This document shows positions 1 through 18,267 of a stretch of 18,267 nt of DNA, piece by piece. Both the position numbers and the translations under genes were made by a program. The notes below the pieces were generated by a model. It saw only the letters and a list, made by a program, of their open reading frames with translations, made no database searches and had not been told where the DNA came from. The stretch comes from Deltaproteobacteria bacterium. Lineage in GTDB: Bacteria; Myxococcota_A; UBA796; UBA9615. Every line of letters begins with the position of its first letter. The stretch's first letter is position 1. The DNA lies in NCBI GenBank assembly GCA_023954745.1, contig JAGSHC010000130.1, positions 1-18,267 of the forward strand, in the 5' to 3' direction.

Positions 1-34
1 CTAGTCCCCATCGCCCCGCCCCCTCGGAGCCTCA

Positions 35-976
35 ATGTCCGTGCTCGCCTCGCTGTCTGCCCTCCCCGACGACGGGATGACCGTCTCGGCCCTCCGCACC
101 TTGGACAGGGTCATCCCCGGAGAGTGGGAGAACATCACCGACTTCTCGGTGTTCGTGAAGGACTTCGCCGAGACGGAGAACCCCGAGGTCATTCGGCAGG
201 TGACCTTCCGCGCCTCCGAGCTCGAGGGGAACCCCCGCTATGCGCGGGCCCTCAAGGTATTCACCATGCTCGACACCATGGACCAGGTCGCCGCTGGAGC
301 CACCGTGGCCAGCGCCGTCGGCGGCTTGCTGGGCGGAATCAAGGGGCTCGGGTTTCTCAAGGAGGTGACACCGAAGCCCGAGACGACCCAGTGCGTCGAT
401 GCCGGGCTCAAGCTCATCGCCGAGGTCGTCGGCTTCGGCCTGCTCAACGGCATGCCCACCACCGAGAAGGGCGGGCTGACTCGCTTCGCCGGCGCTCTGG
501 AGGACTACGGCCGCTACGACCTGATGCGCATCGCCGCGTGGGTGACCATTGACGGCGTCGTCCCACTCGGGGCGGACTTCCTGCAGAAGGTGCTCGACAC
601 CTGGACGGACCCGAAGGTCACCGGAGCCCTCACCAACAACTCGGTGTTCGGCTCGCTGGCAGACCAGATCCCCGGCGGAAGCACCGACGCCAAGCGTGGA
701 TTCATCACCGACGCCATCGGCACCACCGGCGACTGGGTTGCCCGGTTCATCGACGAGAAGGGCATCACGCAGGGCGGAATGATGGACCAGCTCAACAGCG
801 TGCTCAGCATCGCGGGCGGGGCCGGCGACTACGCCGCGGCCGCGTTGGACGCCTCCACCGCCTACTACGCGCACACCGGCACTCAGACCGTCGCGCGGAC
901 TCTCGCGAGGCACGCGGTCGATGCACAGCGCCGGTCGGTCTGGCGCCGCTGGGCCCAAACCCAGACGGGCCAGTAG
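35..976 (+). CDS. hypothetical protein (no recognisable domain; Gly/Ala/Thr-rich)
   Basis: ATG at 35 preceded by GGAG (26-29). The ORF is bounded upstream by TAG at 2-4. Codon-3 GC is very high across the whole ORF. It is convergent with the kinase gene, with a 16-bp spacer. I recognise no catalytic motifs. Confidence 0.55.
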   Translation: MSVLASLSALPDDGMTVSALRTLDRVIPGEWENITDFSVFVKDFAETENPEVIRQVTFRASELEGNPRYARALKVFTMLDTMDQVAAGATVASAVGGLLGGIKGLGFLKEVTPKPETTQCVDAGLKLIAEVVGFGLLNGMPTTEKGGLTRFAGALEDYGRYDLMRIAAWVTIDGVVPLGADFLQKVLDTWTDPKVTGALTNNSVFGSLADQIPGGSTDAKRGFITDAIGTTGDWVARFIDEKGITQGGMMDQLNSVLSIAGGAGDYAAAALDASTAYYAHTGTQTVARTLARHAVDAQRRSVWRRWAQTQTGQ

Positions 977-992
977 CGGGCGTCGAAGCCGT

Positions 993-2126
993 CTAGTCGG
1001 ACTCGAGAGTGCTGCCGTCGGTCGTCAGCCGGATGGTTCCGGGCCCGGCGGGAGGACTGAACGGGTCGGCCGTCTTCGTCAGGTCGTTGGCGTGGGGGAC
1101 CGGGGCATATTTGCCGGCTTCGTCGCTCATGGCGTTGAGAACGTCGGGTGAGCTCTTCTTGCCGTCCATGACGCCCACGCGCCCCAGCAGGCGGCTGTAC
1201 TGCACGAGATCGCCGCCTCTGGGCGTGATCCGGCGCAGACCGCGCAGCTTGTGCCCCGCCTCGCGCGCGGTCTGGATGCGCAGCGAGGGGTCTCGCACCA
1301 GCAACTCGCGGCACAGCGGAGCCATCTCCGGGAATCGCGCCTCCACCTGACTGATCTCGAGGTCGAGGCTCCGGCTCCGCACCGTCTCGGCCATGTCGAG
1401 CAGGTCGGCGGTGGGGTCCACGAAGCGCTTCTCGGTGCAGAACTCGAAGAGCACCACCCCGAGGGCCCAGAGGTCAGAGACCGGCGCATCCTCCCGGCGG
1501 CCATCGAGGGCCTCGGGCGACATGTAGGCCGGGGTGCCGCGCTGCACGCCCGTATGGGTCGTGCTCAGGTCACTCAGGAGCTTGGCCATGCCGAAGTCGG
1601 CCACCTTCACAGTGCCGTCGGTGCTCAGCATGACGTTGGACGGCTTGAGGTCCCGGTGCACGATGCGCAGCTGGTTTCCGTCCGGCCGCATGCCGCTCCA
1701 GGCGTGGTCCAGGGCGTCGCAGATTCCGATGCCGAGCTCCACGAGCGCCGACCGCGGAATGCTCATGCCGTTCCGCACCAGCCCCTTGCCGAGCTGCGAG
1801 AGGTTGAGCCCCTCGACGTACTCCATGACCAGGAACGGGACGTCGTTGCGCATCTCCACCGAGTGGATGGCGACGACGTTGACGTGGCGGAGCAGGCTGG
1901 CGACCCGAGCCTCCCGCACCAGCGCCTTGAAGCCGTGGCGGGACATGGGGTCGAGCAGGAACTTGAGGGCGACGGGGCGCTCGAACCCGAGGCCGCTCTT
2001 CTCGCTCGCCAGCCAGACCTGCCCAAAGGCGCCCTGCCCAAGCCTCCGCTTCAGCGTGAAACGCTCGAGCTTCAGCCCAGCGAAGAGCTGAGTCGGGGAA
2101 TGCCTGTTCTGGGCAGAAGACGTCAC
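993..2126 (-). CDS. Serine/threonine protein kinase (Hanks-type, apparently active)
   Basis: Gly-rich loop 'LGQGAFGQV', VAIK-type Lys in 'VALKFL', catalytic loop 'HRDLKPSNVML', 'DFG' in 'VADFGMAKL', and 'GTPAYMSPE' (APE). The kinase domain is at the N-terminus, followed by a ~90 aa low-complexity tail. The apparent start is GTG at 2126, with no in-frame ATG before the Gly loop. Confidence 0.85.
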   Translation of the reverse strand: MTSSAQNRHSPTQLFAGLKLERFTLKRRLGQGAFGQVWLASEKSGLGFERPVALKFLLDPMSRHGFKALVREARVASLLRHVNVVAIHSVEMRNDVPFLVMEYVEGLNLSQLGKGLVRNGMSIPRSALVELGIGICDALDHAWSGMRPDGNQLRIVHRDLKPSNVMLSTDGTVKVADFGMAKLLSDLSTTHTGVQRGTPAYMSPEALDGRREDAPVSDLWALGVVLFEFCTEKRFVDPTADLLDMAETVRSRSLDLEISQVEARFPEMAPLCRELLVRDPSLRIQTAREAGHKLRGLRRITPRGGDLVQYSRLLGRVGVMDGKKSSPDVLNAMSDEAGKYAPVPHANDLTKTADPFSPPAGPGTIRLTTDGSTLESD

Positions 2127-2226
2127 TGGCTACTTATAGGCTGCCATCGGATGAGACAGACGGGAGTTAGGTTTTGCTCAGGATTAGACGAAAGTCTGAC
2201 TCTACACGCCCCATCCTCTCGGGCGA
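2127..2226 (-). promoter_or_regulatory. Intergenic spacer with markedly lower GC (~50%) between the giant ATPase gene stop and the kinase start; candidate kinase promoter or leader
   Basis: GC drops sharply relative to both flanks. The minus strand reads '...CAGCCTATAAGTAGCCA-GTG', with a TATAAG hexamer 7-12 nt upstream of the GTG start. I found no convincing rho-independent terminator. Confidence 0.3.
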
Positions 2227-5200
2227 CTACTCCTGGGCGAGGTCGGTCACCGCCTCTGCGACATGTCGCCGCAGCTGATCCATGAGCGACGCCCACTCCT
2301 CCTGCGACAGCGAGACGGTGCCCAACAGCTGCCCGATCTTCACGAACAGGTCCTGGATGACCGGAAGCGATCCCGCGAGCACCGCGCTGCGTGGCGAGCG
2401 CATCGTCATGTCGTCCGGGTCGATCTCCCGAAGATTCCCCGCCAACGCGTTCTGAGCCTGCAGCAACACCTCCCGCTGCACTTCAGCGACGTCCTCGTTG
2501 CTGCGGATGGCGTCCGGGGACGCCGCGAGGAACTCGAGCACGTTGAGATCCGCCAGACCGCGGGCCGTGCCCTGCACTCCCTTGCGGATGCCCTGAAGCT
2601 CCGACGCCAGCTCCCCGACGATGACGTCGAGCTTCATCGCCAGGTCGCCCTGACCGGCGACCGTGGGGGCCTTCGCTGCGGCGGCAGCTGACGCCGACGC
2701 CGCCGCTTCGGTCGCCGCGACGAGCGCCTCCTGCATCTCGCTGCTCTTCACCGCCGCCTTCGCCGTGTGCCCGATGGCGTTTGCGCCGCGCTGCACCTGC
2801 TCGGTGAGGGTGCCGAGGCGGACCCCAATCTCCTCGAGGCTCTCCTCCAGATCCCCGGTGGAGCCCGCGACCAGCGTCTCGCGAATGGCTTCGAGCTGCC
2901 GGTCCAGCCCGCTGAGGGCCCCGGTGACCCGCGCCACCGGGTCGTCTTCCCCGCCACCGGTCAGCATCGATCGGCGGAACTCCTTGCGGATGTCCTCCCA
3001 CCGCGCCCGCTGCTCGTCCGTCAGCGTGCCGAGCATCTCCCACAGCTTGAGGAGGTTGGCCTCAGCCCCCGTGGTCAGAGTCTGGGCTTCACCGATGTAG
3101 TGGTCGCGCAGGAGTGCGTCGAGCTCCGCGTCGTTCATGGCCGGCACGATCTTCTCGGACAGCTTGTTCATGTTCCGGTAGCTGCCCTGAAGCTTGAACG
3201 GCGGCTCCGTGCGGAACGCGTCCTCTTGCGCGGCGCTGGAGATGTACTGCTGGTTCACCGCGAGGACCACCTCCTGCACGCGGGCGAGCTTGCGCAGCAC
3301 GCCGGTCACCTCGTTGAGCTCGACGGTGGAGTACTCGTGGGACAGGTCCGAGGTCGGCACCTCCTCCCCCCGAGCGAGGTTGACGAGCTTGTACACGTCG
3401 CTCTGCTCGCGGGTGGCCAGCGGCTGGAGCACGGGGTTTGAGGTGAGGCTGTTCTCCACATAGGAGAGGGCGAAGGCCTCCTCTCGACCGTCGAGGATGT
3501 CGCCGAGGTTGTAGGTGTCCGCGCGGTTGGCGAGCATGTCGGGGATCTGGAAGCGGTCCCCGGACTCCGTGTAGGGATTCCCCGCCATCACCACCGCGAA
3601 CTTCTTGCCCCGCAGGTCGTAGGTGCGGGTGCGCCCCTTCCACACGCCCTCGATGCGCCGGGTGCCATCGCACAGGCTGATGAACTTCTGGAGCAGCTCG
3701 GGGTGGGTGTGCTGGATGTCATCCAGGTAGAGCATCACGTTGTTCGCCATCTCGAAGGCGAGGTTGATCTTCTCCACCTCCTGCCGCGCCGTGGCGTTGG
3801 GGGCCTCGGCGGGGTCGAGGGACGTGACGTCGTGCCCGAGGGCAGGGCCGTTCACCTTCATGAAGACGAGGCCCAGCCGCGAGGCGATGTACTCCATCAG
3901 GGTGGTCTTGCCGTACCCGGGTGGGGACACGAGCAGGAGCAGCCCCATCTGGTCCGTGCGCCGCGAGTCGCCGGCGGAGCCCATCTGCTTGGCGAGGTTG
4001 TCGCCGACGATGGGCAGATACACGTCGTTGATGAGCTTGTTGCGCACGAAGGCCGACATCACACGGGGGGTGTACTCGTCGAGGCGCAGCCTCCGTCGTT
4101 CCCGCTCCAACACCGCGTGCCGGGTCGTCCGCCATGCCGCAAAGGCCGGCACCGTCTCGCCGATCCAGCCCGAGAGCCGTCCCAGGTACTCGTCGAGCCT
4201 CAGCTCCAGGACCCCGTCCCGAATGCGCCGATGCTGCGAGAGCAGACCCGTCGCCGTCACCGACGTCAGCGCCGCCGAGCCCTCGTGCTCGAGGATGCTC
4301 TCGGTGAGGAGCCGGGCCGCCGTCTCCAGCGCGAGCCCCTCCCCTTCTGCGCCGCTTCGCGTCTGCGCGTCCTCGGCCGTGCGACCAAACACCGCGGCCG
4401 TCCAGGCGCGCACCAGCGCGAGGCGCTCCTCGAAGAGCCCGTCCAGAGCCGCGAGGTCATCCTCGAGGATGCGCCGTCCGCCGTGGTCCTCCAGGTGCCG
4501 CACGAGCGCGTCGTGCAACGTCTGGGCTTCGGACGACACACAGAAGCGGGGATGCTCGGCTTGCAGCTCTTCGACGAGATAGCTGCCCGCCATCGCCGCC
4601 TCTGACGCCGCCAGCGTCAACGAGGGCGCAGCCTCCGCCAACATCGTCCCGAGGGCGCCGGCCAGCTCGTGGGCGAGATCCGCGAGGCCGCCCGTGGCGC
4701 CCAGGGTCTCTCGCAAGCGTCCAAAGCTGCGCGCGCGGCGGTGCCAGCGCTCCTTCGCGTCCGAGTCGCTGGACCAGGCCCAGAACAGCATCGCCGCAGC
4801 CCGCGGCCGGGGCGGGAAGCGCAACAGACCCGCGGTCCCCCGCAGATGAAGCAGCTCCCTCAGCAGGGTGGCCGCGTCCGCGTCGTGCACTCCGCGCTCG
4901 TATCCTTCGTCGTAGCGCTCGGCGGCGTACTCCCGCACGAGCGTCATCAGCTCCTGCTCCTCGAGCACGGCGTCTTCGAGGTCGGACACGGTGAGGCCGC
5001 TCTGACCCGCCTCTGCGGCGAAGAGGATGGACGCCGCCAGGAACTCCGCGCGACTGACGTCTGCTCCCTCGCTGGGCAGCGCCTGCTCCCAGAACGGCTG
5101 AGCCGCGGCCACCTTGGGATCCTCGATGACCTCGTAGAAGTCGGTGCCCGTCAGGTGCAACGCCATGGCGCCATCCCGCGGCACCATCGTGAGCTCGAGG

Positions 5201-7857
5201 GGGCGCGTGTTCACCGGGAACCGGTGCTTGCCGAACTTGATGAGGTTGGCGCCGTCCCCGTCGAAGAGCTCGAGGCGGTCACGCAGCCCGCGTAGGGCGT
5301 CCTGCCGCGCGGCCTGCAGGCGGGCCAGCAGCTCCTCGCCCTTCACGGCGTCGCCCAGAGAGGTCAGCTTGTCCCCGAGGTCCCGCAGCTTGAGCACCAT
5401 GGAGTCGCTGGCGAACCAGGCGTTCAGCTCGTCCTGGTCCTTGAACGTGCGCGCCCTGCGGGCCACGCCGCTGAGGATGCGCTCCGCCGCCTTCACCAGG
5501 CTGCCGATCCGCTTCTGCCGCTCGTCCACCAGCACCTGCTTGCGCGCGCCGAGGGCGAGCTCGATCTCCTCTCGCTTGCTCGCGAGCTGAGGCAGGAACT
5601 CGTCGAACTCGCCAAACCTCGCCTCGAGCTCCTCGAGCTGGAGCATCAGGCGGGAGAGCTGGTCGTCGCAGGCCTCGGGAGAGTCCGCGAGCGCCACCGC
5701 CGACGACACGGACTGGCCCAGAAGGCTCCACTGCGCTGCGAAGTCCGCCCGCGCCTCGTGCCCCGCGATCTCCTTGCGCTTGTTGGTGAGCACCGCGCGC
5801 ACCCGGTTCACCTGGCCGAACACCTCGCCGAGCCGCTCGAGGATGGCGGCGCGCGCGGTGGCGTCGTCGATCTCCAGACCGGAGACCACCTCGGTCATGA
5901 GCTCGAGGCCCGAAATGAGCTCCCCCTGCTTCTCGACGAGGGGCTTCATGTCCACGAGGCGCTCGACGGCTTCGATCTGGCCGTGCAGCTCCTCGATGCG
6001 CTTCGTGAGGGGAGTCAGGGCGTCGTCGCCGAGGAGAAACTCCACGGTGGCGCGAGAGATGCGCTCGAACTCGCCGGCGACCTCCTCTTCCATCCCGTCG
6101 ATGGCGGCGCGGTCGATGTACCGCACGTCCCGCATCGTGATGAGGTGCCCGCGCTGGGTCCTCAGGCCCGTGAGGGCCGCCATGAACTGCTCCGCCTCCA
6201 CCCAGGAGTCGGGGTGCAGGTCGTCCTTGAGGGTGCGCTGCTGCTCGCGCGCCTCGGTGAGGGCCGATTGCGCCTCGCGCTGGAGGATCTGCACCTTCTC
6301 GAACTCGTCGATGATGAGCTCGGCGACGTCGCGCACCTTCGCCAGGGGCGAGGCGAGGGCGATCTCGTCTTCGGAGAACCAGAAGTACGTGTCCAGCGCG
6401 CGCTGGCAGGCCGTCACCAGGGCCTCGTAGACCCCGCGACTCGGCTCCTGCTCCACCACCATGCGGCCCACGGTGAGGCAGTCCGACAGTCCGCGGACCA
6501 GCTCCTTGTTGCCGATGCGGGCCAACGCGCTGCCGTCGGTGGGGACCTGCGCGGCGTGCTCGGCGGAGACGAAGGGCGTGTCCCACACCTGCATGGGGTG
6601 GACGCGTGAGGGCTCGTCGGACGCGGCCCGGAACACCACCAGGCGGCCGTCGTCGAAGAGCGACCAGCCGTGGCAGCGAATGGGATTGCGCACCTCGCGC
6701 CGGATGAGGTTGTAGGGGAAGAGCACGTAGAGCCCGTCCCGGCGGCGGTTGAAGACGAACAGCACGTCCTCGCCGTTGGGCGACGCCACCTTGCGCAGGA
6801 AGCGCAGGTCCTCGTCGACGTCCGGGAAGACCTTGTACTCCCCCGTCTGGAGCACGTAGCCGCCGGGGAAGATGACGCCGTGGTCTTCGGGCAGCGCCAC
6901 GCAGCTGTCGCCGACGCTGTCGATGCGCAGGACGTGCTGGGTGCGGCGGTTGAAGACGAGGTGGCGGTAGCGGTCCTCCATGTAGGGGCGGATGCGCAGC
7001 AGCACCAGCGAGCCACGAATCGTGTAGAGGATGTGGGCGTCGTCGAGCGACTGGTTGGGGTCGTCCACGTCCTCGCGGTACACGCCGAGGCCGTCTTCGG
7101 TGTTGTCCTCGACCTTGATGGTGAGGTCCCCGCCGACCGTCTCCACGAACACGACGTCCTCCACGCTCACGTGGGGATGGCGCCCCAGGATGTGGTCGTC
7201 GCGCGAGGTCTCAGTCCACTCGAAGTCGTGGGTCGGCGGAGGCACGAAGGCCCGCTCGCCGCGGTCGTCGATGTACTCGATGTGCTCCGACGCATCGAGG
7301 CCCCACTGGAAGACCTTGACCGAGTCCTCGGACTCGCCGGTCTGGAAGACGGCCAGCAGCTTGCGGCCGTCGCTCCGAAGCGCCACCAGGCGCGTGTCGG
7401 AGTAGTACTGGTAGAGCTGGGTGAAGGCGCGCTGGAACTCCGCCCCGTGCAGGAAGGCCGCCTCCTCCGGGGACGCCGGGGTGAACTCCAGGAGCCCGTC
7501 CTCGCGTACCGAGAAGTGCTGGACGGAGAACACGTCGTCGATGGTGGTCGTCTTGCGGAGCCCGACGAACACGTTGTACCCGAAGAGCAAGAGCCCGCCG
7601 ACCTGCACGATGTCCACGGGAACGCAGTTGTTCTCCGTGCGCACGCGCTCGGTGCCGAGCACTCCAGCCTCAGTGCCTCCGAAGAGGGCCTGACGCTGCT
7701 CGTTGAGTGCCCGGGCGGCGTCCGCGAGCCCCCGCCCCTGGCCCGAGAGCCGCTGGCGGATGACTTCGTAGCTGCCTCCCGGTCCACCCTCAGCGGGAGA
7801 GCCCCCGGCGCTCTCTGTCCCGCCGGGGGTCTCCGTGGTGGCCGAAGCCTCAGGCAT
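2227..7857 (-). CDS. Giant (1876 aa) AAA_5/MoxR-like P-loop ATPase-containing protein; disordered N-terminus, probable beta-rich N-terminal region, long alpha-helical/coiled-coil regions, ATPase module near residues ~1310-1470
   Basis: Walker A 'VSPPGYGKTTLMEY' lies at ~3901-3940 on the minus strand. Walker B 'VMLYLDDIQH' lies at ~3711-3740. A sensor-like segment 'KFAVVMAGNPYTESGDRFQIPDMLANRA' is typical of AAA_5 (MoxR/McrB/dynein-related) ATPases. The ORF is one continuous 5.6-kb reading frame with high codon-3 GC. Its ATG at 7857 overlaps the flotillin stop as ATGCCTGA. Confidence 0.8.
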   Translation of the reverse strand: MPEASATTETPGGTESAGGSPAEGGPGGSYEVIRQRLSGQGRGLADAARALNEQRQALFGGTEAGVLGTERVRTENNCVPVDIVQVGGLLLFGYNVFVGLRKTTTIDDVFSVQHFSVREDGLLEFTPASPEEAAFLHGAEFQRAFTQLYQYYSDTRLVALRSDGRKLLAVFQTGESEDSVKVFQWGLDASEHIEYIDDRGERAFVPPPTHDFEWTETSRDDHILGRHPHVSVEDVVFVETVGGDLTIKVEDNTEDGLGVYREDVDDPNQSLDDAHILYTIRGSLVLLRIRPYMEDRYRHLVFNRRTQHVLRIDSVGDSCVALPEDHGVIFPGGYVLQTGEYKVFPDVDEDLRFLRKVASPNGEDVLFVFNRRRDGLYVLFPYNLIRREVRNPIRCHGWSLFDDGRLVVFRAASDEPSRVHPMQVWDTPFVSAEHAAQVPTDGSALARIGNKELVRGLSDCLTVGRMVVEQEPSRGVYEALVTACQRALDTYFWFSEDEIALASPLAKVRDVAELIIDEFEKVQILQREAQSALTEAREQQRTLKDDLHPDSWVEAEQFMAALTGLRTQRGHLITMRDVRYIDRAAIDGMEEEVAGEFERISRATVEFLLGDDALTPLTKRIEELHGQIEAVERLVDMKPLVEKQGELISGLELMTEVVSGLEIDDATARAAILERLGEVFGQVNRVRAVLTNKRKEIAGHEARADFAAQWSLLGQSVSSAVALADSPEACDDQLSRLMLQLEELEARFGEFDEFLPQLASKREEIELALGARKQVLVDERQKRIGSLVKAAERILSGVARRARTFKDQDELNAWFASDSMVLKLRDLGDKLTSLGDAVKGEELLARLQAARQDALRGLRDRLELFDGDGANLIKFGKHRFPVNTRPLELTMVPRDGAMALHLTGTDFYEVIEDPKVAAAQPFWEQALPSEGADVSRAEFLAASILFAAEAGQSGLTVSDLEDAVLEEQELMTLVREYAAERYDEGYERGVHDADAATLLRELLHLRGTAGLLRFPPRPRAAAMLFWAWSSDSDAKERWHRRARSFGRLRETLGATGGLADLAHELAGALGTMLAEAAPSLTLAASEAAMAGSYLVEELQAEHPRFCVSSEAQTLHDALVRHLEDHGGRRILEDDLAALDGLFEERLALVRAWTAAVFGRTAEDAQTRSGAEGEGLALETAARLLTESILEHEGSAALTSVTATGLLSQHRRIRDGVLELRLDEYLGRLSGWIGETVPAFAAWRTTRHAVLERERRRLRLDEYTPRVMSAFVRNKLINDVYLPIVGDNLAKQMGSAGDSRRTDQMGLLLLVSPPGYGKTTLMEYIASRLGLVFMKVNGPALGHDVTSLDPAEAPNATARQEVEKINLAFEMANNVMLYLDDIQHTHPELLQKFISLCDGTRRIEGVWKGRTRTYDLRGKKFAVVMAGNPYTESGDRFQIPDMLANRADTYNLGDILDGREEAFALSYVENSLTSNPVLQPLATREQSDVYKLVNLARGEEVPTSDLSHEYSTVELNEVTGVLRKLARVQEVVLAVNQQYISSAAQEDAFRTEPPFKLQGSYRNMNKLSEKIVPAMNDAELDALLRDHYIGEAQTLTTGAEANLLKLWEMLGTLTDEQRARWEDIRKEFRRSMLTGGGEDDPVARVTGALSGLDRQLEAIRETLVAGSTGDLEESLEEIGVRLGTLTEQVQRGANAIGHTAKAAVKSSEMQEALVAATEAAASASAAAAAKAPTVAGQGDLAMKLDVIVGELASELQGIRKGVQGTARGLADLNVLEFLAASPDAIRSNEDVAEVQREVLLQAQNALAGNLREIDPDDMTMRSPRSAVLAGSLPVIQDLFVKIGQLLGTVSLSQEEWASLMDQLRRHVAEAVTDLAQE

Positions 7858-9778
7858 CGCTGTTCGTCTCGTTCGAGCCGGTCGCCTTGTCGATCACCTT
7901 GCCGGCAATGGCCTTGAGGCCGCCGGGGACGTCGAAGTCGCCGTCGAGCATGTCGCCGAACATGTTCTGGAGCACCTCGGACTCGCCGGCCACGGCGTCG
8001 ATGCTCTGCCCGAGGCTCACCGCCTTGATGAACCGCTCGAAGAACTCTCCGTCGCCGCCCACGATCTTGATGTCCGCGGACTCCATCGCCGTGCCGAGCA
8101 CTGCGGCCTGGGCCTCGGCGATCTCCTTGCGCACGTCAAGCGCCTGCTGCTGGAGCTGCTTCATCGTGTCCAGCTTCAGGCGGAACTCCTCGTGCTGCCA
8201 ACCCTGACCCTCGAGGGCCTTCATGGCCTCGGCCTTCTCGTGGATGCCGGCTGCCTCGGCAGCGGCCTTTTCCTTGGCGACCAGGGCCTGGGACAGACCG
8301 AGCTTCTCTTCGCCTTCCGCCTGCGCCGACATCTTCTCGATGGTGACGCGGGCCTCGGCGAGGCCTTCCTTCTCCAGGGCGATGGCGTTGGCCTCCTTGA
8401 CCCGCGCGATGGCGAGACCGGAAGCGGCTTCCTGCGCCTGGGTACCCTCGGCCAGGCGAATCTTCGCCTTCGCCTCGATGTCCGCAGCCTTGAGCTCGGC
8501 CTCGGCGAGCACGACGCGCTCCTTGGCCTGGAACTCCGCCGCCCTCTCCTGGGCCTCGGCAGCCTTGATGCTCATGATGAGCGACTCCTGGGCCGACGCC
8601 TCGGCGTCGATGACCTTCACGTCCGCGTGGCGCTTCGCCTCGGAGTTCACCCGCAGGTCCTTGATGCGCTCCTCCTCCTCGGCCACCGACTTGTCGACGG
8701 CGATGCGGGTGCGGACGACCTCGGCGATCTCCTTCTTCTCCTTCTCGATCGCCTTCTCCTTGTTGATCCGCCCGAGCTCGACCTCGCGCTCGCGGTTGAT
8801 CTCTTCGAGCTGGCGGTCCTTCTCGACCTGCTCGCTCTTGATGGCGACCACGCGCTCGCGGTCCTTGTCGGCCACCTGCACCTGCCGGGTCTTGTTCAGC
8901 TCGGCGACCTCGATGGACTCGTCCGCCTTGATGCGGGCGGCCTCGGCGCGGTTGCGCTCCTCGGAGCGGACCTTCTCGGTCTCGGCGGCTTCGCGAGCGG
9001 CCACCGTGGCGACCTCGCGGTTCTTCTTGGCGAGGGCGTCGGCGTGGCGGCGCTCCTGCTCGAAGACCTTCTCGTCCGCGTCCACCTTGAGGCGGGTGAG
9101 CTCCATGCGCTCCGACTGGCGCCGCTCCTCCGTCTTGATGTTCTGGTCCGTGGTGATCTCCGTGATCTTGCGGATGCCCTGGGCGTCGAGGATGTTCGAC
9201 GGGTCCAGGGAGCTCAGGGGCGTCTGCTCGAGGTAATCGATGGCCGCGTCGTCGAGCACGTACCCGTTCAGGTCGGTGCCGATGACTTCGATGATGCGGT
9301 CCTTGAACTCGTTCCGCATGGTGAAGAGCTGCTCGAACTCGAGCGACTTACCGACGGTCTTGAGCGCCTCGGAGAACTTCGCGACGAAGAGCTCCTCGAG
9401 CACGTCCTGACGGCTCGCACGGTCGCAGCCGAGGGCCTGGGCCACCTTGAGCACGTCGTCCTCGGTCTTGTTGACCCGGACGAAGAAGGTGACCTTGATG
9501 TCGGCGCGGATGTTGTCCTGGCAGATGAGCCCTTCAGCTCCGCGCCGGTCGAGCTCGACCGTCTTGACCGAGATGTCCATGACCTCAGCGCGGTAGATGA
9601 TGGGGAGGACGATGCCGCCCGTGAAGGAGACGACCGGCTCACCCTGCACCTTGTTGATGATGAGGGCTCGACCCTGGTCGACCTTGCGGTAGAAGCGCGT
9701 CACCAGGACCAGGAAGCCCACCACGATCAGCGCGAGGACCAGGATGGCGCCGGCGACGGCGAGTGCGGATTGGGTCAT
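7850..9778 (-). CDS. Flotillin-like SPFH/band-7 protein (YqiK/FloT family)
   Basis: N-terminal TM helix 'LAVAGAILVLALIVVGFLVLV'. SPFH core 'FYRKVDQGRALIINKVQGEPVVSFTGGIVLPIIYRAEVMDISVKTVEL...ICQDNIRADIKVTFFVRV' matches flotillin/YqiK conservation. It is followed by a >300 aa Glu/Ala-rich coiled coil and a C-terminal flotillin-type tail. ATG at 9778 has AAGGGG ~12 nt upstream. Confidence 0.9.
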   Translation of the reverse strand: MTQSALAVAGAILVLALIVVGFLVLVTRFYRKVDQGRALIINKVQGEPVVSFTGGIVLPIIYRAEVMDISVKTVELDRRGAEGLICQDNIRADIKVTFFVRVNKTEDDVLKVAQALGCDRASRQDVLEELFVAKFSEALKTVGKSLEFEQLFTMRNEFKDRIIEVIGTDLNGYVLDDAAIDYLEQTPLSSLDPSNILDAQGIRKITEITTDQNIKTEERRQSERMELTRLKVDADEKVFEQERRHADALAKKNREVATVAAREAAETEKVRSEERNRAEAARIKADESIEVAELNKTRQVQVADKDRERVVAIKSEQVEKDRQLEEINREREVELGRINKEKAIEKEKKEIAEVVRTRIAVDKSVAEEEERIKDLRVNSEAKRHADVKVIDAEASAQESLIMSIKAAEAQERAAEFQAKERVVLAEAELKAADIEAKAKIRLAEGTQAQEAASGLAIARVKEANAIALEKEGLAEARVTIEKMSAQAEGEEKLGLSQALVAKEKAAAEAAGIHEKAEAMKALEGQGWQHEEFRLKLDTMKQLQQQALDVRKEIAEAQAAVLGTAMESADIKIVGGDGEFFERFIKAVSLGQSIDAVAGESEVLQNMFGDMLDGDFDVPGGLKAIAGKVIDKATGSNETNSDA

Positions 9779-9811
9779 TTTCTTCTGTACCCCTTGTTTC
9801 GTTGTGTGTGT

Positions 9812-9833
9812 CGGGCTTCTACGCGGAAGCCCG
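9812..9833 (-). other. Perfect 8-bp stem / 6-nt loop hairpin (CGGGCTTC-tacgcg-GAAGCCCG) in the 68-bp spacer between the YqiJ-like gene and the flotillin gene; adjacent (GT)4-5 microrepeat at 9803-9811
   Basis: Read directly: 9812-9819 is the exact reverse complement of 9826-9833. On the transcribed (minus) strand it is not followed by a U-tract, so it is more likely an intercistronic processing or stability element, or an attenuator, than an intrinsic terminator. Confidence 0.4.
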
Positions 9834-9846
9834 GGTTTCTATTGCC

Positions 9847-10764
9847 TTAGTTGCTCTGCTTTCGGCGCGCTGCGACGCGGGCCCTCACCCGGTCGATGGC
9901 CGCGAGGCGTGCTGCCTGCACGTCCCCCTCGGCTGCCTTGACGTCGAGCTTCTCGACGACAAACGCCTCCCCTTCCCGGTCCCACTGCACAAGCAGCGCC
10001 CGGTCCCCCTTGCTCAGCCCCTGCTCGGAGCGGTCGCGCACCTGCACGATGTTGTGATGGCCCGCCTCGGTGACCTCCGCCTGGCCGAAGGTCTTGGTGA
10101 CCTTGCCGGTGGTGATGGTCACGACGACGCCGATGAACGAGCGGTTGCCCCGTCCTCGTTCCGTGTGGAACAGCCCTCCCAGGGGGCGCACCGCGACCGA
10201 GGCTCCAAGAGTGCCCGCCGTGAAGGCGCTCAGCGCGATGGCGGCGCCGCTCAGAAGCTCCGGCACCGGCAGCAAGGGCGCCACGTGCACCGTCATCAGG
10301 AAGCTGGCGAGCCAGGAGAACAGGACGATGAACGACAAGCTCACCGTCAGGGGGACCGTGGTGAGCTTGAGGGTCGAGAGCATCACTGCGAGCAGACCCG
10401 GGCCGTGCCCGTCTACGTCCGCATCGGCGTCGAGGCCGTCCAACGCTGCATCTCCGGCCCCCTCGAACGCGCCGTCGATGCCGTCCAGCGCCCCGTCGAG
10501 GGCATCCAGCCCGGGGAATCCGTTCCCGTCGAGGGCGTCCAAACCGTCCAGACCGTCTAGACCGTCTAGCGCTCCGTCCAGGGCGCCATCCGCCGCGCCG
10601 TCGAGGCCTCCCTCGAGCGCTCCATCGGCGCCGTCGAGGGCGTCGAGGGCGTCCAGGTCCACCGCGCCGATCACGACGAAGACCCAATAGATCAGGGACA
10701 ACAGCAGGGGCACGGTGAAGATCACCGTCGGCAGGCTCAGAACCGTCGAGACAAAGTCGCCCAT
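9847..10764 (-). CDS. YqiJ/NfeD-like inner-membrane protein with C-terminal OB-fold (flotillin partner), carrying an ~85-aa (A/G)LDG acidic tandem repeat insert
   Basis: N-terminal TM 'LPTVIFTVPLLLSLIYWVFVVIGAV', central TM cluster 'LLAVMLSTLKLTTVPLTVSLSFIVLFSWLASFLMTV...AAIALSAFTAGTLGASV'. C-terminal NfeD-type OB fold 'GVVVTITTGKVTKTFGQAEVTEAGHHNIVQVRDRSEQGLSKGDRALLVQWDREGEAFVV'. ATG at 10764 has GAGGGAG 5 nt upstream. The gene sits immediately upstream of flotillin, as in yqiJ-yqiK / nfeD-flo operons. Confidence 0.75.
   Translation of the reverse strand: MGDFVSTVLSLPTVIFTVPLLLSLIYWVFVVIGAVDLDALDALDGADGALEGGLDGAADGALDGALDGLDGLDGLDALDGNGFPGLDALDGALDGIDGAFEGAGDAALDGLDADADVDGHGPGLLAVMLSTLKLTTVPLTVSLSFIVLFSWLASFLMTVHVAPLLPVPELLSGAAIALSAFTAGTLGASVAVRPLGGLFHTERGRGNRSFIGVVVTITTGKVTKTFGQAEVTEAGHHNIVQVRDRSEQGLSKGDRALLVQWDREGEAFVVEKLDVKAAEGDVQAARLAAIDRVRARVAARRKQSN
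10405..10665 (-). repeat. Imperfect in-frame tandem repeat (9-18 nt units, e.g. gccgtcgagggcgtccag / gaccgtctag) encoding ~25 copies of (A/G)-L-D-G within the YqiJ-like protein
   Basis: The protein segment is 'DLDALDALDGADGALEGGLDGAADGALDGALDGLDGLDGLDALDGNGFPGLDALDGALDGIDGAFEGAGDAALDGLDADADVDG'. The DNA shows the iterated units directly, e.g. 10541-10570 'ccgtccagaccgtctagaccgtctagcgct'. Confidence 0.8.
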
Positions 10765-10986
10765 CCCACTCCCTCGGGCGCGTCGCTTGCGCGGCGCCGC
10801 CCGCTCCTCCGGGGACCGGAGTATCGCCCATCAGCACCGTGCTTGGTAGCTCGCAGGCCCTCGTTCTTACGGGCGGCCGACCAGTTCATTGCTACTGACC
10901 GAACGGTCGAGTTAGGCGTTTTTATCGATCTAGTTCTGGACGTTTTGGTCTCTTTGGGCAATAACTTCCCTCGGAGGCAGAACGAA
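10765..10986. promoter_or_regulatory. Divergent intergenic region between the flotillin operon (-) and the SDR/PYP operon (+); contains an AT-richer stretch (~10910-10970) and the RBS GGAGG (10972-10976) for the ATG at 10987
   Basis: Codon-3 GC collapses in all frames. 'gcgtttttatcgatctagttctggacgttttggtctctttgggcaataactt' is the lowest-GC segment in the window. Both flanking genes start outward from this region. Confidence 0.5.
10897..10908. promoter_or_regulatory. 12-bp inverted repeat GACCG-AA-CGGTC in the divergent promoter region (candidate operator)
   Basis: Read directly: half-sites GACCG and CGGTC are exact reverse complements separated by AA. The site lies ~80 bp upstream of the SDR gene ATG. 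Confidence 0.25.
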
Positions 10987-12459
10987 ATGCGTGTGTTGGT
11001 CACAGGAGCTACTGGATTCGTCGGACGGGCTTTGGCCCTTCGTCTTCTCCGTGGCGGCCACGAGATCGTCGCCTGGACCCGCAACGAAGAGCGTGCGCGG
11101 GACCTCTTGGGACCTTCGGTCCTCCTGGCGAGCGACGCCTCCCCGGGACGCCTCGAAGAGGAGGTTGCCCTCGCCGATGCGGTGGTGAACCTCGCCGGAG
11201 AGAACCTCTTCTCCGGTCGCTGGACCGAAGCCACAAAGCAACGACTGGTGAACTCCCGGGTCGACCTGACCCGGCGGATCTCCACGGCCCTGGCCGCGTC
11301 CCCCCCGCGAGACCGGGTGCTGATCAGCTCGAGCGCGGTGGGTTTCTACGGAGCCCGAGGCGACAGCGAGCTCGACGAGACGTCTGCCCGCGGGGATGGC
11401 TTCCTCGCCGACCTCTGCGTCGCCTGGGAGCAGGCGGCCACCGCGGCTCGCACCGACTCCACCCGTGTCGCAATCCTCCGCACCGGCCTGGTCCTCGGCT
11501 CCGAAGGTGGAGCCCTCGCGCGCATGCTTCCGTTGTTCAGGGCCGGCCTCGGCGGTCGCCTCGGGCACGGTCGTCAGTGGATGTCCTGGATTCACCTGCA
11601 CGACCTCGTCGGTCTCATCATGCGGGCGCTCGATGACACCTCCTTCGAGGGGGTCTTCAACGCGACGGCTCCCGAGCCGGCGACCAACCGGGAGTTCACC
11701 CGCGCCCTCGCCGATGCTTTGGGCCGACCGGCGCTCCTTCCTGCGCCGGGCGTCGCGATGCGACTGGCTCTGGGCGAGGCGGCGGGGGTCCTCTTGACCG
11801 GGCAGCGCGTTCTGCCGCGACGGGGTGCGGCGGCGGGCGTGCGCTTCGCGTACCCGACCCTCTCCGACGCCTTTGCGCAGGTCCTCGATCAAGGCCGAAC
11901 CCCCACCATTCGGCGCGCCGACCGCGGCACGAAGCCCCTCGCGAACCGCCCAGCCGCGCAGTTCGTGCTCGAGCAGGAGACCCGGATCCAGGCCCCCCTG
12001 GTCGAGGTGTTCCCGTTCTTCAGCCGCGCCGCGAACCTCGCGCTGCTGACCCCCACCTGGACGGACTTCCGCATCCTCGAGCACCCCCAGGGCGAGACCC
12101 TGCAGGGCTCGAACATCGTCTACCGCCTCACCCTGTTCGGGGTGCCGATTCGGTGGAAGACCCTCATCGCGCAGTGGGAGCCCGGAGAGCGCTTCGTCGA
12201 CACCCAGCTCCGAGGGCCGTACCGCCTCTGGTGGCACGAGCATCACTTCGCCTCCACGCCCGACGGCGGTGTCCACATGGTGGACCGGGTGTCCTACACG
12301 GTCCCCCTCGGCCCTCTGGGGCGCGTGGCGAACTCCATCCTCGTCGCACCTCTGCTGAAGCGGATCTTCGCCTGGCGAGCCGAGGCAATCACTCTTCGCT
12401 TCAACCCCGACGCCCCCCGCCATGGTCGCTCGGACACCCAGAACCGGAGCGCCGCATGA
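10987..12459 (+). CDS. TIGR01777/YfcH-family NAD-binding epimerase (SDR-like, DUF1731-type) fused to a C-terminal SRPBCC (polyketide-cyclase/START-like) ligand-binding domain
   Basis: The Rossmann motif 'MRVLVTGATGFVGRALA' sits at the extreme N-terminus. 'LRTGLVLGSEGGALARMLPLFRAGLGGRLGHGRQWMSWIHLHDLVGLI' is typical of YfcH-like proteins. The C-terminal ~150 aa 'FVLEQETRIQAPLVEVFPFFSRAANLALLTPTW...RFVDTQLRGPYRLWWHEHHF' is SRPBCC-like. The in-frame upstream TTG at 10843 is rejected because codon-3 GC there is low and the Rossmann loop would not be N-terminal. Confidence 0.8.
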   Translation: MRVLVTGATGFVGRALALRLLRGGHEIVAWTRNEERARDLLGPSVLLASDASPGRLEEEVALADAVVNLAGENLFSGRWTEATKQRLVNSRVDLTRRISTALAASPPRDRVLISSSAVGFYGARGDSELDETSARGDGFLADLCVAWEQAATAARTDSTRVAILRTGLVLGSEGGALARMLPLFRAGLGGRLGHGRQWMSWIHLHDLVGLIMRALDDTSFEGVFNATAPEPATNREFTRALADALGRPALLPAPGVAMRLALGEAAGVLLTGQRVLPRRGAAAGVRFAYPTLSDAFAQVLDQGRTPTIRRADRGTKPLANRPAAQFVLEQETRIQAPLVEVFPFFSRAANLALLTPTWTDFRILEHPQGETLQGSNIVYRLTLFGVPIRWKTLIAQWEPGERFVDTQLRGPYRLWWHEHHFASTPDGGVHMVDRVSYTVPLGPLGRVANSILVAPLLKRIFAWRAEAITLRFNPDAPRHGRSDTQNRSAA

Positions 12460-13415
12460 CCCGTCCAGTCATCGCAGTGAGCGGCTGCATCGCCGGCGAG
12501 TCCGTGCGCTTCGACGGCGGCTTCGGCAAGGACGCGTTCCTGCTGAACCAGGTGGCCCCCTTCGCAGACCTCGTCACGTTCTGTCCCGAGGTGGAGGCAG
12601 GCATGGGGACTCCACGCAACACCATCCGCCTCGTGCGTGCAAGCAGGTCCGAAGAGACTCGAGTCATCCAGAACAAGACCGGTGACGACTGGACCGAGCG
12701 TCTGCGCGCCACGTCGAGAGAGATCGCCGCACGCCTCGCGGCCGCCAACCTCTCCGGAGTCGTGGTCCGTCGAAACTCCCCCACGTGCGGCCTGGAGCGA
12801 GTGCGGATCTACGACTGGAACGCAGTGCCCAGCAAGGAAGGCGTGGGCGTCTTCGTCCAGGCCCTGCGGGAGCGCTTCCCACTGCTGGCCATCGAGGAAG
12901 ACGGACGCCTTCGAGACGCTCGCATTCGCGAGGCGTTCTTCGAGCGGGTCTTCGCCCACGCCCGCCTGCGGGAGCTGCTCGACGCGGGCACCTGGCGCGC
13001 CAGAGACGTCGTCGCCTTTCACAGCCGCGAGAAGCTGCTCCTCCTCTCCCACAGCCCGAAGGTCTACCGGGAGATGGGCCGCCTCGTCGCCCGGGTGGGC
13101 TCCATGGAGCGCGCCCCATTCGCGGCGGCCTACGCCGAGCTCTTCTTGTCCGCCATGGCTGAGCCCGCGACCCCGGGCCGCCAGGTGAACACGCTCCAGC
13201 ACGCGGCGGGGTTCCTCAAGCGGGACAGCCTCCCGGCTGAGAAGGCGCGCCTCGCCAACATCATCTCCGATTACGCCGCGGGCTTGTTGCCCCTTGCTGT
13301 GCCCGTGGCCGTACTGCGCGCCGGGATTGCTCGTACCCAGCCCTCTTGGCTGAGCGCCCAATCCTGGCTCGCCCCCCACCCCAAGCAACTGAGACTGAGG
13401 ACATGGGTTCCATGA
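12456..13415 (+). CDS. DUF523 (TudS-like Fe-S thiouracil desulfidase fold) - DUF1722 (YbgA-like) fusion protein
   Basis: ATG 12456-12458 overlaps the upstream TGA 12457-12459 (ATGA). The N-terminus 'MTRPVIAVSGCIAGESVRFDGG' and 'VVRRNSPTCGLERVRIYD' match the DUF523 conserved Cys motifs. The C-terminal half, rich in 'FFERVFAHARLRELL...LLLLSHSPKVYREMGRLVA', is YbgA/DUF1722-like. Confidence 0.8.
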   Translation: MTRPVIAVSGCIAGESVRFDGGFGKDAFLLNQVAPFADLVTFCPEVEAGMGTPRNTIRLVRASRSEETRVIQNKTGDDWTERLRATSREIAARLAAANLSGVVVRRNSPTCGLERVRIYDWNAVPSKEGVGVFVQALRERFPLLAIEEDGRLRDARIREAFFERVFAHARLRELLDAGTWRARDVVAFHSREKLLLLSHSPKVYREMGRLVARVGSMERAPFAAAYAELFLSAMAEPATPGRQVNTLQHAAGFLKRDSLPAEKARLANIISDYAAGLLPLAVPVAVLRAGIARTQPSWLSAQSWLAPHPKQLRLRTWVP

Positions 13416-14044
13416 CTGAAAACTCCTTGATGACCACCCGCTCTGTCGCCGACCTCCTCGGCGTTGGCGTGAGCTCCGTGAAGCGCTGGACCGACGAGGG
13501 AAAGCTCACCTGTGTGCGGACCGCTGGAGGACATCGTCGCTTCGAGACGGTGGAAGTAGACCGCTTCCGGCGCGAGCAGTTTGCCCAGGACCGCGAGCGC
13601 AAGCCCTACCCGGCGGCGATGCTCGACATTGATGGCTATCGGCTGCCGGCCCCACTGCACGAGCTGACCGCCGCCGAGATCGACGCGCTGCCCTTCGGCG
13701 TGATCCAGCTGGACGATGACGGCATGGTCATCTTCTACAACAAGGCCGAGAGCAAGCTGTCGGGGCGGAGCGTCGAGGACTCGGTGGGACGTTCGTTCTT
13801 CACCGAGGTGGCGCCCTGCACCAACAACAGTCTGCTGCGTGGACGGTTCGAGGACGGCATCGCCATGAAGAACCTCGACTGCACCATCGACTACACGTTC
13901 ACCTATCGCATGCGTCCGACCCCCGTGCGCATGAGGCTGCGACGCGATGGTCCGTCCAAGACCAACTGGCTCATCGTGACTCCGCGAAAGGTCGGGGACC
14001 GAAAGAGCCCCGCAGGATCGCCCGGTCGGTTCGGACGGTCTTGA
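13412..14044 (+). CDS. HTH_17 (excisionase/MerR-type DNA-binding) - photoactive yellow protein (PYP) domain fusion, paralogue 1
   Basis: ATG 13412-13414 overlaps the upstream TGA 13413-13415 (ATGA), with GAGG 11 nt upstream. The HTH is '[34 protein letters not shown]'. The PYP core '[27 protein letters not shown]...[11 protein letters not shown]...DYTFTYRM' aligns with Halorhodospira PYP, with Tyr42, Glu46, Arg52, chromophore Cys69 ('VAPCT'), Phe96 and Tyr98 conserved. Alternative in-frame starts exist at 13403 and 13430. Confidence 0.8.
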
Positions 14045-14622
14045 CCCGCGCGGGGCGGACACCAACACTGCCTCTCGTGAACGACGACCTCATCACCACC
14101 CGCGCCGCGGCAGCCCTCTTGGGCGTCGGTACGACATCCATCAAACGGTGGGCTGACGACGGCACTCTTGTCTGTGTCCGCACTGCCGGGGGCCATCGGA
14201 GGTTCCGTCGGGGGGAGGTGCTTCGGCTCCTCAACTCCTCGGAGGAGGGACCGGGCTCCGAGAGCAAGGCCGACATCCACGAGCGCCTCCCCTCCATGAC
14301 GACGGGGCAGCTCGACACCCTCGACTTCGGAGTCGTCCAATTGGGCGACGATGGCCTGGTCCTGCAGTACAACGCCTTCGAGGAAGAGTTCGCTCACCTC
14401 CGACGTCAAGATGTGGCCGGCCTGAACTTCTTCACTCACGTGGCCCCCTGCACGAACAACAAGCTCCTCTACGGCCGATTCCGAGAAGGAGTCGCACGCG
14501 GGCTCTTCGACTTCACCATGGACTACACCTTCACCTACAAGATGCAGCCCCGGGTGGTGTCGCTCCACGTGTTCCGCCACTCGGGGACGAACACCAACTG
14601 GCTGCTCGTGAGGCCGCGCTAG
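14041..14622 (+). CDS. HTH_17 - photoactive yellow protein (PYP) domain fusion, paralogue 2
   Basis: The HTH '[33 protein letters not shown]' is ~65% identical to paralogue 1. The PYP core '[22 protein letters not shown]...[11 protein letters not shown]...DYTFTYKM' has Tyr42, Glu46 and Cys69 conserved, but Thr50 and Arg52 are replaced (A, L). The start is uncertain: TTG at 14041 overlaps the upstream stop (TTGA), and GTG at 14074 would give an N-terminus colinear with paralogue 1. Confidence 0.7.
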
Positions 14623-14624
14623 AG

Positions 14625-14843
14625 ATGGACTCCTCCTCCAACAACGGGGACATGGAAGCTCAGCTCGTCGCCCTGTACGAGGAGAAGGAGCTCCTGGAGC
14701 AGGAGTTGGGGATCTCCAGCGCCGACCTCCTCATCGCGATGGTGCGCAGCATGGAAGAACAGCTGATCGCGCTCTACACGGAGAAGGAGACCTCGTGGAG
14801 GTCCGCGACTTCGCCCGCCAGCTCCTCTTCGGAGAGTCGCTAA
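14625..14843 (+). CDS. Small acidic ORF (72 aa) with an internal direct repeat (MEAQLVALYEEKELLEQ / MEEQLIALYTEKE); possibly a separate micro-protein or the displaced N-terminus of the downstream gene
   Basis: ATG at 14625 lies 3 nt after the PYP-2 stop, with GAGG 11 nt upstream. Codon-3 GC is very high up to ~14793 in this frame. The coding signal then transfers to the -1 frame at ~14795, where the downstream ORF begins. Confidence 0.3.
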   Translation: MDSSSNNGDMEAQLVALYEEKELLEQELGISSADLLIAMVRSMEEQLIALYTEKETSWRSATSPASSSSESR

Positions 14844-16711
14844 GCGACAAGCTCGCGGCGCCGCCCGCTGGCACCCTCCGCGACGATGACCCCGGGCCTC
14901 CCATGGAGGCTCCGGACGCCCCAGGTCGCCCACCCCAGTTGGCGTTTCGTTCCGACCGCCCGCCGGTCCGCTTCCCGCACGCCTCCCGCCTTGGCGATCC
15001 GTCCGCGGCGGTCACCGCCCTGCACAGCTTCGCCAACCACGAGCTCCTCGCCCTCGAGTTGATGGCCCTCGCGCTGCTTCGCTTTCCCAGCGCTGACCCG
15101 CGCTTTCGTCGCGAGCTCATCGCGACCATGCGCGATGAGCAGCGGCATCTCGCGATGTACCTGGAGCGGATCGAGGAGCTCGGGGGGCGGTTCGGAGAGC
15201 ACGCCACGAGCCCCTTCTTCTGGGACTGCCTCGCCCACACGGACACCGTCGACGCGTTCGTCGCGGGGATGAGCTTGACCCTCGAGCAGGCAAACCTCGA
15301 CTTCGCCGTGGAGTACGCCGCCGCGTTCCGCGCGGTGGGCGACGAGCGCACGGCAGCCCTCCTGGAGCGGGTTCATCGCGAGGAGATCGCACACGTCGCG
15401 CGGGGGGTTCAGCACTTCAGCCGGGCACACCCCGACACCCCGCTCTGGGAGGCGTTCGTCCAGAGCTTGCCCGACCCTCTCACTCCGCGACGCGCCCGCG
15501 GGAACACTGTGGATCTCCCCTCTCGCAGCCGCGCGGGGCTCCCCGAGAGCTTCGTGCAGCACGTGCGCGTCTACGCCCACAGCAAGGGACGCCGGCCGAT
15601 TCTGTACGTGTGGAACCCCGCGTGTGAGGACGAGATCGCCAAGGGGCCTCACCACGCGCGCGCCGCCGTGGTGGCCGATCTCGAGCACGACTTGGAGACG
15701 CTGCCGCTGCTCCTGGCCAGCGAGGACGATGTCGTGCAGGTCAGCGAAGCCCCTGCCCTCTCCTGGTTGGCGACCCTCGCCGACGCGGGACTGCCGCTCC
15801 CTCGCTTCGCCACTCCCGAGGAGGCCGCAACCCTGGAGGTGGAGCGCGTGGCGCCCTGGGGCGTCAGCCCCGCCTTCCCCCAGTGGAGCGAGACGCTGCG
15901 GCCGGTCTTCGACAAGCGCTGGTCGGCGGACTGGCTGGGACGACTCCACGACGACCTCCAGAAGCGCTCCGGCGGTCGGCTGCTCCCCGGCGACGCTCTG
16001 CCCACCCTCGTGCATGACGCGGACGACGCCTGGCGACGCGCAAAGGCGCTTCGCAGCCGAGGCTTCCCCCACGTGGTCTTCAAGCAGGGGCTCGGAGCCA
16101 GCGGACGAGGGCAGCTGCGACTCCTCCACGAGCCCGAGCCGACGACCTCCCAGTGGGGGTGGCTACGCCGTCACGGTCCCAGCGGTCTGCGGGTGGAGCC
16201 GTGGCTGGAGCGGGAGGCGGACCTGTCGTTCCATTTCGACCTCGACGACGCCGGCCTGCACCCGCGCGGGGTCGTCTCCTTCACGACCGACCGAGGAGGG
16301 CGCTTTCTTGCAGCGCGGGTCGGCTCCCCCACCGCAGGACTGCCTGGCCCGGTGCGTCGATTCCTCGCTGGCGACGGCAAGGACACCCGATGGCTCGACC
16401 GGGTTCTCGCGGGCTTGGCCGCCCTCGCGGAGCCGCTCTGGGACGCTGGCCATCGCGGCCCCGTCGGCATCGATGCGATGGTCGCGCTGGACCCCCGTGA
16501 CGGACGCCGTGCGCTTCAACCCATGCTGGAGCTCAATCCGCGCTGGACGTTCGGACGCCTCGCGCTGCGGCTGAGAGGCCGAGGAGCGAGGAACGGGTGG
16601 CTCCGACTGGTCTCACCCGACGACGCACCGGGGCTGGTCGCCGCGGGAGCCGTCGCGCTCAACGACCCTCAGCGCGCCCGGCGGGTGGTCGCAGTCTGGG
16701 ACCGCGGGTAA
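14795..16711 (+). CDS. Ferritin-like diiron-motif domain (DUF455-like) fused to an ATP-grasp-like C-terminal domain
   Basis: GTG at 14795 has a strong SD 'AAGGAG' (14784-14789) and a 5-nt spacer. An alternative ATG is at 14903. The N-terminal half has paired E...ExxH motifs ('ANHELLALE', 'RDEQRHL', 'LEQANLDF', 'HREEIAHV') typical of ferritin-like/DUF455 proteins. The C-terminal half has ATP-grasp-like segments ('PHVVFKQGLGASGRGQLRL', 'GIDAMV', 'LELNPRWT' ExN motif). Confidence 0.65.
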   Translation: MEVRDFARQLLFGESLSDKLAAPPAGTLRDDDPGPPMEAPDAPGRPPQLAFRSDRPPVRFPHASRLGDPSAAVTALHSFANHELLALELMALALLRFPSADPRFRRELIATMRDEQRHLAMYLERIEELGGRFGEHATSPFFWDCLAHTDTVDAFVAGMSLTLEQANLDFAVEYAAAFRAVGDERTAALLERVHREEIAHVARGVQHFSRAHPDTPLWEAFVQSLPDPLTPRRARGNTVDLPSRSRAGLPESFVQHVRVYAHSKGRRPILYVWNPACEDEIAKGPHHARAAVVADLEHDLETLPLLLASEDDVVQVSEAPALSWLATLADAGLPLPRFATPEEAATLEVERVAPWGVSPAFPQWSETLRPVFDKRWSADWLGRLHDDLQKRSGGRLLPGDALPTLVHDADDAWRRAKALRSRGFPHVVFKQGLGASGRGQLRLLHEPEPTTSQWGWLRRHGPSGLRVEPWLEREADLSFHFDLDDAGLHPRGVVSFTTDRGGRFLAARVGSPTAGLPGPVRRFLAGDGKDTRWLDRVLAGLAALAEPLWDAGHRGPVGIDAMVALDPRDGRRALQPMLELNPRWTFGRLALRLRGRGARNGWLRLVSPDDAPGLVAAGAVALNDPQRARRVVAVWDRG

Positions 16712-16803
16712 GCGGACAGCCGGGGGCCGCTCAGTCCGGGAAGGCCTGGCAGAAGCCCGATGCCGCTGAAGCCACCTCCGCAGGCGTCGTTCGCCGCGAC
16801 GTC

Positions 16804-17781
16804 TCATGGCGCCGGTCCTCGCTCACCCGGAGCTGTGCCGGATGACTCGATGTCGAACAGACGCAGGATCTGATTGCGCCAGCTTGCAGGCGCGGCGATG
16901 ACGATACGATCCGTCTGCGCCACGGCGCGGCCATCGGGCAGAGACCCCACCACCACCCTCTCCTCTTCGCCGGTCTCACTGATCCACTCCACGGTGAGCC
17001 CTCCAGCCGCGAGGGCCTCTTCGGCCATCGGAGACAACGGCCGGGGCAGCACTTCCCCCCCTGGGACCGCAGTCAGGGACCAGCCCACCGCCTCCGCCAT
17101 GTCGCGGTCGGCGACGTCCAAGGACCTGCCGCTGCCGACGCGGTCCATCCACCATTTGGCGGGGCCAGCGCCAGGTTCGCGCACGAGAGTGCGGCGGTGG
17201 GTTCCGTCGTCTACGTGGAGGACAGCGGGGTCACCGACACAGAGAAGAGGCTCGGTGGGGTCGAGCCAATACTCCACGCGCGCGAGTTCGAGGGGGTCCT
17301 GTTCGAGGAGCAGCTCGCTCCAGAAGGCCGTCCGCTGCCCTTTGACCCGGACCGCTCGACGCCCGCGCACGAGGCGGTCTCCAAGAGCGACATGCAGAAG
17401 CCGGATGTCTCGGTCCCGATCGAATCCGACAGCCACCCTGTGGGGCCCAAGGCGCATGGCCTCGTCCCCCCGGACCGTCTCCACCTCCGCAGCGGCCTCC
17501 ACGAGCCTCAGCCCCTGGACCGCGTCGAAGAGCGCCCCCACTCTCCCCGCCGTGACGCGTCCCGCGGCACCCCGGTAGATCTCCCACCCCGCGTCGGAGC
17601 CCTCGCGACGCAGCCCCAAGGTGTGATCCCCCTGGGTGATCTCGATGAGTTGCACGCTCGCAGGCTCGAGGCGGAGGGTGTAGGGCGGATCTGCCGGGAC
17701 TGCGCCCCGCCACTGATCCAGCACCAGAAACGTCAGGATCGCTACAAGGACGACCACCGCAGCACGCACGAAGCGCCTCAC
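16804..17781 (-). CDS. Hypothetical membrane-anchored protein (N-terminal signal-anchor helix, extracytoplasmic domain)
   Basis: N-terminus 'MRRFVRAAVVVLVAILTFLVLDQW' looks like a signal-anchor. Codon-3 GC is high throughout. No catalytic motifs are recognised. It is convergent with the upstream + strand operon, with a 92-bp spacer. Confidence 0.55.
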   Translation of the reverse strand: MRRFVRAAVVVLVAILTFLVLDQWRGAVPADPPYTLRLEPASVQLIEITQGDHTLGLRREGSDAGWEIYRGAAGRVTAGRVGALFDAVQGLRLVEAAAEVETVRGDEAMRLGPHRVAVGFDRDRDIRLLHVALGDRLVRGRRAVRVKGQRTAFWSELLLEQDPLELARVEYWLDPTEPLLCVGDPAVLHVDDGTHRRTLVREPGAGPAKWWMDRVGSGRSLDVADRDMAEAVGWSLTAVPGGEVLPRPLSPMAEEALAAGGLTVEWISETGEEERVVVGSLPDGRAVAQTDRIVIAAPASWRNQILRLFDIESSGTAPGERGPAP

Positions 17782-17815
17782 GCGATGGCTCCAGTCGACC
17801 CGCGCTTCGGGAGCG

Positions 17816-18267
17816 CTATTGACCGAGCAGGCCGCGCAGGGCCGTCGCGAGCTCAGCGGGCGTCGCGTATCGGTCCTCGGGGGCGAAGGACAGCGCCTTC
17901 ATGCAGATGTCGGAGAGCTGATGGGGGACCGTCACCTCCTTCTGACGAAGGTGGGGAGCAACGAGGTTGCCGCGGAGGGCATCCCGCAGGGCGCGGCGGG
18001 GGTCGCCACGCCGGACCGCCGGTCTCCAGGCGACGAACTCGTAGAGCAAGCAGCCCAGTCCGTAGACGTCGGTCCGCGCGTCGAGGTCGCCGACCCGCCC
18101 CGTGATCTGCTCCGGGGCCATGTACCCGGGAGTGCCGCCGGGGCGTCCGCCCATGCCGGGCCCCGTCTCGATGCTGCGTACGACGGAGACCCCCCAGTCG
18201 AGTAAGAGGCACTTGGCGTCCCCGCACCGGCCACGGGCAAGAAAGATGTTCCCGGGCTCGAGGTCGC
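17816..18267 (-). CDS. Ser/Thr protein kinase, 3' portion only (gene runs off the window end); atypical catalytic-loop and DFG motifs
   Basis: The minus-strand translation continues in frame to the window edge: '(R)DLEPGNIFLARGRCGDAKCLLLDWGVSVVRSIETGPGMGGRPGGTPGYMAPEQ...DVYGLGCLLYEF...DRYATPAELATALRGLLGQ*'. The APE and subdomain IX motifs are canonical. The catalytic loop reads RDLEP (Lys->Glu) and DFG is DWG. Confidence 0.7.
   Translation of the reverse strand, partial: DLEPGNIFLARGRCGDAKCLLLDWGVSVVRSIETGPGMGGRPGGTPGYMAPEQITGRVGDLDARTDVYGLGCLLYEFVAWRPAVRRGDPRRALRDALRGNLVAPHLRQKEVTVPHQLSDICMKALSFAPEDRYATPAELATALRGLLGQ

Follow-up and report, generated by a model that had tools for sequence, protein, structure and literature searches.

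The window analysed here, a stretch of 18,267 nucleotides, carries three open reading frames on its minus strand that lie exactly where the original prediction had placed them, at positions 9847 to 10764, 7850 to 9778 and 2227 to 7857. The first encodes a YqiJ/NfeD-type membrane protein of 305 aa, as judged from the reading frame, its hydrophobic segments, a profile match and scans of orthologues, while the second encodes a flotillin (a YqiK/FloT-type SPFH protein) of 642 aa, which was recognised by BLASTP, hhalign and orthologue scans. The third and by far the longest gene codes for a giant soluble ATPase of 1876 aa (205 kDa), identified from its reading frame, Pfam matches and predicted folds. 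The three gene identities proposed before are therefore supported by the BLASTP, profile and orthologue evidence. As had also been predicted, the flotillin and giant genes share the sequence ATGCCTGA (7850 to 7857, minus strand), in which the start codon of the giant gene lies over the last codons and the stop codon of the flotillin gene. This overlap is regarded as real, because there is no alternative in-frame start of the giant ahead of its conserved GGSYEVIR block. The same 8-nt overlap occurs in a relative that is 81% identical (locus L085). Among all loci, the distance between the two genes ranges from -77 to +462 nt with -4 as the commonest value, many Actinobacteria showing a 4-nt overlap compared with the 8 nt in the window. 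It is plausible that the three genes form a single transcription unit.

The spacer between the YqiJ-like and the flotillin gene comprises 68 nt and harbours a GC-rich 10-bp hairpin (9811 to 9834, minus strand) with a calculated folding energy of -21.8 kcal/mol (z -3.1). A function of this hairpin as terminator in the direction of the operon was rejected, because a U-tract is missing in this orientation and the structure is terminator-like on the opposite strand only. Stable hairpins were found in the corresponding spacer of several Myxococcota loci and not in Actinobacteria, in a comparison made without a GC-matched control. Likewise, the gene for a Ser/Thr kinase that is situated downstream on the same strand (993 to 2126) was rejected as a fourth component, since a different gene takes its place in the 81% identical relative and kinases at other loci vary in both position and strand.

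The flotillin and its YqiJ-type partner

The 642-aa protein possesses one hydrophobic segment (residues 1 to 33) with a membrane anchor at about residues 5 to 28, which is followed by an SPFH domain (about 30 to 200) and a long E/A-rich coiled-coil region. BLASTP aligned it with E. coli YqiK over 436 aa (E 2e-35, 29% identity), and the alignment runs through residue 461, hence across the E/A-rich region; the comparison of the family profile with YqiK by hhalign gave a probability of 99.9% (E 3.6e-32). The Pfam model Band_7 did not match the window flotillin even at E<=10, NCBIfam FloT reached an E-value of only 0.0017, and sequence and profile searches of the PDB with the flotillin family found no match. 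Among 14 orthologues, four were matched by Band_7 (best E 5.4e-8). Judged by its sequence, the protein is clearly a flotillin despite the Band_7 miss, and it combines the features of the SPFH2/flotillin group, i.e. a recognisable SPFH domain, the N-terminal anchor together with the E/A-rich region, and an NfeD-type gene immediately upstream. Its identity across phyla exceeds 50%. Compared with the flotillins of the canonical operons, this subfamily shows much higher conservation between phyla, yet it stays below the Pfam Band_7 threshold.

The 305-aa protein begins with a first transmembrane segment (about residues 5 to 30) and a variable acidic linker of (L/A)DG repeats (about 34 to 120), followed by the second and third transmembrane segments (131 to 192) and a putative OB-like C-terminal domain (about 200 to 270), so that its N-terminal part is a multi-pass membrane region with three hydrophobic segments. 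The protein itself was not matched by any Pfam family, even at E<=10, and an NfeD match was found neither for it nor for 14 orthologues; profile searches of the PDB with the family returned chance matches only. However, its assignment to YqiJ is based on the three hydrophobic segments together with the match between the family profile and E. coli YqiJ (hhalign 93.4%, E 2.4e-7), which spans the second and third transmembrane segments and the C-terminal OB region including its GK(V/L)T..FGQ...GD block, and on matches to YqiJ_N (PF21001) in two of the 14 orthologues (best E 8.3e-5).

The giant ATPase

The N-terminal part of the giant (residues 44 to 492; 6382 to 7728, minus strand) corresponds to DUF3686, an existing Pfam family that was missed in the original prediction. 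Structures were predicted for two domains, the N-terminal one and the AAA+ domain. In the model, the DUF3686 region consists of an N-terminal helix, an all-beta domain of about 28 strands resembling a beta-propeller and closing helices. We are confident in the beta-propeller-like nature of this predicted domain, which probably serves as a binding module. It is followed by a conserved, putatively helical region rich in A, E and L (residues 493 to 1290; 3988 to 6381, minus strand), which was delimited by composition, conservation and a match to DUF7902 at residues 612 to 696 (PF25472, E 4.7e-25). Its roughly 750 helical residues gave weak matches to spectrin repeats, and the middle region has been termed a coiled-coil before (PMC11237479). 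The C-terminal tail (residues 1651 to 1876 plus the stop codon; 2227 to 2907, minus strand) is rich in alanine, poorly conserved (0.04-0.28) and probably helical, with weak matches to designed coiled coils.

Between the helical region and the tail resides a single AAA+ module of the MoxR/dynein (AAA_5) type with a helical lid (residues 1291 to 1650; 2908 to 3987, minus strand). The AAA_5 assignment made in the original prediction was borne out by a Pfam score of 28.6 bits, compared with a cutoff of 22, and by the predicted fold, whose closest structures are the MoxR proteins CbbQ and NorQ, dynein and midasin, which would place the domain in this clade. The Walker A motif GYGKTT (1314 to 1319), the Walker B motif LYLDD (1376 to 1380), the sensor-1 residue N1427 and the presumed arginine finger R1445 do not vary among 12 diverse members, and a pre-sensor-1 beta-hairpin is located at about 1401 to 1414. 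By these motifs the ATPase looks active. In every member, Walker B ends with DD and not with the usual DE, and this might indicate that the ATPase hydrolyses slowly or acts as a switch, and not as a processive motor. Beyond the domain itself, the differences from known relatives are considerable. MoxR proteins such as CbbQ, NorQ and RavA are stand-alone proteins of about 270 aa and dynein and midasin concatenate six AAA domains, whereas the giant holds one AAA+ domain in a chain of 1876 aa and its sequence similarity to all of them is restricted to the motifs; accordingly, PDB searches by sequence and profile gave P-loop-level matches only. MoxR ATPases are normally paired with a VWA partner. 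No VWA gene was found in the window or among the conserved neighbours of 80 loci, and the Walker B sequence differs as well. Hence, the giant is a predicted MoxR-type remodeller, yet not part of a canonical MoxR system.

This architecture bears directly on the names given to the family, since Pfam describes DUF3686 as "ATPase involved in DNA repair" and NCBI uses "DNA repair ATPase". A repair enzyme that sits next to a flotillin gene by accident is extremely improbable. In the giant, the ATPase part is an uninterrupted AAA+ domain towards the C-terminus and not a split ABC-type head as in SMC, Rad50 or SbcC, no SMC_N or ABC match and no DNA-binding or nuclease domain were found, and there is no nuclease gene beside it in the window or among its conserved neighbours. 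Apart from the names, weak P-loop matches to RuvB could be cited in favour of DNA repair, but these are limited to a stretch of about 45 residues surrounding the P-loop and score 21.7 bits compared with a cutoff of 282. Moreover, membrane-protein genes adjoin the giant at nearly all loci (71-72 of 73). The database name is thus without support and was probably derived from the coiled-coil likeness to SbcC-type proteins.

Linkage, distribution and earlier description

The original prediction had proposed to examine the homologues of the giant for neighbouring SPFH and NfeD genes, and this co-occurrence was confirmed. In the 73 homologous loci whose upstream DNA was long enough, a flotillin gene lies directly upstream on the same strand in 71-72 and a YqiJ-like gene is also present upstream in about 70. 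These loci span Myxococcota, Actinomycetota, Gammaproteobacteria and Planctomycetota; records from a plasmid collection add Bacteroidota, Deinococcota, Vibrio, Proteus and the plasmid pQBR103. The linkage of giant, flotillin and YqiJ-like protein is near-invariant across phyla, and these two genes are the only invariant neighbours of the giant. Complete E. coli genomes gave no match when searched with 3.9 kb of the giant gene from Limnobaculum.

Additional genes occur in some lineages. In 13 gammaproteobacterial loci a DUF2170 (CesT/Tir)-PspA pair is added upstream, and a rhomboid gene and a PLD gene are each found in eight, nearly always downstream. The order in Hymenobacter is Tir-PspA-DUF1449-flotillin-ATPase. 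The full PspA-containing form with homologues of the window's giant was thus observed in Gammaproteobacteria and Hymenobacter. In contrast, no PspA or DUF2170 gene was detected among the scanned reading frames of the window, and PspA is missing within 10 kb of any Myxococcota or Actinomycetota locus. Hence, a role directed at PspA could be general only if these genomes carry a PspA gene at another place.

The canonical flotillin operons, E. coli yqiJ-yqiK and B. subtilis yuaF-floT (NfeD2 plus SPFH2), resemble the window in that a YqiJ-type gene is immediately followed by the flotillin gene. However, they end at this point, in E. coli with the unrelated sib/ibs loci following, whereas the window adds a translationally coupled ATPase gene of 5.6 kb; the contrast with two-gene operons drawn in the original prediction therefore holds. 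The suggestion of a possibly undescribed system does not, because the linkage was already reported by comparative genomics in 2020/2024. Popp, Ravi, Aravind and co-workers (mSystems 2024, PMC11237479; bioRxiv 2020.09.24.301986) described an operon of band-7/flotillin, YqiJ/YuaF and a beta-propeller-coiled-coil-AAA+ protein, linked it to membrane dynamics, and noted that its full form is associated with PspA while "abbreviated operons" without PspA are more widely distributed. Their work gives neither a mechanism nor an experiment and does not name the Pfam families. The window shares the three components, their architectures and the gene order with this operon and has neither the CesT/Tir-PspA pair nor the PLD gene of the full form. 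Its three genes are one conserved module, the abbreviated version of the published operon, and the locus is a genuine and ordinary member of the described system to which it adds nothing further. The giant ATPase is not mentioned in the 2009 survey of SPFH proteins, literature searches for DUF3686/PF12458, for "DNA repair ATPase" with flotillin and for flotillin with MoxR found nothing relevant, and no experimental study of the module was found.

The scattered distribution of the module across phyla and its presence on large plasmids such as pQBR103 might point to a role in anti-phage defence or abortive infection, in which the ATPase would sense infection and the membrane components, or the PLD-family hydrolase and rhomboid protease of some versions, would kill or permeabilise the cell. 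The giant also shows a weak, P-loop-only similarity to IetA. We nevertheless consider this reading very unlikely. The PADLOC matches of the giant (IetA, mad8; E 7e-4 to 1e-2, about 28 residues) are confined to the P-loop level, the flotillin and the YqiJ-like protein have none, and no copy of the module was found in 50,697 phage records. Furthermore, all three proteins are more than 50% identical between phyla, over 1,650 aa. Such high conservation is atypical of defence genes. The flanks consist of ordinary metabolic and regulatory genes rather than defence islands, and the recurrent partners are the envelope-stress genes for PspA and YjfI. Hence, the earlier ideas of a "defence effector" and of gating by the SPFH ring received no specific support.

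Possible function at the membrane

The notion of an "energy-dependent microdomain machine" raised in the original prediction is reasonable. SPFH proteins oligomerise into rings or cages, and NfeD partners bind them via the OB domain. The giant has no hydrophobic segment, compared with one in the flotillin and three in the YqiJ-like protein, hence all soluble parts are expected on the cytoplasmic side. The occurrence of DUF2170-PspA, rhomboid and PLD genes beside some loci suggests a role in membrane stress. As most likely function we propose, with moderate confidence, the ATP-driven remodelling of the flotillin scaffold, and of PspA where present, at the cytoplasmic face of the membrane under membrane stress. 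The flotillin would be anchored by its N-terminal helix and assemble into a ring or cage at the inner membrane, on its cytoplasmic side, and the YqiJ-type protein with its three transmembrane segments would reside in the same membrane patch, bound to the flotillin through its putative OB domain. The giant might form a ring via its MoxR-like AAA+ domain, reach the scaffold with its long helical arm and dock on it with the beta-propeller, while ATP would drive the assembly, disassembly or remodelling of the flotillin scaffold. PspA/ESCRT-III polymers could be remodelled likewise where they are encoded alongside, and the whole would serve membrane maintenance or stress repair. The physical interaction, oligomeric state and substrate in this model are inferred.

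Parallels are offered by the HflK/C-FtsH and stomatin/NfeD (QmcA-YbbJ) systems, in which an SPFH scaffold is coupled, genetically or physically, to an AAA+ machine and an NfeD-type partner as well; an interaction of SPFH1, SPFH3 and prohibitins with the AAA+ protease FtsH has been reported (PMC2636767). By analogy, the flotillin cage could corral or gate an ATPase that acts as chaperone or extractor on other membrane-protein clients within the microdomain and would not itself be the substrate. The best fold matches, CbbQ and NorQ, exemplify how MoxR-type ATPases typically act as chaperones in the maturation or insertion of other complexes, and a beta-propeller is a generic platform for client binding. 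However, FtsH is a membrane-anchored protease situated across the membrane from the HflK/C cage, whereas the giant is soluble, has neither protease domain nor membrane anchor and is expected on the same, cytoplasmic side as the flotillin. In addition, there is no identifiable conserved client gene nearby, the invariant neighbours being restricted to those for flotillin and the YqiJ-like protein, and by estimate a hexamer of 205-kDa subunits may exceed the room within a cage. We therefore regard a client-directed function as unlikely, less so than a defence role.

Scaffold remodelling, the reading we prefer, recalls ESCRT-III/Vps4 and also PspA/PspF, where a membrane-bound polymeric scaffold is served by a dedicated AAA+ remodeller, although this likeness is by analogy only. 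The full form of the operon includes a gene for PspA, a bacterial homologue of ESCRT-III, and in B. subtilis PspA is brought to the membrane by an SPFH protein (PMC8581546). The giant differs from Vps4 by its AAA+ clade, by the lack of a MIT domain and by having flotillin and not PspA as invariant partner. A more far-reaching and rather doubtful version would see the DUF3686 protein as the dedicated assembly and disassembly motor of flotillin cages, and of PspA polymers where encoded, i.e. as functional counterpart of Vps4, based on an AAA+ ring of the MoxR/dynein type that would be equipped with an arm like that of dynein and would grip by its beta-propeller. If true, it would fill a gap named in a 2025 review, according to which a Vps4-like ATPase appears to be absent from bacteria (PMC7619361).

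Collectively, the present analysis quantifies the linkage, places the ATPase in the MoxR/dynein clade and leaves the "DNA repair ATPase" name unsupported. Tractable hosts include Corallococcus, Myxococcus, Streptomyces, Proteus mirabilis and P. fluorescens SBW25 with pQBR103. The module touches on the question of how bacterial flotillin assemblies are built up, turned over and coupled to membrane repair, and on the regulation of PspA/ESCRT-III polymers in bacteria, which are not known to possess an ATPase of the Vps4 type. With a very large and strongly conserved ATPase whose gene accompanies that of a flotillin in at least six phyla, it offers a concrete and testable candidate for the part of this machinery that consumes energy.

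Gene arrangement and linkage

The giant AAA+ gene (2227-7857, 1876 aa), the flotillin gene (7850-9778, 642 aa) and the YqiJ-like gene (9847-10764, 305 aa) are co-directional on the minus strand, and the coordinates in the original prediction match open reading frames exactly for all three. The overlap that had been claimed between the flotillin and giant genes is present as well, with ATGCCTGA as the shared sequence, and is retained in an 81%-identical relative. Upstream of the conserved GGSYEVIR block in the giant there is no alternative in-frame start, and residues 1-26 are predicted to be disordered, which makes the overlap genuine. The YqiJ-like and flotillin genes are separated by a 68-nt spacer (9779-9846) with a strong, GC-rich 10-bp hairpin (9811-9834), which has no U-tract in the direction of the operon and is terminator-like on the opposite strand only. 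Similar hairpins occur at the equivalent position in several Myxococcota loci and are missing in Actinobacteria, where the two genes abut. A role in processing or stability, or in partial attenuation, is conceivable for the hairpin. A scan of positions 800-11200 for sigma-70-like promoters returned none, which is a weak test given the GC content of this organism (68% in the window).

Scanning of species-representative genomes identified at least 567 loci encoding a relative of the giant. Eighty of them were retrieved and their six-frame ORFs were searched with the three proteins of the window, the linkage count being restricted to the 73 loci for which 3.3 kb or more of upstream sequence was available. 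In 71 of these, a flotillin gene on the same strand ends between -100 and +600 nt from the giant start. One further locus (L046, 10903-10991) has an adjacent flotillin gene and a giant gene split by an apparent frameshift, which reflects a pseudogene or an error in the assembly, while in L013 (3590-9953) about 6 kb are inserted between the two genes. The YqiJ-like gene was detected by script in 67 loci; in three more, ORF calls that extended too far or a 2.9-kb gap masked it, giving about 70 of the 73. Hence, the linkage of giant and flotillin is essentially obligatory, and the neighbourhood count contradicts the possibility, raised beforehand, that homologues of the giant might lack enriched SPFH and NfeD neighbours. 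The linked loci belong to Myxococcota, Actinomycetota, Gammaproteobacteria and Planctomycetota, with identities between phyla above 50% for the giant and the flotillin alike. Searching a plasmid collection extended the module to Hymenobacter, Deinococcus, Vibrio, Photobacterium, Halomonas, Proteus and the 425-kb plasmid pQBR103, while it was found neither in phage records nor in complete E. coli genomes.

Features of the three proteins

The giant comprises DUF3686 (residues 44-492, E 8.8e-194), DUF7902 (612-696) and an AAA/AAA_5 domain (1307-1430) according to Pfam, and is predicted to be soluble because it contains no hydrophobic segment. From residue 28 to about 1650 the sequence is highly conserved, most strongly so in the AAA+ core, and conservation drops sharply over the last 225 residues. 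The family invariably has K1317/T1318 in Walker A, D1379-D1380 in Walker B, as well as N1427 and R1445, and a beta-hairpin is located between the Walker B and sensor-1 strands. The Walker B sequence LYLDD (residues 1376-1380; window 3718-3732) has Asp where the catalytic Glu is usually found in all aligned members, a substitution that may indicate slow or switch-like hydrolysis of ATP. Sequence-level searches of the PDB with the giant gave P-loop matches only. Clustering at 50% identity divides the DUF3686 domain family into 743 clusters, and its full-length members are all 1,590-2,036 aa long. Databases name these proteins "DNA repair ATPase"; however, the ATPase is of another type than the ABC/SMC heads and neither a DNA-binding nor a nuclease module was found, hence the name lacks support and a role in DNA repair appears extremely improbable.

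The 642-aa protein has no match whatsoever in Pfam and only a weak FloT match in NCBIfam. Nevertheless, homology identifies it as a flotillin, because E. coli YqiK aligns by BLASTP with 29% identity across 436 residues (E 2e-35), the profile of 14 family members matches YqiK with an hhalign probability of 99.9%, and 4 of the 14 orthologues reach Band_7. Its only hydrophobic segment lies at the N-terminus. Most flotillin orthologues carry a C-terminal motif of about 45 aa (..KNLT.SALL.KL..), which is missing from the window copy (7850-7990) and its close relatives; if the ATPase docks at this motif, the lineage of the window would lack the docking site.

The 305-aa protein also gave no match when searched directly against Pfam, and its assignment to YqiJ rests on three hydrophobic segments, the YqiJ_N matches of 2 of the 14 orthologues and the match of E. 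coli YqiJ to the family profile (93%, E 2.4e-7), which spans TM2-3 and the C-terminal GK(V/L)T..FGQ..GD block. An OB fold is a putative feature of this protein. TM1 and TM2 are separated by an acidic (L/A)DG-repeat linker (residues about 34-120; window 10400-10670), encoded by short tandem DNA repeats (periods of 9, 12, 21 and 36 nt). Orthologues differ widely in the length of this linker, from none in Actinobacteria to a maximum in the locus L002.

Neighbouring genes and published operons

Neither flank of the module in the window is a conserved partner. A Ser/Thr protein kinase gene (993-2126, minus strand) follows the giant gene after 100 nt; it probably does not belong to the module, because the 81%-identical relative (L085) has a different gene there. 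The kinase matches the PADLOC kinase models PD-T4-6 and mad6 as a generic kinase domain. The upstream genes are divergently transcribed. The first (10843-12459, plus strand) encodes a 538-aa protein with SDR/epimerase and DUF1731 domains, has about 190 C-terminal residues without Pfam match, and is missing at the corresponding position in L085. It is followed by a co-directional plus-strand cluster (12453-16711) encoding a DUF523/DUF1722 protein (2-thiouracil desulfurase-like), two MerR/HTH_17+PAS regulators (13346-14044 and 14041-14622) and a 638-aa DUF455 protein, whose C-terminal extension of roughly 380 aa has no Pfam match. This cluster is syntenic beside the module in L085 and partially so in another homologous locus, L087. 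Two predicted ORFs, of 313 aa (35-976, plus strand) and 325 aa (16804-17781, minus strand), have no match in Pfam or NCBIfam.

Clustering of flanking ORFs and Pfam scans revealed a wider context elsewhere. Genes for DUF2170 (the CesT/Tir-like YjfI family) and PspA are found immediately upstream in 13 gammaproteobacterial loci, and in Hymenobacter the order is Tir, PspA, DUF1449, flotillin, ATPase. A gene for a PLD-family hydrolase lies downstream in eight gammaproteobacterial loci, and a rhomboid gene occurs in eight, in seven of them downstream; the gammaproteobacterial loci are L056-L074. The recurrent rhomboid protease goes unmentioned in the available portion of PMC11237479. On pQBR103 (NC_009444.1, 85464-104419) the module is fused to yjfK/L/M/C-like genes (DUF2491, DUF350, DUF1190 and glutathionylspermidine synthase). 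PspA was detected neither in the window nor within 10 kb in any Myxococcota or Actinomycetota locus.

Comparative genomics has described a full operon that contains PspA (PMC11237479), and since homologues of the window giant occur in that same full operon, the two represent one family. The paper describes a wider distribution for abbreviated operons without PspA, and its supplement includes a Dokdonia example with identical gene order (PMC11237479). The window copy is a typical representative of a conserved module already reported computationally, and its identity as such is assigned with high confidence.

Possible function

The analysis established that the three genes are co-directional and overlap in part, the predicted topology and folds, the invariance of the catalytic motifs and the obligatory linkage, while the mechanism outlined here is inferred. 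On the cytoplasmic side of the membrane, the flotillin would assemble into a ring or cage, enclosing a patch with the YqiJ-type protein inside. The soluble giant may oligomerize via its MoxR-like AAA+ domain and dock via its beta-propeller, and its use of ATP would drive assembly, disassembly or remodelling of the scaffold, as well as of PspA polymers where these are co-encoded, possibly for membrane maintenance or stress repair. In B. subtilis, the SPFH protein YdjI brings PspA to the membrane (PMC8581546), and, according to a 2025 review, a Vps4-like ATPase is apparently absent from bacteria (PMC7619361). The remodelling role of the giant is proposed tentatively, at slightly less than even chances, while the combined statement of identity and mechanism is reasonably probable. 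An arrangement like HflK/C-FtsH, in which the scaffold regulates the ATPase and the latter acts on other clients, seems rather unlikely, and a defence function of the module very unlikely. Altogether, the original prediction described a real module accurately. No experimental work on it was found in the literature, and the module itself represents an attractive uncharacterised system.

Follow-up and report, generated by a model that had tools for sequence, protein, structure and literature searches.

The window analyzed here, an 18,267-nucleotide stretch of contig JAGSHC010000130.1 from a deltaproteobacterial genome (assembly GCA_023954745.1), carries a three-gene cassette on its minus strand (Table 1). 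It opens with a gene for a YqiJ-like membrane protein, which NCBI names "glycine zipper family protein", continues with a flotillin-like gene, and ends with a gene encoding a giant ATPase. The ATG of the ATPase gene overlaps the stop codon of the flotillin gene by 8 nt (ATGCCTGA), and the two genes are translationally coupled. The open reading frame of the ATPase and both of its Walker motifs lie where an earlier sequence-only reading of the same DNA had placed them.

Table 1 Features of the flotillin cassette and of the giant ATPase in the window (positions in nucleotides; aa, residues of the ATPase unless a length is given)
Feature	Position	Strand	Remarks
YqiJ/YuaF (short NfeD)-like membrane protein, 305 aa	9847..10764	-	first cassette gene
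Predicted YqiK-type SPFH/flotillin, 642 aa	7850..9778	-	upstream partner; TM segment
Giant ATPase, whole gene, 1876 aa, ATG start	2227..7857	-	DUF3686-DUF7902-AAA+ family member (NCBI name "DNA repair ATPase")
Gly/Ser/Thr/Pro/Glu tail (aa 1-28)	7774..7857	-	disordered, non-conserved
N-terminal helix (aa 29-59)	7681..7773	-	conserved; start of family conservation, GGSYEVIRxRL
Divergent beta-propeller-like domain (aa 60-430)	6568..7680	-	core of DUF3686; Pfam, AF2, Foldseek
Helical rod (aa 444-864, ~420 aa)	5266..6528	-	long helices, spectrin-repeat-like; contains DUF7902
Pfam DUF7902 (aa 612-696)	5770-6024	-	inside helical rod
Small conserved beta domain (aa 872-935)	5053..5244	-	KFGKHRFxVNT...LHLTGTDFYE
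Helical middle region (aa 936-1298)	3964..5052	-	invariant RYDEGYERGxHDxDAA motif
AAA+ alpha/beta core (aa 1299-1452)	3502..3963	-	highest conservation in the protein, 0.92
Walker A SPPGYGKTT (aa 1311-1319; K1317)	3901..3927	-	in 63/66 diverse representatives
Walker B LYLDDIQ (aa 1376-1382)	3712..3732	-	~70% along the chain
Arg/Lys/Trp/Tyr-rich beta-hairpin RRIEGVWKGRTRTYDLRGKK (aa 1400-1419)	3601..3660	-	nearly invariant; alpha3/beta4 gap
Sensor-1 VVMAGNPYTE (N1427) and putative arginine finger in LANRAD (R1445)	3517..3594	-	
Helical lid and extension (aa 1453-1633)	2959..3501	-	column conservation 0.74
QGSYRNM motif in lid	3166-3189	-	invariant; R1561, putative sensor 2
Ala/Leu/Glu-rich helical tail (aa 1634-1876)	2230..2958	-	variable; conservation 0.34, low pLDDT

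The giant ATPase belongs to a widespread family

Scanning the 1876-aa protein against Pfam returned DUF3686 at aa 44-492 (644.6 bits, E 8.8e-194, cut-off 25), covering profile positions 2-448 of 448, followed by DUF7902 (88 bits, cut-off 26) and, C-terminal to it, by AAA matches at aa 1303-1430. The AAA_5 assignment proposed from the sequence alone was borne out at 28.6 bits against a gathering threshold of 22 (profile positions 2-125 of 139); the generic AAA model reached a similar score (30.6 bits), yet over profile positions 1-73 of 131 only. Judging from lengths and precomputed Pfam strings, the homologues share the order DUF3686, DUF7902, AAA and a chain length of about 1550-2040 aa. More than 100 of the homologues listed align with the window protein collinearly and end to end at 52-81% identity, and the open reading frame is therefore not a chance one. 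The window protein has all five ATPase motifs of the family (SPPGYGKTT, YLDDIQH, GNPYTE, LxNRAD, and QGSYR); none of them varies among 29 aligned members, and each is kept by 58-65 of the 66 diverse representatives. Judged by its sequence, this is a full-length, ordinary member of the DUF3686-DUF7902-AAA+ family.

Bacteria commonly encode MoxR-class ATPases, and the DUF3686 family is itself widespread among them and already defined in Pfam. Its members form over 5,595 clusters when grouped at 90% identity, the DUF3686 N-domain falls into 668 clusters at 50% identity, and relatives of the giant ATPase occur in at least 567 species genomes. These figures, the family's own Pfam models, and a published operon (PMC11237479) contradict the earlier suggestion that such a protein is unusual in bacteria; the window copy is unexceptional within its family. 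The family is defined, but no function has been established for it, and the link with flotillin is close to universal; a firm place in a well-characterised family whose function has nothing to do with flotillin, which would have overturned the earlier reading, is not what the searches gave. PDB searches, run with the protein alone and with a profile of 29 sequences, revealed no solved structure among the relatives, only Walker-A-length matches to p97, NVL, RuvB, and Rpt3; the profile also drew matches of the C-terminal tail to designed coiled coils, which we took as coiled-coil noise. In an NCBIfam scan, RuvB, RFC, and BrxF matched at the P-loop level only, far under their cut-offs.

Predicted domain architecture

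We used AF2 models of the protein in two pieces, aa 1-1200 (mean pLDDT 85) and aa 1100-1876 (mean pLDDT 77). Together with the domain matches, they suggest the following order from the N to the C terminus: a disordered tail, a helix, a propeller, a spectrin-like rod, a small beta domain, a helical middle region, the AAA+ module, and a variable tail. In the models, helix accounts for 58% of the chain, strand for 14%, and other structure for 28%. Calling it "largely helical", as the sequence-only reading did, is fair in this respect but undersells a beta domain of ~370 aa and the small beta domain (aa 872-910). The disorder expected of the N-terminal ~30 aa is reflected in a pLDDT of 31-34, in the composition of the first 28-30 aa (27% Gly; 13% each of Pro, Glu, Ala, Ser, and Thr), and in their lack of conservation. 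The beta periodicity seen after aa ~60 likewise corresponds to 26 DSSP strands at aa 65-426 of the AF2 model (pLDDT ~90), consistent with about seven four-stranded blades. This strand-rich region includes VLFVFNRRRDGLYVLFPYNLIRREV (aa 365-389) and GRLVVFRAASD (aa 404-414), and Foldseek searches with the N-domain retrieved WD40 and propeller proteins, namely DCAF1, prolyl oligopeptidase, Ski8, EED, DDB1, clathrin, and nucleoporins. In the model of the helical middle region, a small sheet of three strands, together with a long helix, leads on to the ATPase. At the other end of the protein, a ~400-aa helical C terminus rich in Ala, Glu, and Leu had been described; the description suits aa 1634-1876, whereas aa 1453-1633 constitute a conserved lid and extension.

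A single AAA+ module with an atypical Walker B motif

The AAA+ unit (aa ~1299-1633) is modelled as a single MoxR/midasin-type module with an intact Walker A motif, which reads SPPGYGKTS in 2 further of the 66 representatives. A regex scan found no second P-loop, and Pfam, NCBIfam, and PADLOC scans found no vWA/MIDAS or nuclease domain, in agreement with what had been read from the sequence. The nearest structural neighbours of the module are midasin, NorQ, CbbQ, and dynein, with the agreement extending to the position of the lid; in fold, MoxR-class remodellers are closer than Clp/FtsH unfoldases by a small margin. The proposed likeness to dynein, midasin, and MoxR proteins stands for the fold of one AAA unit and goes no further. 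Dynein and midasin have six tandem AAA units per chain, whereas the window protein has one P-loop and one AAA match. MoxR proteins span ~300-500 aa, compared with one AAA unit in an 1876-aa chain that also includes a propeller and a rod. MoxR systems and midasin normally come with a partner or fused vWA/MIDAS domain, which is found neither in the ATPase nor among its neighbours in the window. The helix-2 beta-hairpin insert of the pre-sensor-II-insert clade is not seen in the model either, in which the beta2-alpha2 interval consists of no more than a loop of 18 residues that makes short helical turns.

The Walker B motif differs as well. Where the MoxR-class proteins NorQ, CbbQ, and RavA have the DE usual for the clade, D1379-D1380 (YLDDIQH) is invariant in every family member examined (29 aligned; 66 representatives), giving DD. 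Since the motif lacks the catalytic Glu, the giant ATPase may be a slow nucleotide switch and not a motor. The hairpin RRIEGVWKGRTRTYDLRGKK, modelled with strands at aa 1402-1406 and 1409-1413, lies in the model at the position of a pre-sensor-1 beta-hairpin.

The ATPase gene is tied to a flotillin gene

We examined the surroundings of the ATPase gene across 80 loci. Among the 75 with enough upstream sequence to be informative, drawn from Myxococcota, Actinomycetota, Gammaproteobacteria, and Planctomycetota, 74 have the flotillin gene directly upstream on the same strand, and at least 72 of the 80 loci have the YqiJ-like gene upstream. Across loci, the identity of the ATPase to its window copy is correlated with that of the flotillin (r = 0.65). 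The 642-aa window protein itself has no Pfam match even at E <= 10, hence none to Band_7 (PF01145), and no PDB match as a single sequence or as a profile. Band_7 was matched by 8 of its 20 aligned orthologues (57-86% identity; best E 7e-13), and the source databases name the orthologues YqiK, SPFH, or flotillin. We therefore assign it by transitive homology to the SPFH/flotillin proteins, as a probable YqiK-type flotillin. In its C-terminal region, the flotillin has a conserved motif, IVGGDGxFFERFIKA.

Beyond the cassette, 13 gammaproteobacterial loci add DUF2170 and PspA genes upstream of the YqiJ-like gene. Neither was matched in the window, which thus has the abbreviated form of three genes; upstream of its YqiJ-like gene lies a divergent epimerase gene. 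No conserved gene was found downstream of the ATPase: the largest cluster, of rhomboid genes, held 6 of 71 loci. In total, a rhomboid gene directly follows the ATPase in 8 of the 80 loci, all gammaproteobacterial, and 8 loci have PLD(HKD) downstream of the ATPase. On the megaplasmid pQBR103, the ATPase gene comes after yjfKLMC-like genes; overall, it was found on 13 of 72,556 plasmid records. We considered the Ser/Thr kinase gene of the window (993-2126) as a member of the system and rejected it, as it is not at that position in the 80 loci; in a 78%-identical relative, the position holds a 1502-aa protein. Searches for sigma-70 and terminator patterns around the cassette returned nothing informative.

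Relation to known systems

The same operon was described by Ravi, Anantharaman, Aravind, Gennaro et al. (mSystems 2024; PMC11237479), in which CesT/Tir, PspA, YqiJ/YuaF, and Band-7/flotillin genes accompany a "Betapropeller+Coiled-coil+AAA-ATPase" gene. That gene shares with ours the order of propeller, coiled coil or helical rod, and AAA+ domain, and the order of YqiJ-like, flotillin, and ATPase genes is the same. The 13 gammaproteobacterial loci correspond to the full operon, with DUF2170 and PspA and, in some, PLD; the window, lacking PspA, a CesT/Tir-like gene, and PLD, corresponds to what the paper calls an "abbreviated operon". The published account is a one-line computational description, without clade assignment, motif analysis, structure, or experiment.

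In P. aeruginosa, the genes of the "biofilm-associated cluster" bacABCDEF are co-transcribed and co-regulated (Wallart et al. 2024; PMC10948618). They encode a DUF2170 protein (BacA), PspA (BacB), a short NfeD (BacC), an SPFH protein (BacD/PaFlo3), BacE, and BacF. One of our loci, L057, shares this six-gene order (DUF2170, PspA, YqiJ-like, flotillin, ATPase, PLD), and the published primers for the bacD-bacE junction map, in Pseudomonas loci, to the flotillin C-terminal "EGDFFN" and the ATPase "NNC" motifs. From synteny and primer sequence, P. aeruginosa BacE (PA14_16190 / PA3728) is very probably a member of the DUF3686 family. The bac operon is sigma-54-dependent and includes PspA, whereas the window contains no sigma-54 promoter motif above chance and no PspA. 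Deletion of paFlo3, the cognate flotillin gene, reduced biofilm by only ~20% and had no other phenotype (PMC13086221). More distant parallels are Vps4/ESCRT-III and FtsH/HflK/C, in which an AAA+ ring has a genetic or physical link with polymers of the PspA/ESCRT-III type or with an SPFH cage; these are functional analogies only. SPFH cages can house AAA+ machines, as FtsH-HflK/C illustrates, and in B. subtilis PspA is recruited by an SPFH protein.

Proposed role and alternatives

Because it is almost always encoded just downstream of a flotillin gene, the ATPase probably powers remodelling of the flotillin scaffold. We lean, if only slightly, towards a family whose members drive ATP-dependent remodelling of a flotillin/PspA membrane scaffold and do not repair DNA. 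Under this proposal, the AAA+ modules would come together as a ring, probably hexameric like those of other MoxR-class ATPases, and the propeller and rod would serve as built-in adaptor arms docking on the flotillin/NfeD cage. Binding and hydrolysis of ATP would then bring about assembly, opening, or disassembly of the flotillin/NfeD scaffold, and the same cycle might also act on PspA (ESCRT-III-like) polymers where these are co-encoded. Such remodelling would serve envelope maintenance or stress handling. Against the proposal count the DD Walker B, the missing vWA/MIDAS partner, and the slight effect of deleting paFlo3.

The name carried by hundreds of genome annotations points elsewhere. The label "DNA repair ATPase" is without support, and the family is mislabelled: full-text literature searches yielded no paper connecting the DUF3686 family with DNA repair, and queries on DUF3686, and on flotillin with "DNA repair ATPase", returned nothing. 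Apart from the NCBI and Pfam names, a repair function could appeal to a weak similarity to RuvB at the P-loop level and to the basic beta-hairpin, since some AAA+ helicases contact DNA through a hairpin at the corresponding position. The RuvB match, however, is confined to ~45 residues at Walker A and, at 21.7 bits, stays well short of the family cut-off (282), Pfam and NCBIfam scans show no DNA-binding, nuclease, or helicase domain, no repair gene occurs among the scanned or annotated neighbours (in the window, the closest relative, two gammaproteobacterial loci, and pQBR103), and the invariant partners are membrane proteins, all of which makes a DNA repair ATPase highly improbable. A nucleic acid as substrate would likewise be compatible with the basic hairpin, putatively pre-sensor-1, and with the PLD(HKD) gene that some loci carry. 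A PLD-type nuclease is one of two effectors, the other being membrane perturbation, through which a membrane-associated anti-phage or abortive-infection system could act, with a MoxR/McrB-like ATPase sensing infection. The patchy distribution of paFlo3, which resembles horizontal transfer (PMC13086221), the copies on megaplasmids such as pQBR103, the 8 loci with PLD(HKD) 3' of the gene, and the matches of the adjacent kinase to the PADLOC PD-T4-6 and mad6 models are in keeping with such a system. Yet these two are generic kinase models, and the kinase is not kept beside the gene even in the 78%-identical relative. In PADLOC-DB 2.0, moreover, the ATPase has only P-loop matches, to IetA and mad8 (E 7e-4 to 1e-2, ~28 residues), and the flotillin and the YqiJ-like protein have none. 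The other neighbours in the window are metabolic or regulatory and not defensive, the recurrent partner PspA is a membrane-repair protein, and plasmid copies are as few as stated above; we consider a defense role quite improbable.

Two further alternatives keep the flotillin link and differ in what the ATPase would do there. It could be an unfoldase or extractase in membrane-protein quality control, for which the flotillin/NfeD cage is a platform and the clients are membrane proteins and not the scaffold, similar to FtsH-HflK/C without a fused protease, a rhomboid being supplied in some lineages. That SPFH cages enclose the AAA+ protease FtsH, that FloA-NfeD of S. aureus stabilises unfolded proteins, that a rhomboid gene directly follows the ATPase gene in the gammaproteobacterial loci mentioned, and that the conserved hairpin, being aromatic and basic (W1406, Y1413), could form the lining of a translocation pore all agree with this. 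We nonetheless regard it as unlikely, given that beta2 and alpha2 are not joined by a canonical aromatic-hydrophobic pore loop, the nearest folds are MoxR-class remodellers and not Clp/FtsH, though by that small margin, rhomboid is confined to a tenth of the loci and absent from the window, and Walker B reads DD. The invariant DD is, on the other hand, in keeping with a mainly structural scaffold switched by nucleotide: the propeller and rod would form a lattice on flotillin domains, similar to a coat or membrane skeleton, and the AAA+ unit would be a slow assembly switch like DnaA/ORC and not a motor. The DDIQ form of Walker B is that of the switch-type initiator DnaA, the rod is spectrin-like, and the succession of propeller and long helices is matched weakly by Foldseek to nucleoporins and the clathrin heavy chain. 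TM-scores to coat proteins are ~0.1, however, which limits the likeness to domain order; no variation is seen in the arginine finger, in sensor 1, or in the GSxR motif that resembles sensor 2, favouring real hydrolysis, and the ATPase core is the best-conserved part of the protein. We accordingly give a mainly structural scaffold little credence.

Returning to ATP-dependent remodelling of the flotillin/PspA scaffold, a more specific form of the proposal is conceivable, if rather doubtful: DUF3686 ATPases may be the dedicated energy source of flotillin microdomains, with six propeller-tipped, spectrin-like arms of a hexameric MoxR-type ring gripping the roof of the flotillin/NfeD cage, and opening, recycling, or disassembling the cage along with co-encoded PspA/ESCRT-III polymers. 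If so, the family would correspond in function to Vps4, working on SPFH/ESCRT-III membrane scaffolds in bacteria, and would be the first regulator of flotillin assemblies in any organism to depend on ATP. Much work has been devoted to bacterial flotillins for their role in organising membrane microdomains, and current models treat their cages as ATP-independent. A large AAA+ ATPase locked genetically to one flotillin subfamily across four phyla, and in Gammaproteobacteria linked also to the gene for the ESCRT-III-like PspA, is an obvious candidate for the missing activity that assembles, opens, or recycles these cages. Through P. aeruginosa bacABCDEF, the family is tied to an experimentally tractable operon.

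Family identity

The giant ATPase of the window belongs, as a typical member, to a large, catalogued and experimentally uncharacterized family. Its N-terminus matches Pfam DUF3686 (“ATPase involved in DNA repair”) over the full profile (E = 8.8e-194), residues 612-696 correspond to DUF7902, and residues ~1303-1430 match AAA, AAA_5 and AAA_22 just above the Pfam thresholds, as the sequence-only reading had anticipated for AAA_5. That reading had also considered such a protein unusual in bacteria, a view that the size of the family overturns. We scored homologues in more than 5,595 clusters at 90% identity; the N-terminal domain, searched against 1.84 billion representatives, was present in 668 clusters at 50% identity, always at the N-terminus, with complete chains of 1550-2036 aa. 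At least 567 relatives occur in a one-genome-per-species collection, and the hosts belong to Myxococcota, Actinomycetota, Gammaproteobacteria and Planctomycetota. Plasmid copies are rare (13 of 72,556 plasmid records) and reside mostly on megaplasmids, such as pQBR103. Searches with the ATPase against NCBIfam, PADLOC and PDB sequences returned nothing beyond Walker-A-length matches, and full-text literature searches for DUF3686 returned nothing.

Linkage to flotillin and YqiJ-like genes

Comparison of related loci revealed a near-obligate linkage of the ATPase to a flotillin/YqiJ-like gene pair, as well as a repeated association with PspA. We retrieved 80 loci from species genomes, 75 of them informative (2.5 kb or more of sequence upstream); in 74 of the informative loci the flotillin gene adjoined the ATPase gene on the same strand. 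A YqiJ-like gene lay 5' of the flotillin gene in at least 72 of the 80 loci, most of the others being cut by contig ends. The identities of the ATPase and the flotillin to the window copies were correlated (r = 0.65). In the sole informative locus without adjacency (L013), the two genes are ~6.4 kb apart, a gap that may represent an insertion.

In the window, the ATG of the ATPase gene and the stop codon of its 642-aa neighbor share an 8-nt overlap. The 642-aa protein matched nothing in Pfam or among PDB sequences, the latter also searched with a 20-sequence profile; source databases call its orthologues YqiK, SPFH or flotillin, and eight of 20 matched Band_7. The 305-aa protein resembles the YqiJ-like gene of the Pseudomonas loci (E = 8e-15), and PF21001 is present in one of its homologues, while another is annotated under an NfeD-type name. 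The Glu/Lys/Ala-rich coiled-coil region of the 642-aa protein coincides with the strongest AT-skew excursion of the window (-0.35 at ~8000-9500).

The flotillin context of this family has already been noted by others. An operon with CesT/Tir, PspA, a YqiJ/YuaF protein and sometimes PLD was described by Ravi et al. (mSystems 2024; PMC11237479), who report that abbreviated operons without PspA are more widespread, and list “Betapropeller+Coiled-coil+AAA-ATPase” in a supplementary table. Our loci reproduce this operon, and the window thus carries its abbreviated form. The Pseudomonas aeruginosa bac genes stand in the order BacA (DUF2170), BacB (PspA), BacC (short NfeD), BacD (SPFH, PaFlo3), BacE and BacF (PMC10948618; PMC13086221). 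They are described as co-transcribed, with a sigma-54 site proposed upstream of bacA (PMC10948618), a 6- to 13-fold increase of all of BacB to BacF in a bacA mutant (PMC10948618; PMC13086221), and only a mild biofilm phenotype upon paFlo3 deletion (PMC13086221). One of our loci (L057) has an identical six-gene order. Of the published bacD-bacE junction primers, one translates to EGDFFN, as at the flotillin 3' ends of Pseudomonas loci (exact in L071), and the other to PKNNCI, corresponding to the ATPase motif RTENNCIA (~aa 75). From this gene order and these primers, we infer that BacE belongs to the ATPase family.

Positions of genes, motifs and domains
Feature	Position	Strand	Remark
ATPase ORF, 1876 codons	2227..7857	-	ORF call
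Walker A SPPGYGKTT	aa 1311-1319 (nt 3901-3927)	-	K1317 invariant*
Walker B LYLDDIQ	aa 1376-1382 (nt 3712-3732)	-	D1379-D1380 invariant*
Sensor 1, in GNPYTE	N1427		Invariant*
Putative Arg finger, LANRAD	R1445		Invariant*
GSxR-type sensor-2 motif, QGSYR	R1561		Invariant*
Disordered tail	aa 1-28		AlphaFold2 model
Conserved helix	aa 29-59		AlphaFold2 model
Small conserved beta domain	aa 872-935		AlphaFold2 model
Helical region	aa 936-1298		AlphaFold2 model
Conserved helical lid and extension	aa 1453-1633		Conservation
Ala/Leu/Glu-rich helical tail	aa 1634-1876		Poorly conserved, low model confidence
Ser/Thr protein kinase	993-2126	-	Pkinase E 2e-39; 100 nt downstream of ATPase
642-aa TM protein (flotillin partner)	7850-9778	-	Directly upstream of ATPase
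305-aa membrane protein (YqiJ-like)	9847-10764	-	Upstream
Epimerase/DUF1731	10843-12459	+	As listed
2-thiouracil desulfurase/DUF1722	12153-13415	+	As listed
MerR-type HTH + PAS regulators	13346-14044; 14041-14622	+	Tandem paralogues
638-aa protein	14795-16711	+	DUF455 limited to aa 38-254
Flotillin-ATPase gap locus	L013, about 3500-10000
~1500-aa proteins	L081 13982-18490; L082 13982-18352	+	After ATPase, same strand
Rhomboid-family intramembrane protease	L031, L038, L056, L059, L063, L071, L072, about 15.2-16.5 kb		Directly after ATPase
Rhomboid	L053 5119-5595		Opposite strand, upstream
pQBR103 locus with the triad (L083)	NC_009444.1 86464-103419
*In 29 aligned members.

ATPase site and domain architecture

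The ATPase site retains intact and conserved Walker A, sensor and Arg-finger motifs, with a Walker B of DD rather than DE. Motifs bearing the invariant residues recurred in 58-65 of 66 diverse representatives. Both Walker motifs lie where the sequence-only reading had placed them, and its claims of a single P-loop and no MIDAS held: a motif scan of the whole chain found no second P-loop, and Pfam scans found no vWA/MIDAS partner in the protein or among its window neighbors. The latter departs from the MoxR/midasin/dynein clade, as does the Walker B, always DD in the family but usually DE in the clade. The proposed likeness to dynein and midasin stands for the fold of the single module and ends there, as those proteins have six AAA units and this one has one. 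The family Walker B, (L/I/V)DDIQH, is nearer to the DDIQ of DnaA, which initiates replication, than to the MoxR-class DE, suggesting that hydrolysis may be slow or regulated, in a switch-like manner. A basic and aromatic, nearly invariant hairpin (RRIEGVWKGRTRTYDLRGKK, aa 1400-1419) would, in the model, occupy the place expected of the pre-sensor-1 hairpin.

We built two AlphaFold2 models from an 80-sequence alignment, covering aa 1-1200 (mean pLDDT 85) and aa 1100-1876 (mean pLDDT 77), with values above 90 in the ATPase core. Helices make up 58% of the chain, strands 14% and other structure 28%. The models bear out the low-complexity, disordered N-terminus, whose Gly/Pro/Glu/Ala/Ser/Thr-rich residues are unconserved and unstructured (pLDDT 31-34), and the beta-strand-like region behind it (26 strands across aa 65-426). 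The ~400 aa following the core had been described as an Ala/Glu/Leu-rich helical C-terminus; this is true of the final tail, but the segment preceding it is a conserved lid and extension. Conservation peaks in the core (0.92); the propeller scores 0.72 and the tail 0.34.

Possible function

We consider it somewhat probable that the ATPase drives remodeling of the flotillin/NfeD scaffold, and of PspA polymers where present. The AAA+ modules would assemble into a ring, like those of other MoxR-class ATPases, while the propeller and spectrin-like rod would stand in cis for the usual vWA adaptor and dock on the flotillin/NfeD cage, for which the conserved flotillin C-terminal motif IVGGDGxFFERFIKA is a candidate site. 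ATP turnover would then assemble, open or dismantle the scaffold, and likewise PspA polymers.

Other roles appear less plausible. An unfoldase acting on client proteins on a flotillin platform is unlikely, and we hold membrane-linked phage defense to be improbable, to the same degree as a structural coat switched by nucleotide. True DNA repair is scarcely credible: NCBI labels this exact protein “DNA repair ATPase”, but we found no evidence for repair apart from the database name, which is misleading for this family. Scaffold remodeling is our preferred reading, and the family is a credible, testable candidate ATP-dependent regulator of bacterial flotillin/PspA scaffolds.

Neighboring genes

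DUF2170 and PspA genes lie upstream of the cassette in 13 gammaproteobacterial loci. Rhomboid genes were found in eight gammaproteobacterial loci and PLD(HKD) genes, downstream of the cassette, in eight, the PLD(HKD) gene following the rhomboid gene in five of the eight rhomboid loci; the available text of the literature on the operon did not yield this rhomboid link. On pQBR103, the Pseudomonas fluorescens SBW25 megaplasmid, the triad directly follows DUF2491, DUF350, DUF1190 and glutathionylspermidine-synthase genes (yjfKLMC-like), and an MvaT/MvaU-family gene lies after the triad.

No gene was conserved downstream of the ATPase. The window's kinase, which matches the PADLOC PD-T4-6 and mad6 kinase models, is not kept at that position in the 80 related loci, and a 78%-identical relative has an unrelated 1502-aa protein in its place. 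The ~1500-aa proteins of L081 and L082, the closest relatives with long contigs, had no Pfam match.

Elsewhere in the window, the epimerase and desulfurase ORFs overlap by ~300 nt as listed; the corresponding calls in a relative are shorter (484 and 333 aa), and the actual start codons therefore probably lie further downstream. Pfam domains of the epimerase stop at ~aa 346 of 538, leaving a C-terminal extension outside any Pfam domain, and the C-terminal ~380 aa of the 638-aa protein had no Pfam match. The two MerR-type regulator genes overlap by 4 nt, and the pair also occurs in the close relative L081, with identical neighbors.

Follow-up and report, generated by a model that had tools for sequence, protein, structure and literature searches.

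The window, meaning the whole stretch of DNA analysed at its full length of 18,267 nucleotides, belongs to an uncultured MAG. At 10987-16711 it carries six genes, g1 to g6, all on the + strand and each abutting or overlapping the next, as read directly from the sequence. These genes and the elements ahead of g1 are as follows.

10905..10965, + strand: putative promoter/operator block 5' of g1, with predicted function; conserved in the window and the related loci L001 and L003
10905-10917, + strand: GGTCGAGTTAGGC within this block
10937-10942, + strand: TGGACG within this block, followed by a 17-nt spacer
10960-10965, + strand: AATAAC within this block, after the 17-nt spacer
10973-10977, + strand: GGAGG, likely ribosome-binding site
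10987..12459, + strand: g1, YfcH-type (TIGR01777) NAD(P)-dependent SDR with DUF1731 and an SRPBCC-like C-terminus, 490 aa, from profile matches
12456..13415, + strand: g2, RudS-type TudS(DUF523)-DUF1722 fusion, predicted [4Fe-4S] tRNA 4-thiouridine desulfidase, 319 aa
13412..14044, + strand: g3, HTH_17 domain (excisionase/BldC-like, MerR-type; ~13427-13579) fused to PYP (~13655-13978), 210 aa
14041..14622, + strand: g4, second HTH_17-PYP fusion (HTH ~14092-14238, PYP ~14269-14613), 193 aa, or 181 aa from GTG 14077
14625..14843, + strand: g5, small acidic helical protein carrying one PYP-associated repeat unit, 72 aa, pI 4.1
14795..16711, + strand: g6, DUF455 ferritin-like di-iron domain (~14906-15556) and ATP-grasp ligase domain (~15557-16708), 638 aa

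The preliminary description had portrayed six co-directional, overlapping genes, and the junctions were recovered at exactly the positions it gave: ATGA between g1 and g2 (12456-12459) and between g2 and g3 (13412-13415), TTGA between g3 and g4 (14041-14044), a 2-nt gap between the TAG stop of g4 (14620-14622) and the ATG of g5 (14625), and a 49-nt overlap running from the GTG start of g6 (14795) to the end of g5 (14843). AAGGAG stands just 5' of this GTG. Other starts may be used by g3 (ATG 13403), g5 (ATG 14652) and g4 (GTG 14077, since the g3-g4 gap in relatives measures 33-48 nt), and the tight packing of g1-g6 survives every one of them. Upstream of the first gene, TGGACGyTTTrGTC-N5-GGGCwATwmC was kept in the window, L001 and L003, and this block is a putative promoter/operator. 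A sigma-70 consensus scan at its own thresholds returned no promoter-like site anywhere in 10600-17000, the upstream block included, and terminator-like sites in the same range were at chance level (3 vs 2.2 expected), with none convincing inside the cluster. As had been proposed for a single polycistronic unit, the gene packing resembles that of one transcription unit, with neither promoter-like nor convincing terminator-like sites inside it, and their spacing suggests that g1-g6 are probably co-transcribed as one operon.

The two central genes, g3 and g4, each join a helix-turn-helix to a PYP domain. They matched positions 8-122 of the TIGR02373 PYP profile with 115 and 101 bits, under the equivalog cutoff of 143, and residues 77-191 of g4 aligned to residues 9-123 of H. 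halophila PYP with an E of 6e-26, in keeping with a PAS fold and its N-terminal cap. Equivalents of Tyr42, Glu46 and Cys69 are present in both PYP domains, the pockets reading Y-E-S-R...APCT in g3 and Y-E-A-L...APCT in g4; these three positions (Y109, E113, C136) were invariant in 36 HTH-PYPs. The R52 equivalent is kept in g3, while g4 has A and L in place of the T50 and R52 equivalents. The N-terminal domains matched HTH_17, MerR and MerR_1, as well as TIGR01764 at 38.8 and 34.5 bits (cutoff 28.8), and the g4 HTH found 6amk/6ama and the cobalamin-binding regulator 8jbs in the PDB at an E of about 3e-7. When g3 was the query, the matches that followed the PYP proteins covered the HTH only and lay in HTH_17 + B12-binding proteins of CarH/LitR architecture, one of which carries the name light-induced regulator. 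A cobalamin-binding domain (PF02607/PF02310) was not found in g3 or g4; since only PAS/PYP follows the HTH, they would act like CarH/LitR without being members. Both proteins are basic (pI 9.1-9.4). The architecture is common to about 50 protein clusters, nearly all from Myxococcota MAGs, and g4 has its orthologues in the HTH-PYP proteins that occur throughout Myxococcota. In the NCBI annotation, g3 is represented only by a 141-aa PAS protein (P0128). Taken together, g3 and g4 are predicted p-coumarate PYP photoreceptors fused to a DNA-binding domain, with both the chromophore and a DNA target expected from sequence.

The small ORF g5 had been treated as filler, and it proved instead to be the most conserved partner of PYP genes. 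Its core reads MEAQLvaLYeEKEllEqELGvSsAdlLIAMVRSMEEQLiaLYtEKE, and searches of Pfam, NCBIfam, PADLOC and the PDB gave no match. The family comprises 450 representative homologues found. Of 20 Myxococcota loci, 19 have a homologue adjoining HTH-PYP, and of 60 loci in other phyla, 43 have one adjoining PYP; a g5 profile search over 80 PYP loci from many phyla placed the unit next to a Cys69 PYP gene in 62. The distance to PYP was 287 bp at the median and 723 bp at most. In a profile scan of 1.15 Mb, of which 14% lay within 520 bp of a PYP-like domain, none of the 119 matches was more than 3 kb from such a domain. The adjacency is constant while the orientation varies, the unit being downstream, divergent or upstream. 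Nevertheless g5 is not a universal PYP partner, because the unit was missing from 18 of the 80 PYP loci and from three proteobacterial pyp-pCL(-TAL) loci. Among the top 150 family members, 45 consist of arrays of 3-16 units followed by a C-terminal PYP-fold domain; this pseudo-PYP lacks Y42, E46 and C69, has PYP as its best PDB match (TM 0.86-0.89, predicted structure), and is the only Pfam domain found fused to the unit. An AF2 model of a natural unit + pseudo-PYP fusion left the helical unit at low confidence (pLDDT 50-74) and yielded no packing interface. The conserved core of the cluster is HTH-PYP together with the 72-aa g5, an undescribed small helical protein that adjoins PYP genes in many bacterial phyla. 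It may be a PYP-binding or signalling partner of the kind long sought, and its pI of 4.1 stands against 9.1-9.4 for g3 and g4.

The remaining genes encode predicted enzymes, for which the domain calls of the preliminary description hold, the SRPBCC one tentatively. The product of g1 matched TIGR01777/YfcH at 330 bits (cutoff 207) as well as DUF1731, and the SRPBCC call at its C-terminus corresponds to weak matches to Polyketide_cyc2 (E 4.5e-4, 21 bits, under the cutoff of 27.4), to Polyketide_cyc (17.8 bits) and to the N-terminal region of 3oh8 (E 0.055). g2 matched PF04463 (DUF523/TudS) with an E of 4e-34 and DUF1722 (PF08349) with an E of 1e-29. Three [4Fe-4S] cluster cysteines are listed for RudS enzymes (PMC11417400), and Cys11, Cys43 and Cys111 of g2 fit their pattern of Cys10-18 / 43-50 / 104-115, so that g2 is classed as RudS, a predicted tRNA s4U desulfidase. 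In g6, DUF455 (PF04305; cutoff 34.3 bits) was matched at residues 38-254 with an E of 6e-43, and the E / ExxH / E / ExxH ligand motifs (NHELLALE, DEQRH, LEQ, EEIAH) are nearly invariant in the homologue alignment, which identifies the N-terminus as a DUF455 ferritin-like, predicted di-iron domain; the DUF455 profile found no significant relative in the PDB (best E 0.16). The C-terminal 384 residues gave no Pfam match by sequence, and the ATP-grasp call made earlier is now supported by a confident AF2 model (pLDDT 94.4, pTM 0.90). Comparison of this model with the PDB gave 551 matches at E<=1e-3; ATP-grasp ligases ranked first, with 8ynd (E 6e-15), 7r8q and 3wvq foremost in Foldseek (E 6e-15 to 1e-13, TM ~0.6). 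The modelled C-terminus thus has the three-subdomain ATP-grasp fold, and columns K120, K176, D306, E325, N327 and R329 were invariant in 52 homologues; by analogy, the Lys, Asp, Glu and Asn columns would be ATP/Mg2+ ligands.

With moderate confidence, these observations are read as a light-response cluster, probably one operon, in which HTH-PYP proteins act as one-component regulators and g5 is their PYP-binding partner. The light-response theme proposed at the outset is credible from the two PYP-HTH fusions and from the RudS gene, a type reported from MerR/LitR-controlled, light-inducible operons (PMC11417400). In the proposed mechanism, the PYP domains of g3 and g4 would bear p-coumaric acid on Cys69, supplied through synthesis or scavenging by genes in another part of the genome, and blue light would isomerise it. 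The conformational change of PYP releases the N-terminal cap. Release of the cap, here the HTH linker, would change DNA binding or oligomerisation, and the light-driven change may also alter g5 binding. The switch would then control lineage-specific cargo, namely g1 as an SDR-SRPBCC enzyme, RudS, which would remove UVA-sensitive s4U from tRNA, and g6 as a di-iron/ATP-grasp enzyme whose translation would be coupled to that of g5. DNA recognition, its target, co-transcription and light induction of the cluster are predicted elements of this model. The functional tie of the cargo to light is circumstantial, because conservation of g1, g2 and g6 alongside HTH-PYP does not extend beyond the close lineage.

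It is fairly unlikely, and yet to be taken seriously, that no functional unit exists, HTH-PYP and g5 being a self-contained sensor module and g1, g2 and g6 neighbours by descent that are not light-regulated. In fact, the composition of the cluster varies in close relatives. L003 has g1, L001 retains only a decayed remnant of 47 codons, and L004, L009 and L013 lack it together with g2 and g3, so that g1 is to be regarded as an accessory gene; g2 was found only in L001 and L003, the closest relatives among the loci compared. The HTH-PYP/g5 pair also occurs in unrelated contexts in other Myxococcota, for example beside a TonB-dependent receptor, and the divergent DUF3686 cluster common to all g6-bearing loci would be ordinary synteny. 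Set against this, stop and start codons overlap and leave no intergenic room for promoters, and the 49-nt overlap of g5 with g6 is kept exactly, being identical in L001, L003, L004 and L005, at a protein identity of 55-67%. Furthermore, RudS has been tied independently to light-controlled operons (PMC11417400).

Alternatively, g5 could be an assembly factor for holo-PYP, a chromophore-loading chaperone instead of a signalling partner. In this sample, its units do occur in PYP loci that lack pCL and are absent from the three proteobacterial loci with pCL. The unit is most often fused, however, to the pseudo-PYP, which cannot be loaded because Cys69, Tyr42 and Glu46 are lost, and it is a helical repeat without conserved residues of catalytic look; this role is considered improbable.

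The preliminary description had also stressed that TAL and pCL are missing from the window. This was borne out: the other large ORFs had no Pfam matches, a six-frame search brought up no PROSITE-type signatures, and reference TAL and pCL proteins gave no tblastn matches; likewise, signatures and tblastn found neither gene within ~10 kb of HTH-PYP in any of 24 loci. The absence had been taken as anomalous, whereas it is the norm in pyp neighbourhoods: one survey of 113 predicted operons reported TAL in 5% and pCL in 32% (PMC12826048), and another puts the shares at no less than 10% and 30% (PMC9664959). Among other PYP loci, TAL was found in 13 of 60 and pCL in L089-L091. The suggestion drawn from the absence, that both PYPs owe an alternative or modified chromophore to synthesis or attachment by g6, is very doubtful. 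g6 does lie directly 3' of g5 and overlaps it, an arrangement retained in seven related loci, and an oxygenase-like di-iron domain with an ATP-dependent carboxylate ligase could conceivably hydroxylate and activate an aromatic acid. Nonetheless, the canonical Y42/E46/C69 pockets give no call for an alternative chromophore. g6 adjoins PYP in no lineage but that of the window, more distant HTH-PYP loci being without it: 15 of 20 representative loci from other Myxococcota retain g5 without g6 (15 of 18 when L009 and L013, of the window's lineage, are set aside). Its 877 homologues occur mostly in phyla and contexts without PYP, none being near PYP in L006-L008, and this stand-alone occurrence makes a chromophore role unlikely. 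The acyl-phosphates that ATP-grasp enzymes produce lead to amide or ester bonds, whereas PYP loading goes via a CoA thioester. A role of g6 as light-regulated output is possible. Finally, a RiPP-like pair, in which g5 would be a precursor peptide modified by the ATP-grasp (graspetide/RimK style) and di-iron domains, is scarcely credible. In its favour, an ATP-grasp gene whose best structural matches are peptide ligases (8ynd, PGM1 3wvq) is directly preceded and overlapped by a small ORF that contains an internal repeat. Against it, at least 55 loci have a member of the g5 family next to PYP genes but no ATP-grasp neighbour, g6 homologues elsewhere (L006-L008) lack such a small ORF, g5 units in long tandem arrays joined to PYP-fold domains are unlike any precursor peptide, and the g5 C-terminal tail is merely an out-of-frame reading of the conserved g6 N-terminus.

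Several known systems resemble parts of the cluster. With ATP-grasp peptide ligases (PGM1 3wvq, Streptomyces 8ynd, SAOUHSC_02373 7r8q), g6 shares the C-terminal fold and ligand columns, but sequence identity is only 14-16% and the domain is joined to a di-iron domain. g2 shares with RudS both domains, the three cluster cysteines and a putative light-controlled operon, although the presumed regulator here is HTH-PYP and there LitR. LitR-type regulators control operons including RudS and photolyase (PMC11417400), and g3 and g4, like CarH/LitR, are predicted light sensors in a single polypeptide with an N-terminal MerR/HTH_17 domain, their closest HTH relatives outside the PYP family (for g3) being HTH_17 + B12-binding proteins, with 8jbs a further one. 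They differ in sensing through PYP, a p-coumarate PAS domain, rather than a cobalamin-binding domain, and in having the dedicated small helical partner g5. In Pseudomonas mendocina, the short LOV photoreceptor PmSB-LOV has an adjacently encoded class II LitR, PmlR2 (PMC9758184); both systems (here by prediction) pair a PAS photoreceptor for blue light with regulation of MerR type, but sensor and regulator, separate there, are fused here, and the separate protein here is the helical repeat g5. The canonical pyp-pCL-TAL operon (Halorhodospira halophila type; L089 Indioceanicola, L090 Caballeronia) shares Tyr42, Glu46 and Cys69, whereas the PYPs of the window are fused to HTH, lack adjacent pCL/TAL and are accompanied by the g5 unit, of which the proteobacterial loci examined had none. 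A parallel to g5 itself is PBP (RCAP_rcc01067) of Rhodobacter capsulatus, which binds Rc-PYP in a light-dependent manner (bioRxiv 10.1101/2021.06.01.446672). Both proteins are small, very acidic (pI 3.9 for PBP, 4.1 for g5) and encoded beside PYP; compared by description, PBP has 142 aa with predicted N-terminal helices and beta-sheets, while g5 has 72 aa and is all-helical. As a lead only, the helices-plus-sheet layout of PBP resembles that of the unit + pseudo-PYP proteins.

The six plus-strand open reading frames named in the preliminary description were confirmed by reading the sequence directly: g1 (SDR-SRPBCC), g2 (RudS-type), g3 and g4 (HTH-PYP), g5 (a small ORF of 72 aa) and g6 (DUF455/ATP-grasp). 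The genes join as follows.

12456-12459, plus strand: ATGA, junction of g1 and g2
13412-13415, plus strand: ATGA, junction of g2 and g3
14041-14044, plus strand: TTGA, junction of g3 and g4
14623-14624, plus strand: 2-nt gap between g4 and g5
14795-14843, plus strand: 49-nt overlap of g5 and g6

The contig has a G+C content of 68%. A minus-strand divergent cluster upstream and a convergent ORF downstream place the limits of the unit at about 10765-10986 and at 16711. In a consensus scan the six-gene unit proved free of sigma-70-like sites, and terminator-like hairpins within it were at chance level (3 observed versus 2.2 expected). Alternative starts are possible for g3 (13403), g4 (GTG at 14077, which would fit the 33-48 nt gap of the relatives) and g5 (ATG at 14652), but they leave the overall picture unchanged. 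In the public annotation the g3 region (13412-14044) appears as a 141-aa "PAS domain-containing protein" (P0128; 100% identity, 67% coverage), in which the N-terminal HTH was missed, though all relatives have it. The divergent cluster (2227-10764) is syntenic in all close relatives (L001, L003, L004, L009, L013) and consists of a gene for a 1876-aa DUF3686 + DUF7902 + AAA ATPase (2227-7857, minus strand), upstream of which lie two family-less genes (7850-9778 and 9847-10764, minus strand). A PADLOC scan of g5, g6 and this cluster gave no meaningful match; the Ser/Thr protein kinase gene at 993-2126 (minus strand) matched the PD-T4-6/mad6 kinase models at E about 1e-51, probably a generic kinase similarity. 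In L001 and L003, a kinase gene lies directly downstream of g6 instead.

Both g3 and g4 fuse an HTH_17 domain, of the excisionase/BldC-like MerR type, to PYP. Residues 77-191 of g4 align with residues 9-123 of H. halophila PYP (E 6e-26), and Tyr42, Glu46 and Cys69 are retained by both PYP domains; Arg52 is also kept in g3, whereas g4 has Ala50 and Leu52. The HTH of g4 matches 6amk/6ama, which we take to be BldC entries, and 8jbs, a cobalamin-binding regulator. After PYP proteins, the matches ranking next for g3 cover the HTH region only and are found in HTH_17 + B12-binding proteins, the architecture of CarH/LitR, so that HTH-PYP resembles a light-regulator chassis in which the sensor domain has been swapped. 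A natural fusion of this kind implies direct control of transcription by light through PYP. Neither of two PYP surveys discusses the architecture, which occurs only as two unannotated entries in the supplement of the latest one.

Scanning species-representative genomes with an HTH-PYP alignment yielded 20 full-length HTH-PYP loci, all from MAGs and all Myxococcota by name or by context. A g5 homologue directly adjoins HTH-PYP in 19 of these 20, placed downstream, divergently upstream or upstream and co-directional. The other genes vary: g1 or g2 adjoins HTH-PYP in none of the 20, and g6 is present in only two (L009 and L013), both from the lineage of the window itself. The closer g6 relatives (54-67% identity) lie in the same contig neighbourhood with a variable gene set, from all six genes in L003, through L001, which lacks g1 apart from a 47-codon remnant, to L004, L005, L009 and L013, which hold only g4-g5-g6. 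The stable module in evolution is therefore HTH-PYP + g5, and the remaining cluster genes are lineage-specific cargo. In a subgroup of six loci (L017, L018, L019, L023, L026, L027) the HTH-PYP/g5 pair lies just downstream of a TonB-dependent receptor-like gene of ~990 aa, and ExbB- and ExbD-like genes are near the pair in L015, L018 and L026. These neighbours, identified by reading the sequences without a family search, may be a different cargo for the HTH-PYP/g5 switch.

The protein encoded by g5 is acidic (pI 4.1) and corresponds to one copy of a helical repeat of about 33-50 aa, MEAQLxxLYxEKExLxxELGxSDaxxIIxMVRS..., for which no match was found in Pfam, NCBIfam, PADLOC or PDB. A profile built from g5 and six close homologues was searched against 1.84 billion representative proteins, and recovered 450 at E<=1e-3 and 236 at E<=1e-10, many of them with 2-16 tandem copies of the unit. 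Among the best 150 family members, 45 terminate in a domain that matches the PYP profile end to end but is degenerate in its chromophore site: Cys69 is lost in 44 of the 45, mostly to Ser or Gly, Tyr42 in all 45 and Glu46 in 44. An AF2 model of one such pseudo-PYP domain (pLDDT above 90) superposes best on PYP itself, with a TM of 0.86-0.89. When a natural segment comprising the last unit and the pseudo-PYP was modelled, the PAS part was confident while the helical unit reached a pLDDT of only 50-74, so that an interface between the unit and the PYP fold cannot be claimed from the model. Of 13 proteins with long stretches outside the repeats, 10 were checked, and none had another Pfam domain fused to the unit. 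P0267, a 520-aa protein of a Chthonomonadaceae cluster, has the top PYP-profile score of all fused forms (120 bits); it combines units with a PYP domain that keeps Cys69 (APCL) and lacks Tyr42 and Glu46, and may be intermediate between true PYP and pseudo-PYP.

Association of the unit with PYP extends well beyond the HTH-PYP genes. Six-frame translations of all 80 PYP loci yielded by the scan of species-representative genomes were searched at E<=1e-5, and a g5-type unit was detected in 62 of them, at a median distance of 287 bp and a maximum of 723 bp from the PYP domain. All 119 unit hits fell within 3 kb of a PYP-like domain, yet only 14% of the 1.15 Mb scanned lies within 520 bp of one. Unit-bearing loci come from Ignavibacteria/Kapaibacteria, Chloroflexota, Planctomycetota, Armatimonadota, Bdellovibrionota, cultured Leptospira (L045) and relatives of Salinibacter (the MAG loci L042 and L053), among others; the Leptospira strain excepted, the relatives are all uncultured MAGs. 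The typical order in Bacteroidota/Rhodothermota is a gene of 6-10 units ending in pseudo-PYP, then one or two true PYP genes. ORFs of 6-10 units with a Cys-less pseudo-PYP end, directly followed by genuine Cys69 PYP gene(s), were seen in the Bacteroidota/Rhodothermota MAG loci L040, L042, L043, L055, L060, L072 and L076, with two such sets each in L042 and L060. Three proteobacterial plasmid loci of the pyp-pCL(-TAL) type (L089-L091) lack the unit, and a tblastn search of 72,556 plasmids with g5 gave zero matches, though 16 of these plasmids carry PYP. The linkage is thus strong but clade-limited, with unit genes adjoining PYP genes in most of the non-proteobacterial PYP loci examined. Genes that stay adjacent while their orientation changes, and a repeat fused to nothing but PYP-fold domains, are classical signs of partners, and from these sequences we infer a partnership between g5 and PYP, whether physical or functional. 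No earlier description of a conserved small PYP partner was found in the open-access literature searched.

The preliminary description had treated the absence of TAL and pCL, the p-coumarate chromophore genes, as an anomaly, and had proposed g6 as a supplier of an alternative chromophore or as a light-regulated output. The anomaly was not borne out. Of 113 predicted pyp operons, 5% were reported to have TAL and 32% pCL (PMC12826048), and a second survey gives at least 10% and at least 30%, respectively (PMC9664959). Since most pyp genes have neither gene alongside, their absence from an 18-kb contig says little. In the loci compiled here, TAL homologues were found in 13 of the 60 single-domain, non-proteobacterial PYP loci (L036-L087, versus L089-L091) and in none of 24 HTH-PYP loci, and no recognisable pCL adjoins TAL in those 13. 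pCL was found only in the unit-free plasmid loci L089-L091, with TAL also in L089; pyp neighbourhoods may thus come in two distinct styles. As the pocket is canonical, p-coumarate made or acquired elsewhere is what one would expect by default.

The call of g6 as a diiron/ATP-grasp fusion was correct. Its N-terminus matches DUF455 (E 6e-43) with the di-iron E/ExxH/E/ExxH set; the C-terminal 384 residues have no Pfam match and a best PDB profile hit of only E 0.4 (7r8p), but their model (pLDDT 94.4) is closest by Foldseek to ATP-grasp ligases, namely 8ynd (E 6e-15), then 7r8q and PGM1 3wvq. A literature search on DUF455 function gave nothing useful. The GTG start of g6 is preceded by AAGGAG and its 49-nt overlap with g5 is conserved, which suggests translational coupling and fits g6 as an output gene in the window's lineage. 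That g6 makes or attaches a chromophore was rejected on phyletic and context grounds: the hundreds of distant homologues (40-49% identity) from Gemmatimonadota, Verrucomicrobiota and others are stand-alone genes with PYP absent nearby, and with linkage to PYP confined to one lineage such a role is highly improbable. The novel chromophore pathway is an attractive but unsupported idea, corrected by the present analysis. A pairing of g5 and g6 as RiPP precursor and modifying enzyme was rejected on their co-occurrence pattern.

Among the cargo, g2 (PF04463 + DUF1722) has the fusion characterised as RudS, a [4Fe-4S] desulfidase that strips UVA-sensitive 4-thiouridine from tRNA and is frequently encoded in light-responsive operons under MerR/LitR regulators (PMC11417400). 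All three cysteines expected of RudS are found in g2, and the enzyme is here probably under a non-LitR light switch. g1 is a YfcH-type SDR (TIGR01777, 330 bits) that also carries DUF1731, whereas support for its SRPBCC tail is weak; its C-terminus (11887-12456) shows a weak similarity (E 0.055) to the N-terminal part of PDB 3oh8, whose deposited name is SulA-family nucleoside-diphosphate sugar epimerase. That entry is presumably SRPBCC + epimerase, and may hold the two domains of g1 in reverse order. The g1 remnant of L001 (MHTFMTGATGLVGRA..., 7436-7580) lies between the promoter region and g2, so that lineage can dispense with g1, which has decayed there.

In the proposed mechanism, blue light would set off the known PYP change that frees the N-terminal cap. 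In HTH-PYP this cap would be the tether to the HTH, and its release would alter DNA binding or oligomerisation as well as the interaction with g5, and so turn transcription on or off at a putative promoter in front of g1. Upstream of g1 the window, L001 and L003 share a conserved block, TGGACGyTTTrGTC-N5-GGGCwATwmC; the GGWCGnnTTnGnC-like repeated element and the promoter-like block, recognised by eye and in the three-sequence alignment, are too thin to call an operator, and the intergenic regions between divergent g5 and HTH-PYP genes in other lineages showed no obvious common motif. Since units also accompany HTH-less PYPs, the PYP domain, not the HTH, is the most likely contact of g5. It is possible, if somewhat short of probable, that the g5 unit is the missing downstream transducer for much of the PYP family: it would bind the PYP domain in a light-dependent manner, gate DNA binding by HTH-PYP in Myxococcota, and elsewhere (Bacteroidota, Rhodothermota, Planctomycetota, Ignavibacteria, Leptospira and others) work by itself or in scaffolds of several units with a chromophore-less pseudo-PYP cap. 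If true, this photoreceptor-partner system would be new, and the two would make a natural optogenetic pair of compact size. PYPs of L. biflexa and S. ruber have reportedly been purified by others, and binding work would be feasible directly with them if those strains carry the unit.

Although PYP has stood in textbooks as a photoreceptor for decades, three recent papers still count its signalling chain as the chief gap (PMC12826048; PMC9664959; bioRxiv 10.1101/2021.06.01.446672). The locus offers two testable handles on that chain, the PYP-HTH fusion and the family-less small protein g5. The parts of the cluster are of known kinds (PYP, MerR-type HTH, RudS, ferritin-like di-iron domain, ATP-grasp), and the whole can be regarded as the regulon of a one-component photoreceptor, joined by a partner family not described before. 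Like g5, the one PYP partner published so far, R. capsulatus PBP, has its gene beside pyp and is very acidic.

Follow-up and report, generated by a model that had tools for sequence, protein, structure and literature searches.

EL222-type LOV-HTH proteins are one-component factors of ~200 aa in which light alters the availability of the HTH and dimerization. EL222 carries a flavin in a small PAS-fold blue-light sensor that is joined directly to a LuxR-type HTH. The CarH/LitR regulators, including CtMerR (8JBS/8JBT), consist of an N-terminal MerR-like/HTH_17 domain and a C-terminal light sensor, which is a B12-binding Rossmann domain with a four-helix bundle; they respond to green light, and the Co-C cleavage in CarH is irreversible. 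The gene of a CarH/LitR regulator lies within or beside the light-inducible operon for photoprotection that the regulator controls; this operon may include rudS and photolyase genes, and rudS is known to belong to light-inducible operons under LitR control (PMC11417400). In Pseudomonas mendocina, nearby light-inducible genes are regulated by the class II LitR PmlR2, a MerR-family protein under the control of a PAS-type blue-light sensor, the short LOV protein PmSB-LOV; sensor and regulator are separate proteins (PMC9758184). Photoactive yellow protein (PYP) serves as an input module in Ppr, Ppd, MCP-PYP, PYP-V4R, and REC-PYP, multidomain proteins whose outputs are kinases, enzymes of c-di-GMP, or a chemoreceptor, with no DNA-binding output listed (PMC12826048, PMC9664959). 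PYP has served as a model photoreceptor for decades, but the route from light absorption by PYP to the cellular response is largely unknown (PMC12826048; bioRxiv 10.1101/2021.06.01.446672). BldC of Streptomyces (6AMA/6AMK), a developmental regulator, is a stand-alone HTH_17/MerR-like protein that binds 9-bp direct repeats head-to-tail (PMC11963761).

The window analyzed here, i.e., the whole 18,267-nucleotide stretch of contig JAGSHC010000130.1, harbors two neighboring genes, PYP1 and PYP2, each encoding an HTH_17 domain fused to a PYP domain. As in CarH/LitR, the HTH is N-terminal, the light sensor is C-terminal, and the genes lie in a comparable genomic setting. The sensor differs in being a PYP/PAS domain with a site for Cys-linked p-coumarate, for which blue/near-UV rather than green light is expected, and its photochemistry would be reversible, unlike that of CarH. 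The fusions resemble EL222 in the direct joining of a small PAS-fold sensor to an HTH, but the domain order is reversed, the predicted chromophore is p-coumarate, and the HTH is HTH_17/MerR-like. In comparison with PmSB-LOV/PmlR2, the sensor is PYP instead of LOV and is fused to the regulator. The PYP domain is C-terminal, unlike in the multidomain Ppr/Ppd-type proteins, and the HTH is similar to that of BldC, which has no sensor domain. PYP1 and PYP2 are paralogous photoreceptor-regulator fusions, and it is fairly probable that their DNA binding is switched by light and controls photoprotection genes, with candidate operators at two promoters.

The HTH-PYP pair probably represents a previously undescribed kind of natural gene switch controlled by light. 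An earlier reading of the letters alone (the sequence-only reading) had taken such a fusion to be uncharacterized, and the family-wide PYP surveys of 2022 and 2025 agree with it in discussing no DNA-binding PYP fusion; the 2012 review by Meyer et al. might mention one, and a single HTH-PYP example appears, unremarked, in a supplementary table. The 2025 survey placed the threshold for "multidomain" at 200 aa, under which most HTH-PYPs (181–210 aa) fall.

Two Intact HTH-PYP Genes of Ancient Origin

Table 1. Features of the HTH-PYP locus, with positions in the window.
Feature	Position	Strand	Evidence and remarks
Conserved promoter-proximal block upstream of the operon, candidate operator	10905–10966		Footprint common to L081 and L086
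YfcH-type (TIGR01777) NAD oxidoreductase fused to an SRPBCC/polyketide-cyclase-like domain	10987–12459	+	First gene of the operon
RudS-type tRNA 4-thiouridine desulfidase (TudS + DUF1722), predicted	12456–13415	+	PF04463 117 bits, PF08349 103 bits
PYP1 gene, HTH_17-PYP fusion, 210 aa	13412–14044	+	Intact ORF, domain profile matches
PYP1 HTH_17/MerR-like winged-helix DNA-binding domain, residues 6–56	13427–13579	+	PF12728 38.6 bits, PF13411 29.5, PF00376 29.4, TIGR01764 38.8
PYP1 PYP domain, residues 82–189	13655–13978	+	TIGR02373 115.2 bits, profile positions 14–121
Candidate internal promoter of PYP2	14024–14069		Geometry conserved over six loci aligned on GTG
PYP2 gene, HTH_17-PYP fusion, 181 aa	14077–14622	+	GTG start; intact ORF without internal stop or frameshift
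PYP2 HTH_17 domain	14089–14238	+	PF12728 37.3 bits, PF13411 26.0, PF00376 22.4, TIGR01764 34.6
PYP2 PYP domain	14269–14613	+	TIGR02373 101.6 bits, profile positions 8–122
Small acidic two-helix protein, 72 aa, pI 4.1	14625–14843	+	GenBank "hypothetical protein KDA24_18010"
DUF455 (ferritin-like) protein, start uncertain	14795–16711	+	PF04305 147.5 bits; last gene of the PYP2-small-DUF455 unit

The reading frame of PYP1 extends from the ATG at 13412 to its stop codon without an internal stop or frameshift. This ATG shares bases with the TGA that ends the preceding rudS gene (ATGA), with GAGGA 10 nt upstream, and PYP1 is translationally coupled to rudS; the coupling and the overlap are conserved in L081, L084, and L086. 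The GenBank entry MCO4771929.1 ("PAS domain-containing protein") corresponds to only the last 141 aa of PYP1, beginning at Met70, and would suit an annotation or assembly artifact in which the HTH region is untranslated or a separate gene. Such an artifact is exceedingly improbable. PYP1 and PYP2 are each a single uninterrupted ORF, the 210-aa form of PYP1 was also called in an independent Logan assembly, and PYP1 orthologs with 74–88% identity share this N-terminus. Both domains are common to ~50 homolog clusters (90% identity clustering), and the architecture is present in 27 species-level genomes, all carriers being uncultured. In the HTH, 21–34 codons differ synonymously only versus 8–11 with an amino-acid change (~3:1), an excess indicating that the region is under purifying selection. 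The start of the GenBank call is thus miscalled. The intact ORFs, the purifying selection, and the independent assembly rule out a frameshift or a separate HTH ORF, the outcome that the sequence-only reading had named as fatal to its proposal, and its description of both ORFs as HTH_17-PYP fusions holds.

The PYP2 start is most likely the GTG at 14077, giving the protein of GenBank MCO4771930.1, because the orthologs begin with V[NQ]D[DEQ]LITTR and the promoter geometry is conserved; the other possible start, TTG at 14041, would give 193 aa. PYP1 and PYP2 share 47% identity and belong to two sister subfamilies, and L001 and L005 have the PYP2 type only and are devoid of the yfcH-rudS-PYP1 block. 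A recent tandem duplication is thereby ruled out, and the pair is, as judged from these sequences, an ancient duplication. The two genes are paralogous neighbors, as had been proposed, but they are old, and PYP2 has an apparent promoter of its own.

Genomic Context

The rudS-type gene product contains Cys11, Cys43, and Cys111, which fits the pattern of three cluster-binding cysteines in Table 1 of PMC11417400; the gene is RudS-type and desulfidase activity is predicted. The gene order yfcH-SRPBCC, rudS, PYP1, PYP2, small protein, and DUF455 is kept in at least four related uncultured Myxococcota, and the DUF455 gene is syntenic in L001, L005, L081, L084, and L086. In a distant clade (L013, L051, L015, and L026), genes for RudS, photolyase, YfcH, SRPBCC, DUF2878, and DUF1295 flank the small gene and the HTH-PYP gene in another arrangement, yfcH and SRPBCC being separate genes beside HTH-PYP in L013 and L051. 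RudS is linked to 9 of 31 HTH-PYP loci versus none of ~50 stand-alone PYP loci. The presence of RudS and photolyase as neighbors, also of distant members, supports light-regulated control of photoprotection genes, and the context as a whole (RudS/yfcH operon here, photolyase cluster in the distant clade) fits a light-responsive regulator. The C-terminal half (~380 aa) of the DUF455 protein matched no family or solved relative; its candidacy as a chromophore ligase was dropped on this ground and because the linkage is confined to the closest clade. No RNA family of Rfam was matched within the window.

The DNA-Binding Domain and Candidate Operators

Both HTH domains scored above the PF12728 gathering score (27), the TIGR01764 excise cut-off (28.8), and the PF13411 cut-off (21.6), and that of PYP1 alone exceeded the cut-off of PF00376 (28.2). 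The HTH of PYP1 was modeled by AF2 with a pLDDT of 94–97. In the AF2 model, the wing is followed only by a 14-residue helix (46–59) and then by the linker into the PAS domain, and a canonical MerR coiled coil is not evident. In MerR proper, the HTH is followed by a long antiparallel coiled-coil dimerization helix and a C-terminal effector region. The BldC subfamily model NF033787, which describes stand-alone proteins of ~70 aa, gave 52.9 and 49.2 bits against a cut-off of 77. The closest solved relatives of the PYP1 HTH are CtMerR (8jbs, 1.6e-9), an AdoCbl-dependent CarH-like photoreceptor and the best solved match, and BldC (6amk/6ama, ~3e-8). Many proteins combining HTH_17 with a B12-binding domain are 50–68% identical over the HTH, and Pfam showed the cobalamin-binding domains PF02310/PF02607 to be absent from PYP1 and PYP2. 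By sequence, the HTH of the HTH-PYPs is of the photoreceptor-regulator lineage.

The conserved block upstream of the operon contains 9-bp-phased GGWCG repeats (GGTCGAGTT AGGCGTTTT ...; GGACGTTTT GGTCTCTTT GGGCAATAA), a phasing that matches the direct-repeat binding of BldC (PMC11963761). The candidate promoter of PYP2 comprises the repeats GGTCGGTTC GGACGGTCT followed by TTGACC (14041–14046), a 17-nt spacer, and AACACT (14064–14069), which lies 7 nt from the GTG; the PYP2 mRNA would probably be leaderless. The repeats and the promoter geometry are conserved over six loci, in some of which they fall within coding sequence and in others, among them L001 and L005, within intergenic DNA. PYP2 has apparently retained an ancestral promoter of its own. 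The pattern GGWCG-N4-RGWCK was ~20-fold enriched in five related promoters (12 sites versus 0.6 expected), from which sequences the pattern itself was derived, and showed no enrichment upstream of 25 distant family loci (3 found versus 4.4 expected); a family-wide operator was dropped after this failure in an independent test. The k-mers common to divergent intergenic regions gave no useful signal. The upstream palindrome suggested by the sequence-only reading was not borne out, as positions 10740–11000 contain no palindromic operator beyond weak 9–11-nt inverted repeats, the conserved upstream DNA consisting instead of direct repeats. A sigma-70 consensus scan of 10600–17000 gave no sites, and terminator-like sites were at chance level.

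The matches to the excisionase model and to BldC, the loose sequence specificity with which BldC and RdfS bind, and the failure to find an operator common to the whole HTH-PYP family would also suit an architectural, nucleoid-associated, or excisionase-like binder (Xis, RdfS, and BldC filaments) that is not promoter-specific. This role is highly improbable: the HTH-PYP genes have no integrase or mobile-element genes nearby, the chromosomal synteny is stable over several lineages, conserved promoter-proximal repeats occur at the family's own promoters, and the nearest full-length HTH relatives are B12 photoreceptor transcription regulators.

The PYP Domain and Its Chromophore Site

Pfam placed a PAS fold after the HTH in both proteins, and NCBIfam TIGR02373 (photo_yellow) matched with E = 1.8e-33 (PYP1) and 3e-29 (PYP2). 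The best solved relatives are the PYP domain of Ppr (6.8e-27) and Halorhodospira halophila PYP. An AF2 model built without H. halophila PYP in the alignment had an overall pLDDT of 89.9; the best 40 Foldseek matches of this model in the PDB were all PYP (TM(target) 0.84–0.94, rmsd 1.2–1.6 Å), and the next PAS domains followed at E ~1e-5, ~10^6-fold worse. In the profile check proposed by the sequence-only reading, the PF12728 gathering score was exceeded and TIGR02373 matched with the above E-values, but both TIGR02373 bit scores are below the NCBI equivalog cut-off of 143.05. H. halophila PYP cut to the truncated form scored 198.7 bits and the Ppr fragment 183.3, as against 109.5 and 128.3 for stand-alone myxobacterial-type PYPs and 100–112 for other HTH-PYPs, so that the shortfall reflects divergence of the clade and not truncation. 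The profile captures only ~20% of PYP homologs (PMC9664959). The PYP domain had been described as full; the fold and pocket are present, but the first ~7–13 residues of the N-terminal cap are missing, since the profile match starts at position 14 in PYP1 and 8 in PYP2. The HTH stands in place of the first part of this cap and is connected to the PYP domain by a linker of ~25 residues.

In PYP, Tyr42 and Glu46 form hydrogen bonds to the chromophore phenolate, and Cys69 carries p-coumaric acid as a thioester. Alignment with H. halophila PYP confirmed the earlier observation that the cysteine of the VAPCTNN motif (codons TGC 13817–13819 in PYP1 and TGC 14449–14451 in PYP2) and Tyr42/Glu46 are kept in both proteins, which also have Phe62, Phe63, Ala67, Pro68, Phe96, Tyr98, and Met100 in common with it, i.e., 10 of ~15 pocket residues are conserved. 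Tyr42, Glu46, and Cys69 are invariant in two alignments of HTH-PYP family members (34/34 and 50/50). Positions 50–52 are Ser50/Gly51/Arg52 in PYP1 and Ala50/His51/Leu52 in PYP2. The reported Arg52 of PYP1 and the Thr50→Ala and Arg52→Leu changes of PYP2 are thus correct, but in PYP1, too, Thr50 is replaced, by Ser; the Leu at position 52 is peculiar to PYP2 of this locus, Arg being kept in many PYP2 orthologs. These data support retention of the chromophore-site residues.

The scores below the equivalog cut-off and the variability of positions 50 and 52 across the family could also suit a PYP-like domain that is no photoreceptor, i.e., an apo PAS or a sensor or dimerization module for another ligand, as in ordinary PAS-HTH regulators. 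So could the lack of TAL and pCL genes, none of which was found in the 18-kb window or, by Pfam on called genes and PROSITE signatures, over ~10 kb at each of the 31 HTH-PYP loci; TAL/pCL were present at 11 stand-alone PYP loci. Against this, a TAL gene is close to only 10% of accepted PYP genes and a pCL gene to 30% (PMC9664959), photoprotection genes are among the neighbors, and the conserved pocket includes an invariant Cys69/Tyr42/Glu46 pattern that is expected only if a thioester chromophore and its hydrogen-bond network are maintained. A non-photoreceptor PAS domain is therefore unlikely.

A Small Acidic Two-Helix Protein Accompanies HTH-PYP

A gene for a small acidic protein is found beside almost all HTH-PYP genes, in a downstream, upstream, or divergent position, with some start codons overlapping as CATG, and also beside many stand-alone PYP genes. 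In Armatimonadota, Gemmatimonadota, and Myxococcaceae, it lies ahead of stand-alone PYP genes and often encodes multi-repeat proteins, and the two-helix unit is N-terminally fused to PYP domains in P0187, P0132, P0139, P0152, P0157, and P0269. AF2 modeled the small protein of this locus as a helical hairpin (H4–28 and H33–62). The family comprises 313 clusters, none of them named, and the acidic unit of ~45 residues has the consensus ..EAQLxxLYxERExLxxELGxsDxxxIIxMVRSLEAQLxxLY. Its acidity (Table 1) contrasts with the pI of 8.0–9.4 of the HTH-PYPs. The small protein was not equated with R. capsulatus PBP, which is 16 kDa as against 8 kDa here.

From this association, binding of the acidic protein to the PYP domain, with modulation of the switch, is probable. 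Because almost all HTH-PYPs have it as a neighbor, a strictly one-component system is improbable; the minimal one-component regulator envisaged earlier stands as regards the direct HTH-PYP fusion and is doubtful in this respect. The linkage in any orientation, the CATG overlaps, the association with stand-alone PYPs, the fusions, and the opposite charges could point to a two-protein system in which the PYP signal is conveyed mainly by the small protein binding in a light-dependent way, with the HTH only holding this complex on the DNA or with the small protein as an anti-repressor, like CarS on CarA/CarH. Gene linkage could, however, mean co-regulation alone, and a two-protein system is a reasonable possibility that we do not favor; it would extend the light-switched DNA binding proposed above without excluding it. 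More tentatively still, the ~45-residue unit may be a light-dependent physical signaling partner of PYP domains in general, which in HTH-PYP would gate DNA binding.

Proposed Mechanism and Implications

The signaling state of PYP loosens the N-terminal cap. In the light-switch explanation favored here, the PYP domain would bear p-coumarate thioester-linked to the conserved Cys and undergo the usual PYP photocycle in blue/near-UV light. As the HTH is attached exactly at the cap, loosening at the attachment point should change its orientation or oligomerization and so DNA binding. The likely targets would be the 9-bp-phased direct repeats at the two promoters, one before yfcH-rudS-PYP1 and the internal one before PYP2-small-DUF455, possibly bound head-to-tail by analogy with BldC. 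As output, photoprotection genes would be expressed in a light-dependent and autoregulated manner; of their products, RudS would strip the UVA-sensitive tRNA base s4U, and HTH-PYP may occupy, by analogy, the place held elsewhere by B12- or LOV-dependent LitR/CarH regulators.

A natural HTH-PYP would give PYP signaling a concrete and testable output, namely, light-dependent binding at two short promoter sequences and the expression of one defined operon. One HTH lineage would then have been combined with either of two unrelated light sensors, B12 or PYP, for the same class of photoprotection genes (RudS and photolyase). With ~180 aa and a reversible blue-light switch, HTH-PYP could serve as a compact optogenetic regulator. 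The small partner, if validated, would have a bearing on PYP signaling well beyond the HTH-PYP family: the acidic unit would be the missing downstream element for the stand-alone PYPs of Myxococcota, Gemmatimonadota, Armatimonadota, and others, and HTH-PYP with the small protein would constitute an unrecognized, widespread PYP signaling module and not a one-off fusion.

The HTH-PYP fusion in two adjacent ORFs

An ORF check of the window (68% G+C) revealed two neighbouring plus-strand ORFs inside 13412–14622, designated PYP1 and PYP2. The sequence-only reading, that each joins a helix-turn-helix (HTH) to a photoactive yellow protein (PYP) domain, was confirmed: Pfam HTH_17 scored 38.6 in PYP1 and 37.3 in PYP2 (gathering score, 27), a PAS fold followed in both, and the NCBIfam model TIGR02373 "photoactive yellow protein" matched with E-values of 1.8e-33 and 3e-29, respectively. 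The latter match begins at profile position 14 in PYP1 and 8 in PYP2, so that the HTH takes the place of the initial portion of the N-terminal cap. In the sequence ATGA, the PYP1 start codon overlaps the TGA stop of the preceding gene; GAGGA occurs 10 nt 5′ of the ATG. The GTG of PYP2 is the GenBank start and agrees with orthologues beginning with V[NQ]D[DEQ]LITTR. The closest solved sequence relatives were the PYP domain of Ppr (6.8e-27) and then Halorhodospira halophila PYP (∼1e-25). Structural modeling of PYP1 using AlphaFold2 with 50 family sequences gave a mean pLDDT of 89.9, and the C-terminal half of the predicted structure fitted PYP crystal structures within 1.2–1.6 Å. The top 40 PDB matches of the model were all PYP or PYP-derived, generic PAS domains appearing later at E ∼1e-5.

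Table. Features of the PYP locus in the window.
Feature	Position	Strand	Description
Three-gene conserved block	2227–10764	−	1876-aa DUF3686/DUF7902 AAA ATPase, 642-aa protein, 305-aa protein
YfcH-type (TIGR01777) oxidoreductase–SRPBCC/polyketide-cyclase-like fusion	10987–12459	+	First operon gene
RudS-type tRNA 4-thiouridine desulfidase	12456–13415	+	TudS-DUF1722 fusion, Cys11/Cys43/Cys111
PYP1	13412–14044	+	210 aa, ATG to stop
Putative internal PYP2 promoter	14024–14079	.	TTGACC-17-AACACT-7-GTG, within 3′ end of PYP1
PYP2	14077–14622	+	181 aa, GTG start; alternative start TTG 14041
Small acidic protein	14625–14843	+	72 aa, pI 4.1, predicted two-helix hairpin
DUF455 (ferritin-like) protein	14795–16711	+	Overlaps small ORF by 48 nt

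The GenBank entry for PYP1, MCO4771929.1, is a 141-aa "PAS domain-containing protein" that starts at Met70 and omits the whole HTH (window 13412–13618). PYP annotation is absent from GenBank for both PYP1 and PYP2. An annotation or frameshift artefact was considered as the origin of the fusion and is ruled out by several lines of evidence. Both ORFs are intact; HTH_17 and a PYP-type PAS domain occur together in ∼50 clusters at 90% identity (proteins of 163–234 aa); the 210-aa form of PYP1 is called in an independent assembly; and the HTH codons, compared with those of five orthologous loci (L081, L084, L086, L001, and L005), show 21–34 synonymous-only differences vs. 8–11 amino-acid changes, an excess indicating that the region is translated and constrained. 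The HTH-PYP fusion is thus real, and the start of MCO4771929.1 is miscalled.

The fusion is further supported by full-length relatives in 27 species-level genomes, all of them MAGs or single-cell assemblies and mostly labeled Myxococcota, Myxococcales, Kofleriaceae, Haliangium, Sandaracinaceae, or "Deltaproteobacteria." The family is small and compact: after clustering at 50% identity, just two or three of its representatives remained in a set of 1.84 billion proteins (P0125, P0126). The representative library also includes P0123 (1174 aa), in which four PYP domains stand in tandem behind an N-terminal region resembling chemoreceptors; every one of the four has an APC(T/C) motif (residues 659, 814, 962, and 1110).

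Chromophore site and chromophore supply

Alignment with H. halophila PYP showed that the attachment Cys69 and the pocket residues Tyr42 and Glu46 are present in both paralogues, as had been claimed from the sequence, together with Phe62, Phe63, Ala67, Pro68, Phe96, Tyr98, and Met100. Tyr42, Glu46, and Cys69 were invariant in two alignments of HTH-PYP sequences (34/34 and 50/50). At positions 50–52, the proposed difference holds in that PYP1 has Arg52 and PYP2 has Ala50 and Leu52, but PYP1 itself carries Ser50 (Ser50-Gly51-Arg52 in PYP1; Ala50-His51-Leu52 in PYP2). Members of the PYP2 subfamily typically have Ala50, and Leu52 is special to the PYP2 of the window, since many orthologues have Arg.

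Against TIGR02373, PYP1 and PYP2 scored 115 and 102, under the equivalog cut-off of 143. In the calibration, truncated H. halophila PYP (199) and a Ppr fragment (183) lay above this value; two stand-alone myxobacterial-type PYPs (110 and 128) and other HTH-PYPs (100–112) lay under it, so the shortfall reflects clade divergence. The profile catches just ∼20% of PYP homologues (Xing et al., 2022; PMC9664959). The chromophore-synthesis genes TAL and pCL were linked to none of 31 HTH-PYP loci (∼10 kb, Pfam annotation and PROSITE signatures), and one or the other was linked at 11 stand-alone PYP loci. Of the accepted PYPs, only ∼10% have TAL in the neighbourhood and 30% have pCL (PMC9664959).

HTH relatives and candidate regulatory DNA

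The nearest solved structures to the HTH were the N-terminal domain of 8JBS (E 1.6e-9) and then BldC (∼3e-8). 8JBS is CtMerR, a CarH-like photoreceptor dependent on adenosylcobalamin (PMC11796333), and the PYP1 HTH is 50–68% identical to that of many HTH_17 proteins with a B12-binding domain. One DNA-binding module has thus been combined with light sensors of two unrelated kinds. The regulatory logic proposed for HTH-PYP is like that of CarH/LitR and LOV-HTH proteins.

The palindrome expected upstream of the operon was not detected there, direct repeats being found instead, and a scan of 10600–17000 detected no sigma-70 consensus promoter. A footprint, CTGGACGyTTTrGTC...GGGCwATwmCT, is common to the upstream regions in the window, L081, and L086, and contains GGWCG pentamers at a 9-bp phase. 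Alignment of six loci on the GTG of PYP2-type genes revealed two 9-bp repeats, CTTGAC(C/G), a 17-nt spacer, a GAnACT-like hexamer, and 6–7 nt before the GTG. The same geometry was found in L001, L005, L081, L084, and the solitary HTH-PYP gene of L088. This layout suggests that an internal promoter probably precedes PYP2 and that its mRNA would be leaderless. The block lies across the PYP1 end in the window, straddles the stop codon in L084, and is intergenic in L001 and L005; at this junction, conservation is of the DNA and not of a protein tail.

BldC binds head-to-tail on 9-bp direct repeats (PMC11963761), which makes the phased repeats reasonable candidate operators. The repeat pattern occurred at 12 sites vs. 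0.6 expected in related promoters, the same sequences from which it was defined, and showed no excess in the upstream DNA of 25 distant family members (3 found vs. 4.4 expected). We infer an operator role for the repeats only from these sequence patterns.

Paralogue history and photoprotection context

In a neighbour-joining tree of PYP domains (no support values), HTH-PYPs formed one clade separate from stand-alone PYPs, and PYP1-type and PYP2-type proteins were sister groups within it. The paralogues share 47% identity. The suggested tandem duplication stands in that they are adjacent, but it is old and maintained, not recent, and separate promoters are likely. The order RudS, PYP1-type, PYP2-type, small protein, and DUF455 protein recurs in L081–L083, L084/L085, and L086, with a yfcH gene 5′ of it in L086, like the window. 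The closest syntenic relatives without PYP1, L001 and L005, contain the DUF3686 ATPase, two unknown genes, and the PYP2-type, small protein, and DUF455 genes; the whole yfcH-rudS-PYP1 block is absent from both. PYP2 therefore looks resident, and PYP1 may have been gained or kept with the photoprotection genes. The three-gene block is also 5′ of the PYP locus in L001, L005, L081, and L086; its 642-aa protein shows faint flotillin similarity, and its 305-aa protein has no family. Synteny of the DUF455 gene with PYP2 and the small gene is confined to the closest clade, and no family was detectable for the ∼380-aa region fused to the DUF455 domain.

The domain fusion and cysteines of the gene preceding PYP1 identify it as encoding a RudS-type enzyme, which removes 4-thiouridine from tRNA and lessens UVA-induced growth delay; light-inducible operons under LitR control are known to include rudS genes (PMC11417400). 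Translational coupling of rudS and PYP1 (ATGA) was also found in L081, L084, and L086. In a distant HTH-PYP clade of ∼45% identity (L013, L051, L015, and L026), the HTH-PYP and small genes adjoin RudS, DNA photolyase, yfcH, SRPBCC, DUF2878, and DUF1295 in a different arrangement, the YfcH and SRPBCC parts being two genes in L013 and L051. The regions L013 1523–10549 and L051 392–8312 (lower-GC marine clade) look like full photoprotection clusters. RudS was linked at 9 of 31 non-redundant HTH-PYP loci vs. none of ∼50 stand-alone PYP loci in the same search, counts that are phylogenetically non-independent. The recurring RudS/photolyase association is the main evidence suggesting that HTH-PYPs regulate light-stress genes.

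A small acidic protein as candidate partner

In almost all loci, a relative of the small acidic protein is encoded directly next to the HTH-PYP gene, whether downstream, upstream, or divergent. In L004 (∼9990) and L016 (∼10000), the divergent starts overlap (CATG), so each promoter must be within the coding sequence of the other gene. The repeat unit of the family, ..EAQLxxLYxERE..LG.sD...I..MVRSLEAQL..LY, spans ∼45 residues; by HMM search, it adjoined PYP genes at 57 of 88 loci. Loci with the family beside PYP genes fall within L001–L052 and L081–L088 and span several phyla. The unit is sometimes multiplied 3–10 times within one protein; in Armatimonadota, Gemmatimonadota, and Myxococcaceae, genes for multi-repeat proteins directly precede those of stand-alone PYPs, and in P0187, P0132, P0139, P0152, P0157, and P0269 the unit forms an N-terminal fusion with PYP domains. 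A profile search returned 313 clusters, none with a descriptive name, nearly all "hypothetical" and without a Pfam domain. The small protein is hence a candidate PYP signalling partner, also beyond HTH-PYPs. The proposal of one-component light transcription factors holds as far as candidate light-gated DNA-binding regulators are concerned, but this pattern of neighbours and fusions makes a strictly one-component system doubtful; HTH-PYPs probably act together with a conserved partner protein.

Position among known PYPs

The survey of 789 homologues by Xing et al. (2022; PMC9664959) named Ppr and Ppd as multidomain proteins, with transcriptional regulators just as neighbours. Dohmen et al. (2025; PMC12826048) covered 984 homologues, treated only proteins >200 aa as multidomain, and listed PHY, kinase, GGDEF/EAL, V4R, REC, and MCP as partners; its main text does not mention HTH, MerR, or DNA binding. 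The fusion, which the sequence-only reading took to be uncharacterised, is discussed in neither survey. One "HTH_17 PAS" protein (MBX2811747.1) stands without comment in the supplementary table of a PYP survey, and the PYP genes of myxobacteria are known merely as candidate blue-light receptors. The literature search found no paper joining the PYP term with HTH_17, excisionase, or BldC (the 2012 Meyer review being outside its scope), and no PYP and MerR title on a fusion of this type (titles only). The sensor, the output domain, and the regulatory logic are known already; the HTH-PYP combination itself is undescribed. The core reading of PYP1 and PYP2 as candidate light-gated DNA-binding regulators is supported, and with this combination the signalling output of PYP becomes directly testable.
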